DNA of 64,000 nucleotides, taken from NCBI GenBank assembly GCA_027020785.1, contig JALUVI010000009.1, positions 3,469 to 67,468 on the forward strand. The letters run 5' to 3'. The translations under genes were made by a program, and so were the position numbers. Under the pieces are notes generated by a model. The model was not told the DNA's origin, did not search any database, and saw only the letters and a list, made by a program, of their open reading frames with translations. This DNA is from Planctomycetota bacterium. GTDB taxonomy: Bacteria > Planctomycetota > UBA1135. Of this stretch, positions 1 to 64,000 are shown piece by piece; positions within the stretch are counted from its first letter, which is position 1, and each line of letters opens with the position of its first letter.

Positions 1-1452
1 ATCACCCAGTCCATCGGCGCCTACGTCGCCGACCTCGGCGACGGCCGCAGCGTGACCGTGATCGACACGCCCGGCCACCAGGCCTTCACCGCCATGCGCG
101 CCCGCGGCGCGCGGGTCACCGACGTCGCAGTGCTGGTGGTCGCAGCCGACGACGGGGTCAAACCCCAGACCGAGGAAGCGGCGAGCCACGCCAAGGAGGC
201 CGGCGTGCCGATCGTGGTCGCGCTCAACAAGATCGACTCGCCAGCGGCCAACCCCGAGCAGGTCAAGTCCCAACTCTCCGGCATCGGCCTGCAGCCCGAA
301 GACTGGGGCGGCAACGTCGGTGTGATCCCGGTCAGCGCCCTGCGCAAACAAGGCATCGACGAACTGCTGGAGCGCATCCTGATCGAGGCCGAACTGCTCG
401 ACCTCAAGGCCCACCCCAAGGGCGACGCACTCGGCACCGTACTCGAGGCCGCAGTCGAGAAGGGCAAGGGCAAGGTGGCGACCGTGCTGGTCCAGGACGG
501 TACCCTCCGCCCGCGTGAAGTCGTCCTCGCCGGCACCACCTACGGCAAGGTGCGGCTGATGTTCGACCACACCGGCAAACCCGCCAAGGAGGCGCCTCCG
601 AGCACGCCGGTGCAGATCCTCGGCCTCGAAGACCTGCCCCCCATCGGAGAGCGCTTCTACGTGGTCAAGGACCTGAAGCTGGCCAAGGAGGTCGCCGAGA
701 AGCGCAAGGAACACCAGGTCGAGATCGAGCGCGCCGAGAAGGCGGCGCAGGTCGACGCCCACAACCTGTTCGAGAAGCTGGACGAATCGCTGGCCGAGCG
801 CGTGCGTTACGTCGTCAAGGCCGACGTCGTCGGTACGGTCGAGGTGTTGCGTGAATCGCTGAAGGGGCTGTCGTCCGACGAGGTCATCGTGGACGTGGTC
901 CACTCTGGTGTCGGGGTCGTCACCGAGAGCGACGTCCAGCTCGCCGAGGCTTCGCAGGCCGTGGTCCTCGCCTTCAACGTCGCCCCCGAGGGCAAGGCGC
1001 GGAAGGAAGCTGAGCGGGTGGGTGTCGAGATTCGGCGCTACGATGTCATCTACGACCTGCTCGAAGAGGTCCAGCGCGACATCGAGGGACGACTCGCCCC
1101 CGAGGTCGAGGAGCACGTCATCGGCCACGCCGAGGTGCTCGAGATCTTCCGTTCGGCGCGCTGGGGCGTCATCGCCGGTTGCCGCGTCGAGGACGGGGTG
1201 ATCAAGCGTTCCGCCAAGGCCCGGATCCTCCGTGAGGGACAGCCCATCCACGAGGCGCCGATCGAGTCGCTGCGACGCTTCAAGGACGACGTCCGCGAAG
1301 TGACGGCGCCCGACGAATGCGGCCTCAAGGTCGAAGGCTTCGAGGACTACCAGGTCGGCGACGTCGTCGAGGCCGTCGAGATCGTCGAGGTCGAGCGCAA
1401 GCTGGAGGAGGTCCTCGAGGAGGCCCAGGAAGGCGCCGGCGAGAACCGCTGA
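1..1452 (+). CDS. infB: Translation initiation factor IF-2, C-terminal part (5' end lies outside the window)
   Basis: The frame is open from nt 1. It carries the GTPase motifs 'DTPGHQAF' and 'NKID' followed by IF-2 C-terminal domains. rbfA lies immediately downstream. Confidence 0.95.
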   Translation: MTQSIGAYVADLGDGRSVTVIDTPGHQAFTAMRARGARVTDVAVLVVAADDGVKPQTEEAASHAKEAGVPIVVALNKIDSPAANPEQVKSQLSGIGLQPEDWGGNVGVIPVSALRKQGIDELLERILIEAELLDLKAHPKGDALGTVLEAAVEKGKGKVATVLVQDGTLRPREVVLAGTTYGKVRLMFDHTGKPAKEAPPSTPVQILGLEDLPPIGERFYVVKDLKLAKEVAEKRKEHQVEIERAEKAAQVDAHNLFEKLDESLAERVRYVVKADVVGTVEVLRESLKGLSSDEVIVDVVHSGVGVVTESDVQLAEASQAVVLAFNVAPEGKARKEAERVGVEIRRYDVIYDLLEEVQRDIEGRLAPEVEEHVIGHAEVLEIFRSARWGVIAGCRVEDGVIKRSAKARILREGQPIHEAPIESLRRFKDDVREVTAPDECGLKVEGFEDYQVGDVVEAVEIVEVERKLEEVLEEAQEGAGENR

Positions 1453-1874
1453 TGGCCTCTCCGAAGCGACAGCACCAGGTCGAGAAGCAAATCCTCCGGC
1501 GGCTGGCCCTGGCGCTGCAGCGCGACCTCAAGGACCCGCGGGCCGGGTTCGTGACCATCACTCGGGTCGAGATCACTGCGGACCTGACCCACGCCAAGGT
1601 GTATTGGTCCGTGCTCGACCCGCGCGAACGATCCCGGATGGAGCACGTGTTCCGTTCGGCCCACGGCTTCTTGCGCACCTTGGTCGCACGCGACCTGCAA
1701 CTGCGGAACGCACCACAGCTGTCCTTCCACTTCGACGAGAGCCTGGCCTTCGACGAGCGCCTGGAGGAGATCCTGCGGCGCGAGCGTGAGCGCAGCGCTG
1801 CAGCCACCACGGCCTCCGAAGGGCCTGTCGACGGCGAGAGCGGGCCGCGCCCCGATGACGACGCCGAAGCCTGA
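1452..1874 (+). CDS. rbfA: Ribosome-binding factor A
   Basis: The ATG at 1452 overlaps the infB TGA (TGATG). 'RVEITADLTHAKVYWSVL' and 'APQLSFHFDES' are typical of RbfA. It occupies the canonical position after infB. Confidence 0.9.
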   Translation: MASPKRQHQVEKQILRRLALALQRDLKDPRAGFVTITRVEITADLTHAKVYWSVLDPRERSRMEHVFRSAHGFLRTLVARDLQLRNAPQLSFHFDESLAFDERLEEILRRERERSAAATTASEGPVDGESGPRPDDDAEA

Positions 1875-2652
1875 CCACGCTCCGCGGCGGCTCCGCCGAG
1901 CCGAAGCGGCGCTGTCCCGCCGCACGGAACGGGTGACGGTGATCCTGGAACGCTGCAGCAAGGAGCACAACCTGCTCGCCGTGCTCCGCACCGCAGAAGC
2001 CTTCGGCATCCAGGACGTGTGGCTGGTCGGCCAGGGTTCGGCGACGCCGAAACCGCATCGGCTGAATCGCGGCGCCGAGTTCTGGCTGACCGTGCGCGCC
2101 CTCCCCGACACCGAGTCGTGTCTGGCGGCGTTACGGGACGAGGGACGCACCCTCTGGGTGGCCGACACCGGCCCCGACGCCGAGGCCCTCGACACGCCGG
2201 CCGCCATCGGTGCGGTTCCGGACCGGCTCGCCCTGGCGCTGGGCCGCGAGGCCGACGGGGCCAGCGAGGCGATGCTCGCAGCTGCAGACCGACGCATCTA
2301 CCTGCCGCTCCACGGTTTCACCGAAAGCCTGAACGTGTCGGTCGCTGCCGCGCTGCTCCTGCAGCGCATCCTCGATGCCTGCCCCGAAGCGCGGGGAGAC
2401 CTGTCCCCGGAGCGACGCGAAGCCCTCCGCCGCGAATGGTATCGGCGACTGGCCGGGAGCAAACGACCGGACCGCTTCGACGCCTGGCTCGAAGCGCCGC
2501 CGGAGCCGCTGGAGGACCTGCGCCAGCCGCCCGAGCTGCGACGTCCCCGGGTGCGCAAACGCGCGGCGCGCAGCCTGGGGATGAAGAACCTCGGCCCCAG
2601 CCCCGAGCACGGCGGCGACGACGAAGACGCAATGCGGCAGGCGGGCCGCTGA
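1855..2652 (+). CDS. SpoU/TrmH-family RNA 2'-O-methyltransferase with a C-terminal extension
   Basis: 'NLLAVLRTAEAFGIQDVWLVG', 'LALGREADGAS' and 'YLPLHGFTESLNVSVAAALLL' match the SPOUT motifs. The start is uncertain; I chose the ATG at 1855 ('MTTPK') rather than 1786. Confidence 0.75.
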   Translation: MTTPKPDHAPRRLRRAEAALSRRTERVTVILERCSKEHNLLAVLRTAEAFGIQDVWLVGQGSATPKPHRLNRGAEFWLTVRALPDTESCLAALRDEGRTLWVADTGPDAEALDTPAAIGAVPDRLALALGREADGASEAMLAAADRRIYLPLHGFTESLNVSVAAALLLQRILDACPEARGDLSPERREALRREWYRRLAGSKRPDRFDAWLEAPPEPLEDLRQPPELRRPRVRKRAARSLGMKNLGPSPEHGGDDEDAMRQAGR

Positions 2653-2664
2653 CGCGGCCCGAGA

Positions 2665-4104
2665 TCAGCCGACCCGGTGCCAGTGGACGCCGTCGGCGGT
2701 GTCCTCGACGACCACGCCCTGCTCCTGGAGACGCTCCCGAATGGCGTCGGCCCGCGCGAAGTCGCGGGCGCGACGAGCCTCCTCGCGCTCCGCGACCAGA
2801 CGATCCACTTCTTCGTCGGAAAGCCCCTCCGAGACGGCCGGCGGGAGGAAGCCGAAGACCGCATCGGCCTCGTCCTCGAGGAAGCGCCAGGCGGCGGCCG
2901 CGACGGGTGGCTCCCAGCCGCCTTCCAGGAAGCGGTGGCGCAGGTCGAAGAGGGCGGCCACCGCCGGGGACGCGTTGAGATCGTCGGCGAGCGCACCCCA
3001 GAAGGCTTCACGAACCTCCCGTACCACCGACGCCTCGGGGGCATCCGAGGCCGCAGGCTCCGCCCCCTCGGCGGCAGCGGCGAGGCGACCGCGCAGGTCC
3101 ACGAGCTGGCGCCGAGCCTCGGCGGCTCCGGCCAGTGCCTCCCAGGTGAAGTTGAGCGGTCCCCGGTAGTGGGTGCGCAAGACGAAGAAGCGATAGTCGA
3201 GCGCGGAGAAGCCGCGCTCGGTCAGGTCGTCCAGGGTCCAGACGTTGCCAAGGGACTTCGACATCTTGCCGCCGTCCACCTTGAGGAACTGCGTGTGGAG
3301 CCAATAGTCCACCCAAGGCGCACCGAACAGCGACTCGCTCTGCGCGATCTCGCACTCGTGGTGAGGGAAGACGTTGTCCTCGCCGCCGGTATGGATGTCG
3401 AAGTGTTCGCCCAGGTACTTGGTGGCCATCGCAGAGCACTCGATGTGCCAACCCGGGAAGCCGTGGGGGCCGAACTCGCTCTCCCACTTCATCAAGTGCT
3501 TCGGGTCGGACTTCCACAGCGCGAAATCGGCGGGATGGCGCTTCTCGGGATTCGGCTCGAGGCGGGCCCCCGCCACGAGGTCGGCGACGCGGTTGCCCGA
3601 CAGCTTGCCGTAGTCGGGAAAGCTCTCGACCGAGAAGTAGACGTTCTCCCCCACCCGATAGGCGTGACCCGAGGCAATGAGCCCACGAATCATCTCGAGC
3701 ATCTCGGCGATGTGCTCGGTGGCCCTGGGATAGTGGTGGGCCGGCCGCACACCGAGCGCCTCGAGGTCGGCGAAGAACTGTTCGCTGACCCGCTCGACCA
3801 GCTGCCAGGGGTCCACCCGTTCCTTGCGGGCCTGGGCCTCCAACTTGTCCTCGCCCTCCTCGGAGTCGGCAAGGAGATGGCCGACGTCGGTCAGGTTCAT
3901 GACCTGGACGACCTCGTAGCCGCGCGTCTCGAAGACGCGACGCAACAGGTCGGCGAACAAGAAGGCGCGATAGTTCCCGATGTGCGGTCGCTGGTAGACC
4001 GTCGGCCCGCAGTGGTACATCCGTACCCTGCCCGGCTCGAGCGGCCGAAACGGCCGCTTCTCCCGGGTCAGCGTGTCGTAGAGGGTGAGGTCCAGCGGCT
4101 CCAC
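2665..4104 (-). CDS. cysS: Cysteinyl-tRNA synthetase
   Basis: 'CGPTVYQRPHIGN' is the HIGH region and 'KMSKSLGN' the KMSKS motif. The length of 479 aa fits. Confidence 0.95.
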   Translation of the reverse strand: MEPLDLTLYDTLTREKRPFRPLEPGRVRMYHCGPTVYQRPHIGNYRAFLFADLLRRVFETRGYEVVQVMNLTDVGHLLADSEEGEDKLEAQARKERVDPWQLVERVSEQFFADLEALGVRPAHHYPRATEHIAEMLEMIRGLIASGHAYRVGENVYFSVESFPDYGKLSGNRVADLVAGARLEPNPEKRHPADFALWKSDPKHLMKWESEFGPHGFPGWHIECSAMATKYLGEHFDIHTGGEDNVFPHHECEIAQSESLFGAPWVDYWLHTQFLKVDGGKMSKSLGNVWTLDDLTERGFSALDYRFFVLRTHYRGPLNFTWEALAGAAEARRQLVDLRGRLAAAAEGAEPAASDAPEASVVREVREAFWGALADDLNASPAVAALFDLRHRFLEGGWEPPVAAAAWRFLEDEADAVFGFLPPAVSEGLSDEEVDRLVAEREEARRARDFARADAIRERLQEQGVVVEDTADGVHWHRVG

Positions 4105-4142
4105 GCCGGGATTCTAGCCCGGCTCAGGCCCCATTCCGGGGA

Positions 4143-5969
4143 TCAGCGTTCCCAGATCTCGAGCCGCACTTCGACCGGCCGCGGCGAACGGTTCAGGACC
4201 AGGATCTCCCACTTTCCAGCAGCACCAGAATCGGCTTCCACCACCGGGAACGGGTCGGGGAGGGTGTCGCTGTCCACCAGGGTGCCATCGGGAGCGAAGA
4301 GCTGGAGGTCGAGGTCGGCCTGCGCCCTCTCGTCGGCGGGATGGGCGAACGCCACGAAGGGGAAGTCTTCCCGGGCCATTACCACGATGAAGCGCCGGCC
4401 TTCCAGTCCAGCCATCGAAAAGGTCTCGCTCACGCTCGGATTCAAGCCGATGGCCGCCAGCCCGTCCCGCCATGCCCCAGCGGCGCCCCCCAGCGCACCG
4501 CTCGCATCCTGAACTTCCAGGCCCAGTTCGGGAAGTGCGCTGGCGACGATGGCTGCGACGTCGGAGGGGATGGCGGCCCAAGCGCTCCGGGCGCGCACGA
4601 TCTCTGCGGAGAAGCGACGCCGACTGGCTCGAGGCAGACCTGCGGTGTCGAGATCGTCCTCGTCCAGGCCGAGCGCGAGGAGGTAGGACGTGGCGGCCCC
4701 GAACACGATGGCAACGTCCTGGACGACTCGATCGCGTCTGGCCGAGGGGAGCTCTTCTGGAGACATGGAAAGGAACTCGTGCAGCCGCTCGGCGGCCGGC
4801 CCGAGCTCGTCGGTGCCCTTCCGCACGTCCTCGGCCACTTGGTCCAGGAGCAGTTCCATGGTGGTCCGACCAGAGTCGAGCCCGGACGATGCGAGGGACC
4901 TGGCGAAGTCATCGGCCAGTGCTCCGGCCAGACGGTCCGATGCCTCCGAAAGACCTTCCACCACTCCTGGCGGCAGTTCGATGCCATCCCAAGCGAGCAG
5001 GGCCGAACGCGTGAGCACCAGGGCCAGGAGCCGGTTGCGGAATTCCATCCAAGCAAGGGCGTCGCCCGAGCTCTCACAGCGAGCTACCTCTTCGACCGCC
5101 TGCAGTAGCTTCGTCCCGCCCCTGAAGAACTCCTCATGGCTCCACGCAAGGGCGTCGAGCTCCTCGAAGGCCCGGCCGGCGACCCGGAAGGCCTCCTGCC
5201 CGCCCCCTGCACCACGAATGCGCCCCAGCCAGGAGGAGAGGTCGAAGTGAGCGGGGAGGCCCTCGATCCCCATTCCGTTCGGGAAACAAGACATCACGTC
5301 ACGTGCCGGCAGGAGATAGCCCCATGCGAAGCCGAGCTCTTCTGGCACGTCGTAGAGGGCGGTGGCCACTCCGAGCAAGCCCCCCTCTGCATCGGTGATG
5401 GGGCCTCCGGACGAGCCGGGAGCGAGAGCGACGTCGGTCAGGTAATAGAAAGCACCGTCCGCGACATCGCGGTAGTGACTCGCAATGACGCCCGACGAGA
5501 CCGATGGGGCGCCCGTGCTGGGGAACCCGAAGGCCCAGACCTCGGTCCCCCGCGGCATCAGCCGCTCACGAGCCTGGGGAGCGATCTGAAGGGGGAGGGC
5601 ACCCGCCGGTACGGTTCCAACCTCGAGCACGGCGAGGTCGCGCCAGGGGTGGAGGTAGCGGATCACGGCTGCGACTGGTACGCCCAGCGTGATGAAGCCC
5701 TCGGAATCTTCGACGACGGGACGCACCTGGACCTCGTCGCCGATGGTGAGGGGCTCGATCACGTGACGGTTGGTGACGAGTGAGTGCCGATCGCCGAACA
5801 AGAATCCGGACCCCCAACCATGCTCGGTTCGGACCAGGAACAGGGCACGGTCGACTCGGCGGGTGGTCTGGACCGCATCTTGCGCCAGTGCAGCCGAAGT
5901 GAGGAGGAGGGAGGCCGCCAGAGGAAGGAGAGGGCATCGAAAGGAGAAACGAATCACAGCAAGGGCCAT
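4143..5969 (-). CDS. Secreted trypsin-like (S1/chymotrypsin-fold) serine protease with a long C-terminal region
   Basis: The real start is the ATG at 5969 ('MALAVIRF...', signal peptide). 'GSGFLFGDRHSLVTNRHV' is the His region and 'APGSSGGPI' the catalytic Ser. About 350 aa of unassigned sequence follow. The tail ('LQLFAPDGTLVDSD...KWEILVLN') may be a PPC-like beta domain. The upstream 350 codons of listed ORF 4143..7019 are read-through. Confidence 0.7.
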   Translation of the reverse strand: MALAVIRFSFRCPLLPLAASLLLTSAALAQDAVQTTRRVDRALFLVRTEHGWGSGFLFGDRHSLVTNRHVIEPLTIGDEVQVRPVVEDSEGFITLGVPVAAVIRYLHPWRDLAVLEVGTVPAGALPLQIAPQARERLMPRGTEVWAFGFPSTGAPSVSSGVIASHYRDVADGAFYYLTDVALAPGSSGGPITDAEGGLLGVATALYDVPEELGFAWGYLLPARDVMSCFPNGMGIEGLPAHFDLSSWLGRIRGAGGGQEAFRVAGRAFEELDALAWSHEEFFRGGTKLLQAVEEVARCESSGDALAWMEFRNRLLALVLTRSALLAWDGIELPPGVVEGLSEASDRLAGALADDFARSLASSGLDSGRTTMELLLDQVAEDVRKGTDELGPAAERLHEFLSMSPEELPSARRDRVVQDVAIVFGAATSYLLALGLDEDDLDTAGLPRASRRRFSAEIVRARSAWAAIPSDVAAIVASALPELGLEVQDASGALGGAAGAWRDGLAAIGLNPSVSETFSMAGLEGRRFIVVMAREDFPFVAFAHPADERAQADLDLQLFAPDGTLVDSDTLPDPFPVVEADSGAAGKWEILVLNRSPRPVEVRLEIWER

Positions 5970-5992
5970 TGGAGCCGCTATCCCACGAAGCG

Positions 5993-6718
5993 TCAAGTCC
6001 GTGACGCAGCACCATCGCAGAGGCCGCGGAATGGGGCGGGGACGGCGCCCAGGTGCTTGACGAAGTAGCGCAGGAAGCGGGCGATACGGCGCCGACGGAC
6101 CCGGGGAGGGAGAGGGCCCCGGCGCAGGCGGGCGCCCGCCAGGTCCACCAGCCAGCAGCGGGAGGCTGCGGGCTCCCACAGGAGGTTGTCGGGGTGGAGG
6201 TCGGGGGCGTCCAGACCGAGGTCGAGGACGGCGGTGAGGAGGCAGCGCGCCGCGGCGGCGACCTCGGGGTCGTCGCCGAGCTCGAACACGGTGCGCGCCC
6301 CGGGCACCCTCCAGGTGACGAGGTCCTGGCGCCACCATCCGCGTACGCGGCGGGCGACGGCGGCGAGCACCGGCGGGGTGGCGATGCCATGCCCACGGAG
6401 CGCGGCGCTGGTGGCGACCTCGCGGGCGAGCCGCGCAGGGGTCGCATAGCGGTCGCCGAGGGCGGGCCCGAACAGTCCGCCGTGGCGGTCGCGACGCCAC
6501 ACGCCCTCGGCGCCGTCGGGCAGGACGACGAGACGGGCCTCGCCGCGGCCTCCGCCGACCACGCCGCGCCCGCCCCGTTCCCAAGCGGCAGCGAGGCCGT
6601 CCGGGGCGGCCAGGGCTTCGACCGACGGGACGAGACCGGGGGCCGCCCAGACCCGCAGGCCGGGACGCACGAGGACGGGCGCCGGCGCAGCGCCCCGGGC
6701 CGGCTCCAGGCTCGGCAT
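5993..6718 (-). CDS. Kdo/WaaP-family lipopolysaccharide kinase-like protein
   Basis: The start is the ATG at 6718 ('MPSLEPARG'). 'APDLHPDNLLW' and 'WLVDLAGA' resemble the Kdo kinase catalytic and DFG-like motifs. A heptosyltransferase gene is adjacent. Confidence 0.6.
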   Translation of the reverse strand: MPSLEPARGAAPAPVLVRPGLRVWAAPGLVPSVEALAAPDGLAAAWERGGRGVVGGGRGEARLVVLPDGAEGVWRRDRHGGLFGPALGDRYATPARLAREVATSAALRGHGIATPPVLAAVARRVRGWWRQDLVTWRVPGARTVFELGDDPEVAAAARCLLTAVLDLGLDAPDLHPDNLLWEPAASRCWLVDLAGARLRRGPLPPRVRRRRIARFLRYFVKHLGAVPAPFRGLCDGAASRT

Positions 6719-6743
6719 GGGGTGGATGGTATCCTGGCCGCCC

Positions 6744-7805
6744 ATGGAGGGCCCCGACGAGCGTTCCGGCCGCACGGGCGCGGGCCTTCCCGAACGCCCC
6801 CGCATCCTGATGGTGCGGTTGAGCGCCCTCGGCGACCTGGTCTTCGCCCTGCCGGTGCTCCACGCCCTCCACCAGGCCCTGCCCGGCTGCCGGGTGGACT
6901 GGCTCGCCGAGGACCGCTGCGCCGACCTGCCCCGCAGCCATCCGCTGGTCGCCGAGACCCTGGTGTTCCCGCGCCGACGCTGGCGGCGCGGGCTCGGCGC
7001 CGTGCCGATCGCGCGCCACCTCGTCGGGCTGCGTCGTCGCGAGCCGTGGGACCTCGTCCTCGACCTACAGTCGAACCTCAAGAGCGCGCTCCACCTTCGC
7101 TTCCTGCGGGCGCGACGCACCCTCGGCTTCGGACCGCCGATCGGCCGCGAGGGGGCGTGGCGTTTCGTGGACCACGCCGTCACCGTCGACGAACCGCGAC
7201 TCCATCGCTCCGAGCGCGACCTGGAGCTGGTGCGGGCCGCCGGGATCACCGCCGGGCCCGCCCGGACCGCGGCCTGGCCGCTGCCGCCCGGGGTCGAGGT
7301 CCCCGACGAGGTCGCCGACTCGGTGCTGCTCCACGTCACCACCACCGCCTACGGGCGCGACAAGGAGTGGCCGCCGGGGCGCTGGGCCGAACTGGCGCGC
7401 CGACTCGCCGACCGCGGGCTCGCGCCGCGCGCCCTGTGGACACCAGCCGACCGCGACCGTGTCGCCGCCGTGGTGGAGGACGCCGGCGGCGCCCTCGGAT
7501 GGGCCCCCCCGACGCCCACCCTCGCCCACCTCATGGCGACCTGCGACCGGGCGCGGGCCCTGATCGGTACCGACAGCGGTCCGGTCCACCTCGCCGCCCA
7601 CCGCGGCACCCCGGTGGTCGCGCTGTTCGGCCCCACCGACGCCAGGATCTACGCACCGCTCGGCCCGCGGGTGCGCATCGTCCATTCCGAACCGCTCGAG
7701 ACCCCACCTCCGCCGCGCGACCGCAGCCGACGCTCGCCGCTGATGGAACGGATCGGCGTGGACGAGGTCCTCGCCGCGTTAGCGGACCTCGAGGTGGAAG
7801 GGTAG
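6744..7805 (+). CDS. Glycosyltransferase family 9 (LPS heptosyltransferase-like)
   Basis: 'RILMVRLSALGDLVFALPVLHAL' is the N-terminal motif and 'GTDSGPVHLAAHRGTPVVALFGPT' the C-terminal motif. The start is ambiguous (6717, 6744 or 6810). The ATG at 6717 would share a CATG with the start of the divergent kinase. Confidence 0.75.
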   Translation: MEGPDERSGRTGAGLPERPRILMVRLSALGDLVFALPVLHALHQALPGCRVDWLAEDRCADLPRSHPLVAETLVFPRRRWRRGLGAVPIARHLVGLRRREPWDLVLDLQSNLKSALHLRFLRARRTLGFGPPIGREGAWRFVDHAVTVDEPRLHRSERDLELVRAAGITAGPARTAAWPLPPGVEVPDEVADSVLLHVTTTAYGRDKEWPPGRWAELARRLADRGLAPRALWTPADRDRVAAVVEDAGGALGWAPPTPTLAHLMATCDRARALIGTDSGPVHLAAHRGTPVVALFGPTDARIYAPLGPRVRIVHSEPLETPPPPRDRSRRSPLMERIGVDEVLAALADLEVEG

Positions 7806-9563
7806 GCGCGCCAGGACCGGAGGCCGCGGCGCGCTTCGGGAGGCGGCCCCGACCCCGTCGAGGACGGCGCGACAGGCGGCGCGCAGCGAGGGCGGCAGCG
7901 CAGCCACCGGCTGCGGCGGGCCGCCGAGCCAGGACCACACGGCGAGCTCCCAGGGTTCGGGAGCGGCTTCGAGGCCCTCCACCCGATAGTGGTCGCCCTC
8001 AGCGCCGGCGAGCTCGGCCGCAGCGGCGATCGCCTCGTCGAGGCCGCCGAGTCGGTCCACCAGGCCGAGCTCCACGGCATCGACGCCGGACCAGATGCGC
8101 CCGCCGCCGATCTCGGCGACCCGCTCACGGGCCAGCCCCCGCCCCTCCGACACGTGGTCCAGGAACAGCTCGTAGATGGCGTCCACGAAACCCTGCACCT
8201 GCGCCAGCTCCTCGTCGCTCCGTGAACGATAGGGCGACAACAGATCGGCGTGCGGACCGGTGGTCACCCCGTCCACGTGGATGCCGATCTCGTCGAGGAG
8301 GGGCGACACGTCCGGTAGGAGACCGAAGACGCCGATGCTGCCGGTCAGGGTCGTCGGCTCGGCCAGGACGAGACGCGCCCGGCACGCGATCCAGTAGCCT
8401 CCGCTCGCGGCCAACGACCCCATCGAGACCACCACCGGCTTGGCCTGGTCGAGTTCGACCAAGGCGCGCAGGATCACCTCACTGGCGGCGGCGCTGCCGC
8501 CGGGGCTGTCCACCCGTAGGACCACCGCATCCACGTCGTCGTCGTGGAGCAGGGCACGGAGCCGGCGCGCCAGCGTCTCGCCCCCGACCTGGTCCTCGGA
8601 CTCACCATCCACGATCTCACCCTCGGCGTAGACCACGGCGACCAGCGGCCCGCCTCCTTCGTGGCGTGCGAGCGGCGGTTCCCACCCGCTGCGGTCGTAC
8701 CAATCGAGGAAGGAGACCTGGCGGAAGGAATCGAGGTCGTCGTCCCAACCGGTGAAGGAGGCGAGGTCGCCGATGAGATCGCCGCGGGCGGCGATCCGAT
8801 CCACCCATCCTCCGGCGACCGCGTCCTCGGCGGTGAGGAAGCCGTCGCCGAGTCGGAGGGCGGCGAAGTCGCCGGGCTCGAGGTCCTTCCGCCCCTCGGC
8901 GACGCGTTCCTCGACCTCGGCCTGCAGGTCGTCGAGGTAGGCGGCGAGCTGCTCACGCGCCTCGGGGCTCATGTCATCGCGCAGGAAGGGTTCGACGGCG
9001 GACTTGTAGCGCCCCACCTTGACCACCTGGACCCGCACGCCGAGTCGATCGAGCAGATCGGCGAAGTAGAATCGCTTGGCCGAGAAGCCGTTCCACTCGA
9101 ACCAGCCGAGCGGGCCGATGGCGATCTCGTCGGCGACGCTTCCGAGCAGATAGCTCGCTTCGTCCCAGGAATCGGCTTGCGCCCAGACGTGCTTGCCGCG
9201 GTCGCGGAAGCGCTCCAACGCGTCGCGCAACTCGAATCGCTGCGCCCAACCGGACACGCGGGGACCACCGTCCACCAGCAGCAGACCGACGAAGGCATCG
9301 CGCTCGGCTGCGGCGTCGAGCGCGGCCACGACCTTGCGCAGGGCCAGCACGCGGGGCGCTCCCTCGAGCGCCATCGCAGCGGTGGACGGCTGGTCACCGG
9401 CGTCCCCGACGAGGAGGTCCGGCCCGAGGACCAGGATGGCCCGCTCGGGCAGGGTCAGGAGCGGCGGGCCGCCGAGGCCGGCGAGGGTCACCTGGTAGAG
9501 GATCCAGAAACCGAAGACCAGGGCGAGCAGGGACGCCAGGACCTCGCGGACGAAGTTCTTCAT
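7779..9563 (-). CDS. sppA: Signal peptide peptidase SppA, 67K type (protease IV)
   Basis: It has an N-terminal TM segment and two ClpP/crotonase-like halves. 'DSPGGSAAASE' and 'SMGSLAASGGYWIA' match SppA motifs. Confidence 0.85.
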   Translation of the reverse strand: MKNFVREVLASLLALVFGFWILYQVTLAGLGGPPLLTLPERAILVLGPDLLVGDAGDQPSTAAMALEGAPRVLALRKVVAALDAAAERDAFVGLLLVDGGPRVSGWAQRFELRDALERFRDRGKHVWAQADSWDEASYLLGSVADEIAIGPLGWFEWNGFSAKRFYFADLLDRLGVRVQVVKVGRYKSAVEPFLRDDMSPEAREQLAAYLDDLQAEVEERVAEGRKDLEPGDFAALRLGDGFLTAEDAVAGGWVDRIAARGDLIGDLASFTGWDDDLDSFRQVSFLDWYDRSGWEPPLARHEGGGPLVAVVYAEGEIVDGESEDQVGGETLARRLRALLHDDDVDAVVLRVDSPGGSAAASEVILRALVELDQAKPVVVSMGSLAASGGYWIACRARLVLAEPTTLTGSIGVFGLLPDVSPLLDEIGIHVDGVTTGPHADLLSPYRSRSDEELAQVQGFVDAIYELFLDHVSEGRGLARERVAEIGGGRIWSGVDAVELGLVDRLGGLDEAIAAAAELAGAEGDHYRVEGLEAAPEPWELAVWSWLGGPPQPVAALPPSLRAACRAVLDGVGAASRSAPRPPVLARLPFHLEVR

Positions 9564-10774
9564 GGATTGGACTCGAGGAGGAGGACACCGCCGCGCACCC
9601 AGACGCGCACGACCAGGGGGCGGGCCGCGGACAGCGGGAAGCGCCGATGGTAGTCACCGGAGAGGACCACCACGGCGTCGCCGCGGTGGTCGAGGACGAC
9701 CTCGCGCGGGGCGCCGGGGTCACCGGAGGTGGAGCCGAGGTCGGTGGACTCGAGCCGTGCCGGGGCTCCGGGCTCCTCGCGCCAAGCCGAGAGCCCGCCG
9801 CCGAGATCGAGGCGGATCCGGATGCGCGCCCCCTCCGCGGTCGGCAGGACCAACCCCGCGTCCGGCACCCCGCTGCGGCCGAGCCGAAGGAGGAAACGGC
9901 GCGTCTCCCCCGGCTCGAGCGGAGGCAGGTCGAGCTGGACCAGGGCCCCGTCGCGCGCCGCGAGCAGGCGACGGTCGCCGAGTTCGTCCACGTCGCGCCC
10001 CCAGTACCTCGCTCCCGAAGGCAGGCGCCCGGTGGCGTCCGGCGACTCGGGGATGGTCACCGCGGCGGCCTCCGGTGGGCTCGGCGCCTCCACGGTCGTC
10101 GCCCGCCGCCAGGGCTCGGGGTCGTCCGGCCATCGGGTCAGCACGTGGACCGCCCAACGCGCCCACCCCTCCAAACGGACCTCGGCGACGGCATCGGCGA
10201 GCCGAGCCGGCGACACGGCAGGAGGCTCGGGAGCGGAGAAGGCAGCGGGATCGGCGTCGCGCAGAGCCTCGGCCAGCCCCTCCTGGAACCAGAGCGGGGC
10301 CCCACGCAGCTCCGGCCGTCGGGCCGCCCACAAGTGGACCGCCTCGTGGCGCACGGAACGGCGCAGGGTCCAGGGAGCGCGTGGCCAGGCCGCCAGCAGG
10401 GCGTCGCGACGCGGCAGGGGGACCACCGCCACGCCGAGGCGGGGAACGGTACGGGGCACCGCCGGATCGTCCACGGCGACGCCGCGACGACTCCAGAAGA
10501 CCGCCGCCGCCCAGGGGTCGGCCAGGACCGCCAGCCGCGGCGGCGGTGCGGCCGTGGCCGGAGGCCAGCGCTCGGTGAGCCGGAGGTAGGCCGCCCGAAC
10601 CGCTTCGAGGTCGGCCTCGAGCCCGGGCCTCCAAGCCTCCAGGCGCGAGGGCAGCTCCAGGGTCAGGGCGGCGCCGGGGACCGGCGCAGGGTTCGGTGAG
10701 GTCCAGGCACGCTCCTCGCGCACCGCCGGCGCCGTGCATGCGGCCAGCAGCAAGGCGATGATGAGCGGCTGCAT
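9560..10774 (-). CDS. Lipoprotein with an HExxH motif, putative peptidase-MA-like
   Basis: The start is the ATG at 10774 ('MQPLIIALLLAAC', lipobox). 'RHEAVHLW...PLWFQEGLAEAL' resembles the HExxH...E arrangement of MA-clan peptidases. The stop overlaps the sppA start (ATGA). Confidence 0.5.
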   Translation of the reverse strand: MQPLIIALLLAACTAPAVREERAWTSPNPAPVPGAALTLELPSRLEAWRPGLEADLEAVRAAYLRLTERWPPATAAPPPRLAVLADPWAAAVFWSRRGVAVDDPAVPRTVPRLGVAVVPLPRRDALLAAWPRAPWTLRRSVRHEAVHLWAARRPELRGAPLWFQEGLAEALRDADPAAFSAPEPPAVSPARLADAVAEVRLEGWARWAVHVLTRWPDDPEPWRRATTVEAPSPPEAAAVTIPESPDATGRLPSGARYWGRDVDELGDRRLLAARDGALVQLDLPPLEPGETRRFLLRLGRSGVPDAGLVLPTAEGARIRIRLDLGGGLSAWREEPGAPARLESTDLGSTSGDPGAPREVVLDHRGDAVVVLSGDYHRRFPLSAARPLVVRVWVRGGVLLLESNP

Positions 10775-10825
10775 GGCGCCGCCCCACCCCGACGGCGCGC
10801 CCCATGTCCGGCCGCCCTGCCCTTC

Positions 10826-11542
10826 ATGCCCCGCCCCCTGCCGCTTCCGCCATCCGCCCTCCTGCTCGACCTGGACGGCACCCTGGTCGACACCGAAGGC
10901 CTGCACTTCGAGAGCGCCCTGTCCGTCCTCGACGACTTCGGGGTCGCGATGGCGCCGGCCGAGTTCGAGCCCTACATCGGATGGGCCGAAGTGCCCTTCT
11001 GGGAGGACCTGGTCCGCCGCTTCGCGCTGCCGGCATCGCCCGCCGAACTGCTCGAACGCCGCACGCGGGCCTTCCTGGACCTGCTTCACGGGACCAGCAT
11101 AGAGCCGCTGCCCGGGGTCGCCGACCTCCTCGATTGGGCCGAGGCGCACCAGGTGCCGGTCGCTGTCGCGTCGAGCTCGCCTCGCGCCCAGATCGAAGCT
11201 TCGCTGCGCGCCGCCGGCCTCGCCGACCGCATCCGCGTCCGGCGCTCCGGCCACGAGGACGTCGCCGCGGGCAAACCGGCCCCCGACGTGTACCTCGCGG
11301 CGGCCGCCGCCCTCGGCGTCGAGCCGAAGCGGGCGATCGCGGTCGAGGACTCCCCCACTGGACTTCGCGCCGCTCTGGCCGCCGGCGCCTTCGCCGTGGC
11401 GGTCCCCTGCTGCAGCCATCCCGCTCCCCCCGAAGCGTTGGAGGGCGCCGACCTCGTCCTCGACGACCTGGGTCAGTTGGCGGCCCGCCTCGCCGCCTCC
11501 ACGAACCGCGCCGGGAACGCCGCGCCGAAGACCTCCTCGTAG
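10826..11542 (+). CDS. HAD-superfamily hydrolase, subfamily IA (beta-phosphoglucomutase-like)
   Basis: 'LLLDLDGTLVDTE' is motif I, 'VASSS' motif II, and 'GKPAPDVY...AVEDSPTGL' motifs III/IV. Confidence 0.8.
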   Translation: MPRPLPLPPSALLLDLDGTLVDTEGLHFESALSVLDDFGVAMAPAEFEPYIGWAEVPFWEDLVRRFALPASPAELLERRTRAFLDLLHGTSIEPLPGVADLLDWAEAHQVPVAVASSSPRAQIEASLRAAGLADRIRVRRSGHEDVAAGKPAPDVYLAAAAALGVEPKRAIAVEDSPTGLRAALAAGAFAVAVPCCSHPAPPEALEGADLVLDDLGQLAARLAASTNRAGNAAPKTSS

Positions 11543-13935
11543 CTCTCGACCCAGACGAACTCGAGGCCCCGGGTCCAGGCCTTCTCGAGGACCTCCACGT
11601 CGGGCCGGTTGTCCTTCGGAAGGATGATGCGACGCACGCCCTGGCGCTTGGCTGCCAGCACCTTCTCGCGCAGCCCACCCACCGGCAGGACCTCGCCGGT
11701 CAGCGAGATCTCGCCGGTCATCGCCGTGCGGGCCCTCATGGCGTGCCCCGTGAGGCAGGACACCATCGCGGTCGCAGCGGCGATGCCGGCGCTCGGGCCG
11801 TCCTTGGGCACGGCGCCGGCCGGGAAGTGCACGTGGAGATCGAGCCCTTGCATCAGATCCACGTCGATGCCGTAGGAGCGCCCGTGCGAGCGGAGATAGG
11901 CGTGTGCGATGCGAGTGGACTCCTGCATCACCTCGCCGAGACGGCCGGTGGCCTGGACCGCGCCGCGGCCGGGGTAGGACACGGCCTCGATCTCCAAGAC
12001 GTCGCCGCCGTATGGGGTGTAGGCGAGGCCCAGAGCCACGCCGACGCCGGGATGGAGGCGCACCTCCTCCTCGAGGAAACGCGGCGGCCCGAGGTACCGT
12101 TCGAGACGCTTCGGACCGATCGCGGGTTTCGGCCGTTTGCCCTCGGCGATCTCCATCGCCCGCTTGCGGCACAACGAGGCGATCATCTTCTCGAGCCCGC
12201 GCACTCCGGCTTCCCGGGTCCAGCCGCGAATCAGCAGTCGCAGCGTGGCCACCGGCAGCGCGATGCGGTCCGGCTCCAGACCGTTTTCGCGGATCTGGCG
12301 CGGCAAGAGGTGGCGCCTGGCGATCATCACCTTCTCCTGCTCGATGTAGCCGGGCAACTCGATGATCTCCATCCGGTCGCGCAGGGCATCGGGGATGTCC
12401 ATGACCACGTTGGCGGTGGCGATGAACAGCACCCTGGAGAGGTCGAACGGCAAGTCCAGATAGAGGTCGAGGAAGGCGTGGTTCTGCGCCGGATCGAGCA
12501 CCTCCAGCAGGGCGCTCGCCGGATCACCCCGGAAGTCCTTGCCGAGCTTGTCGATCTCGTCCAACACCAGGATCGGATTGTTGGTCCCGGCCCGCTTGAT
12601 CATCTGGACGATGCGGCCCGGCATGGCGCCGACATAGGTTCGACGATGTCCCTTGATCTCGGCCTCGTCTCGCATCCCCCCCAGGCTCATGCGCTCGAAG
12701 CGGCGCCCCATCGCCTCGGCCAGGGCCATCGCGAGCGAAGTCTTGCCAACGCCGGGAGGGCCAGCGAAGCAGAGGATCGCGCCGCGCGGCTCCTTGCGGA
12801 GTTTGCGCACGGCGAGGAACTCGAGGATGCGCTCCTTGGCCTCCTCGAGTCCGTAGTGGTGTTTGTCGAGGACCCGCCTTGCACGCTTCAGGTCGAGCGA
12901 GTCCTCGCTGGTCACGTGCCACGGCAATTCGACCAACCAATCCAGGTAGGTGCGCACCACCGAATACTCGGGGGAGGTCTGCGGAATCAGGGCCAGTCTC
13001 TCGAGCTCGTCCCGCACCTTCGCTGCGACCTCCTCGGGGTAGTCTCCCTCTTCGAGCTTGGCCAGGAAGTAGTCCCGGTCCTGCTCCTGCGGCTCCTTCT
13101 CCTCGCCGAGCTCGCGCTTGATCACCTTGATCTGCTCGCGCAGGAAGAACTCCTTCTGCTGCTGCTCGATGCGGGCGCGGATCTCCTGCTGGATGCGGTC
13201 GCCGAGCTCGAGGGTGACCAGCTCGCGCGTCAAGGCTTCGTCCACGATCATCAGACGCTCACGAACGTCGAGCTCCCGCAGTACCGACAGCTTGGTTGCG
13301 GCGTCTCGGACCAGATAGGCGGCGCAGAAGTCGGCAAGCTGACCGGCGGCCTCGATGTTGAGCGCCGCCAGGCTGAAGCCTTCACCCAGACTGGGGTTGT
13401 GGGCCGCGACCTTCTGGGCCAGCTCCAAGACGTTGCGGGCCAGGGCCTCGGTCTCGCGTCCGGGCGACGGCCGGTCCTCCGGGTAGGAGACGCGCACCCG
13501 GGGTACACCCCGCACCCGGAGGAAGCGCTCGACGCGGAAACGCCGGATCCCGCGACAAAGGAAGTTGGAGTTGCCGTCCGGCAACCGGATGCGACGGTGG
13601 ATCTCGGCGAGCACCCCCATGTCGGCGAATTGGGAAGACTCGGTGGGCAGGCCCTCGGTCGGGGCCCCCGGAGCCGGCAGCAGCCCGACCTTTCCCCCGG
13701 CCCGGACCGCTGCCTCCATGATCTCGGTCTCGGGGCCATCCTCGACCTGGACCGGCATGATCAGGGAGGGGAACGGGACGGACCGCCGCAGCGGAAACGC
13801 GATGAGCGTGCCGGGGAGTGAATCCACGCTCGGCATCGGCAGCCGACTCAACTCCTCGGCGGCCTCCTCGACGCGCTCTTCGTTCTCGCCGGGCGGGAAG
13901 TGCTGGATCTCGGGATCGGGAGCGTCTTGCGTCAT
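11473..13935 (-). CDS. lon: ATP-dependent Lon protease (endopeptidase La)
   Basis: It has an N-terminal LON domain, Walker A 'GPPGVGKTS' and the protease motif 'PKDGPSAGIA'. The length is 820 aa. Confidence 0.95.
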   Translation of the reverse strand: MTQDAPDPEIQHFPPGENEERVEEAAEELSRLPMPSVDSLPGTLIAFPLRRSVPFPSLIMPVQVEDGPETEIMEAAVRAGGKVGLLPAPGAPTEGLPTESSQFADMGVLAEIHRRIRLPDGNSNFLCRGIRRFRVERFLRVRGVPRVRVSYPEDRPSPGRETEALARNVLELAQKVAAHNPSLGEGFSLAALNIEAAGQLADFCAAYLVRDAATKLSVLRELDVRERLMIVDEALTRELVTLELGDRIQQEIRARIEQQQKEFFLREQIKVIKRELGEEKEPQEQDRDYFLAKLEEGDYPEEVAAKVRDELERLALIPQTSPEYSVVRTYLDWLVELPWHVTSEDSLDLKRARRVLDKHHYGLEEAKERILEFLAVRKLRKEPRGAILCFAGPPGVGKTSLAMALAEAMGRRFERMSLGGMRDEAEIKGHRRTYVGAMPGRIVQMIKRAGTNNPILVLDEIDKLGKDFRGDPASALLEVLDPAQNHAFLDLYLDLPFDLSRVLFIATANVVMDIPDALRDRMEIIELPGYIEQEKVMIARRHLLPRQIRENGLEPDRIALPVATLRLLIRGWTREAGVRGLEKMIASLCRKRAMEIAEGKRPKPAIGPKRLERYLGPPRFLEEEVRLHPGVGVALGLAYTPYGGDVLEIEAVSYPGRGAVQATGRLGEVMQESTRIAHAYLRSHGRSYGIDVDLMQGLDLHVHFPAGAVPKDGPSAGIAAATAMVSCLTGHAMRARTAMTGEISLTGEVLPVGGLREKVLAAKRQGVRRIILPKDNRPDVEVLEKAWTRGLEFVWVESYEEVFGAAFPARFVEAARRAAN

Positions 13936-15236
13936 GGCGAAGCGGAGGAAGCAGTGGTGAGGACCTCTTCACCCTCGGTGCGGGCGACGACGGCAGCGGC
14001 GATGGTGTCGGACCAGACGTTCACCGCGGTCCGCATCATGTCGAGCGGGCGATCGATGGCGAGGAGCAGGACGGCGCCCTCGATGGGCAGCCCCAGCCCC
14101 GACAGGATCGCGGTCATCATCACCAATCCGGCCGAAGGGATCCCGGCGGCGCCGATCGAGGCCAGGAGTGCGGTGAACACCACGTAGATCTGATCGGCGA
14201 GATCGAGGGAGAAGCCGCCCGAAGAAGCATAGAACTGCGACAGGAACAGCACCCCCAGGCATTCGTAGAGGGCGGTGCCGTCCATGTTGATGGTCGCACC
14301 GAGCGGGAGCGTGAAGGACGCAATCTTGTTGGAGACGCGCCCCCGCTCTTCGACCACGCGCAGGGTGACCGGGAGCGTGACCGAGGAGCTCGAAGTCGAG
14401 AAGGCCGTCAGCAGGGCCGGCAGGGCGGCCTTGAACCACCGCAACGGTGAGACCCCGGCGATGAACCAGAGCAAGGCGGGAAGGACCACCGCGGCATGGA
14501 ACAGCAGCGCCAGGCCCACCACCGCCATGTAGTAGAGGAGGTCGCCGAACGATCCGAAGCCGGTCTCGCCGACCACCTTCACCATCAAGGCGAACACGCC
14601 GTAGGGAATCAGGGACAGGACCCAGCCGGCGATCTCCATCATCAGGGCGAACCCCGACTCGAACAGTTCCTGGAGCGGACGGCGATGACGCTCCGGAAGA
14701 CGAGCCAGGAAGAAGCCGACGAGGAGGGCGAAGAAGATGACCTGGAGCATCAGGCCGTTGTCCGAGAGCGCCTCGAAGACGTTCTGCGGGATCATCCGCT
14801 CGAGGATGTCGGCGAAACTCCGGCCGCCGCCGGGCTCGAAGTGGTCGGGCACCGCCAAGGGCAGGTCGGCCCCGACCCCGGGACGGAAGAGGTTGACCGC
14901 CAGCAGACCGGTCGTGATGGCCAGCAACGAAGTCAGGACGTAGTAGCCGAGGGTCTTGCCGCCGAGACGTCCGAAATCACGGCTGCCGGCGATGCCCGCC
15001 ACCCCCTGGACGATGCTGGTCAGGATCAGCGGCACGATGAGCATCCGCAGGAGGCTCATGAACACGTTGGCGGCGAGCCGAAAGGGCGCCAGCCAGGTGT
15101 CCAGGGCACAGCCGTCGGCGAGTCGGGCGACCCCTTTCTCGTCGACCACGAACTCGGCGGGCAGCCATGCCCGCATGGCGGCCCCCGTGAGGGTCCCGAG
15201 GACCAGCCAGAGGAGGATCCGCGTGTGGAGCTTCAC
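13932..15236 (-). CDS. Dicarboxylate/amino acid:cation symporter (DAACS family)
   Basis: It is polytopic. 'SSSVTLPV', 'PLGATINMDGTALY' and 'AAGIPSAGLV' match GltP/SstT-type motifs. The stop overlaps the lon start. Confidence 0.85.
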   Translation of the reverse strand: MKLHTRILLWLVLGTLTGAAMRAWLPAEFVVDEKGVARLADGCALDTWLAPFRLAANVFMSLLRMLIVPLILTSIVQGVAGIAGSRDFGRLGGKTLGYYVLTSLLAITTGLLAVNLFRPGVGADLPLAVPDHFEPGGGRSFADILERMIPQNVFEALSDNGLMLQVIFFALLVGFFLARLPERHRRPLQELFESGFALMMEIAGWVLSLIPYGVFALMVKVVGETGFGSFGDLLYYMAVVGLALLFHAAVVLPALLWFIAGVSPLRWFKAALPALLTAFSTSSSSVTLPVTLRVVEERGRVSNKIASFTLPLGATINMDGTALYECLGVLFLSQFYASSGGFSLDLADQIYVVFTALLASIGAAGIPSAGLVMMTAILSGLGLPIEGAVLLLAIDRPLDMMRTAVNVWSDTIAAAVVARTEGEEVLTTASSASP

Positions 15237-15269
15237 GGCCCCAGGATAGGGGCGCGGGCCTCCACCGCC

Positions 15270-16163
15270 CTAGATCTCGACGCCGAAGACGCCCTTGAGT
15301 CCGAAGCCCACGGCCAACGAGACCACCACGAACCAGATCATGACGGACATCTCGCCGCCCCCCAGGAAGCCGAGGGGTTGGGGGGGATAGGGCACGAGGA
15401 CGGCCCGGACGAAGGAGTCGTCGGGCAGGACCGGCTCACCGAACCAGAGGATGGGGTCCTCGGCGGCGAGGAAGCGGTCCACCGGCTCGGAGGTCCGGAG
15501 CCGGGCCAGGCGCCGCGGCCTCTCGCTCGAGGCCAGGACCTTGGTGACCTCCTCGCCGCCGTGCTGCAGGGAGAGGTCCCCGATGCCCTCCCCGAGATCG
15601 GTGAGCTGGAGCAGGATCCGCGGGGCGGCACGGTCGGCCAGGTTCACCCGCCGCTCGACCCGGAAGGCCTGGGGCAGTTCGATCCCGACCTCGGTCGGAT
15701 CCACTCCCTGGCGCAGTTCGACCTGGACCAATGGACGGTCGCCGGGTTCCAGCGGCGCAAAGGCGTACAGCGCGTTCAGCTGGAACCAGACGAACATGAA
15801 GGGAACCGCCAGGACGAACAGCGGCAGCAGGTTCAATCCGATGTAGGCGAAGTTCCAGAACAAGGTGCCGCCGGTGGACTTCAGCACCGAGGGCAGGTCG
15901 TCCTGGAACAGACGGATCGCGAGCAGGTTGTACTTGATGCGGTCCTTGACCGCCTTGATCCCACGCTGGCTGCTGACGTGGGGGAAGGCCAGGATGAAGA
16001 GCACCCCGACCAGGGCGGAGACGAAGGTCACGGCCCAGAACGGCCCCATCCAACCGAGGATGAGGTCGAGACCGTCGAAGACCGCGTTCAGCGCACTCGG
16101 CACCAGCACGCCCACCACCGCGATGGCGGCGGCGATGGCGAAGACGATGAGACGGCCCTTCAC
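15270..16163 (-). CDS. Hypothetical polytopic membrane protein (297 aa)
   Basis: Clear hydrophobic helices lie at the N terminus, in the middle and at the extreme C terminus. A soluble segment of about 110 aa lies between them. I recognise no family. It sits directly downstream of RHH-B. Confidence 0.55.
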   Translation of the reverse strand: MKGRLIVFAIAAAIAVVGVLVPSALNAVFDGLDLILGWMGPFWAVTFVSALVGVLFILAFPHVSSQRGIKAVKDRIKYNLLAIRLFQDDLPSVLKSTGGTLFWNFAYIGLNLLPLFVLAVPFMFVWFQLNALYAFAPLEPGDRPLVQVELRQGVDPTEVGIELPQAFRVERRVNLADRAAPRILLQLTDLGEGIGDLSLQHGGEEVTKVLASSERPRRLARLRTSEPVDRFLAAEDPILWFGEPVLPDDSFVRAVLVPYPPQPLGFLGGGEMSVMIWFVVVSLAVGFGLKGVFGVEI

Positions 16164-16202
16164 GGCTGGCGGCTCGAGGCGGGGATGGATGAAGAGCTGG
16201 GC

Positions 16203-16400
16203 TCAGCTGATGTAGCCGAGACCACGCAGCGATTCGGTGATGGCCTCGTCGCTGGTACCGGCGGCCTCGATCTGCTTGAGCTCCTTCTCGAGGACGTGCT
16301 CGATGAACTCCTGCACCGAGGAGTAGCCGGCGACCTCAGCGCACTTCTTGGCGCGCTCGAGCAGTTGCTTGTCGATCTTGACTTTGTTGCCTCCGAACAT
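16203..16400 (-). CDS. Small ribbon-helix-helix (CopG/Arc-like) protein, copy B, with a C-terminal 'LGYIS' tail
   Basis: 'KVKIDKQLLERAKKCAEVAGYSSVQEFIEHVLEKEL' fits a beta-strand/helix/helix pattern. It is a paralog of the ORF at 23594..23830. Confidence 0.65.
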   Translation of the reverse strand: MFGGNKVKIDKQLLERAKKCAEVAGYSSVQEFIEHVLEKELKQIEAAGTSDEAITESLRGLGYIS

Positions 16401-16418
16401 GGATGGAATCTATCTGGG

Positions 16419-18581
16419 TTAGGGGTTTCGGATGTCGTGGAACAGCGGTCTGCCGTCCATGCCGTCGGGGGGCTCCACGCCGAACAAGGCGTAGAGGGTG
16501 GCGGTGATGTCCTCCAAGGCGGGGTCCTTGGCGAGCTCGACTGGATGGCGCACGATCATGGTGCCGCGCACCAACTCCGGATCCATGAGGTGGCTGCCGG
16601 ACCAACGCGAGTCGTTGTCCACGATGCAGCGCCCCTCCTGCCACGTGCCGACGACACCGCCGATGGCGGACTCGTCGCTGGCGCCGTAGCCGACGTCGAA
16701 GCCGAGCTGGAGGTCGGGCGCCCAGCGCAGCTGGTCGCCCTGGAAGACGTCGGTGGCGAGCTCCACGCGCGTCATCACCGGGCTGCCGTCTTCGTCCCGC
16801 AAGGCCAGCAACTTGGCCCGGATCTCCTCGAGCAGCGCCGGCGCCTCGTCGTCGGTGACGATGCCGAAGGGCTCACGGCCGACGCGGTTGAGGATGACGC
16901 CGTTGAAGCCGACCGCGTAGGCACGGGTCTTCGCCCAATCCACGTCGCCGCTGCCGGGGATCGGGTTGCCGTCGTGGTCCAGGTGGACCGCAAGGCTCGA
17001 GGTCGAAGTCACTCCTTCCTTCAGGACCAGGTAGCCCTCCTGCACCAGCCAGTCGTTCACGTGCATCTTGCGACGGAACGGCGCGAAGCCGTGGTCGCTC
17101 ATCACGATCAGCTCGACGGGCTCTCCGCCGGCGGCCTCGACCGCCTCGATCTCCTCCATCAGCCGACCGAGCATGGCGTCCACCTGACGATAGATGCGGT
17201 CGATCTGCTGGTCGTAGGGCACCCCGTCGTACTCGCCCGGGGGCTCCTGGTGGGGATGCTCGGGATCCTGGCAGTGCCACAGCATGTGGCATCGAAGATC
17301 GAGCGACCCGACGTAGAAGAACAGCAGCCCGCCGGTACGGGACCACTGGTCCACCGCATAGTCGAGCATGCGCGCGCGCTCCTCGATCACCGTGTCGGAC
17401 TGGTCCACGAAGCCCGCGGTGTCGAGCAGGCCGGCCTTGTAGGCCTTGTAGGCATCCGGGAAGCCTTGCGTGTAGTACGGCCCGATGGCGGCGGCGAGGT
17501 CGGCGGCGGCCTCCTCGGGAGTGCTCACCGGCATTGCGGGAGCGAAGGGATCGATCTGCACCGGCGCGCCGTAGACCTCGAACGGCTCGTCGGAGACGAA
17601 CCGGAACCGCGTGTAGCCGGAGACCGGCACCATGCCGCCCCACAGCATGCCGAACTCGACCGGGATCCAGTCGCTCCACTCACCGAGCGAACACAGCGCC
17701 CAGGCGTCGCCGATGCGCACGGCGAGCTGCGGTACGGAGTCGGTCCGGTCCACGTAGAACTCGACCGGCTCGAAGACCTCCCTGGCCCTCACGATCTCAC
17801 CGTCCAGACGATTGGCGAGAGCCATGTCGCCGGCGGCGATGGCCGCGTCGCGTTGCGCCTCGAGGTCGCTCAAGTCCTTGTAGCCGTCCTCGGGCCCGAA
17901 GATGCGGTCGTAGGCCTTCCACAGGCGGGAGTCGTTCCGCGTCACCTTGACCCGACGGCGGAAGTAGCTCTCGCCCGAACCGGGAGTGACCCGCTCGCCC
18001 CAGAGGTAGGCCTTGCCGGAGGCGGCTCCGGTCAGGTCGGGGGTCCCCATGTCGGGGAACACGACCGCGTGCGCTTCCTGGGGGGGGAAATCGGCCGGGA
18101 TGCGGTGCACGTAGACGGGCACTCCGGCTTCACCCATGACCTCCCAGAAGGCCGGGAAGGCCCGTGTCAGTCGGGTCTCACCCCCGGTCAGCGGAATGCG
18201 GTAGCCGAACAGCGGCAGCTCGAGGCCCACCGGATCCGTCTCGGACATGGACGACTGGATGCCGTAGTCGCTGCGGCGGACGTGGATGAAGTCGTAGAGG
18301 CCGTGGCGCCCCGGATTGGCGCCGGTGATGAAGTTGGACCAGGCCACGGGCGACTGCGGAGGCCAACTGGTCTGCAGGGAGGACAGCCTCCCGCCGCGGA
18401 TCAGCTCGGCGAAGTGGGGCAGCTCGCCCCGCTCGACCCGCTCCATCAGCATCTCGGGGTCGAGACCGTCCACCCCGAACACCACGACCCGACGGTCGGA
18501 GTGGCCGAGGTCGAGATCGCCCCCGCCACAGGCAGCGAGCACGCCGAGGAGGGCGCAAGCCGAGGCCAGGCGCACCCTCAT
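16419..18581 (-). CDS. Alkaline-phosphatase/nucleotide-pyrophosphatase (NPP) superfamily lipoprotein, 720 aa
   Basis: The lipobox is 'LGVLAAC'. Motifs are 'VVFGVDGLDPEM', 'PPQSPVAWSNFITG', 'MSDHGFAPFRR' and 'WSGSHLMDP'. It is a paralog of 18578..20776 and 24545..27052. Confidence 0.75.
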   Translation of the reverse strand: MRVRLASACALLGVLAACGGGDLDLGHSDRRVVVFGVDGLDPEMLMERVERGELPHFAELIRGGRLSSLQTSWPPQSPVAWSNFITGANPGRHGLYDFIHVRRSDYGIQSSMSETDPVGLELPLFGYRIPLTGGETRLTRAFPAFWEVMGEAGVPVYVHRIPADFPPQEAHAVVFPDMGTPDLTGAASGKAYLWGERVTPGSGESYFRRRVKVTRNDSRLWKAYDRIFGPEDGYKDLSDLEAQRDAAIAAGDMALANRLDGEIVRAREVFEPVEFYVDRTDSVPQLAVRIGDAWALCSLGEWSDWIPVEFGMLWGGMVPVSGYTRFRFVSDEPFEVYGAPVQIDPFAPAMPVSTPEEAAADLAAAIGPYYTQGFPDAYKAYKAGLLDTAGFVDQSDTVIEERARMLDYAVDQWSRTGGLLFFYVGSLDLRCHMLWHCQDPEHPHQEPPGEYDGVPYDQQIDRIYRQVDAMLGRLMEEIEAVEAAGGEPVELIVMSDHGFAPFRRKMHVNDWLVQEGYLVLKEGVTSTSSLAVHLDHDGNPIPGSGDVDWAKTRAYAVGFNGVILNRVGREPFGIVTDDEAPALLEEIRAKLLALRDEDGSPVMTRVELATDVFQGDQLRWAPDLQLGFDVGYGASDESAIGGVVGTWQEGRCIVDNDSRWSGSHLMDPELVRGTMIVRHPVELAKDPALEDITATLYALFGVEPPDGMDGRPLFHDIRNP

Positions 18582-20776
18582 GCCGCCGCCTCCTCCGCAC
18601 GGGACTCCCCCACCGCGGGTCCGCCGCCGGCCTCACGCGGGCCGAACAGCGGGCGCCCCTGCATGTAGTCGGGGACCGGCACGCCGAACAGGTGGAGCGC
18701 AGTCGGACCGAGGTCCATGATGTCGGGCTGGTCGGTGTTGAGCGGGCGGTCGCTGAAGATCACGCCGGGCACCTCCCGCGGATCGATGCAGTGGTCGCCG
18801 GACCAGGACTTGGTGTTGTCGGAGAAGACCTCTGCGGGACAAGCCCCGGTGGCGCAATCCCACGAGTTGCGGTAGCCCCGCACATAGCCCACGAACAGGT
18901 CCGGGGCCTCGAACACGTAGGGCCCGGTGAAGATGCGCTCGGAGTCGAACACCTCGCGGAACACCTTTTCGCCGGTCTTGGGGTCGACCAGTTCGGACAG
19001 TTTGGCCCGGATCTCGTCCTTCAACTCACGCAACTCGCGCCCCTCGGCGACGATGCCGTCGCGCTCGCGGGCCTGGCGGTTGATGAAGATGCCGGTCAGG
19101 CCGAGCGAGAAGGCCCGGGTCCGCGACCAGTCGACGTCCTGGCACCAGTCGCGGCCGATGGGCTTGCCGCTGGCCTCGTCCACCGGAGCATCGTCCTTCA
19201 GGACCAGATAGCCGTGGTCCCGCAGCCAGGCATTGAGGTTGACCCCCCGCTTGAACTGGCAGAACCCGTGGTCGCTGATCACCATGAGACGGTCCTTCTT
19301 CGGATCGAGCCGCTTGCGCACCTCGGCGACCACCTCGTCGGCCAAGGCGTACGACTCGGCGATCTTGTCCTTCCCCCACTCCGTGTCCTTGCCCTCGTTG
19401 GCGGGGTGGTCGGGGTCGAGGTAGCGGTGGAACATGTGCGACACCCGATCGGTGGTGTCGAAGACGCAGACCACCGAGCCCTTCTTGGTCTTGTCGAGCG
19501 CCTCGAAGAGCTGCTTCTTGCGCTCCTCGAAGATGTGCATGGCGTAACCCCAGAAAGCCTTCTCGTCGATGACCCGCTCGTTCAACGCCCAGGTGTCCTC
19601 GGCCAGCCCCAGGGTCGCGAACGGCCCCAGTTTCTTGGCCAAGTAGATGGAGTACACCTTCGGATGCGAGATGGGCATCGCCGGGTTGCCCGGGTCGATC
19701 TGGATCGGGGTCATGTAGAGCCCGAACTCGGGGGCGGTCCCCATGCAGTAGAAGCGCACCAACCCGGTGACCTTGCCGACCACCGGCGCCGCCTGGAAGG
19801 TGAGGGTGATCCAATCGCTGTACTCGCGGACGCCGAGCTCCAGAACCTGCTGGTCGCCCTTGGGGCCGATGGTCAGGCGGATGCGACGGTTCTCCTCCAG
19901 GACGTCGATGCGCATCGGAAGGCGCATCACCGGGTTCCCCTCGACCATCGGGTTCGGCGGCCCGGCGATCGAACCGCGCAGGACGTCGCCGCTCCGACCG
20001 ACGAGGTGGACCTCGCCTCCGGCCTCCGGCCCGGCGAGGGCGGAATCGGTGGTCCAGAAGGTGAACGAGCCCTGGGTCCCGCGCAGGTCGGGCACGCACA
20101 TCCCCGCAAGGCAGACGCCGTGGAACTCGTCGGGGGGGAACGTGATCGGAACGCGGATCACGTTCGAGAAGATCTTCCGCTCGCCGAGCACCTTCCACCA
20201 GGGCTTGCCCTTGCGCAGCAACCGGATGGTCGGCTTGCCGAGCGGGATGCGGTACTTCCCGAGCTTGAGCTCCTTCTCGGACCCGCGGATGTCGGTGCTC
20301 GACAGCACCGGCAGGTAGGTGCAGGGGTCGCGGGTGATGAAGTCGAAGATGTTGTGCCGGGAGGCATCGGTGCCGGTCGCGAAACTGGACCAGGCCACCG
20401 GGCTCATCGAGGGATAGCTCGACTGCAACGGCTTGAAGTCGCCCTCCTCGGCGAGTGCCGCAAGGTTGGGCATCCTCCCCTCGTCCATGTAGCGGCGGGC
20501 CAGTTGCGGGTCCATCCCGTCGAAGCCGAGGATGACCAGGCGGCGGGTGTCTCCCTTGATGCGACCGGTACCGGTGACCGCACGCCACACCATCTTGAGC
20601 GGGAACAGCAGCAGGATGCCGACCGCCAGGAACAGGGACCCGAGCAGCACCGCCCCTCCGGAGAGGAAGGCGAAACCGGCGCCCGGGCCGATGTAGGCGG
20701 CGGCCGGGGCCGGCGTGGCCAGCCACGCCGCGAGGACGGCGCCGGCGCCGGCGAGGGGTCGGAGGAGCTTCCGCAT
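18578..20776 (-). CDS. Alkaline-phosphatase/NPP superfamily membrane-anchored protein (about 732-747 aa)
   Basis: 'AYIGPGAGFAFL' sits in an N-terminal hydrophobic region. Motifs are 'ILGFDGMDPQL', 'PSMSPVAWSSFATG', 'ISDHGFCQFKR' and 'WSGDHCIDP'. The start is ambiguous (20776, 20794 or 20821). The stop overlaps the next gene's start (ATGA). Confidence 0.75.
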   Translation of the reverse strand: MRKLLRPLAGAGAVLAAWLATPAPAAAYIGPGAGFAFLSGGAVLLGSLFLAVGILLLFPLKMVWRAVTGTGRIKGDTRRLVILGFDGMDPQLARRYMDEGRMPNLAALAEEGDFKPLQSSYPSMSPVAWSSFATGTDASRHNIFDFITRDPCTYLPVLSSTDIRGSEKELKLGKYRIPLGKPTIRLLRKGKPWWKVLGERKIFSNVIRVPITFPPDEFHGVCLAGMCVPDLRGTQGSFTFWTTDSALAGPEAGGEVHLVGRSGDVLRGSIAGPPNPMVEGNPVMRLPMRIDVLEENRRIRLTIGPKGDQQVLELGVREYSDWITLTFQAAPVVGKVTGLVRFYCMGTAPEFGLYMTPIQIDPGNPAMPISHPKVYSIYLAKKLGPFATLGLAEDTWALNERVIDEKAFWGYAMHIFEERKKQLFEALDKTKKGSVVCVFDTTDRVSHMFHRYLDPDHPANEGKDTEWGKDKIAESYALADEVVAEVRKRLDPKKDRLMVISDHGFCQFKRGVNLNAWLRDHGYLVLKDDAPVDEASGKPIGRDWCQDVDWSRTRAFSLGLTGIFINRQARERDGIVAEGRELRELKDEIRAKLSELVDPKTGEKVFREVFDSERIFTGPYVFEAPDLFVGYVRGYRNSWDCATGACPAEVFSDNTKSWSGDHCIDPREVPGVIFSDRPLNTDQPDIMDLGPTALHLFGVPVPDYMQGRPLFGPREAGGGPAVGESRAEEAAA

Positions 20777-20852
20777 GGGGGCGGTTCCCGTCATTCTGGG
20801 ACGGTGGAGGCGGCGCCGCAAGGGAAGACCCCGGCGCCGCCCCCGACCCTCG

Positions 20853-21407
20853 TCAGGAAGCGGCGGGCGCTTCGACCGGGATGTAGCCCTTCTCCTCGAG
20901 CCAGGACAGGATCACGTTCAGCGACTCCTCGGGGTCCTGGGTCTCGGAGTTGACCTTGATCTCGGGGTTCTCCGGGGCTTCGTACGGATCCGAGATCCCG
21001 GTGAAGTTCTTGATCTCGCCGGCCAGGGCCTTCTCGTAGAGCCCCTTGACGTCGCGGCGGGTCAGCTCCTCGATCGAGCACTCGGCGTAGATCTCGACGA
21101 AGTCGCGGCACATCGCACGCACCTGGTTGCGGACCTCGGCGTAGGGCGAGATCGCAGCGGTGATGGCGATGACTCCGTTGCGCGACAGCAGCTTGGCGAC
21201 GTAGCCGATGCGGCGGATGTTGGTGTCGCGGTCTTCCTTGGAGAAACCGAGACCCTTGGACAGGTTCTCGCGAACCTCGTCGCCGTCGAGCACCTCGACC
21301 TTGCAACCGCGCTTGCGCAGTTCGCCTTCGAGCATGCGGGAGAGAGTGGACTTGCCGGAGCCCGAGAGCCCGGTGAACCAAAGGACGCAACCCTTGTGGT
21401 CGGTCAT
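20853..21407 (-). CDS. cysC: Adenylyl-sulfate (APS) kinase
   Basis: The P-loop is 'GLSGSGKST'. 'LDGDEVRENLSKGLGFSKEDRDTNIRR' is a classic CysC motif. The length is 184 aa. Confidence 0.95.
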   Translation of the reverse strand: MTDHKGCVLWFTGLSGSGKSTLSRMLEGELRKRGCKVEVLDGDEVRENLSKGLGFSKEDRDTNIRRIGYVAKLLSRNGVIAITAAISPYAEVRNQVRAMCRDFVEIYAECSIEELTRRDVKGLYEKALAGEIKNFTGISDPYEAPENPEIKVNSETQDPEESLNVILSWLEEKGYIPVEAPAAS

Positions 21408-21460
21408 GACGTTGTGCAGTGGGATGGAGGTCGTTGGGGGTGGGAGGAGGAAGGCGCCGC

Positions 21461-22378
21461 TCAGCGGATCTTGCCCTCCAGGAAGGGCACTTCGAAGACC
21501 TTCTCGTGCATGATCGGGCCGTGACCGAAGTAGCCGGACTCGCCGAACAGCTCACCGTGGTCGGCTGTGACGATGATCCAGGTGTCCTTCGGAACCATGT
21601 CGTAGAGCCGCGGGAACACCTCACGGTCGAGATAGCGCACGGTCTCGATCTGACGCTGGCGGCACTTCTCGATCATCTCCATGTCCATGAAGTCGCCGGC
21701 CTCGTTGGCCGAGACCAGGTTGCCCTGCTCGTCGATCTCGCGGTCGAGCTTGCGGAAGATGCCGTTGACGCCGCTGATGTGAGGCAGGTCGTTCTTGTCC
21801 TCGTCGGGCAGCGCGTAGGGGTAGTGGGTCTCACCGACGTTCATCAGGTAGAACTGCGGCTGGTTGCCCTTGAGCCCCTTGCTCGGACGCTCCTTCTGGT
21901 GCGACTCGATGTCGTCGAGCATCGCCATCATGTCGTTGTGCTTCGGCATCAGCTTGAAGCTGTCGAAGTCCCGGTTGATCCCCGTGGCCGGATTCAACAC
22001 CGGCAGCGACACCATGGCGTGGCATTCGTACCCCTTCTTCTTGAGGAAGGTCGGCAACCACAAGTGAGGGATCATGGCCTCGAAGCCCGCCTGGTCCACG
22101 CCGAGCCGGTCCTTGAACTTGTACAGGTCCTCCTTGTAGTACTCGGAGGCGTACACCTTCTCGGGGCTGGTGTGGGGCACCAGGCCGGTCAGCAGGTTGT
22201 AGTGACTCGGTGCGGTCCAGCTGGCGTAGGTCCAGCGCGACTCGACGTTCTCGAGCCCGCCGCAGAGCTTGGCGATGTTCTCGGGCTCGGCCGCCATGAA
22301 GCTGTCGTAGCGGCACGAGTCGAGGGTGATGACGAGCAGGTGGTTCAGCTCGCGTTTCTTGCCGAAGATTCCGAACAT
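21461..22378 (-). CDS. Small AP/NPP-fold metalloenzyme (305 aa) with no signal peptide
   Basis: 'LLVITLDSCRYDSF' is the metal-site Asp region. 'SWTAPSHYNLLTG' resembles the NPP 'TFPNH..TG' Thr-nucleophile motif. 'VTADHGELFGESGYFGHG' is the distal metal site. No N-terminal hydrophobic segment is present. Confidence 0.65.
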   Translation of the reverse strand: MFGIFGKKRELNHLLVITLDSCRYDSFMAAEPENIAKLCGGLENVESRWTYASWTAPSHYNLLTGLVPHTSPEKVYASEYYKEDLYKFKDRLGVDQAGFEAMIPHLWLPTFLKKKGYECHAMVSLPVLNPATGINRDFDSFKLMPKHNDMMAMLDDIESHQKERPSKGLKGNQPQFYLMNVGETHYPYALPDEDKNDLPHISGVNGIFRKLDREIDEQGNLVSANEAGDFMDMEMIEKCRQRQIETVRYLDREVFPRLYDMVPKDTWIIVTADHGELFGESGYFGHGPIMHEKVFEVPFLEGKIR

Positions 22379-22400
22379 GGTCTCGCGTCAGGAAGGCCAA

Positions 22401-23558
22401 TCAGACGCCGGCGCCGCGCTTGGCGTAGGCGTCGATCAGGATGTCGGCGACCTCCGGGCGGGTGAACTCCGCCGGCGGACGCTCGCCCTTGGACAGCATC
22501 TCGCGCACCTTGGTGCCCGACAGGAAGATGCGGTCCTCGGGGCCGGCGGGGCTCGACTTGGTGGTCGCCATGCCGCCGGTCAGCTTGCAGTAGAAGGCGT
22601 GCTCGAAGCGCAGGGTCTGGATCTCGAGGTCGTCACCGAGGTCGTCGAAGATCTGCTGCGCGTCGAAGGTGCCGTAGTAGTCGCCGACACCGGCGTGGTC
22701 GCGCCCGATGATGATGTGGGTGCAGCCATAGTTCTGGCGGCAGATGGCGTGCAGCACGGCCTCGCGCGGCCCGCCGTAGCGCATCGCTTGGGGGTACACC
22801 GCGAGCAGGGTGCGGTCCATCGGGTAGTACTTCTCGAGCAGCACCTGGTAGCACTGCATCCGCACCTCGCTCGGGACGTCGTCGGACTTGGTGTCCCCCA
22901 CCAGCGGGTGGACGAGGAGGCCGTCGGTCTGCTCCAGGGCGACCTTGGTCAGGTACTCGTGGGCGCGGTGGATGGGGTTGCGGGTCTGGAAGGCGCTGAC
23001 CGTGTTCCAACCGCGCTCGGCGAAGGCGGCGCGGGTCTGCGCCGGCGTCAGCCGATGCTCGAGGAAGTTCTCGTGGCGCGGCAGCGCCACGACTTCGATC
23101 GGGCCGCCGAGGTACCACGACCCGCTGGACTGCAGGTAACCCCAGGCCGGGTGGTTCTCGTCGCCGCGGAAGCAGGCCTGCAGCTCGCGCTGCTTGTCGG
23201 GCTGCCACTTGCTCTCGACGGTCATCACGCCGAGCAGCGCACCGTCGGCGTCGCGCAGCGCGACCCGGTCGCCCTCGGCCACGGCGGCGACCTCCTCGTC
23301 GGTGGCGGACAGCACCACCGGCAGCGGCCACAGCGTGCCGTTCGCGAGCCGCATCCCCTCCACCACGCCTTCGTAGTCGGCCTGGTTCAGGAACCCGGTG
23401 AGCGGGCTCATCGCTCCGGTCGCGATCATCTCCAGGTCGGAGCGCTCGCGCGAATCGAGGGTGACGGAAGGCAGGCTCTCGGCCTGGGCGAGGAGGGCGT
23501 CGCGGGCCTCGTCGGAGACGAGACGGTCCACGAGGGTGCCACCGTGGGGCTGGATCAT
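22401..23558 (-). CDS. sat: Sulfate adenylyltransferase (homo-oligomeric ATP sulfurylase)
   Basis: The start is the ATG at 23558 ('MIQPHGGTLV'). Motifs are 'QTRNPIHRAHE' and 'IIGRDHAGVG'. The upstream 301 codons of listed ORF 22401..24461 are read-through. Confidence 0.95.
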   Translation of the reverse strand: MIQPHGGTLVDRLVSDEARDALLAQAESLPSVTLDSRERSDLEMIATGAMSPLTGFLNQADYEGVVEGMRLANGTLWPLPVVLSATDEEVAAVAEGDRVALRDADGALLGVMTVESKWQPDKQRELQACFRGDENHPAWGYLQSSGSWYLGGPIEVVALPRHENFLEHRLTPAQTRAAFAERGWNTVSAFQTRNPIHRAHEYLTKVALEQTDGLLVHPLVGDTKSDDVPSEVRMQCYQVLLEKYYPMDRTLLAVYPQAMRYGGPREAVLHAICRQNYGCTHIIIGRDHAGVGDYYGTFDAQQIFDDLGDDLEIQTLRFEHAFYCKLTGGMATTKSSPAGPEDRIFLSGTKVREMLSKGERPPAEFTRPEVADILIDAYAKRGAGV

Positions 23559-23593
23559 GACGGACTGGGGCTCGGGGTCTGGGATGGAGTGGG

Positions 23594-23830
23594 CTACAGG
23601 TAGCCGAGGTTCTTCAGGCGCTGCCGGACCGCCTCCAGTTCCTCCGGCGTGAACTCGCGCTCCTCCGGAGCGACGTCGGGCTGGCTGGTCTCCACGTGCG
23701 AGACCAGGTCGCGCAGGACGAACACGACGAAGTCCGTGGGCGACGAGAAGCCGGAGTTCTCGATCACCTGTTGGATCCTCCGGTAGAGGGGCCGGGGGAT
23801 CTTGACGGTGACGCGGGGTTCCTTGAGCAT
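23594..23830 (-). CDS. Small ribbon-helix-helix (CopG/Arc-like) protein, copy A, with a C-terminal 'LGYL' tail
   Basis: 'VTVKIPRPLYRRIQQVIENSGFSSPTDFVVFVLRDLV' fits an RHH pattern. I prefer the ATG at 23830 over 23884, which lies inside the phased upstream repeats. Confidence 0.65.
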   Translation of the reverse strand: MLKEPRVTVKIPRPLYRRIQQVIENSGFSSPTDFVVFVLRDLVSHVETSQPDVAPEEREFTPEELEAVRQRLKNLGYL

Positions 23831-23875
23831 GACGGGGGAGGCGGACGCAGGAGGTCGCACAGGATACCCCGAGGA

Positions 23876-23914
23876 GAGTGTCATGGGAGTGTGATTGGAG
23901 TCTTTTCCGAGTGT
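23876..23914. promoter_or_regulatory. Four phased hexamers (GAGTGT x3, GAGTCT x1) at exact 11-bp spacing; candidate operator
   Basis: The hexamers start at 23876, 23887, 23898 and 23909. They lie in the 203-nt divergent region between RHH-A (start 23830, minus strand) and the lipoprotein gene (start 24034, plus strand). Confidence 0.4.
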
Positions 23915-24033
23915 CCCGGCCGCGACGGCCCTCTATCGGCCCCGCGGACCCGCCGCCTTGAGGCGCCGCCAGCTCCGAGCTCCCCTCCAGGGAAGGCCTC
24001 GTCGGCTCCCGGCGCGGAGTAGAATCCTCCGCC

Positions 24034-24540
24034 ATGCGCGCAGCCCACGCCCTGCTCATCCCCCTCCTCGCCCTGGCCCCGGCCCTGACGGCCTGCGGCG
24101 GTTCCGCCGAGCCGACCTGGGCGGACACCGCCGAGGCCATGGACGCCGGCCAGATGGCCGCTGCCGCGGGGGACGTCGAGACCGCCATCGCCGCCTTCCA
24201 GCAGGCCGCCCAGGACCCCGATCCCGCGACCCGGGCCGTCGCGCTCACCTCCCTGTTCGAGGTCGCCACGGCCAACGGCCGGCTCGAGGTGGCCCGAGAG
24301 GCGCTGACCGCGCTCCAGGCCCTGGGGCCGCAGGTGGTGACCGTCGAGGCCCTCGACGCCCTGTCCGCCGCCGTCGTGGCCACGCGCGACGCCGACCTCG
24401 TCGAAGAGTTCGTCCAGGTCGCCCTCGAGATGCACCCCGATGCCCAGGACGTCTTCGCCAACGAACTCAGCGTGGCGGAGAAGCTCCGCCTGGAGGGACC
24501 GGACGCCGACCTCTCCTCGCTGGGCTACGCCGGCGACTGA
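24034..24540 (+). CDS. Hypothetical Ala-rich lipoprotein (168 aa)
   Basis: It has a signal peptide with lipobox 'LTAC' and helical, TPR-like composition. I recognise no family. Confidence 0.5.
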   Translation: MRAAHALLIPLLALAPALTACGGSAEPTWADTAEAMDAGQMAAAAGDVETAIAAFQQAAQDPDPATRAVALTSLFEVATANGRLEVAREALTALQALGPQVVTVEALDALSAAVVATRDADLVEEFVQVALEMHPDAQDVFANELSVAEKLRLEGPDADLSSLGYAGD

Positions 24541-24544
24541 CCGC

Positions 24545-27052
24545 CTACTCGACCCGCAGCGGCGCGCCGTCCACCTCGTCGGGGACGGCCACCCCCATCA
24601 GCCGCAGCACGGTCGGCGCGAGGTGCACCGCATCGTAGTGGTCCGCCCCCGCGGGCAGGGCCGCCGGACGGCTGGAGAAGAAGATGCCCTGGACCTGGGC
24701 CAGGTCCACACCGCAGTGGTCGCCGGACCACGGCGAAGTGTTGTCGTAGACCGGCTCCTTGGCCGCCGCGATCAGGGCTCCGTCCTCGGTCTCGACGTCC
24801 TCGAGTCCGATGCGCCCGTCGGTCACCGACCACGCCGCGCGGTAGCCCGGCGCGAAGTCGATGGTGAGCTCGGCCGCGCCCTCGTACGCCGGCAGGCGGG
24901 GCGCCCCCTCGGGGCGAGCCGTCGGATCGATCCACGGCCCCTGATAGATGTCGTGCTTGCGATAGACCCGCCGCACGATCTTCTCGCCGGTCTCCGGGTC
25001 GGTCAGCTCCATCAAGCGCGCCTCGATCTCGTCCATCACGGCATCGGCCTCGGCCGGGTCCACGATGCCGTACTTCTCCCTCCCCTTCAGGTTGAGGTAG
25101 ATCTTGCCGATGGCCGCCGAGTAGGCCTGGGTCCGCGACCAATCGGCCCAGTTCAGGTTGGCGGTCGCGATCTCGCGCGCCGTCTTCGGTTGCCCGAGCC
25201 GGTTGTGGTCGTCCAGCGCCGCGAAACCCTCGCGCACGAGCCAGTTGTTGAGCTGGACCTGGCGGCGGAACGAATCGAACCCGTGGTCCGAGACCACGAG
25301 CAGGACGTCGTCGGGCCCCATCGCCTCGTCCAGCAGCCAGCCGACCACGTCGTCCATCTGCTGGTAGGTCTTCAACCAGGTGTCGGCGATGGGCATTCGC
25401 TCGCCGAAGAACTCGACCTCCCGCCCGGCCAGGGCAGGGTCGTACTCCGGGTGCTTCGGGTCGAAGTGCCGCATCAGCATGTGGCAGACCCGGTCGGGCG
25501 AGCCGAAGAAGTGGAACAGGACCCGCCAGTCGTCGTCCTGCATCGCGTCCTCGAGCATCCTGCGGCGCCAGCCGTAGGTGAACTCGATGTCGGCGAGGAA
25601 GGCGTCGTCCGAGAGTTCGGCGTCCTTGACCGCATGGGTCTGACACGCCCACCCCAGGGTCTCGAAGGGCCCGATGCGCTCCTTCACCTCGGCGGCGAAC
25701 CCGGGCGGCCAGCAGATCTTGGACCCCGGCGTCGGATGGTCGGGGTCGATCTGGAGCGGCGACGCGAAGAGCTCCAGTTCACCGTCCACCTCCTCGGCCC
25801 AGAACCGCACCATGGCGTGGGTGGAGAAGCGGTCGTTCCAGGGGAACTCGACGAAGTAGAAGTCGCTCCAGCTGCCCAGCGGGATGGTCTGGGCGACGCC
25901 GTCCACCGTCAGCTCGACCGCTTCGTCGCCGCGGCTCCAGCGCACCTCCATCGGCACCCAGGTCCGCATCAGGTCGCGGCCGCCGCTGGCCAGGGCCTTG
26001 AGTCGCGAACGCTCCTTGGCGCGCTCGGGCGACGGCGAGGAGGCGAGGGCCTGGTCCAGTTCGGCGATGCGCGCCTGCACCTGCTCGCGCCGCCACTGGT
26101 TGAAGGGGCCGATCAGCTTGGACCGCCAGGTCCCGGGCTCGTCGCCCGCCTGCAGCCGGTACAGGTAGACCGTGCCGGCGCGGGTCCCGCTCGGCGAGGT
26201 CGGGGTCGGCGCGTCCTCCTCGGTCCACGCCGGCTGCGGCCGGTAGGTCTTGTTGTGCCGCACCCGCTCGTCCGCGGTGGTCCACAGCGCCGAGCTGTTG
26301 AGCCCGCCGGTCGCGTCGGGCGCACCGAGGCCGGCGATCAGCTTGCCGTGCTCCAACTCCTGCACCGGGTACGAGACGATGGTCCCCTGACCGCGGAACG
26401 GGACGCCCGCCTGGTCGAGGACCTCCCAGAAGTCGGGCTCCATGTCGGCGCGCGAGTAGTCGGTGAAGCCGCTCTCGGGATAGACGTCGCGCCACGACCA
26501 CGCGTACCACGCGCCGCCGCCGGCCACGGCCAGACCGAGCAGGACCGCCAGCGGCCGGGAGCGCCGCCGCAGGCCCAGGAACAGGACCCCGCCGAGCACC
26601 AGGCTGCCGCCGAGCAGGCCCCAGACCTGCTTCGGGTCGGCGAAGGGCAGGCCGGCCTCGGCCGCAGTGACCTTGCGCGGCGCGGTGAAGCCGAACTCGA
26701 CCGACATGCCGGAACCGCGGGGATTGTCGCGGAACACGCCGATGAAGTCGAAGATCCCGGTCTTGCCCGGGTTGCAGCCGGTGTTGATGGTCGCCCAGGA
26801 CACCGGCGACTGCGCCGGGTTGGCCGGCATGAAGGGCGCGAAGGTCCCCTGGTCGCGCAACCGGGCGAAGTTCGGCAGCAGGCCGGCGTCCATCCATTCG
26901 GCGGCCTTGCGCGAGTCCATGCCGTCCATGCCGAGGACGATGACACGGCCCTGGGCGGCCCCTCCGCCCCCGGAGTCCCCGGAGGGAGTCGGCGCAGCGG
27001 CCTGCGGTAGAATCGAGGCGGAGAGGAGGAGGGTGAGCGAAACGATGGACAT
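24545..27052 (-). CDS. Alkaline-phosphatase/NPP superfamily protein, 835 aa, with a TM hairpin inserted in the catalytic domain
   Basis: A signal peptide is present. Motifs are 'VLGMDGMDSR', 'PAQSPVSWATINTG', 'VSDHGFDSFRR' and 'WSGDHCGVD'. Two hydrophobic helices ('VWGLLGGSLVLGGVLFLGL' RRRSRP 'LAVLLGLAVAGGGAWYAWSW') are encoded at about nt 26492-26626. Confidence 0.75.
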   Translation of the reverse strand: MSIVSLTLLLSASILPQAAAPTPSGDSGGGGAAQGRVIVLGMDGMDSRKAAEWMDAGLLPNFARLRDQGTFAPFMPANPAQSPVSWATINTGCNPGKTGIFDFIGVFRDNPRGSGMSVEFGFTAPRKVTAAEAGLPFADPKQVWGLLGGSLVLGGVLFLGLRRRSRPLAVLLGLAVAGGGAWYAWSWRDVYPESGFTDYSRADMEPDFWEVLDQAGVPFRGQGTIVSYPVQELEHGKLIAGLGAPDATGGLNSSALWTTADERVRHNKTYRPQPAWTEEDAPTPTSPSGTRAGTVYLYRLQAGDEPGTWRSKLIGPFNQWRREQVQARIAELDQALASSPSPERAKERSRLKALASGGRDLMRTWVPMEVRWSRGDEAVELTVDGVAQTIPLGSWSDFYFVEFPWNDRFSTHAMVRFWAEEVDGELELFASPLQIDPDHPTPGSKICWPPGFAAEVKERIGPFETLGWACQTHAVKDAELSDDAFLADIEFTYGWRRRMLEDAMQDDDWRVLFHFFGSPDRVCHMLMRHFDPKHPEYDPALAGREVEFFGERMPIADTWLKTYQQMDDVVGWLLDEAMGPDDVLLVVSDHGFDSFRRQVQLNNWLVREGFAALDDHNRLGQPKTAREIATANLNWADWSRTQAYSAAIGKIYLNLKGREKYGIVDPAEADAVMDEIEARLMELTDPETGEKIVRRVYRKHDIYQGPWIDPTARPEGAPRLPAYEGAAELTIDFAPGYRAAWSVTDGRIGLEDVETEDGALIAAAKEPVYDNTSPWSGDHCGVDLAQVQGIFFSSRPAALPAGADHYDAVHLAPTVLRLMGVAVPDEVDGAPLRVE

Positions 27053-28208
27053 GCGTAGGGGGGTGCGACTCGGCCGAGCCCGGGATTATCGTCCCAATGG
27101 ACGCTCGGCTGCAACCGTTCCTTCCGGCGGTTCGGCCCGAACCCCCTTGCTCCTCGTCCTCGTCGGGCTCCTGGCCGTCCTCGCCGCGCTGTGGTGGACG
27201 CCGGGCCCCGCCCCCGGCCCCGCGCCCGCGCTCGACACGGACCCGGCGCCCGTGCAGGCGCATCCGCTCCGTCCCGGCGAACTGCAGGGCGAGGTCGCGC
27301 CGGTCGCCGAGGAGGCGCCCTCCTGGCGCCGTGAGGGCGTCGTCCTGCCGCCCGACTCGCCGTTCCACGCCGTCGGCCCGCCGCCCGGCAAGGGTCTGAT
27401 CCGCGGGCGCGTCGCCCCTCCGACCTGGGGCACCTGGCCGCGGCGCATCGACGTCTTCCTGGAGCGCCAGGACGACGGCGTCGAGGTCGGACGCTGGCAG
27501 CCGACCTCGGCCGAGCCCGACTTCCGTTTCGAGGACGTCCCCTACGGCCACTACCGGCTGCGAATGGAGGCGGGGGACTTCGAACCGGTGCGGATGCTCC
27601 TGACCCTGTCGCCCGCCTCGCCGGACCTCTACGTGCCCCTGCCGCTGCGCCCGGCGGCGCGGGTCGCCGGCCGCGTCCTGCGCCGGGACGGGGCGCCGGT
27701 CGAGGGCCTGACCGTGACCGTGATCCCCAAGCGGGCCACTCCCGAGATGCCGGCGGTGCCGAGCACCGGCGTCACCGACGAGCTCGGGCGCTTCGTCGTG
27801 AGCGGCCTGCCCCCCGGAGCGTTCCTGGTCCATCCGGGCCCCCCCCACCACCCCGTCGGCCCGGCGCGGGAACTGCGCCTGGGCACCGGGGAGGAGTGGG
27901 TCGAGCTCAGGGTGCCGAGGCTCGGCGCCGCCGTGGTCGAGCTGGAGGACCTCGACCACGGCGGGTTCGCGGGGCTGCGCGTCCAGGCGCTCAGGGTCGG
28001 CCACGGCGCCGCCGACCCGGGCTACTCCGTCAGCCTGCCCGCGGACGAGGACGGCAGCGTCGAGTTCCGCCACCTCCCCCCCGGCGAGTACGCGTTCACC
28101 GCCTACGGCGGCGCCTTCCAGCGGGTCATCCGGCGCGGTCGGGTCCCCCCCGACGGTACGGTCCGCGTCCACGTCCCGGTGCGCCGGCGCGACCAGAGGG
28201 GCCGCTAG
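27045..28208 (+). CDS. Membrane-anchored protein with carboxypeptidase-regulatory-like (CarboxypepD_reg) repeats
   Basis: The start is the ATG at 27045 ('MDMRRG'). The TM segment is 'LLLVLVGLLAVLAALWW'. Repeated segments such as 'GRVLRRDGAPVEGLTVTV...TDELGRFVVSGLPPGAF' resemble that fold. The upstream part of the listed ORF is antisense shadow. Confidence 0.5.
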   Translation: MDMRRGVRLGRARDYRPNGRSAATVPSGGSARTPLLLVLVGLLAVLAALWWTPGPAPGPAPALDTDPAPVQAHPLRPGELQGEVAPVAEEAPSWRREGVVLPPDSPFHAVGPPPGKGLIRGRVAPPTWGTWPRRIDVFLERQDDGVEVGRWQPTSAEPDFRFEDVPYGHYRLRMEAGDFEPVRMLLTLSPASPDLYVPLPLRPAARVAGRVLRRDGAPVEGLTVTVIPKRATPEMPAVPSTGVTDELGRFVVSGLPPGAFLVHPGPPHHPVGPARELRLGTGEEWVELRVPRLGAAVVELEDLDHGGFAGLRVQALRVGHGAADPGYSVSLPADEDGSVEFRHLPPGEYAFTAYGGAFQRVIRRGRVPPDGTVRVHVPVRRRDQRGR

Positions 28209-29558
28209 GTGGAGACCGGACCCGAGTCCCCGGTCCGCGAGGCGCTGCGCCTCGCCTGGCCCGCGACCCTCTCGCTGCTGCTGAACGCCGCCTACCGGGT
28301 CAACGACCAGTGGTGGATCCAGGACCTCGGCCCGGACGCCCAGGCCGCCCTCGGCGTCACCACCTTCTACCTGATCCTGAACTTCGGCCTGTTCTCGCTG
28401 CTGACCGCCGGCACGCTGGCCCGCATCGCGCGCCACACCGGGGCCCGCGACCGTGCCGGCGTGCGCCGGGTCTGGCGCAGCACCCTGACCCTGGCCGTGA
28501 TCTGGCTCGGCACGCTGGCCGTGCTCGGCTCGACGCTCTCCGACCGACTCGTCGTCCTCTCCGGCGCCCACGGCGAGGTCCGCGCCCTCGCCGCCGGCTA
28601 CCTCCGCACCATCTACCTGGTGGTCCCCCTCATCGCCTGGAAGCCGGTGGTGGACGCGGTCTTCATCGGACTCGGCAACACCTTCGTGCCGATGCTCCTC
28701 TCCGGTCTCGCGGTCGGCCTCAACTTCGTCCTCAACCCCATCCTCATCTTCGGCTGGTTCGGCCTGCCCGCGCTCGGCGTCGAGGGCGCCGCCCTCGCCA
28801 CGGGGCTGTCGCGCGGCATCGCCGGCCTCGCCGGCACCGTCATGCTGGCGCGCTGGTTCCACCTGCCGCCGCGGCTCGGCGTCCCGGCCGACCGCCGGGA
28901 GGTCCTCACCCTGTTGCGCATCGGCGCGCCGGTCTCGCTGTCCACCTCGGCCTACGCCCTGGTCTTCCTGACCGTGCTCAAGACCAGCGTCGAGCCGCTG
29001 GGGCGCGACGTCCAGGCCGGGCTCGGCGTCGCCTTCAACGGTCTGGAGTCGCTGTCCTACTGCGGGATGATGGGTCCCGCCATCGCCGCCAGCTCGCTGG
29101 TCGGCCGCCGCCTCGGCGCCGGCGACCCCCTCGGCGCCCGCCGCGGCTTCACCGCCTGCATGACGGCGAGCTGCGGCTTCGCGGCCCTGACCATGCTCGC
29201 CTTCCTGGTCGTCCCCCGCGGCCTGGCCGGCCTCTTCACCGACGACCCCCGGGTGCTGGAGCAGGCCGCGCTCTACCTCGGAGTGGTCGCCTGGAGCCAG
29301 GTCGCCACCGCGGCCGACGGGGTGCTGCAGCAGTCGCTCGCCGGCGCCGGGCGCACCCTGGCCATGTCGAGCCTCAACCTCGGCGGCTACGTGCTCCGAA
29401 TTCCGCTGGCCCGCTTCCTCTCCATGACCCAGGGCTGGGGCGCCGCCGGGGTCTGGTGGGCGCTCAACCTCTCCAACTACCTGAAGCTCGTGGCTATGAT
29501 TCTGCTCTTCCGACGGCTGCGACTCTTCGCCGCCCCTCCCCAGCGAGCCCCCGCGTGA
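28209..29558 (+). CDS. MATE-family efflux transporter
   Basis: It has a GTG start. It is polytopic with about 12 TM segments, and the N-terminal 'LAWPATLSLLLNAAYRVNDQWWI' is typical of MATE proteins. Confidence 0.85.
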   Translation: METGPESPVREALRLAWPATLSLLLNAAYRVNDQWWIQDLGPDAQAALGVTTFYLILNFGLFSLLTAGTLARIARHTGARDRAGVRRVWRSTLTLAVIWLGTLAVLGSTLSDRLVVLSGAHGEVRALAAGYLRTIYLVVPLIAWKPVVDAVFIGLGNTFVPMLLSGLAVGLNFVLNPILIFGWFGLPALGVEGAALATGLSRGIAGLAGTVMLARWFHLPPRLGVPADRREVLTLLRIGAPVSLSTSAYALVFLTVLKTSVEPLGRDVQAGLGVAFNGLESLSYCGMMGPAIAASSLVGRRLGAGDPLGARRGFTACMTASCGFAALTMLAFLVVPRGLAGLFTDDPRVLEQAALYLGVVAWSQVATAADGVLQQSLAGAGRTLAMSSLNLGGYVLRIPLARFLSMTQGWGAAGVWWALNLSNYLKLVAMILLFRRLRLFAAPPQRAPA

Positions 29559-29611
29559 CGGTTCCCACCCCCTTCATCCAACCCCGGGACTACCCGCCCG
29601 ACCGCGTCTTC

Positions 29612-30046
29612 ATGACCCAGGAGGAGGTCATGCGGCGCAACCCCCAGCGCTTCGAGTTCCTCCAGGTCGACTCCATCCTGCACCTCGACCTCGAGGAGAA
29701 CCTGGTGGTGGGGCACCGCGTCCTGCGCGAGGACGAGTTCTGGGCCCGCGGCCACCTGCCGGGGCGTCCGCTGTTCCCCGGGGTCCTGATGTGCGAGACG
29801 ATGGCGCAGGTCGCGAGCATCCACGCTCACATGTACCTCGAGTTGGAGGAGGACGTGTTCATGGGCTTCGGCGCGCTCGACAAGGTGCGCTTCCGCGAGG
29901 CCATCGCTCCGCCCGCGAACCTCTGGGTCGCCGGCCGCATCATGAAGGCGTCGCGGGTCCGCCCCTACTTCTCGTGGGAGGGCCAGCTCCTGACCGAGGA
30001 GGGCAAGGTCGCGGCCCAGGCGCAGATCACCGGCGTCGGGCTCTGA
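29612..30046 (+). CDS. FabZ/FabA-like hot-dog dehydratase
   Basis: 'RFEFLQVDSIL' and 'GHLPGRPLFPGVLMCETMAQ' match the FabZ 'HFP..P..PGVL..E..AQ' motif. An alternative GTG start at 29555 overlaps the MATE stop. Confidence 0.75.
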   Translation: MTQEEVMRRNPQRFEFLQVDSILHLDLEENLVVGHRVLREDEFWARGHLPGRPLFPGVLMCETMAQVASIHAHMYLELEEDVFMGFGALDKVRFREAIAPPANLWVAGRIMKASRVRPYFSWEGQLLTEEGKVAAQAQITGVGL

Positions 30047-30095
30047 CCCCGGAGGCCGATCCCGACGCGCCGCCGGACCGGACGGGACGGACGAC

Positions 30096-30950
30096 CTACT
30101 CGCCGCCGTCGGGCGGCAGGATGGCCATGACGTCGAGCTCCCGGCAGTGGCAGGCGACGCCCAGGAGCTCGGACAAGGACGGTCGGGTCCGCCCCTCCTC
30201 TCCGCTGATGGCTTCCTTGACGTAGGTGCCGTGTGCGGTGCGCAGCAGCAGCAGCCACTCCTCGCCGTCCTGCTCCCAGTCGAGGAGCTGGACCCAGCGC
30301 TTGCGCTCCATCATGGCGCGCCGGTGCTGGACCCGGGCCGGCGTGGTCTGGACCACCTCCACCCGGCCCCGCTCCTGGAGCGCGGCCAGGCGCCGCTCCA
30401 TCTCGTCGGCGGCGAGCCCCTCACCGTCGAAGCGCACCCGCACCCGATACTCCTTGGCGCAGCGGCTCTCCTTGATCTCGGGGATGCGCTTGCGCCCGCA
30501 CAGCCGCAGCCCGCGGACCTCGATGCGCCCCTCCCAACGGCGGTTGATCTCGGCCTCGAGCTCGGCCACGTCGGCCTCGGGCCGGGCCGCCTTGACCAGC
30601 TCGAGCACGAACGGCCGGCCCTCGCCGAGCATGCGCACGTCGAGGTCCTCGCGTCCGGCTCCGTGGAACTTGTTGGTGCGCGCCTTGAAACGCGGCATCG
30701 CGACCCGCGCGATCAGCTCCTGCACCGAGTCGCGGGTCAGCTTGCCGAAGCCCTCGCAGCGCTCGCACCCCCGTCCCTTGCAATCGGGGCAGTAGAAGAT
30801 GGTCTGCGGGAGGTCGCGGACCAGCTTGCGGTAGCGCCCCTCGATGTAGACCTTGACCCGGGGCCGCTTGGGGGCGGCCGGCCGGTTGGCGTCCTCGGCG
30901 GGCGTCGGGGCGGCGTTCTCGCCGCCGGCTTGGGGCTGGGTCTCGGGCAA
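30096..30950 (-). CDS. Pus10-family tRNA pseudouridine synthase, catalytic domain only (no THUMP domain)
   Basis: 'GRYRKLVRDLPQT' and 'CPDCKGRGCERCEGFGK' are present. The catalytic motif is 'GREDLDVRMLGEGRPF'. 'TPARVQHRR' and 'GTYVKEAISGEEGRTRPS' also match. There is no in-frame ATG. I propose TTG at 30950. Upstream codons are the antisense shadow of lgt. Confidence 0.75.
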   Translation of the reverse strand: MPETQPQAGGENAAPTPAEDANRPAAPKRPRVKVYIEGRYRKLVRDLPQTIFYCPDCKGRGCERCEGFGKLTRDSVQELIARVAMPRFKARTNKFHGAGREDLDVRMLGEGRPFVLELVKAARPEADVAELEAEINRRWEGRIEVRGLRLCGRKRIPEIKESRCAKEYRVRVRFDGEGLAADEMERRLAALQERGRVEVVQTTPARVQHRRAMMERKRWVQLLDWEQDGEEWLLLLRTAHGTYVKEAISGEEGRTRPSLSELLGVACHCRELDVMAILPPDGGE

Positions 30951-30965
30951 GGGTAGGATGCGGGC

Positions 30966-31925
30966 GTGTGGCCTGAACTGTTCCGCCTTCCGGTGATCGA
31001 CGTGCCGCTGCGCAGCTTCGGGCTGTTGCTGGGGCTGGGCTTCCTGACGGCGGTGTGGATGGGGGCGCGCCTGGCCGCGCGCTACGGTTCCGACCCGAAG
31101 CGCGACCCGGAGCGTCTCTACGACGTCGCTTGGTGGGTGCTGATCGGGGTCGTGGCGGGCGCGCGGTTGGCCTTCGTGCTGATCAACCTGCCGCACTACC
31201 TGGAGCACCCCCTGGACGTCGTCAAGATCTGGGAGGGGGGTCTGGTGATGTACGGCGGCCTCATTCTAGCCCTGGTCCTCGGCGGCTGGAAGGTGAAGCG
31301 GCTCGGGATGCCGCTGTGGCGCACCGCCGACTACGGCCTGACCGCCGGCTTCCTCGGCCAGGCCATCGGTCGCCTCGGCTGTCTCGCGGTCGGCGACGAC
31401 TACGGCGCCCCCACCAGCGTCCCCTGGGCCATCACCTTCCCCGACCCCCTGCCGCGGGGCAGCGCCTTCCCACCCGAACTGGCCGGCGTCCCGGTCCACC
31501 CCACCCAGCTCTACCTGGCGCTCGCCGCCTTCGGCCTGTTCCTGCTCGGCCTGTGGTTGCTCCCGCGCAAGCGCTTCCACGGCCAGGTGGTGGCGGTGCT
31601 GCTCGTGGCCTACGCCGTGAGCCGCTTCGTCATCGAGGCCTTCCGCGGCGACGCTCTGGCCCGCCGCGGCCTGTTCCGCGCCGGAGCGACTCCGGAGGAC
31701 GCCATCGCCCGCCTCGCCGAACACGGGGTGCGGGTGGACCCCGCCGGCCGCATCATGGACCCGGACCGCTACCGCGAGCTGCTCCTCCAGGGCGTCGAGG
31801 GCATCCGCCCCGAGCTCCTGCTCTCGACCTCGCAGATGATCTCCATCGCCGTGGTCGTGTTCGGGCTGGGGCTCTACCTGGTCCTCGGCCGTCGTCCCGA
31901 GCTGCGGGTCACCCCCGACGCGTGA
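30966..31925 (+). CDS. lgt: Prolipoprotein diacylglyceryl transferase with a C-terminal extension
   Basis: It has a GTG start. Motifs are 'YGGLILALV', 'GQAIGRLGC' and 'VHPTQLY'. Confidence 0.9.
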   Translation: MWPELFRLPVIDVPLRSFGLLLGLGFLTAVWMGARLAARYGSDPKRDPERLYDVAWWVLIGVVAGARLAFVLINLPHYLEHPLDVVKIWEGGLVMYGGLILALVLGGWKVKRLGMPLWRTADYGLTAGFLGQAIGRLGCLAVGDDYGAPTSVPWAITFPDPLPRGSAFPPELAGVPVHPTQLYLALAAFGLFLLGLWLLPRKRFHGQVVAVLLVAYAVSRFVIEAFRGDALARRGLFRAGATPEDAIARLAEHGVRVDPAGRIMDPDRYRELLLQGVEGIRPELLLSTSQMISIAVVVFGLGLYLVLGRRPELRVTPDA

Positions 31926-31926
31926 G

Positions 31927-32892
31927 GTGGCCTTCCTCGCCGGGGTGGACGAAGCCGGGTACGGGCCTCCGCTCGGTCCCCTCGTCGTCGGCCACGCCCT
32001 GTTCCGGGTCCCCGACCCCGAGGTCCGGCTCGGCTCGGTGCTGCGCCGCGCCGCGGCCCCCGGCCCGCGCCGCAGCCAACGCGACCGACGGCTGTGGCTG
32101 GACGACAGCAAGAAGGTCCACCAGGGCCCGCACGGGCGGCGGCGCATGGCGCGCACCGTGGCCGCCTTCCGTCGGCTGATGGGCGCCGAGGACCCGGCGC
32201 TCGCGAGCTGGGTCGCCGAGCCGCCCTGCGGCGACGCCCGGCTCCTCCACGCCGCACCGTGGTTCCTGGAGCTGGACGGTCCGCTGTGCCCGGAGGCCTC
32301 GCCCGATCGAGCCCGCCTGGACGCGGCGCTCCTCGGCCGTCACCTCGACCGCGGCGGCTGCGGTTTCGCCGGCTTCGGCGCCCGCGTCGTCCCCGCGGTG
32401 GAATGGAACGGCCTGCTCGACGACCACGGCAACAAGGGCGCGGCCCACGCCGCGGTGGTCTTCCCCATCCTGGTCCACCTGGTCGAACGCGTCGCCGGGG
32501 CCCCCCTCCGCATCGAGGTGGACCGCCTCGGCGGGCGCATCCGCTACGGCGCGTTGTTGCGCCGCCACTTCCCCGACGCGCGGATCGAGGTGCACGACGA
32601 AGGCCCGGCGGCCTCGCTCTACACCCTGCACCTGCCCGAGCGCAGCCCGGTCCAGGTCCGCTTCTCGGAGGGCGCCGACGGCCGCCACGCCCAGACCGCT
32701 CTGGCCTCGCTGGCCGCCAAGCAGACCCGCGAGCGCCTGATGGACCTCTTCAACGACTGGTTCGCAGCGCACGACCCAGCCTTGGAACCGACCCGCGGCT
32801 ACGCCCAGGACGCCAACCGCTGGCTGGCCGACGCCGCCCCCCTCCTCGAGCGCCTCGCCCTCGACCGCCGCCTGCTGGTGCGCGAGCGCTAG
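31927..32892 (+). CDS. Divergent RNase HII-like domain protein (321 aa)
   Basis: It has a GTG start. 'GVDEAGYGPPLGPLVV' can be compared with RNase HII 'G.DEAGRGP..GP.V'. 'DDSKKV' and 'ADGRHAQTALASLAAKQTR' can be compared with '..D....VAAASI.AK..R'. A large insertion lies between these motifs. Confidence 0.5.
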   Translation: MAFLAGVDEAGYGPPLGPLVVGHALFRVPDPEVRLGSVLRRAAAPGPRRSQRDRRLWLDDSKKVHQGPHGRRRMARTVAAFRRLMGAEDPALASWVAEPPCGDARLLHAAPWFLELDGPLCPEASPDRARLDAALLGRHLDRGGCGFAGFGARVVPAVEWNGLLDDHGNKGAAHAAVVFPILVHLVERVAGAPLRIEVDRLGGRIRYGALLRRHFPDARIEVHDEGPAASLYTLHLPERSPVQVRFSEGADGRHAQTALASLAAKQTRERLMDLFNDWFAAHDPALEPTRGYAQDANRWLADAAPLLERLALDRRLLVRER

Positions 32893-32913
32893 GCGTCGGT
32901 GTCGCCCTCCTCC
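32853..32913. repeat. Direct repeat, copy 1 (47 bp perfect at 32853-32899; 61 bp with 2 mismatches)
   Basis: It is identical to 34446-34492 at an offset of 1593 bp. It spans the 3' end of the RNase HII-like CDS, a CTAG stop and a remnant resembling the Tex-like C terminus ('EEGDTDA*' against 'EKGDSDA*'). Confidence 0.9.
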
Positions 32914-32914
32914 T

Positions 32915-33823
32915 TCACTCGGAGCGCTCGTCCACACCACCGTCCACCGAACCGTACTCGTCGGCGAGGTCCTCGGCGGCGCGACGCAGCAGGTCCAGGT
33001 ATTCGTCTTCGAAGTCGCGGACCGCCTGACGATGGACGAGGAGGTCGGGGGCGACGGTCGCGAGGTCCACGTCGTCGTAGTCGGTGACGCCCACGCTGCG
33101 CAGCGCTCGGCGAGCGAACACGTCCAGGGTTTCGGCCATGGTGAGGCTCGGGGCCATGAGGAGGAGGAGGCGGGCCCGAGTCGTCCCCAGCTCTCGGAGC
33201 TCGGGCGTGTCCATCGGCACCCGGTCCAGGTCCACCTCCAGAGCCGCAAGGGCGGCCTCGGGGGGAAAGGTCAGAGCCTCCTCGGCCAATGCCTCCTCGG
33301 CGCGGCGCCGCAAGCCAGGAGTCCACCCCCCTTCCTCTTCGGCTCGCCCCCAGCGGAGACCGGCCGCCAATGCGTTGCCCAGGTAGAGCCGTTCCAAGGC
33401 GTCGAGAGGTGCGAAACTCTCCTCCGGCAAGAGGAGGACCGCGCGATCCGTGAACCGGTTGCTTTCCTCCATCTTCCTGCGGAGCCACTCGGGTCCGATG
33501 CCGTCCCGCACCTCCGCGGCGAGGGCAGCCCGTGACCAATCGTCGAGACTCCGGACGTAGAGGCGCCTGGCCTCCTCGAGCAACGCCTTGCGGTCCACCC
33601 CGGCGTCCTCCTCCGGTTCGCTCACGGCCCCCGCATCGCGACCGACCGAGGCCCGCGCAGGGGGATCCGACGGAGCCGTCATGCGGTTCCCGCCCTCGTC
33701 GTCCGGACGCCCGGCCACGACCGACGGCGCCTCCGCAGGCGTTCCTCCTGGCCGCAACAGCAGCAGACCGAGGACGAGGACCGACAGGACGACGAGGGCG
33801 GGCCGTGCCGCGAACCGACGCAT
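32915..33823 (-). CDS. Hypothetical membrane-anchored or secreted acidic protein (302 aa)
   Basis: The N-terminal hydrophobic segment is 'ALVVLSVLVLGLLLL'. The composition looks coding and the ORF fills the cassette. I recognise no family. Confidence 0.45.
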   Translation of the reverse strand: MRRFAARPALVVLSVLVLGLLLLRPGGTPAEAPSVVAGRPDDEGGNRMTAPSDPPARASVGRDAGAVSEPEEDAGVDRKALLEEARRLYVRSLDDWSRAALAAEVRDGIGPEWLRRKMEESNRFTDRAVLLLPEESFAPLDALERLYLGNALAAGLRWGRAEEEGGWTPGLRRRAEEALAEEALTFPPEAALAALEVDLDRVPMDTPELRELGTTRARLLLLMAPSLTMAETLDVFARRALRSVGVTDYDDVDLATVAPDLLVHRQAVRDFEDEYLDLLRRAAEDLADEYGSVDGGVDERSE

Positions 33824-33830
33824 CAGGGTT

Positions 33831-34328
33831 TCACTCCGCGTCGATGCACGGGGTACAGGCGAAGGTCGCCACCAGAGGGGGTGAGAGCTCCTGGCGTTCT
33901 TCGTCGAACAGGGTCGGAGTGAGGGTCAGCTCCTCCCCGCCACAGTCGGGAAGGATGGGGTCGTGACGGTATCGGATCACGACGTCGCCGTCTGCCGGGA
34001 TCGCGACCTCGTCGTCGTATCCCAGGAGGGCGAATCTCGGACGGCCTCGACCGTTCCAGTCCTCGTCGCACCCGACGAGTTCCGCTTCGACGTTCGTGAA
34101 CTTGCACCTGGGTGAACCGGAGTCACACTTTCCTGGCTCCTTCCTCTTGGTGACGATCCTGATCTGGTAGCACCCGGGCGCGGTCTTGCCATCCGCGAAG
34201 GCACCTCCACCCAGTGGCTGACAGGGTGTCCTGCCGGGAGGCTCCTGAGGGAACACGACGGGGCCGGCCATGAGCGGCAGGGCGAGGAGCATGCCGAAGA
34301 GGAGGGAGAGCCACTGGTGATGCTTCAT
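33831..34328 (-). CDS. Small secreted cysteine-rich protein (165 aa; 8 Cys)
   Basis: The signal peptide is 'WLSLLFGMLLALPLMAG'. Eight Cys residues are spread through the mature part. I recognise no family. Confidence 0.5.
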   Translation of the reverse strand: MKHHQWLSLLFGMLLALPLMAGPVVFPQEPPGRTPCQPLGGGAFADGKTAPGCYQIRIVTKRKEPGKCDSGSPRCKFTNVEAELVGCDEDWNGRGRPRFALLGYDDEVAIPADGDVVIRYRHDPILPDCGGEELTLTPTLFDEERQELSPPLVATFACTPCIDAE

Positions 34329-34445
34329 GGTCGCCTTCGAGAAACGGGAGGAGCACGCCCGAACGGGACGTCCGTACGCTGGAGGGTACCCCCCCCTCCC
34401 CCATGAGCAACCCTCGTCCAGGCGTCGCAGGAGAGTGGAAGCCCA

Positions 34446-34506
34446 CCTCGCCCTCGACCGCCGCCTGCTGGTGCGCGAGCGCTAGGCGTCGGAGTCGCCC
34501 TTCTCC
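34446..34506. repeat. Direct repeat, copy 2
   Basis: See copy 1. This copy includes the true 3' end of the Tex-like gene (stop at 34482-34484) and a non-functional copy of the last roughly 37 nt of the RNase HII-like CDS. Confidence 0.9.
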
Positions 34507-36968
34507 CCGGCGGACTCGCCGGAGTCGGCACCCTCCCGGAACAGCTCCACCTGCTGGAAGAACTGGACGAAGGGGTTGGTGGGGTCGATCTCCTCGTGCT
34601 TCTCGCGCGGATCCGGACCGTGGTCCTCGCGGCGGCCGCGACCGCCGCCGCGGCGCCCCCCACCGCGCCCCCCACCGCGCCCCCCACCACGGCCGCCCGC
34701 CGAGCGACCACCGGCGCGGGCGCCGGCGCGTTCCTTGCGCCGGGCCTCGCGGGCCGCCTCTTCCTCTTCGGTGAGCATGGAGAGCTTCAGCTTGCGCTCG
34801 GCGAGGTCCACCGCCAGGACGCGGACCGCGACCTCCTGGCCGGGTTGGACGACCTGGCGCGGATCCTCCACGAAGCCTTCGGCCGAGAGGTGGCTGACGT
34901 GGACCAGCCCCGGGCGGGAGGCGCCGACGTCCACGAAGACCCCGTAGTCGGTGATCCCCTGGACCACGCCCTGGAGCCGGTCGCCCTTCTGCAATGCCTC
35001 CAGCCGGACCTCGTGCGAGCGACGCCGCAGCGGAGCGCGGCGCCGACGCCGCAGCAAGGCTTCACGGACCCGCTCGCGCACCCCTTCCTCGCCCGCCTCG
35101 AGCACCTCGTCCCAGGGCAGCTGGTCCACCAGCTGCGGTTCGCGCAGCAACCGGGCGAGCGGCAGTTCGGCGCGCTCCAGGACCGCGCGCAGGGCGGGGC
35201 GGAACGCAGGATGGACGCCGCGGGCGTCCAACGGGTCCTCGCCGCCGGGGATCCGCAGCAGGCAGGCCGCCGCACGCCAATCGCGGGCGGAGGGCTGCAT
35301 CCGGTCGTGGAAGTCGGCCAGGGACAGGAACGGGGCGGTGGAGCGCTCGACCTCGACCGCTTCGGCGTCGATGCCGGGCACCAGCCGCAGGGCGTCGCGC
35401 TCGGCCCGGCTCGGGTCCACCCCCTTGCGCAGCAGGAGCTCGCGCAGGAAGTGGGTCTCGAACTCGTCGAGCAGCCTCGGGTTGATCTCGGAGCGGCCCG
35501 GCACGAAACCGCGCACCAGGTGCGGCGCATGGAAGGCGGCGAGGCGCGGCTCGTGTCCGAACCAGGCGACCAGGCTGGCGTAGCGCTCGTCGTGCGAGAG
35601 CAGGGCCTCGGCGGGACGGCGTGCGACCTCGCGGAGCAGGGTACGCCCGACGGAAGACGGCACCGAGGTGCCGCGTTGGACCGCGCCGTTCCGACGCAGC
35701 GCCTTCAGGAGCTTGGGGCCGGCGGCGCGGGCCGGCCCCTCGGCCGCCCAGGCGACGACCGCGGGCGCCTCCCCACCGAGGAAGGCCTCGGCCTGGGCGA
35801 CGAAGGAGTCCTTGCGCGGGTCCAGCTCGACGGTCCGCGGGGGGTGCTCGCGGTCCGTCAGGAGCGACAGGACGACCCGATGGCCGCGGCCGGGTGCGAC
35901 GCCGAGGGCCGGGCCCTGGGCCTTCCCGCGGTCGAGGACCTGCACCACCACCGGCCAGGCCTCTTCCAGCGCTCGGAGCTCGGCGCGACGCTTGAGGTCG
36001 GCGCGGAGCGCCTGGGTCGCCCGCGGCAGGTACTCGCGCTCGACGAACTCGTCGAACAGCTGGCGGTAGCGGTCGCGCTCCTGCGGCGGGACGCGGTCGC
36101 CGAGGCCGCGGAAGACCTCGTCGCGGGCCGCGGCCGGCAGGTCGAACCGCAGCCGGACCTGGCGGGCGCGCTCGGCCCGACGCAGACGGAGGTAGTCCTC
36201 CAGCGGCAGCGAGGCGAGATGGCGCGGCCCGGGCTCGGGGAGGGGCGGCCCCTTGCCTCGGCGGGCGGGGCGCGCGGCCTGCTTCGCCGCCGCCGCGACC
36301 TCCTGCTTGGCCTCCTGCTTGGCCTCCTGCTTGGCCTCCTGCTTGGCCTCCTGCTTGGCCTCCTGCTTGGCCTCCTGCTTGGCCTCGGTGTCGGCGTCGG
36401 CGTCGGCCGCGCCAGCCTCGGGGGACGAGGCGTCGGGCGCTGCATCGGCCCCTTCCGCAGCGGGCGCGGCCGGCGCCGGAGCCTCGGCCCCGGCCACGAT
36501 CTCGACCACGAGCTGCCCCTGATGTTGCAGGGCCTGGCGCAACGCTCCGGCGACCTCGGGGTCGCTGCGCAATGCGGCGACGAAGGCCGCCTGCTCCTCC
36601 TTCGCCGGCGCCTCCCAGCCCTCCGGGGCCGGCATCGGCCGCACCGCGAGCAAGAGGTCGTCGAGCTCGCCCTCGGTGTGCGCAGCCTCGGCGCGCGGCA
36701 CCAGGTCGCCCCGATCGTGCTCCCGGAGCGTCTGGACGACGTTGTGGCGACGACGCTCCAGGTTCTGCAAGCGACGCAGCCGCTCCAGAAGGAGTTCGAA
36801 GCCGAAGGCGTCGGGGAACAACCCGGCCAGGGCGGGATCGCCGCAGCGCAGCCACAACGGATGCTCCCCCGCCTCCAGGGCCTGGAGGAGGTGGCGCACC
36901 ACCTCGGGTTTCAACCCGAGCTCGCGGGCGACGCGAGCGGCGGCTTCCGGCTGGACCTGACCCGGCAT
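34482..36968 (-). CDS. Tex-like S1-domain RNA-binding protein with an (EAKQ)7 insert and a C-terminal RGG tail
   Basis: The S1 domain is 'LQKGDRLQGVVQGITDYGVFVDVGASRPGLVHVSHLS...VRVLAVDLAERKLKLSM'. The preceding 'LLRIPGGEDPLDARGVHP' resembles the Tex HhH region. The tail is '[23 protein letters not shown]'. Confidence 0.65.
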   Translation of the reverse strand: MPGQVQPEAAARVARELGLKPEVVRHLLQALEAGEHPLWLRCGDPALAGLFPDAFGFELLLERLRRLQNLERRRHNVVQTLREHDRGDLVPRAEAAHTEGELDDLLLAVRPMPAPEGWEAPAKEEQAAFVAALRSDPEVAGALRQALQHQGQLVVEIVAGAEAPAPAAPAAEGADAAPDASSPEAGAADADADTEAKQEAKQEAKQEAKQEAKQEAKQEAKQEVAAAAKQAARPARRGKGPPLPEPGPRHLASLPLEDYLRLRRAERARQVRLRFDLPAAARDEVFRGLGDRVPPQERDRYRQLFDEFVEREYLPRATQALRADLKRRAELRALEEAWPVVVQVLDRGKAQGPALGVAPGRGHRVVLSLLTDREHPPRTVELDPRKDSFVAQAEAFLGGEAPAVVAWAAEGPARAAGPKLLKALRRNGAVQRGTSVPSSVGRTLLREVARRPAEALLSHDERYASLVAWFGHEPRLAAFHAPHLVRGFVPGRSEINPRLLDEFETHFLRELLLRKGVDPSRAERDALRLVPGIDAEAVEVERSTAPFLSLADFHDRMQPSARDWRAAACLLRIPGGEDPLDARGVHPAFRPALRAVLERAELPLARLLREPQLVDQLPWDEVLEAGEEGVRERVREALLRRRRRAPLRRRSHEVRLEALQKGDRLQGVVQGITDYGVFVDVGASRPGLVHVSHLSAEGFVEDPRQVVQPGQEVAVRVLAVDLAERKLKLSMLTEEEEAAREARRKERAGARAGGRSAGGRGGGRGGGRGGGRRGGGRGRREDHGPDPREKHEEIDPTNPFVQFFQQVELFREGADSGESAGEKGDSDA
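36301..36384. repeat. Perfect 12-nt tandem repeat x7 (tcctgcttggcc) encoding (EAKQ)n on the minus strand
   Basis: I counted it directly in the sequence. A GTCGGC-type hexamer run encoding 'DADAD' follows it. Confidence 0.95.
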
Positions 36969-37019
36969 GACGTTCGGATTCTAGCAGGGTCCGGTCGGAA
37001 CGCGGACCGCCGAAGCGGT

Positions 37020-39137
<2,118 letters not shown>

Positions 39138-39238
39138 CGTCGGAGGGGCGCGGGCGGATACACCGGTTCCCCTGGGGTGGCCGGAGCCCGCGCAAGCCGA
39201 CTATCCTACCCGCTCGCCGGTCCCATGTCAGCCCTCCC

Positions 39239-40156
39239 ATGGCCGCCCTACGCCCCCAGCGCCTCCGCATCCCCGCCTCCACCAGCAATCTGGGACCGGG
39301 GTTCGACGCCCTCGGCGTCGCCCTGGGCATCGGCCTGGAGATCTCCTGGCGCCCTGCGGAGCGCACCACGCTGACCCGCGAGGGCCGTCTCGCCGAGTCC
39401 GACCTGGCGCTGGGCCGTGACCCCGTGGTCCGCGGCATGCGCCGCGCCGCCATGCTCGCCGGCGCCCCCCTGCCCGCCGGGGAGCTCACCGTGTCCTCGA
39501 CGGTCCCCCCGGGGCGCGGCCTCGGCATGAGCGGCGCCGGCCTGGTCGGCGGCCTGCTGCTCGGCAACCGAATCACCGGCAAGCGCGTCCCCGACGACGA
39601 GCTCCTGGCCGAGGCGATCCGGTTGGAGGGCAACCCCGAGAACGCTGTGGCCTCCTTCCTCGGCGGCGCCCACTGGTCCATCGTCGACGCCGACGGCCGC
39701 TGGCGCCACCTGCCGGTCAAGCTCCACCGCGAGCTCCGCTTCCTGTTCCTGGTGCCGCCGTTCCCGCTGGACACGGCCCGCGCCCGCAAGGCGCTGCCGA
39801 GCTCGGTGCCCTTCGCGCGCGCCGTGCGCCAGGTCCACCGCGCGCCCGCCCTGCTCGCCGCGCTCGCCTCGCTCGACCCGACGCTGCTGCGCGCCGCCAT
39901 CGAGGACGAACTGGTCCAGCCGTCGCGGCTGCGGCTATTGACCGGGGTGGGCCGCGTCATGGACCACGCGGTCGAGGCGGGCGCCCTCGCCGCCACCCTC
40001 TCCGGCGCCGGCTCGGCCGCGGTCGCCCTGGTGCGCCGCCGCGACCTGTCGCGGGTCGCGGCCGCGATGGAACTCGTGGTGCGCCGCCTGTGGGGCGACG
40101 ACGGGCTCGTCCTGACCGCGCTGCCCGGCGAGAAGGGAGCCCGCTTCGTCCGCTAG
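39239..40156 (+). CDS. thrB: Homoserine kinase (GHMP family)
   Basis: 'PASTSNLGPGFDALG' and the GHMP motif 'PPGRGLGMSGAG' are present. Confidence 0.85.
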   Translation: MAALRPQRLRIPASTSNLGPGFDALGVALGIGLEISWRPAERTTLTREGRLAESDLALGRDPVVRGMRRAAMLAGAPLPAGELTVSSTVPPGRGLGMSGAGLVGGLLLGNRITGKRVPDDELLAEAIRLEGNPENAVASFLGGAHWSIVDADGRWRHLPVKLHRELRFLFLVPPFPLDTARARKALPSSVPFARAVRQVHRAPALLAALASLDPTLLRAAIEDELVQPSRLRLLTGVGRVMDHAVEAGALAATLSGAGSAAVALVRRRDLSRVAAAMELVVRRLWGDDGLVLTALPGEKGARFVR

Positions 40157-41907
40157 GAGGCGCGCCAGCTCGCCGGCAGGCCTTCGTCGAGCTCGCGCAT
40201 CGTCGTCGTCCGCACCGCCTGCTCGACGACCCGCTCGCACAGGTCGGGGTCGAGCTCGGCGAGCCGGGCATGGAGCTCGGGCAGGACCGCGGTGCGGGCG
40301 ACCACGTCGCGGACCCCGCAGCCGACCAGCAGTTCGACGGCGCCGGGCCACACCAGGCACTCGCCGTACACCGCCAGCGGCACGTCCTGGCCGTCGGCCA
40401 GCCGCACCAGCTTGCCCAAGGCGCGCAACACCGAGGGATGCGGACGCTGGATGCGGGCGCGCACCGACTGGTAGGCGCTGCGCACGTCGGCGGCGAGCAA
40501 CATCTGCGCCAACACGTCGAGGCCGACCAGGGCGAAATCGGAGTGGGCCAGGATCTCGCGGGCCAGGAGCAGCGAGGAAGGCGTCTCGAAGACCGCGCCG
40601 ATGCGCAGCGGCGCGCCGACGTCGCATCCCTCCAGGCGCAGTTCCTCGCGGGCGCGCTCGGCCGAGGCCCGCACCAGGCGCAGGTCCTCGAGGTCGCCGA
40701 CGAAGGGCACCGCGACTCCCACCGAGCGCCCCTCGGCCGCGCGCAGGATGGCGCGCAACTCGAGGTGGAGCAGCTCGGGATGGTCGGCGAGGGCGCGGAC
40801 GCCGCGCAGCCCCAGGGCGGGGTTGGTCTCGGCGACCGGATGCACTGCGTCGAGGCCGGAGGTGGAATCGAGGTCGGGGAGCCGGAACACGACGCCGTCC
40901 TCGGCCGCGTTCAGGACCTGCCCGTAGAGCACCGCCAGCGAGTCCTCACGCGGCGAGCCGGCGCGCTGGATGACCGGGAGCTCGGTGCGGTACAGGCCGA
41001 TGGCCCCCACCCCCATCGCAGCCGCCTGGCGCGCCTCGCGCGGGCTCGCCACCGCGGCGCGAAGCGTCATCGGCGTTCCGTCCGCGAGCCGCAGGGGCTC
41101 GAGCGCCGGTAGCGGCGCCGAGGTCGCGGCGCCGGCGGCCGCCCCCGCGGCCCGCACCTGCCCTTCGCTCGGCCGCAACACCACCAGGCCTCCGTCGCCG
41201 TCCACCAGGACCGGATCGCCCTCCTGGATGGACTCGTGGATGCCGCCGACTCCGATCACCGCGGGAATGCCGGCGGCCCGGGTCAGGATGGTGCCGTGGC
41301 TGATCAGACTGCCCTCCTCGGCGATGAGCCCGGCGATGCCCCGGTCCAGCGCCGAGGTCAGGTCGGACAGCGACAGCTCACGCACCACCAGCACGCCGCC
41401 GCGCATGTCCTCGGCGGTCCCGCCGCGACGCTCCCGCGGCTGGGCGAAGTGCAACAGCCGCAACGCGATGTCACGCATGTCGGCGAGCTTGTTGCGCAGC
41501 GCATCCGATTCGACGACCTCGAACAAGCGCTCGTAGACCTCGATCATGTCCTTGAGCGCGGTCTCGAAGCTCATCTTCTGGTGCACGATGCGGCCGCGCA
41601 GGTCGGCCTCCAGCACCGGGTCCTCGAGGATGGTCAGGTGGACGTCGAAGATGCGCCGCTGCTCGTCGGTGAAGTGCTCGGCGAGCTGGTCGCGCTGGTG
41701 GACCAGGCTGACCCGCGCGGCGCGGGCCGCCGAATCCACCCGCGCCAGCTCGGCCTCGACCTCGTCGTCACGGAGCCTGCGCTCCTCGATGCGGTCCAAC
41801 CCCGACAACGACAGGAAGGCCGGCCCGCAGACCACGCCCGGGCTCGCGCCCTGGCCCTCGAACTCGAGGCTGGTTCGCTCCAGGTCGGCCGTGGACGGCG
41901 GCTCCAT
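40153..41907 (-). CDS. ptsI: Phosphoenolpyruvate-protein phosphotransferase (PTS enzyme I family)
   Basis: The start is the ATG at 41907 ('MEPPSTADL'). The phospho-His region is 'GSLISHGTILTRAAGIPAV'. 'GLYRTELP' matches. The C-terminal part looks like a PEP-utilising TIM barrel. Confidence 0.85.
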   Translation of the reverse strand: MEPPSTADLERTSLEFEGQGASPGVVCGPAFLSLSGLDRIEERRLRDDEVEAELARVDSAARAARVSLVHQRDQLAEHFTDEQRRIFDVHLTILEDPVLEADLRGRIVHQKMSFETALKDMIEVYERLFEVVESDALRNKLADMRDIALRLLHFAQPRERRGGTAEDMRGGVLVVRELSLSDLTSALDRGIAGLIAEEGSLISHGTILTRAAGIPAVIGVGGIHESIQEGDPVLVDGDGGLVVLRPSEGQVRAAGAAAGAATSAPLPALEPLRLADGTPMTLRAAVASPREARQAAAMGVGAIGLYRTELPVIQRAGSPREDSLAVLYGQVLNAAEDGVVFRLPDLDSTSGLDAVHPVAETNPALGLRGVRALADHPELLHLELRAILRAAEGRSVGVAVPFVGDLEDLRLVRASAERAREELRLEGCDVGAPLRIGAVFETPSSLLLAREILAHSDFALVGLDVLAQMLLAADVRSAYQSVRARIQRPHPSVLRALGKLVRLADGQDVPLAVYGECLVWPGAVELLVGCGVRDVVARTAVLPELHARLAELDPDLCERVVEQAVRTTTMRELDEGLPASWRAS

Positions 41908-42587
41908 CACGCCTCCAGGGTAGCCCCGCGCAGGGCCGCCAGCACGGACGCGACCAGGCGTCCGATGCCGACGTCCACCTCGGCGACGTCGCGCCCCACG
42001 ATGTAGGCCGGGGTGGACCACAGCTTCAGGCGCGCGTCCGCCACCACCTCGTCGGCGCCGGCCGGGACGACCTCGGCGCCGGTGCGCGCCACCTCGCGGG
42101 CGGCGTCGCCGTCCACCGGCCCCAGGGTCAGCCGCGGCGAGCGCCCCTTCAGCGCCAGGGCGACGACGGCCGGCGCGATGCAGATGGCGCCCAGCGGCTT
42201 GCCCGCGTCCACCACGCCGCGGATCAGCGCCGCGAGCTCGGGGAGGACCGCGCCGTCGGCGCCCCGTTCGGCGAAGTCGCAGAGGTTGCGGGCGGCGCCG
42301 CTGCCGCCGGGCAGCACCAGGGCGTCCAGGTCCTCGACCCGCGCCTCGGTGAGCGGCTGGACCTCGCCGCGCGCGATCCGCGCGGCCTCGTGCAGCTGGT
42401 TGCGGCTCTCGCCGGGCACGACCTCGCCGGAGAGGTGGTCGCACACCGCCCACTGCGGCGCATCGGGCGCGAAGCAGATCGGGCGCGCCCCGCCGCGCAC
42501 CAGGTGCAGCAGGGTGAGGACCGATTCGTGGACCTCCGAACCGTCGAGACGGCCGGAACCGCAAAGCACGACGCCGACGCGTTCCAT
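41907..42587 (-). CDS. elbB: ElbB-type DJ-1/PfpI-family protein
   Basis: The start is the ATG at 42587 ('MERVGVVLCGSGRLDGSEVHE'). 'LVLPGGSGAARNL' and 'ICIAP' match. The first 33 codons of the listed ORF overlap the tRNA-Pro gene in antisense. Confidence 0.8.
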   Translation of the reverse strand: MERVGVVLCGSGRLDGSEVHESVLTLLHLVRGGARPICFAPDAPQWAVCDHLSGEVVPGESRNQLHEAARIARGEVQPLTEARVEDLDALVLPGGSGAARNLCDFAERGADGAVLPELAALIRGVVDAGKPLGAICIAPAVVALALKGRSPRLTLGPVDGDAAREVARTGAEVVPAGADEVVADARLKLWSTPAYIVGRDVAEVDVGIGRLVASVLAALRGATLEA

Positions 42588-42608
42588 GGCACTAAGATAT
42601 CGCCGGCT

Positions 42609-42685
<77 letters not shown>

Positions 42686-42701
42686 CTCCCGCCGGGAGGG
42701 G

Positions 42702-42777
42702 TGGAGCCAGCGACGAGACTCGAACTCGTGACCGCCGCTTTACGAAAGCGGTGCTCTACCAACTGAGCTACGCTGGC
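42702..42777 (-). tRNA. tRNA-Thr (anticodon CGT), CCA encoded
   Basis: On the minus strand the acceptor stem is GCCAGCG/CGCTGGC and the D arm GCTC-AGTTGGTA-GAGC. The anticodon stem is CCGCT/AGCGG with loop TTCGTAA. The T arm is ACGAG-TTCGAGT-CTCGT. Confidence 0.9.
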
Positions 42778-42857
42778 TTCGGGATCCCCGCGTGAGCCGC
42801 ACCCCCACCCCCGCTCGCGCGGAGGCAGGGGGGAAACGGAACGTCCCGGAGGGAATC

Positions 42858-44864
42858 CTACTGGAGGGCGACTCCGGCCGAAAGGTGGCCGGCTCCGAGT
42901 ACTCCGAGGACGCGGGCGCAGGCCTCGGCCAGCGCGGCGTCGCCTTCCAGCATCGCCGCCTGGAACGCCTGGGCGTCGAAATCGGCGCCGGTTTGCGCGT
43001 GCAGGTCGGCGGCGCCGTCGGCGGCGGCGACCCGAACCGTGGAGCTGCGCCCGGTGTCGCCGACCACGCCGACGAGGACGTCGGCGGCGGCGGCGTCGCC
43101 CGCCAGGCCGAGCGCACGCAGCGCCGGAGCGGCGATCGCGTCGGCGCGGTCGGCGGCGCCGGCCAGGGCCTCCGCGGCCCCACCGGCGGAGCCGCGGCGC
43201 GCGGCGTCGAGCAGGGTCTCGGCGGCATCGGCGGCGACGGCCTCGTAGCCGCGGCGCTCGGCGTCGAGCTCGGGGAAGGCGCCGACGACGGTCGCGGCGT
43301 CGAGCGACTGGACCACCTCGGCGTCGTCCACCGAGGTCTGCTCGTTGCCGAGCACGAACACCGGCACCCCGGCCAGTCGGTCGTCCTTGCGCACCGCGGC
43401 GACGAAGGCGGCGGCGTACATGTCGGGCAGCGGATCGGCGACCACCACCGCGTCCACGTAGGTGGCGAGGTGGAGGTGGGTCAGACCGGCGCCGCCGTCC
43501 TCGGCCAGGACCGCGACCACGCCCTGCTCCTCGAGGTCCTGGGCGAGCCGGGCCGCGCGCTCGGCGTCGGGGTCGGCGATGACGACGACCCGCACCGCCT
43601 CGAGGGAGACGGCCTCGGCGAGTCCGGAGACGACCTCGGCGGAGAAGTCCCCCCGATGGCCGAGGGCCAGGGCGGCGCGGACCCGCAGCGACGGGTACTC
43701 CGAGGTCAGGGCGAGGTCGAGGGCGGGCCAGTCACGGCCGCCGGGGCCGTCCAGGGCACGAACCAGCACCTCGGCCACCACCGGCTGGCCGCTGCGTACG
43801 GCGTCCTCGAGCCCGGCGGCGATGGCCTCGTGGTCGAGGGTCAGGAGGGCCAGCCACTGCGCGGAGCGCTGCTCGGCCACGTCCTGCCCGGAGGCGGCCA
43901 GCCCGTCGAGGATGGCGACCTCGGCGGCGTAGACCTGGGCCACCATCGGCGCGGCGTCGGGGTGGCCGAGCTCCATCGCCCGCAGCAGGTGGTGCTTGGC
44001 GAGCTCCAACGGGACGATGGCCGGCGGCACCTCGTACCACTCGAGACGACGCCCCTCGACGGTCCACAGCACGCCCTCGTTCTCGGCCGGGCTCGAACCG
44101 TACTCGGGGTCGTGATGGAAATAGGCGAGTCCCTGCTCGAAGTGCGCCACCGCCGGGTCGGCGTGGGCGTCGTCGAGCACCTTCCGCGCCAGGGCCTGGA
44201 CCTCGGCGCTCGCGTCGTTCGCCGCCATGTCGGCGACGCGGGCGACGGCGCGCGGGTCGCCGAGGGCGTTCAGCACGTGCAGGGTGCCCAGGCGGACGTT
44301 CTCGTCCTCGGAGTGGCTGGCGGCGACCACCGGCACGAACACCGCCGACCCCATCCGCGACAGCGCGTAGATCGCGGCCAGCCGACGCGAGTGGTCGGGG
44401 TCGCCCAGCGCCTCCACGAGCGGCGGCACGCCGAAGGGACCGAAGCGGGTGGCCAGTTCGAAGATGGCCCGGTTGCGCTCGGCGTACGAGTCGGCGAACA
44501 CGCCCTGGGCGACCTCGGCGGCGGCCTCGGGGTCGCGCCGCATCTCGCGGTCGGCCGCGGCCGCCTTGCGCAGGACCTCCTTGGCGAAGGTCTCGAACTC
44601 GCCACCGGCGACCATCAGCTCGAGCAGCGCGTCCTGACTCGCATCGAGGAGTTGCATGGCGTCGGCCTGGGTCGGGTCCTGGGCGACGATCTCGCGGAAC
44701 TTGGTGATCGCGGTCTCGTAGTCGCCCTGCCGGTAGGCCTGCATGCCCTGGTCGAAGAGCTGCTGGAGGTCGCCCCGGTCCTGGGCGAAGGTGGTCGAGG
44801 CCCCGAGGACGAGGAGGAGGACGGCGACGGCGCCGCGCGACGCCAGGGTTCGGAGGAGGCTCAT
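42858..44864 (-). CDS. Secreted HEAT/TPR-repeat protein (668 aa)
   Basis: It has a signal peptide and a TPR-like 'GDYETAITKFREIV'. PBS-lyase HEAT-like units include 'LVEALGDPDHSRRLAAIYALSRMG' and 'LNALGDPRAV'. Confidence 0.55.
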   Translation of the reverse strand: MSLLRTLASRGAVAVLLLVLGASTTFAQDRGDLQQLFDQGMQAYRQGDYETAITKFREIVAQDPTQADAMQLLDASQDALLELMVAGGEFETFAKEVLRKAAAADREMRRDPEAAAEVAQGVFADSYAERNRAIFELATRFGPFGVPPLVEALGDPDHSRRLAAIYALSRMGSAVFVPVVAASHSEDENVRLGTLHVLNALGDPRAVARVADMAANDASAEVQALARKVLDDAHADPAVAHFEQGLAYFHHDPEYGSSPAENEGVLWTVEGRRLEWYEVPPAIVPLELAKHHLLRAMELGHPDAAPMVAQVYAAEVAILDGLAASGQDVAEQRSAQWLALLTLDHEAIAAGLEDAVRSGQPVVAEVLVRALDGPGGRDWPALDLALTSEYPSLRVRAALALGHRGDFSAEVVSGLAEAVSLEAVRVVVIADPDAERAARLAQDLEEQGVVAVLAEDGGAGLTHLHLATYVDAVVVADPLPDMYAAAFVAAVRKDDRLAGVPVFVLGNEQTSVDDAEVVQSLDAATVVGAFPELDAERRGYEAVAADAAETLLDAARRGSAGGAAEALAGAADRADAIAAPALRALGLAGDAAAADVLVGVVGDTGRSSTVRVAAADGAADLHAQTGADFDAQAFQAAMLEGDAALAEACARVLGVLGAGHLSAGVALQ

Positions 44865-44960
44865 GGGGAAGGGCGGACGTTCTTGGGAGTTCGGGCACGC
44901 GGGGCGAGCCAGGGCCCACCCCGTGAGGGAGCGAACATGATAGGAACCACCCCCCCGTGG

Positions 44961-46157
44961 TCAACCTCGGGACCCGTCCGACGGGCCCTGGGGCGGGGCG
45001 GCCCAGATCGCTCCGAGGACGGTAGGCCCCCGGGCGCCGGTGGTCTCGGGGCCCGAGGCCGGTTCCTCCAGCAGCCGGGCGTCGGCGAGGACGGCGAAGG
45101 CCACGGCCTCGCGGAGGTCCGGGTCGGCCCCCGGCCCCCCTTCCGGGGTCAACGCGGCATAGGGACGCAGCCGCTCCGCCCCGAGGCGCCGCTCCAGGGC
45201 GCGGACCAGGGCGCGGTTGTGCACGCCTCCGCCGCAGAGGTGCAGCGGCGGGCCGTCCGGAGCGGCCCAGTCCTCGCCGAAGGCCGTCAGGGTCGCCGCG
45301 ACCCCGTGGGCGGCGAAGGCGACCAGGGTGGCGAGGAGGTCGGCGGTCGGCGCCTCCGGGGCGCGCCGGCGCAGTCGCCGCGCCAGCGGCGCGCCGAAGC
45401 GCTCGAGGCCGGTGGAGCGGGGCACGGGCCGGGAGAAGAAGGGGTCGGCCAGGAGCTCTCGCAGGAGGTCCTCCCGAACCCGTCCCCGCAACGCCTCGGC
45501 CCCGCCCTCGTCCCGAGGCCGCCCGAGCTCGGCGCGCGCCAGGGCGTCCAGCGGGCCGTTCGCCGGCCCGGTGTCGCTGGCCCGCGGCGGCGCCTCGCCG
45601 GCGAGCAGGGTCAGGTTGCCGATGCCGCCGAGGTTCAGCAGGCCGAGGCGCGACGCGACGTGGCGGTGGCGCACCCAGTCGGCGAAGGGGCTGACCGGTG
45701 CGCCGTCGCCGCCGGCGGCGAGGTCGGGCCAGCGGAAGTCGGCGACCACCGGGCAACCGAGCGTCGCGGCGAGCACCGCCGCGCTGCCGAGCTGGAGGGT
45801 GCCGTCGCGCTCGGGCGCGCCGTCGTGGTGGTGGACGGTCTGGCCGTGGAAGCCGCAGGCCGCGAGCGAGGAGCCCGCGACCCCCGACGCGGCCAGGAAC
45901 GCGCGCGCGGCGTCGGCGAAGGCGCGCCCGAGCGCGGCGTGGGCGCGGGCCACGGCCGCGGGCCCGCTGCCCTCCAACGCACCGAGCGCCGCACGAGCCG
46001 TCGCGGGAAGCGGCGCGGCGCCGCCGTGGAGGACCTCGACCCGTCGCTCGGCGCCGGCGCCCGTGATGCGACACAACGCCAGGTCCACGCCGTCGGCGGA
46101 GGTCCCGCTGCAGACCCCGAGCAGGAGGCGCGGCGCCGCCGGGTCCGGGACCGCCAC
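44961..46157 (-). CDS. anmK: Anhydro-N-acetylmuramic acid kinase
   Basis: 'GVCSGTSADGVDLAL', 'LNLGGIGNLT' and 'CGGGVHN' are present. Confidence 0.9.
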   Translation of the reverse strand: MAVPDPAAPRLLLGVCSGTSADGVDLALCRITGAGAERRVEVLHGGAAPLPATARAALGALEGSGPAAVARAHAALGRAFADAARAFLAASGVAGSSLAACGFHGQTVHHHDGAPERDGTLQLGSAAVLAATLGCPVVADFRWPDLAAGGDGAPVSPFADWVRHRHVASRLGLLNLGGIGNLTLLAGEAPPRASDTGPANGPLDALARAELGRPRDEGGAEALRGRVREDLLRELLADPFFSRPVPRSTGLERFGAPLARRLRRRAPEAPTADLLATLVAFAAHGVAATLTAFGEDWAAPDGPPLHLCGGGVHNRALVRALERRLGAERLRPYAALTPEGGPGADPDLREAVAFAVLADARLLEEPASGPETTGARGPTVLGAIWAAPPQGPSDGSRG

Positions 46158-46187
46158 GGCTGCGACGTCAGCGCCGCGCGCGACCGG

Positions 46188-46961
46188 TCACGGTCGGGCG
46201 TCGGGGATGCGCAGTTTCCAACCGAGCTTCAGGACCGTGTTCTCGTCCTTCAGCTTGTCCGGGTTGGCGGCGACGATGCGCCCGTAGAGGTCGCCGCGCC
46301 CGTAGTAGCGCTCGGCGATGGTCCACAGGCTGTCGTTGGCGGCGACGACGTGCACCTTCTCGCCGGGGCGCGGGGCCGGCTCGGCGGCCGCTTCGGCCGT
46401 CTTCCGGGCGCTCCCCGAGCGGCCCACGTCGGGCAGGCGCAGCACCGTGCCCGGCTCGAGCCGGTCGGGGTCCAGCGAGGGGTTGGCCGCCTTCAACGCG
46501 TCCAACCAGTTCGGGCTGCCGAGCTGCTCGATGCACACGTCCCAGAGGGTGTCGCCCTCCTGCACCACGTAGGTGCGGGGCGCGGCCCCGGCCGGGGCGG
46601 TGCGGGGCGCGCTCGCCGGAGCGACCTCCACGACCGGGACGGGCGGCCTCTCGGAGCGTTCGCGGGCCGTCGGCAGGGAGCGGGTCTCGGCTGCGGGCTC
46701 GGAGCGACGGGCCGCCGCGGAACGGGGCGAGGGGACGGCGACCTCCTCGACCACCGGGCGGCGCGGGCCAAGCACCATCGGGGGCGGCTCGAGCGGCTGC
46801 CACTCGCCGCGGGCGCCGGCGGTCGCAACGCCGGAGCCGCCCGGGTCGGCGCCTTCGGCCGCACCGCCGCGGGGCTGCAGCCCCTCGAGCACGACCACCG
46901 CCACCAGGATGCCGACCAGGGTCAGCGCCCCGATCATGATCTGTCGTTCCAGTTTGCCCAT
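46188..46961 (-). CDS. Membrane-anchored protein with two LysM domains
   Basis: It has an N-terminal TM segment. The LysM units are 'YVVQEGDTLWDVCIEQLG...GTVLRLP' and 'HVVAANDSLWTIAERYYG...GWKLRIP'. Confidence 0.8.
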   Translation of the reverse strand: MGKLERQIMIGALTLVGILVAVVVLEGLQPRGGAAEGADPGGSGVATAGARGEWQPLEPPPMVLGPRRPVVEEVAVPSPRSAAARRSEPAAETRSLPTARERSERPPVPVVEVAPASAPRTAPAGAAPRTYVVQEGDTLWDVCIEQLGSPNWLDALKAANPSLDPDRLEPGTVLRLPDVGRSGSARKTAEAAAEPAPRPGEKVHVVAANDSLWTIAERYYGRGDLYGRIVAANPDKLKDENTVLKLGWKLRIPDARP

Positions 46962-46984
46962 GCGTGTCCTCCGCTCGTGCAGGA

Positions 46985-47013
46985 ACGATATCTGGGGGGT
47001 CCGACGATTTCAA
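46985..47013 (-). promoter_or_regulatory. Candidate sigma70-like promoter for the LysM gene
   Basis: On the minus strand it reads TTGAAA, then 17 nt, then TATCGT. A GGAGGA Shine-Dalgarno sequence and the ATG at 46961 follow. It lies in a locally AT-richer intergenic patch. Confidence 0.3.
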
Positions 47014-47030
47014 AGGAAAATGTGGTGGTC

Positions 47031-47753
47031 CTACATCTCGTGGTCCGCGCCGCCGTCGGCGGACAGGTCTCGTAGCCGACGGCGCACGGCGGCCTCCAGG
47101 CCCCGGTCGCGGTACGGCGAGAAGGGCCACAGTCGGCGCCAGCGCTGCCCGCGCAGGAAGGAGCGGGCCTCGTCCGCGCTCATGGCCTCCGGGGCGTAGC
47201 GGGCCAGCACCTTGAGGACGGCCTGGCGGTCCACCCGGGCCAACCACGGAGCGAGCAGGAGACGCCCCACCGGCCCCGGGGCGTGGGCGGCGCCGAAGTC
47301 CACCACCCAGGGCCGGCCCGCCGGGTCCACCAGCACGTTGCGGCGCTGGCGGAGGTCGAGGTGGTAGACGTGCCTCTGGTGCATCGCCTCGACGATGCGG
47401 CGCAGGGCGGCGGCGAGGGCCGGCGCATCGGCGGTGGTGCCGGGTTCGCCGAGCGGCTGGCCCTCCACCCACGAGAGGAGGACGGCGTCGCGGTCCACGC
47501 GTCCGACCAGGCGGGGCACGCCCTCGACCCCGTCGAGACGGCGCAGGGCGCGGACCTCGCGGGCCAGCAGCCAGCGCGCCAGGGGACGCCACCACGGCGG
47601 CGAGCCCGCACAGTCCTTCAACAGGAGCGGACCGTCGCTGCGCGACACGCGCCAGACCCCCGGCTTGAACCGCGACCCGCGGCTCAACAGCGAGACCGGG
47701 GCGCGCCGGAGGTCGCCGCGCGTCGGCGTCTCGGCCGCTCCGCCGTCGCTCAC
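47031..47753 (-). CDS. Small atypical protein-kinase-like protein (Kdo/RIO-like), about 240 aa
   Basis: 'YHLDLRQRRNVLV' is a catalytic-loop-like H.D....N motif and 'VVDFGAA' is DFG-like. I propose a GTG start at 47753 that overlaps the upstream gene's TGA (GTGA). The remainder of listed ORF 47031..48722 is read-through. Confidence 0.5.
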   Translation of the reverse strand: MSDGGAAETPTRGDLRRAPVSLLSRGSRFKPGVWRVSRSDGPLLLKDCAGSPPWWRPLARWLLAREVRALRRLDGVEGVPRLVGRVDRDAVLLSWVEGQPLGEPGTTADAPALAAALRRIVEAMHQRHVYHLDLRQRRNVLVDPAGRPWVVDFGAAHAPGPVGRLLLAPWLARVDRQAVLKVLARYAPEAMSADEARSFLRGQRWRRLWPFSPYRDRGLEAAVRRRLRDLSADGGADHEM

Positions 47754-48352
47754 GGCCACCAGCGGGCCATCGGAGACCAGCGGTCCACCTCGTGGACGGC
47801 GAGCAGGACCAGGGCGAAGACCAGGCCCCAGCCGAACTCGTGGTTCTCGGCGACGCGCTTCCAGGAGAAACGGCGGTCGTCGCCCGAACGCCACGGCGTG
47901 AGGCGCGGCACGAAGTCGGGCACGTTCTCGGCGTGGCGCCGGACCTGGTCGCCGAACAAGCGCTCGAGACGTGGATACTCCCGCTTCATCTTGCGCGGCA
48001 GGTAGACCAGGAAGAAGGCCGCGACCAGGACCACGGCGAAGCCCCAGACGAAGCGGCCGCGCGCGGTCTCGGGGTTGCCGGCGGCGAGGGCGACCCCGAC
48101 CAGGGCGAGGAAGCTGCCGAGGTAGGCCGGGTTGCGGGTGTGGGCGTAGGGGCCGGTCGTGACCAGGACCTGGTTCTTCTCGAGGTGGCCGAAGGCCCAG
48201 ATGCGCAGCAGCCAGGCCAGGGCGACCAACGCGGCGCCGATCCAGAAGGTGGTGGGGCGCGGGTCGGCGGTCGAGACCACGAGGAGGCCGGCGGCGTACA
48301 CCGCGGCCTTGCGCCAGGTGAGGCGCTTGGAAGCTCGTTTCTCGCTGCCCAT
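47750..48352 (-). CDS. Isoprenylcysteine carboxyl methyltransferase (ICMT)/phospholipid methyltransferase-family membrane protein
   Basis: 'LVTTGPYAHTRNPAYLG' is the family signature. It has 4-5 TM helices. Confidence 0.75.
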   Translation of the reverse strand: MGSEKRASKRLTWRKAAVYAAGLLVVSTADPRPTTFWIGAALVALAWLLRIWAFGHLEKNQVLVTTGPYAHTRNPAYLGSFLALVGVALAAGNPETARGRFVWGFAVVLVAAFFLVYLPRKMKREYPRLERLFGDQVRRHAENVPDFVPRLTPWRSGDDRRFSWKRVAENHEFGWGLVFALVLLAVHEVDRWSPMARWWP

Positions 48353-48396
48353 GTCGCCGGGGACGCGGCCCGAGGGGGGGGTGGGCGGCGCCGGGT

Positions 48397-51837
<3,441 letters not shown>

Positions 51838-51861
51838 CCCCCGCCGCCGCAGGCATTCCGC

Positions 51862-53652
51862 ATGGCCCGCTACCTCGTCACCTCGGCCCTGCCCTACGCC
51901 AACGGCCCCATCCACTTCGGGCACGTCGCGGGAGCCTACCTGCCGGCCGACGTCTGGGTGCGCCACCGGCGGATGTGCGGGGACGACGTCCTGTTCGTGT
52001 GCGGCACCGACGAGCACGGGGTCGCCATCACCCTGCAGGCCGAGCGCGAGGGGGTGGGCTACCGCGAATACGTGGACCGCTGGCACCAGGAGATCGGGTG
52101 CACCTTCGAACGCTTCGGAATCCGCTTCGACGCCTGGAGCGGCACCGCCCGCAGTCCGCACCACGTCGAGTTCTCGCAGCGCTTCTTCCGGGTGCTGCTC
52201 GAGCGCGGGTTCGTGTTCGAGCGCGAGGAGGAGCAGTGGTTCTCCGAAGCCAGCGGGCGCTTCCTGCCCGACCGCTACCTCCAGGGCGCCTGCCCCGAGT
52301 GCGGTCACCCCGAGGCCCGGGGCGACGAGTGCCCGAAGTGCGGCGCCTGGATCGAGGCGCGCAAGCTGGGCGATCCGATCAGCCTGGTGGACGGGAGTCG
52401 GCCGGTGCTGAAACGCACCAAGCACTGGTACCTCGACCTGCCGAAGCTGCTCGACGCCGGTCTGCGCGACTGGTACGAGGAGCGCAAGGCCGCCGGGGCA
52501 TGGAAACCGAACGTGGTCGGCTACGTGGACGCCATGCTCGCCGACCTCAAGCCCCGTCCCATCACGCGAGACCTGCCCTGGGGGGTGCCGGTGCCGCCGG
52601 AGCTGCCGGGCAGCGAGGGCAAGGTGCTCTACGTGTGGTTCGACGCGCCCATCGGTTACGTCAGCATCACCGAGGAGTGGGCCCAAGCGCAGGGTGCGCC
52701 CGAGTCGTGGCGCGACTGGTGGATGGACGCCGACACCCGACTGGTCCACTTCATCGGCAAGGACAACATCGCCTTCCACGTCGTGGTGTTCCCGGGCATG
52801 CTGCTCGGCCAGGACGCCGACCCGACGTGGCAGCCCGCTTCGCAGGCCCCCATCGAGCCGCGCTCCTTCGTCCTGCCGTGGAACGTGCCGGCGAACGAGT
52901 TCTACAACCTGCAGGGGCGCAAGTTCAGCACCTCGCAGGGCTGGACCCTCGACATGGACCGCTTCTTCGAGCGCTACTCGGTGGACGCGGCCCGCTTCCA
53001 CCTGGTGCTGACCATGCCGGAGACGGCCGACAGCGAGTTCCGCTGGGAGGAGTTCCAGACCACCAACAACTCCCTGCTCGCCGACAAGATCGGCAACTTC
53101 GCCTCACGGGTGCTGCAGTTCGCGCGCAAGCGCTACTCCGGACGGGTGCCGGGGCCCGCCACTCGCCAGCCCTTGCTCGCCGACCACGAAGCCCTGCGCG
53201 ACGCCCGCGCCGCCTTCGCCCGGGTCGGCGACGAGCTCGACGCGTTCCGCTTCCGCGCCGCGGCGCGGGGGCTGGTCCAGGGCTTCGCCGACCTCAACCG
53301 CTTCTTCGACGCGATGGAGCCGTGGAAGCTGGTCAAGTCCGAGGCCGACGACGACCGCGCCCGCTGCGCCGAGGTGGTGGAGCGCTGCCTCGCCCACCTC
53401 GAGCTCGGCAGCCGGCGGCTGGCTCCGTTCTGCCCCGACGCGGCCGCACGGTTGCGCGCCATGCTCGGGGAGGCGGCCCGCCCCGAGGACGCCGGGCGCT
53501 GGGGCGGCGAGGGGCCCGACCAGCCGCCCACACGCCTGCCCGAGGGCGCCGAGCTCGGCGAGGTCGGCATCCTGTTCCGCAAGATCGAGGACGCCGAGGT
53601 CGAGGAGGAGGTCCGGCTCCTCCACGAACGGGCCGGGGAACTCCGGGCCTAG
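51862..53652 (+). CDS. metG: Methionyl-tRNA synthetase
   Basis: 'PYANGPIHFGH' is the HIGH-type motif, 'CPECG...CPKCG' the zinc knuckles and 'KFSTSQG' the KMSKS-type motif. Confidence 0.95.
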   Translation: MARYLVTSALPYANGPIHFGHVAGAYLPADVWVRHRRMCGDDVLFVCGTDEHGVAITLQAEREGVGYREYVDRWHQEIGCTFERFGIRFDAWSGTARSPHHVEFSQRFFRVLLERGFVFEREEEQWFSEASGRFLPDRYLQGACPECGHPEARGDECPKCGAWIEARKLGDPISLVDGSRPVLKRTKHWYLDLPKLLDAGLRDWYEERKAAGAWKPNVVGYVDAMLADLKPRPITRDLPWGVPVPPELPGSEGKVLYVWFDAPIGYVSITEEWAQAQGAPESWRDWWMDADTRLVHFIGKDNIAFHVVVFPGMLLGQDADPTWQPASQAPIEPRSFVLPWNVPANEFYNLQGRKFSTSQGWTLDMDRFFERYSVDAARFHLVLTMPETADSEFRWEEFQTTNNSLLADKIGNFASRVLQFARKRYSGRVPGPATRQPLLADHEALRDARAAFARVGDELDAFRFRAAARGLVQGFADLNRFFDAMEPWKLVKSEADDDRARCAEVVERCLAHLELGSRRLAPFCPDAAARLRAMLGEAARPEDAGRWGGEGPDQPPTRLPEGAELGEVGILFRKIEDAEVEEEVRLLHERAGELRA

Positions 53653-53930
53653 GCCCGGGAGCCGACCGTCTCGCGCCAGGCCCGGGCGGCGCGGAAGACG
53701 ATGACCGACGAGGCCGGGAGCTGGATGGTCTCGCCGTTGGAGGGATGCTTCAGCGTCCGAGGGGCCCGCTCGCGGACGCTCCACGCCCCGAAACCGGGGA
53801 GCGTCACCTCGCCGTCCTCGGCCAGGCCCTCACGAATGCCCTGACAGACCACCTGGACGATGTCCTCGGCTGCGGAGCGCGTGGTCTCGAGCTCGCGGCG
53901 GACGTACTCGACGAGATCGCGTTTGTTCAT
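53649..53930 (-). CDS. HU/IHF-family DNA-binding protein
   Basis: 'MNKRDLVEYV' and 'LPGFGAWSVRERAPRTLKHPSNGETIQLPASSVIVFRA' match the HU arm region. The length is 93 aa. Confidence 0.85.
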   Translation of the reverse strand: MNKRDLVEYVRRELETTRSAAEDIVQVVCQGIREGLAEDGEVTLPGFGAWSVRERAPRTLKHPSNGETIQLPASSVIVFRAARAWRETVGSRA

Positions 53931-54027
53931 GAGGGGGCGCGGGAGGTGACGAAAGGGCGAACCGAGAAGGAGGGCAGGCCCTGGATTCCTGCGGAGTCCA
54001 GAGCCTGCGGGGCGTCCAAGGGACGGG

Positions 54028-54441
54028 TCAGCGCTTGCGGCGCGTGGTCTTCCGCTTGGCGGGCTTCCGCTTCGCGGCCTTCTTCTTGGCGGGCTTGCGC
54101 TTGGTGGCCTTCTTCTTGGTCGCCTTGCGCTTGGTCGCCTTCTTCTTGGTGGCCTTGCGCTTGGTCGCCTTCTTCTTGGTCGCCTTGCGCTTGGTGGCCT
54201 TCTTCTTGGTGGCCTTGCGCTTGGTGGCCTTCTTCTTGGTGGCCTTGCGCTTGGTCGCCTTCTTCTTGGTCGCCTTCTTCTTGGTCGCCTTGCGCTTGGT
54301 CGCCTTCTTCTTGGTCACCTTGCGCTTGGTCGCCTTCTTCTTGGTCGCCTTGCGCTTGGCGGGCTTCCGCTTCGCGGTCTTGCGCTTGGCGGGCTTCCGC
54401 TTCGCGGTCTTCCGTTTGGTAGCTTTCTTGCGAACAGCCAT
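54028..54441 (-). CDS. Histone H1-like lysine-rich repeat protein (137 aa; K/R/A/T only)
   Basis: The start is the ATG at 54441 ('MAVRKKATKRK'). The body consists of (ATKRKATKKK)n repeats. A perfect repeat periodicity is kept in frame. It has its own upstream region after the rpmB terminator. Confidence 0.7.
   Translation of the reverse strand: MAVRKKATKRKTAKRKPAKRKTAKRKPAKRKATKKKATKRKVTKKKATKRKATKKKATKKKATKRKATKKKATKRKATKKKATKRKATKKKATKRKATKKKATKRKATKKKATKRKPAKKKAAKRKPAKRKTTRRKR
54091..54360. repeat. Approximately 30-nt (15+15) tandem repeat array inside the H1-like gene
   Basis: Units of the form 'ggccttgcgcttggtSgccttcttcttggt' repeat head to tail, with a 15-nt phase shift near 54271. 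Confidence 0.9.
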
Positions 54442-54589
54442 GTCTTCCTTTTCTGGATCCAGTGGAAATCGGCGCAGCCGTCGCTGGGACGACCGGCCGG
54501 GGGGAGACGAACCCGCGATGCCGTGGTCGCGACCACGACATCTGGGTCCTTCCCCCCTGCCATCGGCGGACGGACCGTGGAATTCACCG

Positions 54590-54635
54590 GGAAAACCGAA
54601 AAAATGCACCGACCCCGACTCGGAGTCGGGGTCGG
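54590..54635 (-). terminator. Rho-independent terminator downstream of rpmB
   Basis: On the minus strand the stem is CCGACCCCGACTC/GAGTCGGGGTCGG (54609-54635). GGTGCATTTTTTCGGTTTTCC follows it. Confidence 0.6.
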
Positions 54636-54672
54636 TCGGGGAGGTCGGCGCCCGAGCGCCGAAGGGCGCGGG

Positions 54673-54987
54673 TCAGCCCTGGTCGCGGCTGCGCAACCAG
54701 GCGCGATTGCGCCCGCGCACCGCCTTCACGAGCGGCACGGTCACGGTGCGACCGCCCATCTCCAGCTCGAGCTTCCCGGACTTGATGACCGAGGTCGCGA
54801 GCTTCATCCGCTTGACGGTCCCATCCGGCAGCAGGACCCGGACCTTCTGCACGTTCGCCTTGAAGGTCCGCTTGGTGTGGCCGGTGGTCTTGAGGCCCAC
54901 GCCTCCCTTCTTCTTGGGGAGACCGCGACGGGCGATGCTTCCGCCCGCACGGGTGCCTTTTCCGGTGATTTCGCAGCGTCTGGCCAT
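54673..54987 (-). CDS. rpmB: 50S ribosomal protein L28 (long form)
   Basis: The start is the ATG at 54987. 'MARRCEITGKG' and 'TKRTFKANVQKVRV...DGTVKRMKLATSVIKSGK' match the bL28 pattern. Confidence 0.8.
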   Translation of the reverse strand: MARRCEITGKGTRAGGSIARRGLPKKKGGVGLKTTGHTKRTFKANVQKVRVLLPDGTVKRMKLATSVIKSGKLELEMGGRTVTVPLVKAVRGRNRAWLRSRDQG

Positions 54988-55364
54988 GGGGGTACCTCCT
55001 CGGTGAGAGGGGCCGCACAGTCTAGGGAGGGGCCGGGCGCCCGTCAATCGGGCCTCGCCCGGAAACTGGCCATCCAGGGTGTGCCGACCCGTGGCGCAGG
55101 GGCGACGCACGCCGAGATCGCGTCCCCAGGGCAGACCTCCCCCGGTGCGGGGCCTTCCTGGCCTCGCTCGGTGCCACACGGTGCGCCCCGAGGCCCCGCT
55201 CCGGCCCCGGACCCACCGATCCTGCGCTGCGACACCCCTGGAGACGCGCCAGGACCGCCCAGGTCGCACGTTTCCTCCGCCAGCACACCCTGGATGGCCA
55301 GTTTCCGACCGAGGTTGACCGGAACGCCGGCCGGAGGGACAATCGGCGCCCACTCCGGAGGAAG

Positions 55365-55446
55365 GCCGCGGGAGAGACCCGGCGGACGTCCGGGCACCGA
55401 AGGGGCAAGCCAGGCGGCGAAACTCTCAGGTACCCAGGACCGCGGC
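55365..55446 (+). promoter_or_regulatory. Glycine riboswitch aptamer
   Basis: P1 is GCCGCG (55365-70) paired with CGCGGC (55441-46). The core elements are GGAGAG (55371-76), CACCGAAGGGGCAA (55395-408) and CTCTCAGG...GGAC (55423-40). It lies directly upstream of gcvT. A degenerate second aptamer may lie at about 55238-55364. Confidence 0.75.
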
Positions 55447-55478
55447 CCGACGGAGCCTGGACCGTCTTCGGACCGGAC

Positions 55479-55511
55479 AGGGGCGCCCGACGCGGCGCCC
55501 CTTTCGCGTTT
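55479..55511 (+). terminator. Intrinsic terminator acting as the riboswitch expression platform
   Basis: The stem is AGGGGCGCC (55479-87) paired with GGCGCCCCT (55494-502), with a 6-nt loop. TTTCGCGTTT follows, and the terminator ends 3 nt before the gcvT ATG. Confidence 0.6.
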
Positions 55512-55513
55512 CC

Positions 55514-56611
55514 ATGGAACCCACCACCGAACCCGCCCCGGCGAACGAGCCGCTCGCCACCCCGCTCCTCGCTGCGCACCGCGCGCTCGGCGGACGCATC
55601 GTGCCCTTCGCCGGGTGGAGCATGCCGCTCGACTACGGCTCCATCCTCGAGGAGTCGCGCGCGGTGCGCGAGACGGCCGGGCTGTTCGACGTCTCGCACA
55701 TGGGCCGTTTCTTCCTCCACGGCCCCGAGGTCGGCGCCGCGCTCGACCGCGCGCTCGGCGGCCGCATCGAGGACCTGCCGGTCGAGATGGCCCGCTACAC
55801 CCTGATCCTCGACGAGGGGGGCGGCATCCTCGACGACCTCCTGGTGTACCGACTCGGCGAGGACGACTGGATGCTGGTGGTCAACGCGGCCAACCGCGAG
55901 CGCGACGCCGCGGTGCTGCGCGAACGGCTCGCCCCCCTGGCCCTCGACGACCGCACCCGCGACGGCGGCGGCATCCTCGCGCTGCAGGGCCCCGAGTCGC
56001 CGCGGCTGGTCGCGGCGGTCGCCCCCGGCGCCGAGGACCTCCCCTTCCTCGGACTCGGCCGGTTCGACGCGCCGTGGGGGCCGTTGCTCGTCGCCCGCAC
56101 CGGCTACACCGGAGAGCGCGGCTACGAGCTGTTCCCGACCGCCGCGCAACTGGTCCCGCTGTGGGAACGCCTGCTCGAACTCGGCGCCCGCCCGGTCGGG
56201 CTCGGCGCCCGCGACGTGCTCCGCCTGGAGGCGGCGATGCCGCTCTACGGCCACGAGATCCACGAGGGCGTGGACCCGCGCGAAGCTGGGCTCGGCTTCG
56301 CCATCCGCGGCTGGAAGGAGCGCGACTTCGTCGGCGGCGACGCCCTGCGCGCGGCCGGGCCGCCGCGGCGCGAGCTGGTCGGCCTCACCGCCGAGAAGCG
56401 CGTCCCCCGCCAGGGCTACCCGGTGCTCGCCGGCGACCGCGTGGTCGGCGAGGTCTGCTCCGGCGCCTGGTCGGCCGCCCTCGACCGCCCCATCGCCACC
56501 GCCCTCGTCGAACGCGGCGTGGACGGTCCGCTCGCCGTGGACCTCCGCGGCAAGCCCCTGCCCGTGGAACGGGTTCCCCTCCCCTTCGTCCCCCATCGCT
56601 CCCGCGACTGA
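55514..56611 (+). CDS. gcvT: Glycine cleavage system T protein (aminomethyltransferase)
   Basis: 'PFAGWSMPLDYGS', 'GLFDVSHMG' and 'ARTGYTGERGYEL' are present. Confidence 0.95.
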   Translation: MEPTTEPAPANEPLATPLLAAHRALGGRIVPFAGWSMPLDYGSILEESRAVRETAGLFDVSHMGRFFLHGPEVGAALDRALGGRIEDLPVEMARYTLILDEGGGILDDLLVYRLGEDDWMLVVNAANRERDAAVLRERLAPLALDDRTRDGGGILALQGPESPRLVAAVAPGAEDLPFLGLGRFDAPWGPLLVARTGYTGERGYELFPTAAQLVPLWERLLELGARPVGLGARDVLRLEAAMPLYGHEIHEGVDPREAGLGFAIRGWKERDFVGGDALRAAGPPRRELVGLTAEKRVPRQGYPVLAGDRVVGEVCSGAWSAALDRPIATALVERGVDGPLAVDLRGKPLPVERVPLPFVPHRSRD

Positions 56612-56620
56612 ACCGCACCC

Positions 56621-57004
56621 ATGCGCCCCACCGACCGCCGCTACACCGAAAGCCACGAATGGGCCCTCGCCGAGGGCGACGTCGTGACCATCGGCATCAC
56701 CGACCACGCCGTCGAGGAACTCGGCGAACTCGTCTACCTCGACCTGCCCGAGCCGGGACGCACGCTGGCCCGCGGAGAAGCCTTCGGCGAAGTCGAATCC
56801 GTCAAGGCCGTCTCCGACCTGATGGCGCCCGTGGGCGGCGAGGTGGTCGAGGTCAACCAGGCCCTGGTGGACGACCTGGCCGGCCTGCAGGACGCCCCGT
56901 TCACCGACGGCTGGCTGATCAAGGTCCGCCCCGCCGCCGGCGAGTCGCTGGACGACCTCCTCGACGCGGCCGCCTACGACGAACTGGTCCGCGCCTCGGC
57001 CTGA
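56621..57004 (+). CDS. gcvH: Glycine cleavage system H protein
   Basis: 'YTESHEW' and the lipoyl-lysine motif 'VESVKAVSDL' are present. Confidence 0.95.
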   Translation: MRPTDRRYTESHEWALAEGDVVTIGITDHAVEELGELVYLDLPEPGRTLARGEAFGEVESVKAVSDLMAPVGGEVVEVNQALVDDLAGLQDAPFTDGWLIKVRPAAGESLDDLLDAAAYDELVRASA

Positions 57005-57005
57005 C

Positions 57006-58364
57006 ATGCCCTACGTCCAGAACTCCGACCGCGACCGGGCCGCGATGCTCGAGCGGGTCGGCGTCGGCTCGGTGGACGAGCTGTTCGCACCGATCCCCGA
57101 GGCCCTGCGGCTGACCGAGCCGCCCCCCATCGGCCCCGGAACCACCGAGGACGGGCTGGTCCGCGCCCTCGACGAGCTCGCCGCCCGCAACCGCCCGAGC
57201 GACGGCGGCGCCTGCTTCCTCGGCGGCGGCGCCTACGACCACGGCTGGCTGGCGCTGGTGGACCACGTCATGCAGCGCAGCGAGTTCCTGACCGCCTACA
57301 CCCCCTACCAGCCCGAGTGCTCGCAGGGGACGCTGCAGTGGATCTTCGAGTTCCAGACCATGATCGCCGACCTCTGCGGCATGGAGGTCGCGAACGCTTC
57401 CATGTACGACGGCGCGTCGGCCGCGGCCGAGGCGGCGGTCCTGGCCCTGGCCCAGACCCGCCGCTCGCGCATCGTGGTCTCGGCCGGGCTGCACCCGCAC
57501 ACGCGCCAGACCCTCCGCACCTACCTGACCCACCTCGAGGTGGACATCGTCGAGGCGCCGCTCGGCGCCGACGGCCGCACCGACTGGGGCGAGCTGGTGG
57601 ACGACGCCACCGCCGCGGTCCTGGTCCAGCAGCCGAACTTCGTCGGCGCCGTCGAGGAGCTCGGCCCGGTGGCCGACGCCGCCCACGGCCACGGCGCCCT
57701 GGCGGTCGCCTCCATCTACCCGGTGGCGATGGGGCTCCTGCGCTCGCCCGGCGAGGCCGACTTCGACGTGGTGGTCGGCGACGGGCAGTCGCTCGGCGTC
57801 CCGCTCGCCTTCGGCGGCCCGGCCTTCGGCTTCTTCGCCACGCGACAGGCCTTCGTGCGCCGCATGCCCGGCCGCCTGGTCGGCCAGAGCGTGGACCGCG
57901 AGGGGCGCCGCGCCTTCACCCTCGCCTTCCAGACCCGCGAGCAGCACATCCGCCGCGAGAAGGCGACCAGCAACATCTGCACCAACAACTCGCTGATGGC
58001 GCTGCGCGGCTGCGTCCACCTCGCCACCCTCGGCCCGCGCGGGCTCGAGGAGGTGGCGCTGGCGTCGCGCCGGCGCGCGCTCGAGGTCGCCGCCGGCCTC
58101 GAGGCCCTCGGCATCCCGCGAGCCTTCCCCGACACGCCGTTCTTCAACGAGCCGGCGTTCCGGCTCGCCGACGACCATGAGGTGGCGCGGTTCCGCGCCG
58201 CCCTGGCCGAACATGGCATCCGCGGTGGACTGGCGCTGGGCGGAGACTACCCCGAGCTCGCCGGCGTCTTCACCCTGGCCTGCACCGAACGGGTCCAGGA
58301 CGACGACGTGGCCCGGCTGCTGGCCGCGGCCCGCGCCTTCCAGACCCAGGAGGTGGCCTCGTGA
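57006..58364 (+). CDS. gcvPA: Glycine dehydrogenase (decarboxylating), subunit 1
   Basis: 'FLGGGAYDH' and 'AYTPYQPECSQGTLQ' are present. It occupies the expected operon position. Confidence 0.95.
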   Translation: MPYVQNSDRDRAAMLERVGVGSVDELFAPIPEALRLTEPPPIGPGTTEDGLVRALDELAARNRPSDGGACFLGGGAYDHGWLALVDHVMQRSEFLTAYTPYQPECSQGTLQWIFEFQTMIADLCGMEVANASMYDGASAAAEAAVLALAQTRRSRIVVSAGLHPHTRQTLRTYLTHLEVDIVEAPLGADGRTDWGELVDDATAAVLVQQPNFVGAVEELGPVADAAHGHGALAVASIYPVAMGLLRSPGEADFDVVVGDGQSLGVPLAFGGPAFGFFATRQAFVRRMPGRLVGQSVDREGRRAFTLAFQTREQHIRREKATSNICTNNSLMALRGCVHLATLGPRGLEEVALASRRRALEVAAGLEALGIPRAFPDTPFFNEPAFRLADDHEVARFRAALAEHGIRGGLALGGDYPELAGVFTLACTERVQDDDVARLLAAARAFQTQEVAS

Positions 58365-59830
58365 ACCCCTGCCCCGTCCCGCTCCTGTTCGAGGACTCGC
58401 GCCCCGGCCGCCGCTGCCTGCGAGTGGACGGCGACGACCTCGACGCCGCCCGCGCCGGCCTGCCCGAGTCCGAGCTGCGCCGTGAGCCGGTGCCGCTCCC
58501 CGAGTCGGGCGAGCTCGACCTGCTGCGTCACTTCACGCGGTTGAGCGAGCTGAACTACGCCATCACGACCAACTTCTATCCGCTGGGGTCGTGCACCATG
58601 AAGTACAACCCCGTGGTCCACGAGGCCATCGCGGCCGACCGCCGCTGGACCGGGGTGCATCCCCTGCAGGACGGCGACGAAACCCAAGGAGCGCTCGCGG
58701 TGATGCGCGGGCTCGAGCGGATGCTCGCCGAGCTCACCGGGCTGCCCGCAGTCAGCCTGCACCCCGCGGCCGGCGCCCAGGGCGAGCTGACCGCCTTGAT
58801 GGTGCTCCGCGCCTGGCTGGTCGAGAACGGCGACGACGCGCGCCGCACCATCCTGGTGCCGGACAGCGCGCACGGCACCAACCCGGCGTCGTGCACCCTG
58901 GCCGGGTTCGCGGTGAAGACGGTGCGCAGCGACGAGCGCGGGCTCACCGACCTCGACCACCTGCGCGAGCTGCTCGGCCCCGACACCGCCGGGCTGATGA
59001 TCACCAACCCGAACACGCTGGGGCTGTTCGAGGAGGACATCCGGGTCATCTGCGACCTGGTGCACGAGGCCGGCGGACGGGTGTACATGGACGGCGCCAA
59101 CTTCAACGCCATCGTCGGCGTGGCGCGCCCCGGGGACTTCGGGGTGGACATGATGCACCTGAACCTCCACAAGACCTTCTCGACGCCGCACGGCGGCGGC
59201 GGTCCGGGGGCCGGCCCCATCTGCGTCACCGCCGAGCTCGAACCCTACCTGCCGGTGCCGCGGGTGGTGGAGCGGGAGGACGGAACGCTGGCGCTGTCCG
59301 AGGACGCGCCGCGCTCCATCGGGCGGCTGCGCGCCTTCCACGGCAACTTCGGCGTGCTCCTGCGCGCCTACGCCTACCTGGTGCGCCTCGGCGCCCGCGG
59401 CGTGCGGCGGGTCGCCGAGAACGCGGTGCTGAACGCGAACTACCTGCGGGTCCAGGTCCGCGAGAAGTGGCGGGTGCCGTTCGACCGCACCTGCATGCAC
59501 GAGTTCGTGGCGCGGCCGACGCGCGAGATGCGCGAGCAGGGGGTCCACACCGTGGACGTCGCCAAGCGGCTCATCGAGCGCGGCTACCACCCGCCGACGG
59601 TGTACTTCCCGCTGGTCGTCCCCGAGGCCATCATGATCGAGCCGACCGAGACCGAGTCGCGCGAGACCCTCGACGGATTCGCCGCGGCGATGGCCGAGAT
59701 CGCCGACGAGGCGCTGCGGGGCGACGAGGCCCTGCACGAGGCCCCGCGGAACACCCCGGTCGGACGCGTGGACGAGGCGCGGGCCGTCAAACGGCCCATC
59801 CTGCGCTGGCGCCCCGACGCCGAGGGATGA
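58361..59830 (+). CDS. gcvPB: Glycine dehydrogenase (decarboxylating), subunit 2
   Basis: 'YPLGSCTMKYNP' and 'HLNLHKTFSTPHGGGGPG' (PLP-Lys region) are present. The start overlaps the gcvPA stop. Confidence 0.95.
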   Translation: MNPCPVPLLFEDSRPGRRCLRVDGDDLDAARAGLPESELRREPVPLPESGELDLLRHFTRLSELNYAITTNFYPLGSCTMKYNPVVHEAIAADRRWTGVHPLQDGDETQGALAVMRGLERMLAELTGLPAVSLHPAAGAQGELTALMVLRAWLVENGDDARRTILVPDSAHGTNPASCTLAGFAVKTVRSDERGLTDLDHLRELLGPDTAGLMITNPNTLGLFEEDIRVICDLVHEAGGRVYMDGANFNAIVGVARPGDFGVDMMHLNLHKTFSTPHGGGGPGAGPICVTAELEPYLPVPRVVEREDGTLALSEDAPRSIGRLRAFHGNFGVLLRAYAYLVRLGARGVRRVAENAVLNANYLRVQVREKWRVPFDRTCMHEFVARPTREMREQGVHTVDVAKRLIERGYHPPTVYFPLVVPEAIMIEPTETESRETLDGFAAAMAEIADEALRGDEALHEAPRNTPVGRVDEARAVKRPILRWRPDAEG

Positions 59831-60546
59831 GTCCGGCCCCGGCGCGCCGGCTGGACGACCCGCCGCTCCCCGGCCCGGTCAACATGGGCCGGGACGAGGC
59901 GCTGCTGGCGCTCCGCACCGCGCCGACCCTGCGCTTCTACCGCTGGCGACGGCCAACCCTGTCACTCGGCTGGTTCCAGCCCGCGGCCGACCTGCCGCTG
60001 GAGGCGGTGCGCGCCCGCGGCGGCGAGGTGGTGCGCCGCCCGACCGGCGGCAAGGCCATCCTCCACGAGGACGAGCTGACCTACGCGCTGTGCGCGCCCG
60101 AGGAGGGCCCGCTCGGCGGCGGCCCGGCGGCGGCGATGCGCACGGTACACGAAGCGCTGGCCGCCGAACTCGCGCGCCAGGCCGGTGCCGAGGTCCGGGT
60201 CCGCGACGACGCCGTCCTCGCCAGCGACGTGCCCGCCAGTCCGTGGTGCTTCCTCGACTCGAGCCCGCTCGACCTCGCCCTCGGCGGCCGCAAGCTGCTC
60301 GGCAGCGCCGCCCGCCGCCGCGACGGCTGGATCCTGTTCCACGGCTCGCTGGTGCTCACCGCCCCGGCCGAGACCCCCGAGGTCGCCGCACTGGGCCGCG
60401 AACCCGACCGCGACGCCCTCGCCGCCGCCCTGGGCGCCGCCCTCGACCTGGACTTCCGCCCCGGCGCCTGGACCGCCGAGGAGCTCGCCGAGGCCGAGGC
60501 CCGAGCCGAGCGTCACGCCCGGCCCGAACACGTGCTGCGCCGCTAG
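59827..60546 (+). CDS. Lipoate-protein ligase/octanoyltransferase-family (BPL_LplA_LipB) protein
   Basis: The ATGA overlap links it to gcvPB. 'LRFYRWRRPTLSLG', 'VVRRPTGGKAILH' and 'KLLGSAARRRDGWILFHGSL' match the LplA/LipM catalytic-domain pattern. Confidence 0.75.
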   Translation: MSPAPARRLDDPPLPGPVNMGRDEALLALRTAPTLRFYRWRRPTLSLGWFQPAADLPLEAVRARGGEVVRRPTGGKAILHEDELTYALCAPEEGPLGGGPAAAMRTVHEALAAELARQAGAEVRVRDDAVLASDVPASPWCFLDSSPLDLALGGRKLLGSAARRRDGWILFHGSLVLTAPAETPEVAALGREPDRDALAAALGAALDLDFRPGAWTAEELAEAEARAERHARPEHVLRR

Positions 60547-60553
60547 GGCGCGC

Positions 60554-63001
60554 CTATTGGACGTCCACCTGGAGCGGCGGCGAGTCGCGCCAGCCCGAGG
60601 GACCGTTCGCGGCGACCTCCAGGTACCAGGTGGTGCCGGAGATGGAACCGGGGAAGGTCACGAAGAACGATCCGATGCCGGTGCTGGTGGAGACGACGTG
60701 GTCCACGACGTACACCGGTTGGGCGACGTCGAAGTCGTGCCCCTGGTAGGTGGTGCCGGTGATGGCGGCGCTGGCGAGGAGCCAGCAGTCCACCGAGGGC
60801 GGGGCGTACTGGAAGTTGTAGGCGTAGGGCAGACCCGGCGTCGGCGTGGTCACGCCGGTGAGATCGATGGTGTCCTTCGGATCGCCGCCGCCCCCGCCAC
60901 CGATCACCGGGCGCGCGACCAGGGCGTAGTCGGCGTCCAGCCCCGGGGTCTCCAGGTGGGAGTCCTGGTTGATCTCGTCGGCGAGGACGTCCACGGTCCA
61001 GGTGCCGGCGGCCGGGTTCTGGACGATGACCTGCTCGACCGTGTCCTTGACGTTGCTGCTGCCGCCCGGGCTGCTGTACATGGACGAGAGCAGACCCTCG
61101 TTGCCCCAGTACACGGTGCCGCCCGGCGAGGTCACCCGCAGCGACAGGTCGTTGATGCGGTGCAGCGAGGAGCTGGTCGTCCCCGGAGGGTCGGCGTAGA
61201 CCAGCGTCACCCGGAACTCGGGCTCGCCGGCGGGGACGTCCACCGTGTAGGAGGTTCCGCCGCCCTGCGTCAGGACGTCGCTCTCGTCCACGATGAACAA
61301 CCGCCCCGCATCGTCGTAGAGGGTGCGCAGGTCGGGCCGCCCCCACCCCTGGTGGGTCCGGGTCCGGTCGTGCGTCGCGCCCGAGAACTGCCACTGCGTG
61401 GTCGAGTTCAGGAGCAACGCCTTGGCCGTCGTGTTGTGCGGCCGACTGTCGTAGACGTCGCTGCCGAAGGGCGAGGTGCCAAAGGCGTCCTCGTGCCACA
61501 TCTGATAGATGAGCCCGAGGTGCCCGGCCACGATGGGCGTGGCCGCCGAGGTCCCGCTGAAGGAGGTGTAGTCGTCACCAGCGACGTAACCGCCCGGGTC
61601 CTCGTCCGAGGTCCACACCGAATCGTAGTAGGCGGCGAGGTCGGGCTTGATGCGCCCATCCTGGGCCGGCCCGATGGAGGCCCCGAAGTTCCAGGCGTCG
61701 TTGGCGTCGTTGGTGTCGTTGTAGTGGTACAGACCACCCACCGAGATGATGTTCTTGGCCCAGGCCTGGGGCCGCGAGTCCTGGTTGCCGGCGTTGGACT
61801 GGGACTGCAGGATGGAGACGTCCAGCTGGAAGATGATGTCGTCCATCTCCTGCGAGTAGGTGTTGTAGCTGCGGGTGCGGCTGGAGCCCCACGAGTTCGT
61901 CTGGAACACGCAGCGGTAGACCGGACCTGCGGTCTCCTGGGTGAAGGTGAAGCGGTTGGAGTAACCGCTGTACCACGCGGCGACGCCCTGGGCGTCGGGC
62001 AACAGGCCGCGGGTCTGGCCTCCCGGAGAGCTGGCGCCGGTCGCGAAGTTGATGCCGTAGGTGCAGGTCCCGTGAGCGCCCGACGGCACGGTGCCGTGGA
62101 AGATCGGGGTGTGGGTCCCACTCCAATCGGCGTGCGAGTTGTCGGTGCCGGCGTCGAGGACCTCGCCGCGGACCCCCTGCCCGGTCCAGCCGGCCAGGGT
62201 CTCGAGGTCGTTGGCCCCCATCACGGTGCGCACCTTGTCCATGTCGGTCTCGGGCGCGGACCAGGCGTCCACCCCGAGGACGGACTCGGAACGCAGGACC
62301 TCGAGCAACTGCTCCGGCGAGAGCATGGCTTCCAGCACCCAGCCCTCGGCAGGGTCGGTCAGCGGCGCACCGGCGGCGGCGAGGACCGCGTCACGGACCC
62401 GGGCCTGCCCCTCGGGGCCGCGCACTGCGGCCTCGAGACGGTAGCGGCCGGCGGCGAGTTCGCCGGACCGGAAGTCCGCCAGGAGTTCGTCGGAGAGCTT
62501 GTAGGCGGGATGGAAGGGGCCGACCCAGCGCACGAAGGGCAGGGTCCGGACCCGCTCGGCGGTCGTGGGAGTCATCTCCCAGATGCCGGCGTTCCAGGCC
62601 AGGAAGCGGCGGTCGGCGCCGCCGAGCGCACGGACGGCCTCACGCCAGGGCTCGAGCCCCGGAGCGACGAACTGGACGATCCAGAGACGGCCGTCCGCCG
62701 GCGCGGCGAGGTCCGGGTCCACGGACGGAGGCGCGTCGTGGAGCGGGTCGAACTCCCCGTAGCGCAGCATCAGCTCCTGGGGCAGGACCCGGTCGCGGCC
62801 GAAGGTCTCGCCGCCGTCGGTGGAGAGCCGGAAGCCGACGCGCTCGCGGCCGGCCTCGTCCACCGTCCATCGCTCGACGACGAAGTCGCCGGCGCGGAAG
62901 GTCTCGGGGGCCTGGGCGGAAGGAGCTTCCCCGGTGGCCTGGGGGGCCGCTGGAGGGAGGAGGGAGAGAGCGAGGACGAGGGTGGAGAACATGGGATCCA
63001 T
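60554..63001 (-). CDS. Secreted subtilisin-like (S8) serine protease with a C-terminal beta domain
   Basis: A signal peptide is present. The catalytic triad regions are '[13 protein letters not shown]' (Asp), 'AHGTCTYGI' (His) and '[13 protein letters not shown]' (Ser). Confidence 0.8.
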
Positions 63002-63087
63002 GGGAAGGAGCGGAGGGCCGGGCTGCGAAGGCGGCCGACGGCGGGCCCCGCGGTCGCTCCGAGTCTATCATGGAGGCCGAAACCCGC

Positions 63088-63867
63088 ATGCGCCCCTACC
63101 TGGACCTCCTACGCCGCGTCGTCGAGCACGGCGAGCGCCGGACCGACCGCACCGGGACCGGCACGCTGTCGCTGTTCGGCCTCCAGGCCCGCTACGACCT
63201 GCGCGAGGGCTTCCCGCTGGTGACCACCAAGAAGGTGCTGTTCGACGCAGTGGTCCGTGAGCTGCTCTGGTTCCTGCGCGGCTCCACCAACGTCAACGAC
63301 GACCTGACCCAGCACACCCCCATCTGGGACGCCTGGGCCGACGAGGACGGCGAGCTCGGTCCCATCTACGGCTATCAGTGGCGCAATTGGGACGGCCGGG
63401 GCATCGACCAGATCCGCGAGGCCGTCCGTCTCATCCGTGAGGAACCCGACTCGCGGCGCATCGTCGTCAGCGCCTGGAACGTCGCCGACCTGCCGCGGAT
63501 GGCGCTGCCGCCGTGCCACCTCCTGTTCCAGTTCTCGGTGCGCGGCGACCGCCTCGACCTGCAGCTCTACCAGCGCTCCGCCGACCTCGCGTTGGGCGTG
63601 CCCTTCAACATCGCGAGCTACGCCCTGCTCCTGACCATGGTCGCCCAGGAGACCGGGCTGACGCCGGGCGTCTTCGTCCACACCCTGGGCGACGCCCACG
63701 TCTACCTCAACCACCTCGACGGCATCCGCGAGCAGCTCTCGCGCGAGCCCTACCCGCGGCCTCGGGTCGAGGTGGCGCGCAAGCCGCTGGACGAGATCGC
63801 CTTCGAGGACGTGGTCCTGCACGACTACCGACACCACCCGTTCATCCGCTTCGAGGTCGCGGTGTGA
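63088..63867 (+). CDS. thyA: Thymidylate synthase
   Basis: 'MRPYLDLL', 'DRTGTGT' and '[10 protein letters not shown]' (catalytic Cys) are present. An alternative upstream ATG lies at 63070. Confidence 0.95.
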
Positions 63868-64000
63868 GCCGACCGCTGGTCCTGATCGCCGCCGTGGACG
63901 ACGAGGGCGGCATCGGGCGCGGCGGCGCCCTGCCGTGGCGGCTCCGTGCCGACATGGCCTTCTTCCGCGAGCGCACCACCGGCCCCGGCGGCGGCCACAA
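63864..64000 (+). CDS. folA: Dihydrofolate reductase, N-terminal part (runs off the window)
   Basis: The GTG start forms a GTGA overlap with the thyA stop. '[32 protein letters not shown]' matches the DHFR N terminus. Confidence 0.8.

Follow-up and report, generated by a model that had tools for sequence, protein, structure and literature searches.

Small ribbon-helix-helix (RHH) repressors such as Mnt and Arc of phage P22 bind repeated operator sites as higher oligomers, and in Mnt a C-terminal helix outside the RHH core tetramerises the protein. In MetJ and NikR, which regulate uptake or assimilation genes, DNA binding is switched by a ligand (SAM and nickel, respectively). PutA is an RHH domain fused to an enzyme and the CymR-CysK system couples DNA binding to the state of a metabolic enzyme, while RHH antitoxins (ParD, CopA, RelB, KacA) combine an N-terminal DNA-binding dimer with a flexible C-terminus whose protein partner tunes operator binding. 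Peptides that bind CysK end in an Ile with a free carboxylate, and SSB carries a conserved C-terminal tip on a flexible linker. The window analysed here, 64,000 nt of planctomycetotal DNA, encodes two small RHH proteins, RHH-A and RHH-B, that share features with these systems and end in a common tail.

Both RHH ORFs lie on the minus strand, as reported in the first-pass annotation, and the peptides it quoted are correct. RHH-A (78 aa, 23594-23830), the first gene of the sat operon, starts at the ATG at 23830; although the frame is open as far as 23884, orthologs begin with MLKE/MQKE, which corresponds to that ATG. RHH-B (65 aa, 16203-16400) is located 18 nt past a 720-aa AP/NPP gene and 39 nt ahead of the gene for a 297-aa membrane protein. 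We found 709 database homologs of RHH-A and 384 of RHH-B, close kin of the latter being 75-95% identical; homologs carry Arc/MetJ or CopG regulator labels in their sources. Together with the differences at codon positions 1/2/3 among 13 ungapped RHH-B orthologs (176/109/285), the homolog counts indicate that both small ORFs are real genes. Pairwise BLASTP aligned the two proteins at 27% identity (E 1e-8), the alignment running through the tail, and the two family profiles matched with 99.1% probability (E 4.8e-19), which identifies RHH-A and RHH-B as true paralogs, each belonging to a large conserved family.

The AF2 model of RHH-A (mean pLDDT 78.6) predicted an extended-helix-helix arrangement with a third helix, namely an N-terminal ribbon strand (RVTVKIP), helices 13-22 and 31-49, an acidic linker and a tail helix spanning residues 62-74. 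RHH proteins accounted for most of the top Foldseek matches (Arc, CopA, ParD, NikR, PutA52 and others), with rmsd of 1.4-3.3 A over 40-47 columns against Arc, CopA, PutA52 and NikR, every E-value being at least 0.98 and so not significant for this predicted fold. Curated RHH profiles matched neither protein, and the core showed weak sequence similarity to NikR (E 0.036-0.17 in one search and 0.085 in another). The acidic linker of RHH-A (residues 44-59, 23654-23701, minus strand) varies in length among homologs: in 113 of them 15-44 residues (median 19) with a mean net charge of -3.9 separate the VLRDL motif from the tail helix. This comparison places the tail beyond the RHH core, as had been proposed, at the end of an acidic linker of variable length.

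In RHH-A the tail module covers residues 60-78 (FTPEELEAVRQRLKNLGYL; 23597-23653, minus strand) and consists of an S/T-x-x-E N-cap, an amphipathic helix and an L-G-Y-L C-cap. The RHH-B module (residues 49-65, TSDEAITESLRGLGYIS; 16206-16256, minus strand) was delimited by family C-termini and by tail profiles drawn from five protein families. L72, L75, G76 and Y77 of RHH-A are invariant in 35 diverse family members. All 120 listed RHH-A homologs end in LGY[ILVM] plus 0-1 residue and 119 of the 120 listed RHH-B homologs in LGYI plus one residue, the remaining one in LGYFS. At 50% clustering, GY[ILVMF] followed by 0-3 residues closes 131 of 147 top representatives, the other 16 being mostly truncated, extended or running into other frames; the tail is therefore conserved well outside the circle of close homologs. 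Of the 21,627 stop-to-stop frames in the organism's own genome that reach 50 aa or more, nine end in GY[ILVMF]x0-2, and the full tail is present on only four of these, RHH-A, RHH-B and a pair of PF01663 enzymes; by these counts the tail occurs more often than chance allows.

The cluster between and around the two RHH genes is conserved. Downstream of RHH-A, after a gap of 36 nt, follow on the minus strand sat (ATP sulfurylase, 385 aa, 22401-23558; PF01747, E 9.6e-97, plus PUA_2), a 305-aa sulfatase-like or STM4013-type AP-superfamily protein (21461-22378; PF00884, E 6.9e-8; NF038075, E 9.4e-19, under its cut-off), cysC (APS kinase, 184 aa, 20853-21407; PF01583, E 5.3e-63; C-terminus ...LSWLEEKGYIPVEAPAAS), and the PF01663 enzymes AP747 (18578-20821), with an N-terminal hydrophobic hairpin and a conserved YIGPGAGFA motif, and AP720 (16419-18581), with a lipoprotein-type signal peptide. 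Beyond RHH-B lies the 297-aa membrane protein (15270-16163, minus strand), for which no Pfam family was matched. On the plus strand, divergent from RHH-A, a TPR-like lipoprotein of 168 aa (24034-24540; weak TPR matches) has a tail-like end (...DADLSSLGYAGD), and 41 upstream divergent ORFs of related loci end ...LxxLGY(V/L/M)(GD), with a lipobox in 22 of them. A third large PF01663 paralog, AP835 (24545-27052, minus strand), is found upstream in closer relatives only.

The same succession of genes (RHH-A-sat-(305 aa)-cysC-AP747-AP720-RHH-B-membrane protein) is seen again in Planctomycetota, Gemmatimonadota, Eisenbacteria and Acidobacteriota. The homologs are strongly tied to sulfur and AP-family genes, the link named beforehand as a test: at 72 of 78 loci the gene directly 3' of RHH-A is sat, and at 64 of 65 a cysC gene is no more than 3.5 kb away. 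RHH-B was found downstream of RHH-A in 35 of the 48 loci with enough flank, and the membrane protein always comes next (35/35). The distance from RHH-A to RHH-B is 6.6-8.9 kb (median 7.45 kb, n=39). In Saltatorellus ferox the cluster is split in two modules with one RHH in each. The bracketing, also noticed at first pass, comes from the joining of two modules that both include an RHH gene: RHH-A heads a PAPS-synthesis module (sat, the 305-aa protein, cysC), and RHH-B is third in a membrane module (AP747, AP720, RHH-B, membrane protein).

Distant RHH-A relatives stand first in sulfate or phosphate uptake and activation operons. At 36 of 56 metagenome loci with scanned neighbours, sulfate-linked, AP-family or ABC-permease genes adjoin, counting TauE, Sbp+CysT, unassigned or Pst-type ABC-permease pairs, APS kinase, ATP sulfurylase, CysD-like, DASS and PF01663 genes; seven of the 36 were counted from BPD_transp_1 permease pairs only, and the single pair checked (locus L123) was PstC/PstA. 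PstS-type or porin O/P genes adjoin in a few further loci. The tail is unchanged whatever operon the RHH gene heads, which favours a ubiquitous partner, the simplest candidate being a further copy of the tail or of the RHH.

RHH-A and the divergent lipoprotein gene share a promoter region, and there, 46-84 nt ahead of the RHH-A ATG, lie four hexamers (23876-23914; RCACTC / ACTCC on the gene strand) spaced 11 nt apart, which form phased 11-bp repeats of RCACTCCAATC. Across both strands of the 2.47-Mb genome (4.94 Mb), this is the one site with RCACTC-N5-RCACTC. In 80 related loci (1.26 Mb) all 53 occurrences of the pair precede RHH-A, by 38-174 nt; only 35 of the 80 loci have the strict pair, and 50 have it when up to one mismatch is allowed. 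The identical pair lies 20 nt upstream of three distant family members (L139, L154, L159) and the pair also precedes a Saltatorellus ferox RHH copy. A search around RHH-B and ahead of the membrane module gave no such repeats. Because its promoter holds this conserved, genome-unique array, RHH-A very likely binds DNA and autoregulates, and the earlier wording that these are not plain repressors was too strong.

The tail extends to enzymes. A cytoplasmic PF01663 (NPP-like) enzyme of about 550 aa (JGI name 'AlkP superfamily phosphohydrolase/phosphomutase', COG3379) ends in the same N-capped helix with the LGY(I/L) ending in 116 of 120 homologs, at identities down to 33%, and there L546, G550 and Y551 are invariant to the same degree as catalytic residues. 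These enzymes share the C-terminal linker and LGY tail with the RHH proteins, in contrast to their NPP-like catalytic domain (Z 26 versus Xanthomonas NPP), which is entirely unlike RHH. Two tail-bearing PF01663 enzymes are encoded in the organism's own genome, inside a Wzx/Wzy-type polysaccharide cluster, and the last 12 residues of RHH-B match the tail of one of them (553 aa, contig C159, IEESLRGLGYIQ) at 10 positions. In addition, ten loci have a CysC with a tail extension, the ortholog of the window CysC in other phyla adding an acidic linker and the full tail, and nine of 135 neighbour ORFs bear the tail (five DUF2061, two CysD-like, one CysC, one unknown). The ends of CysD-like proteins, like that of the divergent lipoprotein, resemble it. 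Sequence comparison thus defines a portable module shared among RHH proteins, PF01663 enzymes, CysC and DUF2061 proteins, which fits a protein-association peptide, and its presence in RHH proteins and sulfate-metabolism enzymes suggests a common protein-docking tag. The observation of a shared tail is confirmed and its interpretation as partner-binding or ligand-sensing partly supported: portability fits protein association, and nothing found spoke for small-ligand binding.

We therefore favour, with a probability of about 40%, the joint reading that RHH-A is an operator-binding autoregulator whose tail is a portable protein-association helix. RHH-A would most likely occupy the phased array of its own promoter with several dimers along one DNA face, and would in this way control its own operon together with the lipoprotein gene transcribed divergently from it. 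The tail, a predicted amphipathic helix with caps, some 14 residues long and borne by a flexible acidic linker, is homologous to the tails of the PF01663 enzymes and of CysC and DUF2061 proteins in sulfate gene clusters. It could link RHH dimers to one another and make operator binding cooperative; since pathway enzymes bear the same helix, they could pair with the RHH tail, so that enzyme abundance or state would titrate the regulator. Such coupling would resemble that of PutA and CymR-CysK, with the difference that RHH-A and RHH-B are unfused and only share a peptide with enzymes. As in Mnt and Arc, the proteins are small, and Mnt too has a C-terminal helix beyond the core. In contrast to Mnt, with which neither protein showed a sequence match, the tail sits on a long, variable, acidic linker, carries a strict LGY(I/L) cap and is common with enzymes, and the putative RHH-A operator comprises 2-5 direct 11-bp repeats instead of a 21-bp palindromic site. 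The antitoxins, also among the top Foldseek matches, share the general architecture; here, however, no toxin gene adjoins, the neighbours being sat, an AP/NPP enzyme and a membrane protein, and the tail is much shorter and present on enzymes too. The linker, being long, variable and acidic, counts against the linking of dimers, since it suits a docking peptide on a tether more than it does a rigid domain for oligomerisation.

An unlikely alternative is a form of trigger-enzyme control, in which the tail docks in trans on tail-less NPP-type enzymes and regulator availability reports enzyme state. In the monomer model of the 553-aa enzyme, whose NPP core comprises residues 1 to ~517, the tail helix beyond it (536-548) is confident (pLDDT 88-92, linker 77), and it may dock in cis on the enzyme body and not pair with another tail. 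AP747, AP720 and the 305-aa protein lack the tail, the homologs AP747 and AP720 ending just where the linker of the 553-aa enzyme starts, and RHH-A and RHH-B in the cytoplasm and the lipoprotein in the periplasm could supply it, each compartment having tail-less enzymes and a small tail-bearing protein. RHH-B, with its nearly identical tail, always travels with AP747/AP720, the split cluster included. However, cis docking is read from model confidence values alone, and distant RHH-A relatives keep the tail in TauE, Sbp-CysT and PstCA operons with no PF01663 gene nearby.

Rather improbable is a ligand-sensing or autoinhibitory latch, in which linker and tail would fold back on the RHH dimer or an enzyme and, as in MetJ or NikR, let a metabolite switch DNA binding, here an oxyanion such as sulfate, APS, PAPS or phosphate. 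The association of the family with operons that take up and activate sulfate and phosphate, a linker charge of about -4 beside a basic DNA-binding surface, and the invariant G and Y are consistent with it. In contrast to those regulators, RHH-A and RHH-B have only 65-78 aa, with no ACT-like metal-binding domain or recognisable ligand site; a helix this short (~14 residues) offers no pocket, the searches matched no ligand-binding family, and the occurrence of one tail on several unrelated folds (RHH, NPP, P-loop kinase, DUF2061 membrane protein) speaks against one composite ligand site.

The tail could also be a recognition tag read by some further protein, whether a hub, a protease adaptor or a modifying enzyme for which the invariant Tyr could be the target, and so mark sulfate-system proteins for co-localisation, turnover or modification. 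The frequency of the peptide on different pathway proteins, 9/135 neighbour ORFs against 4/21,627 genome frames, agrees with this, and the flexible linker with a conserved tip recalls SSB as well as the CysE and CdiA-CT tails. The latter are reported to dock into CysK, an enzyme of sulfur metabolism (PMC5562914). The RHH tails do not follow the CysK rule, because 0-3 variable residues follow the tail Tyr. Across homologs that number runs from 0 to at least 3, with longer extensions in some, which excludes recognition of a free C-terminal carboxylate at a fixed distance, and no candidate hub is conserved across all contexts examined, which leaves the tag highly doubtful. Very unlikely, finally, is that LxxLGY(I/L) is a neutral Schellman-type helix ending on ordinary repressors, as its capping box and Gly C-cap, the ...KKRQGY terminus of canonical CysD (PDB 1zun_A) and the ...EEKGYIP of the window CysC might suggest, given that it is as invariant as catalytic residues in families down to 33% identity, persists past the variable linker in most representatives and is nearly the same in RHH-B and the enzyme.

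The two small ribbon-helix-helix (RHH) proteins of the sat-cysC cluster, RHH-A (78 aa; 23594-23830, minus strand) and RHH-B (65 aa; 16203-16400, minus strand), are clearly paralogous: pairwise BLASTP aligns them from the N-terminal strand through the final residues (E 1e-8), and their family profiles match at 99.1% probability (profile-profile alignment, E 4.8e-19). The peptides quoted for both in the first-pass annotation are exact, and the genome encodes exactly two full copies. Database searches at E <= 0.01 returned 709 homologs of RHH-A and 384 of RHH-B, mostly from Planctomycetota MAGs and named by their sources Arc/MetJ- or CopG-type regulators or ‘hypothetical’, and a joint profile of the two recovers 1945 representatives (50% identity clusters) at E <= 1e-3. 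That such small ORFs are translated is borne out by RHH-B, for which differences among 13 ungapped orthologs are distributed 176/109/285 over codon positions 1, 2 and 3, as expected of a translated gene.

Curated RHH sequence profiles of Pfam and NCBIfam match neither protein. The Pfam search of RHH-A gave no family at E <= 10 and that of RHH-B only DUF6364 (E 0.075), NCBIfam reported NikR models only far under their cut-offs (E 0.036-0.17), and a profile search of the PDB gave NikR at E 0.085 and Arc at E 0.36. The AF2 model of RHH-A (35-row alignment) has the strand-helix-helix core of about 45 residues typical of the RHH (Arc/MetJ/CopG) superfamily, with residues 1-12 extended and helices at 13-22 and 31-49 (core pLDDT 89-92), followed by a linker (pLDDT about 60) and a third helix at 62-74 (75-78). 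The best Foldseek rows are mostly RHH proteins, among them Arc, CopA, ParD, ORF56, NikR, PutA52 and KacA, with rmsd of 1.4-3.3 Å over 40-47 columns for Arc, CopA, PutA52 and NikR. We accept the modelled RHH fold with the caveat that every Foldseek row has E >= 0.98, non-significant values that are usual for so small a core. The likeness to NikR is weak and confined to positions 5-52 of the NikR model; NikR itself has about 130-140 aa and a C-terminal ACT-like metal-binding domain, which RHH-A and RHH-B lack. A type II antitoxin of a toxin-antitoxin pair was ruled out since there is no adjacent toxin gene; RHH-A neighbours sat and a lipoprotein gene, RHH-B neighbours AP720 and a 297-aa membrane protein, and these neighbours are conserved in related loci.

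The C-terminal tail, which the first reading had proposed to be conserved, is nearly invariant in the family. LGY[ILVM] followed by zero or one residue closes every one of the 120 RHH-A homologs listed, LGYI plus one residue closes 119 of the 120 listed for RHH-B, and GY[ILVMF] plus 0-3 residues ends 131 of the best 147 of the 1945 representatives, the remainder being mostly truncated or extended. In diverse RHH-A-like proteins the only invariant residues are Y16 and L72, L75, G76 and Y77 of the tail; the linker varies in length (15-44 residues in RHH-A, 10-12 in RHH-B). The aligned tails share an [ST]-x-x-E cap, acidic residues and [IV]-x-x-x-L-x-x-L-G-Y-[ILVM], and the LGY tail was defined as a C-terminal [FYL]-[ST]-x-x-E ... 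[IV]-x-x-x-L-x-x-L-G-Y-[ILVM] plus 0-3 residues after a variable linker. Besides RHH-A and RHH-B, the full pattern occurs in two PF01663 enzymes encoded on contig C159 of the same genome, in CysC of 10 loci from other phyla and in DUF2061 proteins; CysD-like proteins have only its C-terminal half, and the lipoprotein divergent from RHH-A only the LxxLGY core. Canonical CysD (1zun_A) has a similar C-terminus. The CysC orthologs that extend into an acidic linker and then a complete ...RLxxLGY(I/L) tail belong to Gemmatimonadota, Eisenbacteria, Acidobacteriota and some Planctomycetota (loci L038, L043, L047, L060, L065, L073, L078 and L081-L083).

On another contig, the C-terminus of a PF01663 protein was matched by the RHH profile through no more than the final 20 profile positions. 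Scanned in all six frames, the genome has four full tails, namely those of the two RHH proteins and of cytoplasmic PF01663 enzymes of 553 and 556 aa (L004:6165-7826(-) and about L004:9995-11665(-), contig C159, L004:1-19001). The enzyme tail matches that of RHH-B at 10 of 12 positions. Among 120 homologs of this 553-aa protein, which come from several phyla and reach down to 33% identity, 116 have the tail too, and L546, G550 and Y551 are as invariant as the catalytic residues. The 553-aa enzyme is modelled at pLDDT 95 as NPP-like (Z 26 to Xanthomonas NPP), with a linker at pLDDT 77 and a helix at 536-548 (88-92). The known fold stops at about residue 517, which makes the tail an addition to the NPP enzyme and rules it out as a core element. 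AP747 and AP720, large PF01663 proteins of the window, are homologs of this enzyme that stop where its linker starts. The C159 genes lie in a Wzx/Wzy-type polysaccharide cluster (Wzz, Wzy_C, GH39-like, Poly_export/SLBB, PIG-L and a Polysacc_synt flippase) with four PF01663 genes, two of them tailed, and the NPP-like enzymes may modify surface polysaccharide.

In the window, the genes form a co-directional minus-strand run at 13.9-27.1 kb. It begins with AP835 (PF01663; 24545-27052) and RHH-A, followed by sat (22401-23558), a gene for a 305-aa sulfatase-like protein (21461-22378), cysC (20853-21407; C-terminus ...ILSWLEEKGYIPVEAPAAS), the PF01663 genes AP747 (18578-20821) and AP720 (16419-18581), RHH-B, the gene of the 297-aa membrane protein of no known family (15270-16163) and that of an SDF-family symporter (13932-15236). 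A TPR-like lipoprotein gene (24034-24540, plus strand; C-terminus ...DADLSSLGYAGD) diverges from RHH-A. Scanning 15100-24600 gave 0 promoter-like sites and 3 terminator-like sites, a yield at shuffle level. The N-terminus of AP747 has a signal-like hydrophobic segment, a Y-I-G-P-G-A-G-F-A motif, nearly invariant and kept in 44 orthologs (alignment A5), a second hydrophobic segment and then basic residues; this order suggests a hairpin anchor with a cytoplasmic catalytic domain.

Window proteins were mapped by tblastn onto 80 genomic loci with RHH-A relatives, and tallies were restricted to loci with enough flank. The expected link of the homologs to sulfur and AP-family genes emerged clearly, with sat directly after RHH-A in 72 of 78 loci, cysC within 3.5 kb in 64 of 65, the 305-aa gene in 48 of 65 and a large AP gene downstream in 36 of 48. 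RHH-B lies downstream of RHH-A in 35 of 48 loci, at 6.6-8.9 kb and with the membrane protein next in every case, and the same gene order recurs across Planctomycetota, Gemmatimonadota, Eisenbacteria and Acidobacteriota. RHH proteins were found in all 24 other genomes searched of the window's family (both in 22), and RHH-B in 24 of 151 sampled genomes of the phylum, the window's own included. Saltatorellus ferox Poly30, a cultured organism, has the cluster in two parts: one site carries RHH-A, the 305-aa gene and cysC, and AP747, AP720, RHH-B and the membrane protein lie 0.6 Mb off. Thus the bracketing of the cluster by the RHH pair, proposed in the first-pass annotation, is a conserved arrangement in which two modules, each bringing an RHH gene of its own, are joined. 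In the complete S. ferox genome (G186; L052, L179 and L180) RHH-A, RHH-B and the tail-like lipoprotein are found at three separate loci, and no tail-bearing PF01663 enzyme was among its profile hits.

The repeats previously indicated at 23876-23914 proved to be four hexamers, RCACTC on the gene strand, at an exact 11-nt spacing (repeat unit about RCACTCCAATC). Counting both strands, the 2.47-Mb genome has RCACTC-N5-RCACTC at this one site. The 80 related loci (1.26 Mb) have 53 copies of it, on either strand and always 38-174 nt upstream of RHH-A; the strict pair is present in 35 loci and a pair with at most one mismatch in 50. Three distant metagenomic relatives have this pair 20 nt upstream, and it also precedes the S. 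ferox gene; around RHH-B and ahead of the membrane module no similar repeats were found. RHH proteins are obligate dimers, held together by paired N-terminal strands, and bind short repeated sites that mostly belong to their own promoters. Direct repeats phased by one helical turn have the look of a multi-dimer RHH operator, as for omega, CopG and Arc/Mnt, and from the sequence we infer that RHH-A would bind this array. Upstream divergent ORFs of lipoprotein type in 41 related loci have a looser tail-like end, SGDxxxLxxLGY(V/L/M)(GD) or LxxLGY(V/A)GD, and a lipobox in 22 of the 41. The divergent lipoprotein is an exported protein with a tail-like motif, and its gene and RHH-A have the operator-like region in common.

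When metagenomes were scanned with a profile built from distant RHH-A-like proteins, 551 stretches were confirmed and 80 loci retained. From 56 of these loci, 135 flanking ORFs, called by a simple longest-ORF caller, were scanned against Pfam. Counted by hand from the scan output, 36 loci have neighbours that are linked to sulfate or belong to the AP family or to ABC permeases, 7 of these 36 resting solely on unassigned or Pst-type ABC-permease pairs. The neighbours comprise TauE/SafE, often with DUF2061, Sbp-type binding protein with CysT-type permease, APS kinase and ATP sulfurylase, DASS symporter, and PF01663 with a CysD-like protein. The tail ends 9 of the 135 ORFs (five DUF2061, two CysD-like, one CysC and one unknown); DUF2061 membrane proteins of 100-127 aa encoded just downstream of TauE/SafE (L090, L091, L093, L097 and L109) end in ...PEDLKIIQNQLKELGYID, the same tail. 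Genes for pstC and pstA lie beside distant RHH-plus-tail genes in L123, L125, L133 and L144. Because PstC and PstA score above NCBIfam cut-offs in L123, and porin O/P genes are found in L102, L120 and L124 with a PstS-type gene in L102 and L120, some of these genes head phosphate- and not sulfate-uptake operons. In many lineages the family thus leads operons for the uptake and activation of oxyanions, where a dedicated regulator would be placed, and may regulate oxyanion uptake more generally. In L154 (8241-10431) and L159 (2448-4638) the RHH-plus-tail gene is followed by a 456-aa PF01663 enzyme and a CysD-like protein (1zun_A at E 3e-66; C-terminus ...MQKLRALGYM), an order that is another link between NPP-like enzymes and sulfate activation.

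The best reading is that RHH-A is an operator-binding autoregulator, predicted to control the PAPS module and the divergent lipoprotein gene, and that the tail is a capped amphipathic helix on a flexible acidic linker. As the tail is unchanged whatever operon the RHH heads, its partner should be present everywhere, so another tail or an RHH dimer is the simplest candidate; such contacts could give cooperativity on the repeat array, and tail-bearing enzymes might compete for them and close a feedback loop. The main rival is that the tail docks in trans on tail-less NPP-type enzymes, which is supported by its confident placement in the enzyme monomer model and by the constant company of RHH-B with AP747 and AP720. 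Complex prediction of the AP747 cytoplasmic domain (85-747, 44-row alignment) with the RHH-B tail (36-65, 64-row alignment), run without controls, scored 0.00 against a mark of 0.32 and counts neither way. A broader proposal, which we consider improbable, is a pathway-wide docking tag by which proteins that take up, activate and use sulfate (both RHH regulators, CysC, CysD-like, DUF2061, NPP-like enzymes and the periplasmic lipoprotein) would co-assemble or plug into tail-less NPP-type enzymes, with the transcription factors titrated by the enzymes they control; if true, it would be a tag-based metabolon with built-in feedback, undescribed for sulfur metabolism. Less probable than docking in trans are ligand sensing, a tag for recognition or modification, and a purely structural cap. 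The distance from Tyr to the C-terminus varies, which rules out a proteasome-type HbYX/GQYL tail and a PDZ or CysK-type C-terminal ligand, and the acidic linker and acidic N-terminal half of the tail rule out a membrane-targeting amphipathic helix.

Known systems come close in design but lack the LGY tail: Mnt (RHH with a C-terminal oligomerisation helix that makes a dimer-of-dimers bundle), RHH antitoxins (RHH with a partner-binding tail) and enzyme-coupled regulators such as PutA and CymR-CysK. Full-text literature searches for RHH with sulfate assimilation returned nothing relevant, as did those with sulfate adenylyltransferase or Planctomycetes among the matches listed; work under COG3379 was unrelated, and the tail was not found in the searched literature. 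In many phyla, most of them uncultured, RHH-A-like genes lead operons for sulfate activation, sulfate uptake and in some cases phosphate uptake, and if their products regulate these operons, they form a widespread family of oxyanion-assimilation regulators not in print, as far as the searched literature goes. A short, strictly conserved peptide common to a transcription factor and enzymes of the same pathway raises the concrete question of its binding partner, for which a 39-bp putative operator, a 19-residue peptide and S. ferox Poly30, a convenient experimental system in being cultured, with a complete genome and the modules apart, offer handles. With the tail as a rule, several thousand proteins now labelled ‘hypothetical’ or ‘CopG family’ can be annotated, as can the C-terminal end of a large family of PF01663 enzymes.

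Apparent AP-RHH fusions (P0276, P0291, P0310 and P0364) look like read-through or frame errors of adjacent genes and served solely as adjacency hints. Natural variants of the RHH proteins (P0269 and P0241) include an RHH-A-like protein with two tandem tails and a protein with two tandem RHH-B units and a single tail, possibly a single-chain dimer.

What the first reader, a model, noticed from the sequence alone, without database searches (positions are those of the whole stretch)
30096..30950. Bacterial Pus10-type pseudouridine synthase lacking the THUMP/zinc-ribbon N-domain
The ORF carries Pus10 hallmarks: 'GRYRKLVRDLPQT', a CxxC...CxxC knuckle, the catalytic 'GREDLDVRMLGEGRPF', 'TPARVQHRR' and 'GTYVKEAISGEEGRTRPS'. 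Pus10 is the archaeal and eukaryal tRNA Psi54/Psi55 synthase, whereas bacteria normally use TruB.

There is no room here for the N-terminal THUMP domain of about 160-200 aa. The divergent lgt gene starts at 30966, and upstream codons of the listed ORF are its antisense shadow. No in-frame ATG exists, so I propose TTG at 30950.

A THUMP-less bacterial Pus10 raises the question of how it recognises tRNA and what its target is.
Basis: partly seen in the sequence, partly recalled or inferred. Interest (0 to 1): 0.65.

Follow-up and report, generated by a model that had tools for sequence, protein, structure and literature searches.

The report
THUMP-less archaeal-type Pus10 in Planctomycetota
This bacterial gene encodes only the catalytic half of Pus10, the tRNA pseudouridine synthase that reviews say is absent from bacteria; it represents a large, conserved and unstudied planctomycete clade that acts as a natural test of what the missing RNA-binding domain is for.

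Summary
Window 30096-30950 (-) encodes a 284-aa protein that is a complete Pus10 catalytic domain and nothing else.

- **Family match:** Pfam Pus10_C scores E 1.8e-61 over the whole profile. TIGR01213 gives 268.6 bits, but only on profile positions 161-401 of 402. The predicted fold matches human PUS10 (TM 0.75).
- **Active site:** the catalytic Asp102, the other active-site residues, the Cys-rich forefinger loop and the HRR thumb loop are invariant among 44 homologues.
- **No N-terminal domain:** the proposed TTG start coincides with ATG starts in orthologues. Codon-position GC flips just upstream, where divergent lgt begins. In many related loci an in-frame stop lies within 60 codons of the domain.
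- **A real clade:** hundreds of 250-310-aa Planctomycetota proteins form a monophyletic group (98/100 bootstrap). They are under purifying selection and sit in a conserved lgt/Pus10/FabZ-like neighbourhood. The nearest relatives are DPANN-type archaeal Pus10 with shortened N-domains.
- **Likely role:** a tRNA T-loop Ψ55 synthase, possibly also Ψ54, acquired from archaea.
- **Open question:** whether truB is absent could not be tested. truB is not in the window and does not follow rbfA.

Annotation pipelines already name these proteins Pus10, but the literature does not describe them.

The parts
30096..30950 (-). Complete CDS of the THUMP-less Pus10 (284 aa, TTG start at 30950, stop codon 30096-30098)
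   Evidence: The start is supported by ATG-starting orthologues and by the codon-position GC switch.
30858..30950 (-). N-terminal tail, residues 1-31: Pro/Ala/Gln-rich, variable in length and sequence among homologues, predicted disordered. It is not a domain.
   Evidence: Alignment A1 is poorly conserved and gappy in these columns. Mean pLDDT is 45, 61 and 85 for the first three blocks of ten residues; the first strand begins at residue 32.
30120..30857 (-). Pus10 catalytic domain (residues 32-277)
   Evidence: Pfam PF21238 aligns to residues 35-277. AlphaFold2 model has pLDDT 88.1, and the Foldseek top hit is 2V9K with TMq 0.75 and rmsd 2.7. BLASTP gives 41% identity to Methanocaldococcus villosus Pus10 residues 183-428.
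30756..30791 (-). Forefinger loop with four invariant cysteines (C54, C57, C62, C65), a presumed zinc knuckle. It is equivalent to segments ffl1/ffl2 of M. jannaschii Pus10.
   Evidence: The cysteines are invariant in 44 sequences. The loop aligns without gaps to Methanocaldococcus Pus10, is present in other archaeal full-length Pus10, and is an 11-residue gap in human PUS10. The functional role of ffl1/ffl2 comes from PMC3753934. Zinc binding is inferred.
30633..30656 (-). Catalytic motif GREDLDVR (G99-R106): R100, catalytic D102, D104
   Evidence: Motif located. R100, E101 and D102 are invariant. They correspond to MjPus10 R273/D275/D277 and to human D344 by alignment.
30318..30326 (-). Thumb-loop H209-R210-R211, equivalent to the MjPus10 H376/R377 'hook'
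   Evidence: Invariant in A1. Aligned to HRR in Methanocaldococcus Pus10. Role taken from PMC3753934.
30213..30233 (-). HGTYVKE (H240-E246): V244/K245 are equivalent to MjPus10 I412/K413. Y168 (30447-30449) and L272 (30135-30137) complete the active-site set.
   Evidence: H240, G241, T242, Y243, K245, E246, Y168 and L272 are invariant. Spacing relative to D102 matches the MjPus10 numbering.
30966..31925 (+). Context: divergent lgt. Its GTG start lies 15 nt from the Pus10 TTG, so it bounds the Pus10 N-terminus.
   Evidence: Pfam LGT E 6.4e-55. lgt is divergent and adjacent in 44 of 57 related loci that have at least 1.2 kb of upstream sequence.
29555..30046 (+). Context: convergent FabA/FabZ-like dehydratase gene, 49 nt from the Pus10 stop
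   Evidence: Pfam FabA E 2.2e-16. Convergent and adjacent in 35 of 57 related loci. The same order occurs in L006.
1..2652 (+). Context bearing on truB: infB (1-1452, partial), rbfA (1452-1874), then a SpoU-family methyltransferase (1933-2652) in the position that truB occupies in E. coli
   Evidence: Pfam IF-2, RBFA and SpoU_methylase. The ENA copy of the contig shows nusA-infB-rbfA-SpoU with cysS opposite. E. coli operon order infB-rbfA-truB-rpsO-pnp.

Best explanation
The gene encodes an active, stand-alone pseudouridine synthase made only of the Pus10 catalytic domain. An ancestor of an uncultured Planctomycetota lineage most likely acquired it from an archaeon of DPANN type, and the gene has since been inherited vertically next to lgt.

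Its most likely job is the same as that of archaeal Pus10. It would bind the T-arm of tRNA between the Cys-rich forefinger loop and the HRR thumb loop, flip out U55 (and possibly U54), and isomerise it using Asp102. Acceptor-stem/CCA contacts from a THUMP domain would not be needed.

**Shown:** family membership, intact active site, absence of the N-domain, clade-wide conservation under purifying selection, and bacterial context.

**Inferred:** the substrate (tRNA U55, with or without U54), zinc binding by the four cysteines, the archaeal donor, and any relation to TruB.
For: **Family and fold**
- Pfam Pus10_C full-length match, E 1.8e-61.
- TIGR01213 scores above its cutoff, on the C-terminal 60% of the profile only.
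- Human PUS10 E 1.5e-30.
- AF2 model pLDDT 88; the top structural hit is 2V9K (TMq 0.75), and the next families (TruA, Cbf5, TruB) are far weaker.

**Active site**
- R100/D102/D104, Y168, V244/K245 and L272 match the seven MjPus10 core residues listed in PMC3753934.
- The forefinger loop has the same length as in Methanocaldococcus Pus10, with four invariant Cys, and the thumb HRR is invariant.

**Plausibility without THUMP**
- A 17-mer T stem-loop is a sufficient substrate for MjPus10 Ψ54 and Ψ55 activity (PMC3753934).
- N-domain Cys and basic residues matter for Ψ54 but not for Ψ55 (PMC12710931).

**Substrate present**
- Both tRNAs in the window have canonical G53-U54-U55-C56 T-loops.

**A real gene**
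- GC3 of 0.95, like its neighbours.
- dN/dS of 0.18-0.39 against close orthologues.
- 63 invariant columns among 44 homologues that are 55-73% identical to the window protein.

**Clade**
- Monophyly has 98/100 NJ bootstrap support.
- Synteny with lgt is conserved.

**Archaeal affinity**
- The nearest non-clade relatives are 45-48% identical and are named Diapherotrites or 'archaeon'.
- In the NJ tree the clade joins a group of Pus10 with short N-domains, one of which sits in an archaeal-type mevalonate/thiolase-DUF35 context.
Against: - No activity, expression or modification data exist for any member.
- The THUMP-containing domain is reported to contribute to tRNA binding by P. furiosus Pus10 (Kamalampeta et al. 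2013; from my own knowledge, paper not held), so a bare catalytic domain might be inefficient on tRNA.
- No compensating domain was found. The eight clade-specific basic positions are only suggestive, and the domain's net charge is not higher than in archaeal Pus10.
- If the genome also encodes TruB, a Ψ55 role would be redundant, and another target would better explain the strong conservation.
- The NJ sister relationship rests on one simple distance tree, and most sequences in it have no taxon label.
Confidence: 0.62

Rival explanations
1. The enzyme is active but has been retargeted. Having lost the acceptor-stem-measuring THUMP domain, it would modify a different RNA: a T-loop-like motif in rRNA, tmRNA or mRNA, or another tRNA position. 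TruB would still make Ψ55.
For: The THUMP domain is the element thought to dock the acceptor/CCA end (PMC9957541), so losing it could relax or change specificity. Strong conservation across a wide clade argues for a non-redundant role, which fits this reading if truB is present. Eight basic positions are specific to the bacterial clade. Human PUS10 has non-tRNA roles.
Against: The forefinger and thumb loops, which grip the T-arm, are unchanged relative to Methanocaldococcus Pus10. A T stem-loop alone suffices for MjPus10. No insertion or new domain is present that could read another RNA.
Confidence: 0.22
2. The gene is split. The catalytic domain works with a separately encoded THUMP/zinc-ribbon protein, or another RNA-binding partner, that restores acceptor-stem recognition.
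For: Several THUMP proteins act as separate partners of catalytic subunits, for example Tan1-Kre33 and THUMPD1-NAT10 (PMC9957541). Only 64 kb of this genome could be inspected.
Against: No THUMP hit was found in the 30 window proteins scanned against Pfam or NCBIfam. No THUMP-like gene is next to Pus10 in the annotated orthologous locus, nor in L003, read from its ORF list. The conserved neighbours are lgt and a FabA-like gene.
Confidence: 0.08
3. It is an artefact: archaeal contamination or a chimeric assembly, a decaying pseudogene, or a mis-called start that hides an N-domain.
For: The window comes from a metagenome assembly. The gene has a rare TTG start only 15 nt from a divergent gene.
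Against: The same gene order is found on many independent contigs from JGI, ENA, NCBI and Logan. Codon composition is identical to the flanking bacterial genes. dN/dS is below 0.4. In-frame stops close upstream occur in many orthologues. ATG starts occur at the same position in orthologues.
Confidence: 0.02

Closest known systems
Archaeal Pus10 (tRNA Ψ54/Ψ55 synthase; TIGR01213, COG1258, K07583), e.g. Methanocaldococcus jannaschii/villosus Pus10
   Same: The catalytic domain is 41% identical over its whole length with only 7 gaps. It has the same active-site residues, a forefinger loop of the same length with four Cys, and the same HRR thumb loop.
   Different: The roughly 160-200-aa N-terminal accessory domain (zinc ribbon plus THUMP; Pfam PF22023 in archaeal hits) is missing entirely. 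The host is a bacterium. Eight positions are basic only in the bacterial clade.
DPANN-type archaeal Pus10 with shortened N-domains (322-350 aa, e.g. Candidatus Diapherotrites MCD6434179.1 = P0126; P0129, P0131, P0471), plus sporadic archaeal THUMP-less forms (P0204, 244 aa)
   Same: These are the closest sequences outside the clade, at 45-48% identity, and the NJ neighbour group. They show that the N-domain has been reduced repeatedly. P0204 lacks it altogether and sits in an archaeal context of S19e, Rpr2 and diphthamide synthase.
   Different: Most still keep about 60-125 aa of THUMP-like N-terminus. The THUMP-less archaeal cases seen here are isolated sequences, not a large coherent clade. 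Their gene context is archaeal.
Human PUS10 (PDB 2V9K)
   Same: It is the best structural match: TMq 0.75, rmsd 2.7 Å, 32% identity to the catalytic domain, residues 288-520.
   Different: Human PUS10 has a large N-terminal accessory domain and lacks the 11-residue Cys knuckle in the forefinger region.
Bacterial TruB (tRNA Ψ55 synthase)
   Same: It is the probable functional analogue, because it modifies the same T-loop uridine. Both share the general pseudouridine synthase core fold (Foldseek hits 1R3E and 1ZE1 at TM about 0.4).
   Different: It is a different family. The window protein has no TruB motif and no PUA domain, and tblastn with E. coli TruB finds nothing in the window or in 93 related loci.

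Membership tests
Pus10 (Pfam PF21238 Pus10_C; NCBIfam TIGR01213) | Significant full-length match to the Pus10 catalytic-domain profile | tested here: met
   PF21238 E 1.8e-61, profile positions 1-231 of 232. TIGR01213 scores 268.6 bits against a cutoff of 200.
Pus10 | Catalytic Asp in the R-x-D-x-D motif (MjPus10 R273/D275/D277), plus a conserved Tyr, an Ile/Val-Lys pair and a Leu (Y339, I412/K413, L440) | tested here: met
   R100, D102, Y168, K245 and L272 are invariant in 44 homologues. D104 and V244 are conserved but not invariant (Asn and Ile in some homologues). All align to the Methanocaldococcus residues.
Pus10 | Forefinger and thumb loops that pinch the T-arm | tested here: met
   The forefinger C54-V76 has the same length as in Methanocaldococcus Pus10. 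The thumb H209-R211 is invariant.
Pus10 | Catalytic-domain fold like 2V9K | tested here: met
   Foldseek E 1.4e-23, TMq 0.75, rmsd 2.7 Å; model pLDDT 88.1.
Pus10 | N-terminal accessory domain with a four-Cys zinc site and a THUMP fold | tested here: not met
   TIGR01213 positions 1-160 are unmatched. Only 31 disordered residues precede the domain. The upstream frame is non-coding. The domain is absent clade-wide.
Pus10 | Distribution restricted to Archaea and Eukarya, as stated in reviews | tested here: not met
   The context is bacterial: lgt, rbfA, AnmK and KdsB-like. NCBI labels clade members Planctomycetota. Reviews say Pus10 is absent in Bacteria.
Pus10 | Ψ55 and/or Ψ54 synthase activity on tRNA | not testable with these tools
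   This needs an in vitro assay or complementation of an E. coli truB (trmA) mutant.
TruB | TruB motif II (HxGTLDP with the catalytic Asp) and a C-terminal PUA domain | tested here: not met
   There is no TruB-type motif in any frame of the window. Pfam and NCBIfam give only Pus10.

The most novel reading that the evidence does not exclude
In this Planctomycetota lineage, a catalytic-domain-only Pus10 captured from archaea has displaced TruB as the tRNA Ψ55 synthase. Because it keeps the Methanocaldococcus-type forefinger and thumb determinants, it may also write Ψ54. That would give a bacterium an archaeal-style Ψ54-Ψ55 T-loop instead of m5U54-Ψ55. It would also show that the THUMP domain is dispensable for Pus10 function in vivo.
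Probability: 0.3. Interest if true: 0.78.

Novelty: new variant of a known kind. Interest (0 to 1): 0.58.

Why it matters
**It contradicts the reviews.** Reviews up to 2025 state that Pus10 is absent from Bacteria (PMC7912444, PMC9957541, PMC12710931). Yet a widespread bacterial clade, found in marine, freshwater, soil and mat metagenomes, carries it. These proteins are known only to annotation pipelines.

**It is a natural deletion experiment.** The clade is a ΔTHUMP, ΔZn-ribbon Pus10 kept under selection for a long time. That makes an open question directly testable: what the Pus10 accessory domain contributes to tRNA recognition and to the choice between U54 and U55.

**If truB is missing from these genomes:**
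- It would be a clean case of inter-domain non-orthologous displacement of one of the most conserved tRNA modification enzymes.
- It could also be the first bacterial tRNA with Ψ54.

**Practical value.** The 250-aa enzyme would be the smallest Pus10 available for structural work with RNA. No RNA-bound Pus10 structure exists yet (PMC12710931).

Tried and rejected
**1. truB co-occurrence.**
- I searched the window in six frames for TruB, RluA, TruA and TruD motifs and found none.
- I ran tblastn with E. coli TruB against the window plus 93 loci (937 kb) and got no hit. These loci all cover the same neighbourhood, so the result says little about whole genomes.
- I tried the operon route. The window carries nusA-infB-rbfA followed by a SpoU methyltransferase, not truB. 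A relative's rbfA is followed by a uvrA-like gene. truB is therefore simply unlinked in this group, and synteny cannot settle its presence.

**2. Exact look-up of the window's own Pus10 (P0001)** found no record. The contig was identified through RbfA instead.

**3. Literature.** Four searches (Pus10 with bacteria and THUMP, with Planctomycetes, 'bacterial Pus10', and COG1258) found no description of bacterial Pus10. Fitzek 2018, Kamalampeta 2013 and Gurha 2008 are not held.

**4. THUMP-less archaeal donor.** I tested whether P0127 (248 aa) represents a family of THUMP-less archaeal Pus10. It is a singleton among full-length Thermoplasmatota proteins.

**5. First monophyly test failed.** Two GC-rich bacterial fragments (P0212, P0242) had been labelled archaeal by my numbering rule. 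With them relabelled, support was 98/100.

**6. Expression signals.** Promoter, terminator and hairpin scans around the gene gave nothing usable in this 71% GC sequence.

**7. Charge compensation rejected.** The domain's net charge is not higher than in archaeal Pus10.
Full report
**1. The observation**

The minus-strand ORF ending at 30096 is real.

- Pfam assigns residues 35-277 to Pus10_C (PF21238) at E 1.8e-61, covering profile positions 1-231 of 232.
- NCBIfam's Pus10 equivalog TIGR01213 scores 268.6 bits against a cutoff of 200, but aligns only to profile positions 161-401 of 402. The first 160 positions, which form the N-terminal accessory domain, have no counterpart.
- Among solved structures the only significant sequence match is human PUS10 (2V9K), residues 288-520, E 1.5e-30.
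- An AlphaFold2 model built on 44 homologues has mean pLDDT 88.1. Its best structural match is 2V9K (E 1.4e-23, TMq 0.75, rmsd 2.7 Å). TruA, Cbf5 and TruB follow at TM 0.35-0.52.
- No other pseudouridine synthase signature occurs anywhere in the window.

**2. The N-terminus**

The stop-to-stop frame runs up to 31265, and the ORF listing offers a 370-aa version starting at GTG 31208. That extension is not coding.

- Codon-position GC (positions 1/2/3) is 0.74/0.47/0.95 inside 30096-30950.
- In 30951-31208 it becomes 0.92/0.44/0.73. That is the mirror image of lgt on the other strand, at 0.73/0.43/0.93.
- lgt (Pfam LGT, E 6.4e-55) starts at GTG 30966, 15 nt from the TTG.
- Orthologues P0002 and P0006 begin MPETHPQP and MPETDPQP with ATG at the position of the window's LPETQPQ. 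P0007 was also called from TTG.

Eighty related loci were fetched from metagenomes. In 74 loci (these plus earlier ones and the window) the upstream in-frame stop lies within the held sequence.

- In 34 of the 74 the stop lies 60 codons or fewer before the EGRY motif, and in 47 of the 74 it lies 90 or fewer.
- Where the upstream frame stays open for longer, it lacks coding composition, and in most of those loci lgt lies on the opposite strand.

The 31 residues before the domain are Pro/Ala/Gln-rich, unalignable among homologues and of low confidence in the model. There is therefore no room for a THUMP/zinc-ribbon domain, and no hidden frameshift.

**3. What is conserved**

In the 44-sequence alignment, whose members are 55-73% identical to the window protein, 63 columns are invariant.

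Joardar et al. (PMC3753934) list the catalytic-core residues of M. jannaschii Pus10: R273, D275, D277, Y339, I412, K413 and L440. A BLASTP alignment to Methanocaldococcus villosus Pus10 (41% identity, residues 34-284 against 183-428, seven gaps) maps these onto the window protein as R100, D102, D104, Y168, V244, K245 and L272.

- It aligns without gaps to the Methanocaldococcus loop.
- It is present in other full-length archaeal Pus10 (P0124, P0135, P0138).
- It is an 11-residue gap in human PUS10.
- It corresponds to the segments ffl1 (Cys227-Arg231) and ffl2 (Cys238-Val249). Deleting these abolishes Ψ54 formation by MjPus10 but not Ψ55 formation.

The thumb-loop H209-R210-R211 is invariant and matches the MjPus10 H376/R377 "hook".

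The knuckle is therefore a normal archaeal catalytic-domain feature and not a remnant of the N-terminal zinc ribbon. Zinc binding itself is inferred.

**4. A clade, not an oddity**

- The word-indexed search returned 4,600 hits. The best 120 are 239-344 aa, carry only PF21238, and where named are "Planctomycetota bacterium" MAG proteins. PGAP and IMG call many of them Pus10.
- At 50% clustering the clade collapses to a handful of representatives. The next hits, at 45-48% identity, are archaeal Pus10 with N-terminal domains. Those that carry names are Candidatus Diapherotrites or unclassified "archaeon".
- In a neighbour-joining tree of 172 catalytic domains the bacterial sequences form one group with 98/100 bootstrap support. 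That group joins 17 sequences whose N-termini are only 62-125 aa.
- One of those 17, P0471, lies among mevalonate-pathway genes with the thiolase/HMGCS/DUF35 trio, a context consistent with an archaeon.
- Fully THUMP-less Pus10 also occurs sporadically in archaea. P0204 (244 aa) sits beside S19e, Rpr2 and diphthamide synthase genes. P0127 is a singleton among full-length PF22023+PF21238 proteins.
- The Planctomycetota group is thus the only large coherent THUMP-less clade seen here.

**5. A functional bacterial gene**

- Its composition equals that of its neighbours.
- dN/dS against the closer orthologues is 0.18-0.39.
- The order MatE, FabA/FabZ-like, Pus10 (convergent), lgt (divergent), RNase HII-like is the same in a 61%-identical orthologue on a 1.7 Mb contig.
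- lgt is divergent and adjacent in 44 of 57 loci with enough upstream sequence, and lies within about 3 kb in 11 more. The FabA-like gene is convergent and adjacent in 35 of 57.
- Other window genes are typically bacterial: nusA-infB-rbfA, AnmK, KdsB-like, Kdo kinase and a heptosyltransferase.
- Contamination, chimerism and pseudogene status are effectively excluded.

**6. Mechanism**

*Shown:* an intact Pus10 active site with forefinger and thumb loops, and no accessory domain.

*From the literature:*
- A 17-mer T stem-loop is a sufficient substrate for MjPus10 Ψ54 and Ψ55 activity.
- N-domain cysteines and basic residues matter for Ψ54 but not for Ψ55.
- MjPus10 and PfuPus10 work in E. coli.

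*Inferred:* the protein binds the tRNA T-arm directly and converts U55 to Ψ55.

Whether it also makes Ψ54 is open. The forefinger and thumb determinants argue for it, while the missing N-domain argues against. Both tRNAs in the window have canonical GUUC T-loops.

No compensating RNA-binding module exists. Eight positions are basic in at least 84% of the bacterial sequences but in at most 23% of the archaeal ones (K33, R73, R91, position 92, K94, R137, R138, R155). The domain's net charge, however, is not higher than in archaeal Pus10, so I treat these positions only as a lead.

**7. truB**

- truB is not in the window.
- It does not follow rbfA, where E. coli has it. A SpoU-family methyltransferase occupies that position.
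- A relative's rbfA is likewise not followed by truB, so linkage is uninformative in this group.
- tblastn with E. coli TruB found nothing in 937 kb of held sequence, but that sequence is all one neighbourhood.
It is the single most informative missing result.

**8. Comparison with what is known, and novelty**

Three reviews (2021, 2023, 2025) state that Pus10 is absent from Bacteria. Four literature searches found no paper describing a bacterial or planctomycete Pus10. Automated annotation (PGAP, IMG, COG1258/K07583) already names these proteins Pus10.

I therefore rate it a new variant of a known kind. It is a genuine Pus10 by catalytic-domain criteria, but it fails two features usually given for the family: the N-terminal THUMP accessory domain and the archaeal/eukaryal distribution.

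**9. Verdict**

- Interest is moderate to high for tRNA-modification specialists. The clade is a naturally selected ΔTHUMP Pus10 in bacteria, cheap to test by E. coli complementation.
- The upside is a possible case of TruB displacement, or of bacterial Ψ54.

Noticed in passing
window 1-2652 (+): infB (partial), rbfA, then a SpoU-family RNA 2'-O-methyltransferase sit where E. coli has truB. The best NCBIfam resemblance is TrmH (tRNA Gm18), at 73.5 bits against a cutoff of 227, so the protein is unassigned. G18 is the tertiary partner of Ψ55, which may be coincidence. The ENA gene call gives 265 aa, overlapping the end of rbfA.
   Followed up: partly
window 31927-32892 (+): A 321-aa RNase HII-like protein lies directly after lgt. 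It has only weak, split matches to RNase HII profiles (N-terminal residues about 3-27 and 220-284). It is longer than canonical RNase HII and is conserved in 53 of the related loci.
   Followed up: partly
window 30950-30966: The start codons of Pus10 (TTG, minus strand) and lgt (GTG, plus strand) are only 15 nt apart and divergent. The promoters must therefore lie inside the opposite gene, or the mRNAs are leaderless. No sigma-70-like site was found. The Pus10-lgt pairing is conserved in 44 of 57 loci.
   Followed up: partly
window 55359-55452 (+): A glycine riboswitch aptamer (Rfam RF00504, 62.5 bits) lies upstream of what look, by inspection only, like the glycine-cleavage genes gcvT, gcvH, gcvPA and gcvPB (55514-59830) and a lipoate-protein-ligase-like gene (59827-60546). 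This is an ordinary arrangement.
   Followed up: no
window 42609-42777: tRNA-Pro(TGG) on the plus strand and tRNA-Thr(CGT) on the minus strand are convergent with only 16 nt between their 3' ends. Both have canonical GUUCGA T-loops.
   Followed up: partly
window 53649-54900 (-): A Lys/Ala-rich repetitive protein with AKRK-type repeats (54028-54441), resembling histone H1, lies between an HU-like gene (53649-53930) and what looks like rpmB/L28 (54673-54900). These identifications are by inspection only.
   Followed up: no
L003 (CAZABP010000079.1): This contig is labelled 'uncultured candidatus Brocadiaceae' but is very GC-rich, like the rest of the clade. It has a response-regulator gene, rather than lgt, directly upstream of Pus10. 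The bin label may be wrong.
   Followed up: no
P0062, P0079, P0063, P0097 (homologues): Some clade members carry low-complexity insertions, such as PAVEA repeats between the two halves of the catalytic domain, or long acidic/Pro-rich N- or C-terminal tails. The core therefore tolerates insertions at the loop around window residues 176-182.
   Followed up: no

Follow-up and report, generated by a model that had tools for sequence, protein, structure and literature searches.

A 62-bp duplication of a convergent gene junction flanks a putative two-gene insertion in an uncultured Planctomycetota lineage

Described insertions with long direct repeats

The entry of small accessory-gene islets into bacterial chromosomes without mobile-element machinery is poorly understood, and in most of these insertions age has erased the traces of how they arose. 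Among the described systems, the insertion with long target duplication leaves duplications that range from 45–47 bp to about 420 bp around units that carry no mobility genes (Nobusato 2000, Gene 259:99; Furuta, Abe & Kobayashi 2010, PMC2853133). In many of these insertions a stop or start codon falls within the repeat, which keeps the target gene whole, and all published cases carry restriction-modification genes, to whose DNA-breaking activity the authors linked the process (PMC2853133). CIMEs are integrase-less segments bounded by direct repeats of tens of base pairs that include a target gene 3' end; their marks are ICE or IME backbone remnants, tandem accretion with an integrase-bearing element, and excision demonstrated in the presence of that element (PMC5704250). 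Long and variable target duplications (8–514 bp), with a mechanism that is also unexplained, are made by IS1549 and IS1634 (PMC2266710), which are autonomous insertion sequences that encode a DDE transposase, have defined ends and occur in multiple copies. Finally, tycheposons gather different cargo in each lineage at a conserved site and leave direct repeats of about 40 nt from integration, these repeats being pieces of tRNA genes that arise through a tyrosine recombinase encoded by the element (bioRxiv 10.1101/2020.12.28.424599).

The locus described here lies in a 64-kb stretch of DNA (hereafter the window) from an uncultured Planctomycetota lineage, a host that sets it apart from the published long-target-duplication cases. 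In structure it resembles them closely. The inserted unit is small (1,531 bp, where the class allows up to 20 kb), a unique target longer than 30 bp is directly duplicated (62 bp, 47 of them still perfect), no integrase, transposase or phage gene lies in or beside the insert, the repeat spans gene stops and leaves the target intact, and the base composition of the insert is atypical. The published screen also asks that the repeat not be of high copy number in the genome, and the 47-mer at 32853–32899 has only 2 copies in the 64-kb window even when 3 mismatches are allowed. As for an empty site, the two target genes abut in 16 loci at 46–60% protein identity, and the close genomes (94–100% identical) are all occupied. 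The cargo is different, since it encodes one secreted protein rich in Cys and one helical protein with an anchor, in place of restriction-modification genes; this requirement is a property of the published screen, not of the structure. The target differs as well, being an overlapping convergent junction at which two genes were rescued at once. Judged by its sequence, the insertion matches the long-target-duplication type, a known but rarely documented scar whose mechanism is unexplained.

The other systems fit less well. Like a CIME, the locus is an integrase-less segment between direct repeats of suitable length, here with two gene 3' ends in the 62-bp repeat; unlike a CIME, it shows no backbone, accretion or excision, and the insert is a single operon. 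Neither the insert, the searched parts of the window nor the cargo of eight further insertions at this junction yielded a recombinase or a remnant of one. With regard to an empty site or circle, each close assembly is occupied, and Logan k=31 contigs break inside the repeat, where the occupied and empty or excised forms are indistinguishable. The insert has none of the attributes of IS1549 and IS1634: terminal inverted repeats, a transposase and multiple copies were all sought, as for any DNA transposon or MITE, and none was found. In contrast to the tycheposons, the site is a protein-gene junction, there is no recombinase, and the repeat is kept in only one of the lineages.

The duplicated junction and its ancestral state

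A repeat search of the window returned exactly the coordinates given in an earlier sequence-only reading of this DNA, namely a 61-nt direct repeat with 2 mismatches (97% identity, 32853–32913 and 34446–34506) at a spacing of 1593 bp, within which a 47-nt core is perfect (32853–32899 and 34446–34492). The 47-mer found no match in 100 dinucleotide-preserving shuffles, and the repeat is the sole long dispersed exact repeat of the window, all remaining repeated 20-mers lying in tandem arrays. Comparison with a relative about 94% identical puts the original duplication at 62 bp (Table 1); relative to it, copy 1 in the window has since mutated at 32900 and 32909, and copy 2 at 34507. Copy 1 of contigs L005 and L171 agrees with copy 2 across all 62 nt. 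These comparisons indicate that the duplication was perfect or nearly so at formation, and that the differences are later changes in its relic part.

Table 1. Features of the RNase HII-like/Tex-like locus, with positions in the window.
Feature	Position	Strand	Remarks
RNase HII-like gene, 321 aa, left target	31927..32892	+	Pfam RNase_HII E=7.7e-10; 3' end from copy 1
Repeat copy 1	32853..32914	.	40 nt of RNase HII 3' end including stop, plus 22-nt Tex 3' relic
CTAG, copy 1	32889..32892	.	TAG stop of RNase HII-like gene (+); disused stop of Tex relic (-)
Tex C-terminus relic, non-coding	32893..32914	-	KEEGDTDA-stop, against the true GEKGDSDA-stop
Inserted DNA, 1,531 bp	32915..34445	-	one two-gene operon, 117-nt leader, no 3' UTR
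g302, 302 aa	32915..33823	-	acidic, pI 4.6, predicted all-helical, N-terminal hydrophobic anchor or signal
g165, 165 aa	33831..34328	-	secreted-type, 8 conserved cysteines, g302's partner in gene pair
Operon leader, non-coding, 117 nt	34329..34445	-	upstream of g165; 6% diverged between lineages
Repeat copy 2	34446..34507	.	36-nt RNase HII relic, CTAG at 34482-34485, functional last Tex codons
Tex-like S1-domain gene, 828 aa, right target	34482..36968	-	Pfam S1; 3' end from copy 2

In each copy the RNase HII-like and Tex-like genes meet end to end in a fused junction. The duplicated target comprises the last 40 nt of the former and the last 25 nt of the latter, which overlap by 3 nt inside a shared CTAG that is a stop on both strands. 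Copy 1 completes the RNase HII-like gene (its final 37 nt plus the stop, with the protein tail ALDRRLLVRER) and copy 2 completes the Tex-like gene; because there is a full junction on each side, neither conserved gene is damaged. The unused half of each copy is a non-coding relic. Reading the tails on both strands bore out the earlier description of the repeat, including the remnant EEGDTDA of the Tex C-terminus in copy 1.

The RNase HII-like family is conserved across Planctomycetota. Its member here gives weak matches to PDB RNase HII structures, mostly over the N-terminal motif, and the Tex-like protein gives a co-linear match to residues 545–756 of P. aeruginosa Tex (3bzc). The two genes abut directly in 16 related loci (gap –4 to +36 nt), four of which have the same 4-bp stop overlap (L022, L090, L099 and L100); these are distant relatives, in which the 62-mer is not alignable at the nucleotide level. 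Since both repeat copies hold the fused junction, direct adjacency must predate the insertion. Together, these sequence relationships support an ancestor in which the RNase HII-like (+) and Tex-like (-) genes converged with a 4-bp overlap on a shared CTAG stop, which is the ancestral state that the sequence-only reading had proposed. The junction is occupied by differing gene sets in at least 8 relatives. No recombinase was found in the cargo of eight other insertions there, and none of these eight has junction repeats above the shuffled null.

The inserted operon and its age

Only two minus-strand genes lie between the repeat copies, as had been noted from the sequence, and they encode the 165-aa Cys-rich secreted-type protein and the 302-aa acidic anchored protein. 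The operon stands directly downstream of Tex on the same strand. Its non-coding DNA totals 124 nt (117 nt plus 7 nt), and the left repeat copy abuts the g302 stop codon with 0 nt of 3' UTR between them. The GC3 of the insert genes is 0.83 and 0.80, against 0.91–0.96 in neighbouring genes. The g302 family is rare, with 4 clusters among 1.84 billion representatives, and the g302-g165 pair was found again at about 30–36% identity in two contexts (L173/L174 and L175), adjoining unrelated genes; neither of these two loci has flanking repeats. Because its GC3 is atypical and the gene pair recurs in unrelated contexts, the evidence supports the view that what lies between the repeats is inserted DNA of foreign origin. 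Both of its open reading frames are intact, with 0 indels across 2,164 bp that differ by 5.7%, and in comparison with the relative about 94% identical the dN/dS is 0.41 for g302 and 0.61 for g165; this pattern of substitution marks both as real genes.

The g165 protein has a signal-peptide-like N-terminus and 8 Cys. Searches with the two insert proteins gave no matches in Pfam or PADLOC and non-significant ones only (E >= 0.14) in NCBIfam and PHROGs, and a profile search against the PDB gave no match. Models made by AlphaFold2 from the single sequences had a pLDDT of 43 and 42.5 and were of no use. Defence and restriction-modification models did not match the cargo, whose N-termini are of secretion type; nothing nuclease-like is apparent in either protein. 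No sigma-70 consensus was matched in the leader, a consensus that is not informative for this phylum, and a promoter and terminator consensus scan of the locus gave nothing relevant.

The same repeat-plus-insert structure is present in an independent k=141 assembly (L001), and the same arrangement occurs in a lineage about 94–95% identical, in an NCBI MAG and ENA scaffolds (L004, L170 and L169). Logan contigs end exactly 30 nt inside the repeat (L003, L005 and L171), as expected with k=31. In all, at least 7 contigs, which represent two lineages and stem from different samples and assemblers, show the structure, and this disposes of the assembly artefact that the sequence-only reading had named as a possible refutation. 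We found no cassette-less or excised allele in the close genomes (94–100% identical); L169, L170 and L171 are occupied or end inside the repeat. The dS of the cassette between the lineages (0.09–0.125) is similar to that of the flanks (0.07–0.15). Since the arrangement is common to the lineage about 94–95% identical, the insertion predates that split, and these comparisons suggest that it is old and probably fixed. It had also been suggested beforehand that one arrangement in all relatives, with diverged repeats, would indicate an ancient fixed duplication and not an insertion. That expectation is half borne out: in every close relative that we found the arrangement is indeed the same, which points to an old and probably fixed event. 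It is an insertion nonetheless, with repeats that differ little.

How the insertion may have arisen

The explanation we favor, with a probability of about 0.6, is that the locus preserves a single old insertion scar, probably fixed, and not a currently mobile cassette, in which the 62-bp target duplication kept both genes intact. A 1,531-bp foreign piece carrying one operon would have been joined at the convergent RNase HII/Tex junction, and the same event would have duplicated 62 bp of target. Duplication and insertion are assigned to one event because an insert into a pre-existing tandem must hit the exact copy boundary. The junction would have been opened with both ends keeping the 62-bp segment, perhaps through nicks in a stagger of about 62 nt and subsequent fill-in, or perhaps because a template switch during replication copied the segment a second time, and the linear foreign fragment could then have been joined by host repair, without an element-encoded recombinase. 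Selection would explain why such a product survived, because where convergent genes overlap at their junction, an insertion spares both of them only if it restores both 3' ends.

Some features of the locus sit less easily with an insertion scar. The left edge of the insert is exactly the g302 stop codon, an unlikely end for a random fragment; a 62-bp repeat of gene 3' ends resembles a tyrosine-recombinase att site; and in the published long-target-duplication cases, all of them restriction-modification systems, the authors suspected the DNA-cleaving activity of the cargo, of which there is no sign here. A further such feature is the unchanged RNase HII relic of copy 2, described below.

Site-specific integration of the att type, one of the two options named by the sequence-only reading, would make the 62-bp repeat the identity segment of attL and attR and the cargo an integrase-less one, either decayed (CIME-like) or mobilised in trans by a tyrosine recombinase from another part of the genome; attP would have carried both gene ends, and integration would have restored both genes. 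The length of the repeat is at the upper edge of the 8–60 bp reported for tyrosine-recombinase att repeats, and elements that keep attL and attR after integrase loss are known (PMC5704250). Many att sites, like this repeat, are made of gene 3' ends. The presence of the module in differing genomic contexts, the different gene sets at the junction in at least 8 relatives, and a compact insert that terminates exactly at a stop codon would also fit. Nevertheless, no recombinase or transposase was found in the insert or in the window, where gene calls and Pfam covered about 1.5–43 kb and Pfam was run on ten open reading frames of the right third, and where the family-matched neighbours are housekeeping genes; this agrees with the earlier note that the insert has no integrase or transposase. 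The other insertions at the junction likewise lack a recombinase and repeats above the shuffled null, the two other module loci lack flanking repeats, and the 117 nt and 7 nt of non-coding insert DNA hold no backbone remnant. All close genomes sampled are occupied, with no empty or excised form among them, and viral contigs contain no 30-mer of the junction and no g302 relative. Integration of this type is without positive support here, and we consider it unlikely. Nor does the locus have the features of an integron gene cassette, since no attC-like structure was found in the repeat and no integrase in the searched window.

A two-step history, in which slippage first made a 62-bp tandem duplication of the junction that separated the overlapping genes, and foreign DNA later entered between the copies, would give a compatible final structure. 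Small tandem duplications are common, and this one would be neutral because both genes stay intact. Such an insert must nevertheless land exactly on the copy boundary when about 59 positions would be tolerated (from the RNase HII stop of copy 1 to the Tex stop of copy 2), a landing anywhere else would have left one side with an incomplete repeat, of which there is no sign, and a tandemly duplicated junction occurs in no relative. We think this sequence of events very improbable. The suggestion from the sequence alone that a junction duplication was followed by capture of foreign DNA comes close to the single-event insertion favored above, in which the two happened together.

Transposition in trans by a transposase of the IS1549 or IS1634 type, with the cassette as a non-autonomous passenger, would account for a long direct repeat, these elements giving repeats of 8–514 bp (PMC2266710). 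The insert has no terminal inverted repeats (alignment score 11 against a null mean of 12.6), no transposase was found in the searched parts of the window, and no further copy of the insert, or of either end, is present in the window or the databases, so that we regard this route as barely credible. A decayed large tandem duplication of the RNase HII and Tex 3' regions (1,593-bp period, interior diverged) or a chimeric assembly join has nothing to recommend it beyond the presence of a direct repeat and both were rejected, as g302 has no similarity to Tex (E=2.4), identity falls sharply from 100% to background at both repeat edges, g165 and g302 have homologues of their own elsewhere, and the structure recurs in the independent assemblies, samples and two lineages described above, one of them assembled with a k (141) that exceeds the repeat length.

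At this locus the scar is still legible, in a 62-bp repeat that cleanly duplicates an overlapping convergent junction. The insertion extends the long-target-duplication class to cargo other than restriction-modification and to a phylum previously unreported for it, and because the cargo is not restriction-modification, it makes a break by a nuclease of the cargo itself less likely. The locus also offers a signature for searches across genomes: a short insert without recombinases, bounded by a direct repeat of 30 bp or more in which a gene-end junction is duplicated. By itself its importance is modest, as a single fixed event with cargo to which no function is assigned. A broader and quite doubtful proposition is that the 62-bp duplication is the footprint of an uncharacterised general gene-capture route, either recombinase-independent (a staggered break at convergent transcription) or served by an unlinked enzyme in trans. 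Such a route would place promoter-plus-operon units precisely at convergent gene ends and regenerate both, would account for long-target-duplication insertions with non-restriction-modification cargo, and would explain the different genes acquired at the RNase HII/Tex junction by many Planctomycetota lineages.

Finally, the relic halves of the two repeat copies were compared between strains and lineages. Position 32900 in the Tex relic of copy 1 is T, C or A depending on the strain, and 32909 is altered in the window lineage; by this comparison of sequences, the relic is decaying. The repeat forms no secondary structure beyond that of shuffled controls on either strand (z –0.5 to +1.0). Copy 2 shows 0 differences in 61 positions between the two lineages, and its 36-nt RNase HII relic is unchanged where about 2–4 changes are expected under neutrality (P ~0.01–0.1), which may be a hint of constraint or of gene conversion.

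The repeat, its insert and the genes at its edges

A repeat search of the window returned a two-copy family (61 nt, 97% identity, 1,593 bp spacing), so the perfect 47-bp direct repeat and longer imperfect match described in the sequence-only reading are real. The 47-mer occurs at only two sites in the 64 kb with up to three mismatches allowed, was matched in 0 of 100 shuffles and is the window's sole long dispersed exact repeat; the proposed search for further copies is thus answered for the window. No secondary structure was found in the repeat. It contains the final 37 nt and stop of the RNase HII-like CDS, that stop being part of a CTAG that ends genes on both strands, followed by the final codons of the 828-aa S1-domain gene on the minus strand. 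This anatomy, and the Tex remnant first noticed in copy 1 (the left copy), are borne out by the sequence and the ORF list: copy 1 finishes the RNase HII-like gene and carries a Tex-tail relic (a non-coding leftover gene end), KEEGDTDA*, and copy 2 finishes Tex (GEKGDSDA*) and carries an RNase HII-tail relic, ALDRRLLVRER*. As originally described, only two minus-strand genes lie between the copies, an acidic anchored-type gene (g302), whose stop codon directly abuts the repeat, and a Cys-rich secreted-type gene (g165).

Features of the locus and of related gene pairs; positions are those of the window unless a contig is named
Feature	Position	Strand	Description
RNase HII-like gene, 321 aa	31927-32892	+	Pfam RNase_HII E=7.7e-10; weak RNase HII matches in PDB
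Copy 1, repeat search	32853-32913		
Copy 2, repeat search	34446-34506		
Insert between copies			1,531 bp: g302, 7-nt spacer, g165, 117-nt leader
g302, 302 aa	32915-33823	-	acidic, pI 4.6; hydrophobic N-terminal segment; predicted all-helical body
g165, 165 aa	33831-34328	-	signal-peptide-like N-terminus; eight cysteines
Tex-like S1-domain gene, 828 aa	34482-36968	-	Pfam S1; P. aeruginosa Tex (3bzc) alignment
Tex-like C-terminal tail repeat	34640-34700		12-nt offset; RGG/GGR-rich; just past S1 domain
CCTGCTTGGCCT array in Tex-like gene	36266-36398	+	12-nt tandem repeat; EAKQ repeats on - strand
Array in 323-aa ORF	54035-55006		30-nt period
g165-like + g302-like pair	L173 3316-4652		
g165-like + g302-like pair	L174 3244-4580		
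g165-like + g302-like pair	L175 1-980		

Both labels, RNase HII-like and Tex-like, hold up on database alignment; the Tex-like protein matches S1 alone in Pfam and aligns co-linearly to residues 545-756 of P. aeruginosa Tex (3bzc), past the S1 domain. Across window region 30966-32892 and loci L006-L168, the RNase HII-like protein forms a distinct, conserved, Planctomycetota-wide family of ~315–325 aa, and its gene sits just after lgt in loci with listed gene calls. It resembles canonical RNase HII only at the DEAGxG motif near its N-terminus and over one short C-terminal segment, and its activity is therefore uncertain. The CCTGCTTGGCCT array differs in copy number between assemblies that are otherwise 99.98% identical, being 48 bp (four units) longer in the window than in L001, an ENA assembly, which gives Tex-like proteins of 828 and 812 aa, respectively. 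The Tex-like tail has a second short-period repeat; RGG/GGR-rich tails of this kind characterize RNA-binding proteins, and canonical Tex does not have one.

Independent assemblies, ancestral state and age

The same structure is present in L001, which was assembled at k=141 (longer than the repeat) and is 99.98% identical to the window, in ENA scaffolds L170 and L169 (94.7–95.4% identical) and in L004 (NCBI MAG GCA_027000705.1; 94.3% identity in an ungapped 2,164-bp alignment), which has its own 62-nt repeat with 1 mismatch. Logan contigs assembled at k=31 (L003, L005 and L171) stop exactly 30 nt within the repeat, as expected of a de Bruijn graph. Recurrence in independent assemblies rules out the assembly artefact that had been raised as an alternative. 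The host is an uncultured Planctomycetota lineage. In L169, the RNase HII-like gene is short by ~100 bp (455-465 versus window 32482-32584) and a 100-aa fragment is called as a result; this is probably a scaffolding gap or local misassembly, not biology.

We fetched 160 loci encoding RNase HII-like relatives and measured stop-to-stop distances. Both genes are present in 33 same-clade loci (46–60% protein identity) and abut in 16 of these (gap -4 to +36 nt); four abutting loci have a 4-bp overlap of the gene ends, and one, L022, has CTAG itself. Since the fused junction is present in each repeat copy, the RNase HII-like and Tex-like genes must have been directly adjacent before the insertion; the proposed ancestral convergence on a shared stop is backed by these outgroups. 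The call for an empty site is answered in part: outgroups with abutting genes exist, and every close genome sampled is occupied, with no empty or alternative allele found among them.

Window and L004 diverge by 6.0–6.7% in the cassette (the g302-g165 DNA), 4.0% in the RNase HII 3' part and 5.4% in the Tex 3' part, with dS of 0.09–0.125 in the cassette and 0.07–0.15 in the flanks; this similarity indicates that the cassette was present in their common ancestor, with no recent exchange. The g302 and g165 ORFs are intact in both lineages (dN/dS 0.41 and 0.61), and judged by their sequences they are real genes. All four 47-mers are identical, and the repeats differ between lineages at 32900, 32909 and 34507. 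The simplest reading of these sequences is that a perfect 62-bp duplication (32853-32914, 34446-34507) arose shortly before the split and that later mutations fell in the relic. At position 32900 in copy 1, the window has T, L004, L169 and L170 have C, and L005 and L171 have A; the matching copy 2 base is A in every covering assembly, and the C- and A-bearing strains are otherwise 99.85–99.9% identical. To arrive at three states, either this site mutated twice independently or copy 2 converted copy 1. The 36-nt copy 2 RNase HII relic has 0 changes between lineages versus 2–4 expected (P ~0.01–0.1); its stasis and the three states at 32900 may be due to chance, gene conversion or some constraint.

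Eight lineages carry 1.0–7.6 kb between the two genes, and thus this junction has gained DNA repeatedly. Their cargo is ordinary, namely ABC transporters with Fur, a chorismate mutase/prephenate dehydratase/DAHP synthase fusion, very large CarboxypepD_reg proteins, a sulfotransferase and a glycosyltransferase; these eight showed no junction duplication above a shuffled null and no recombinase among their genes. The junction is a recurrent gene-gain site in the clade (L007, L008, L009, L012, L013, L026, L027, L095, L101), with at least five distinct gene sets of 1.0–7.6 kb, none of which has flanking repeats or a recombinase. The gene converging on RNase HII in L006 encodes an MscS channel, not Tex.

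Origin and proposed mechanism of the insertion

GC3 is 0.83 and 0.80 in the insert genes versus 0.91–0.96 in seven neighbouring genes. The insert proteins had no matches in Pfam or PADLOC and only non-significant ones in NCBIfam and PHROGs; word-indexed protein searches returned nothing beyond the query and a variant 89% identical to it. A full HMMER scan found three remote g302 homologues (31–39% identity). On contigs L173 and L174 one of them directly follows a 155-aa homologue of g165 that retains all eight Cys (30% identity, E=9e-16), and on L175 another is preceded by a g165-like C-terminus. Module neighbours differ among all three loci, and no flanking repeats were found at the two loci outside the window. 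Homologous pairs in differing contexts indicate that the insert is a conserved, rare two-gene module found at different places in different genomes; this recurrence and the atypical GC3 back the earlier suggestion of foreign DNA. The module is very rare: 1.84 billion representatives, clustered at 50% identity, include four clusters of it. All three recovered contexts are metagenome assemblies, L173 coming from L001's sample, and GC3 of the L173 pair is below that of the neighbouring gene.

The earlier reconstruction of ancestral junction and insertion is supported. Sequence comparison shows a single insertion where two convergent genes overlap, accompanied by a 62-bp target duplication that left both target genes complete. 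Its structure is exactly that of the "insertion with long target duplication" class (PMC2853133), units <20 kb with target duplications >30 bp (45–47 bp up to ~420 bp) and without mobility genes. In that class a start or stop codon frequently lies within the repeat, which preserves the target gene, and the authors suspected double-strand breakage by restriction-modification cargo. Within the class, the cargo and target here are unusual, two genes being rescued at once, and the phylum is new. The importance is modest, and would rise with read-level excision or a recurrent signature in a systematic screen.

As first reported for the insert, no recombinase or transposase was found there or in the window search (gene calls with Pfam over ~1.5–43 kb and a Pfam scan of ten right-third ORFs). 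The insert has no detected terminal inverted repeats, and no junction or module copies were found on viral contigs. We favour a recombinase-free event, in which the junction would have broken with both ends keeping 62 bp (by staggered nicks and fill-in, or template switch), the ends would have been joined to a linear foreign fragment, and selection would keep only the product regenerating both gene ends. The insert edge is exactly the g302 stop codon, which random fragment capture does not explain.

The main rival is the att-type integration first suggested, with a tyrosine recombinase that has been lost or acts in trans. The repeat fits in its length (8–60 bp for att repeats) and in its gene-end content, and CIMEs are integrase-less yet retain their att sites (PMC5704250). 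Tests for a recombinase, backbone remnant, site reuse and presence/absence polymorphism gave no positive outcome. Insertion into a pre-existing tandem duplication would require one exact position out of ~59. An IS1634-like transposase acting in trans could make target duplications of 8–514 bp (PMC2266710), but the required element ends are absent from the insert.

Elsewhere in the window, a dense tandem array (repeated 20-mers at offsets 30, 60, 90, 165 and 300) lies within a 323-aa ORF that matches nothing in Pfam and whose GC content by codon position is unusual (GC1 0.56).
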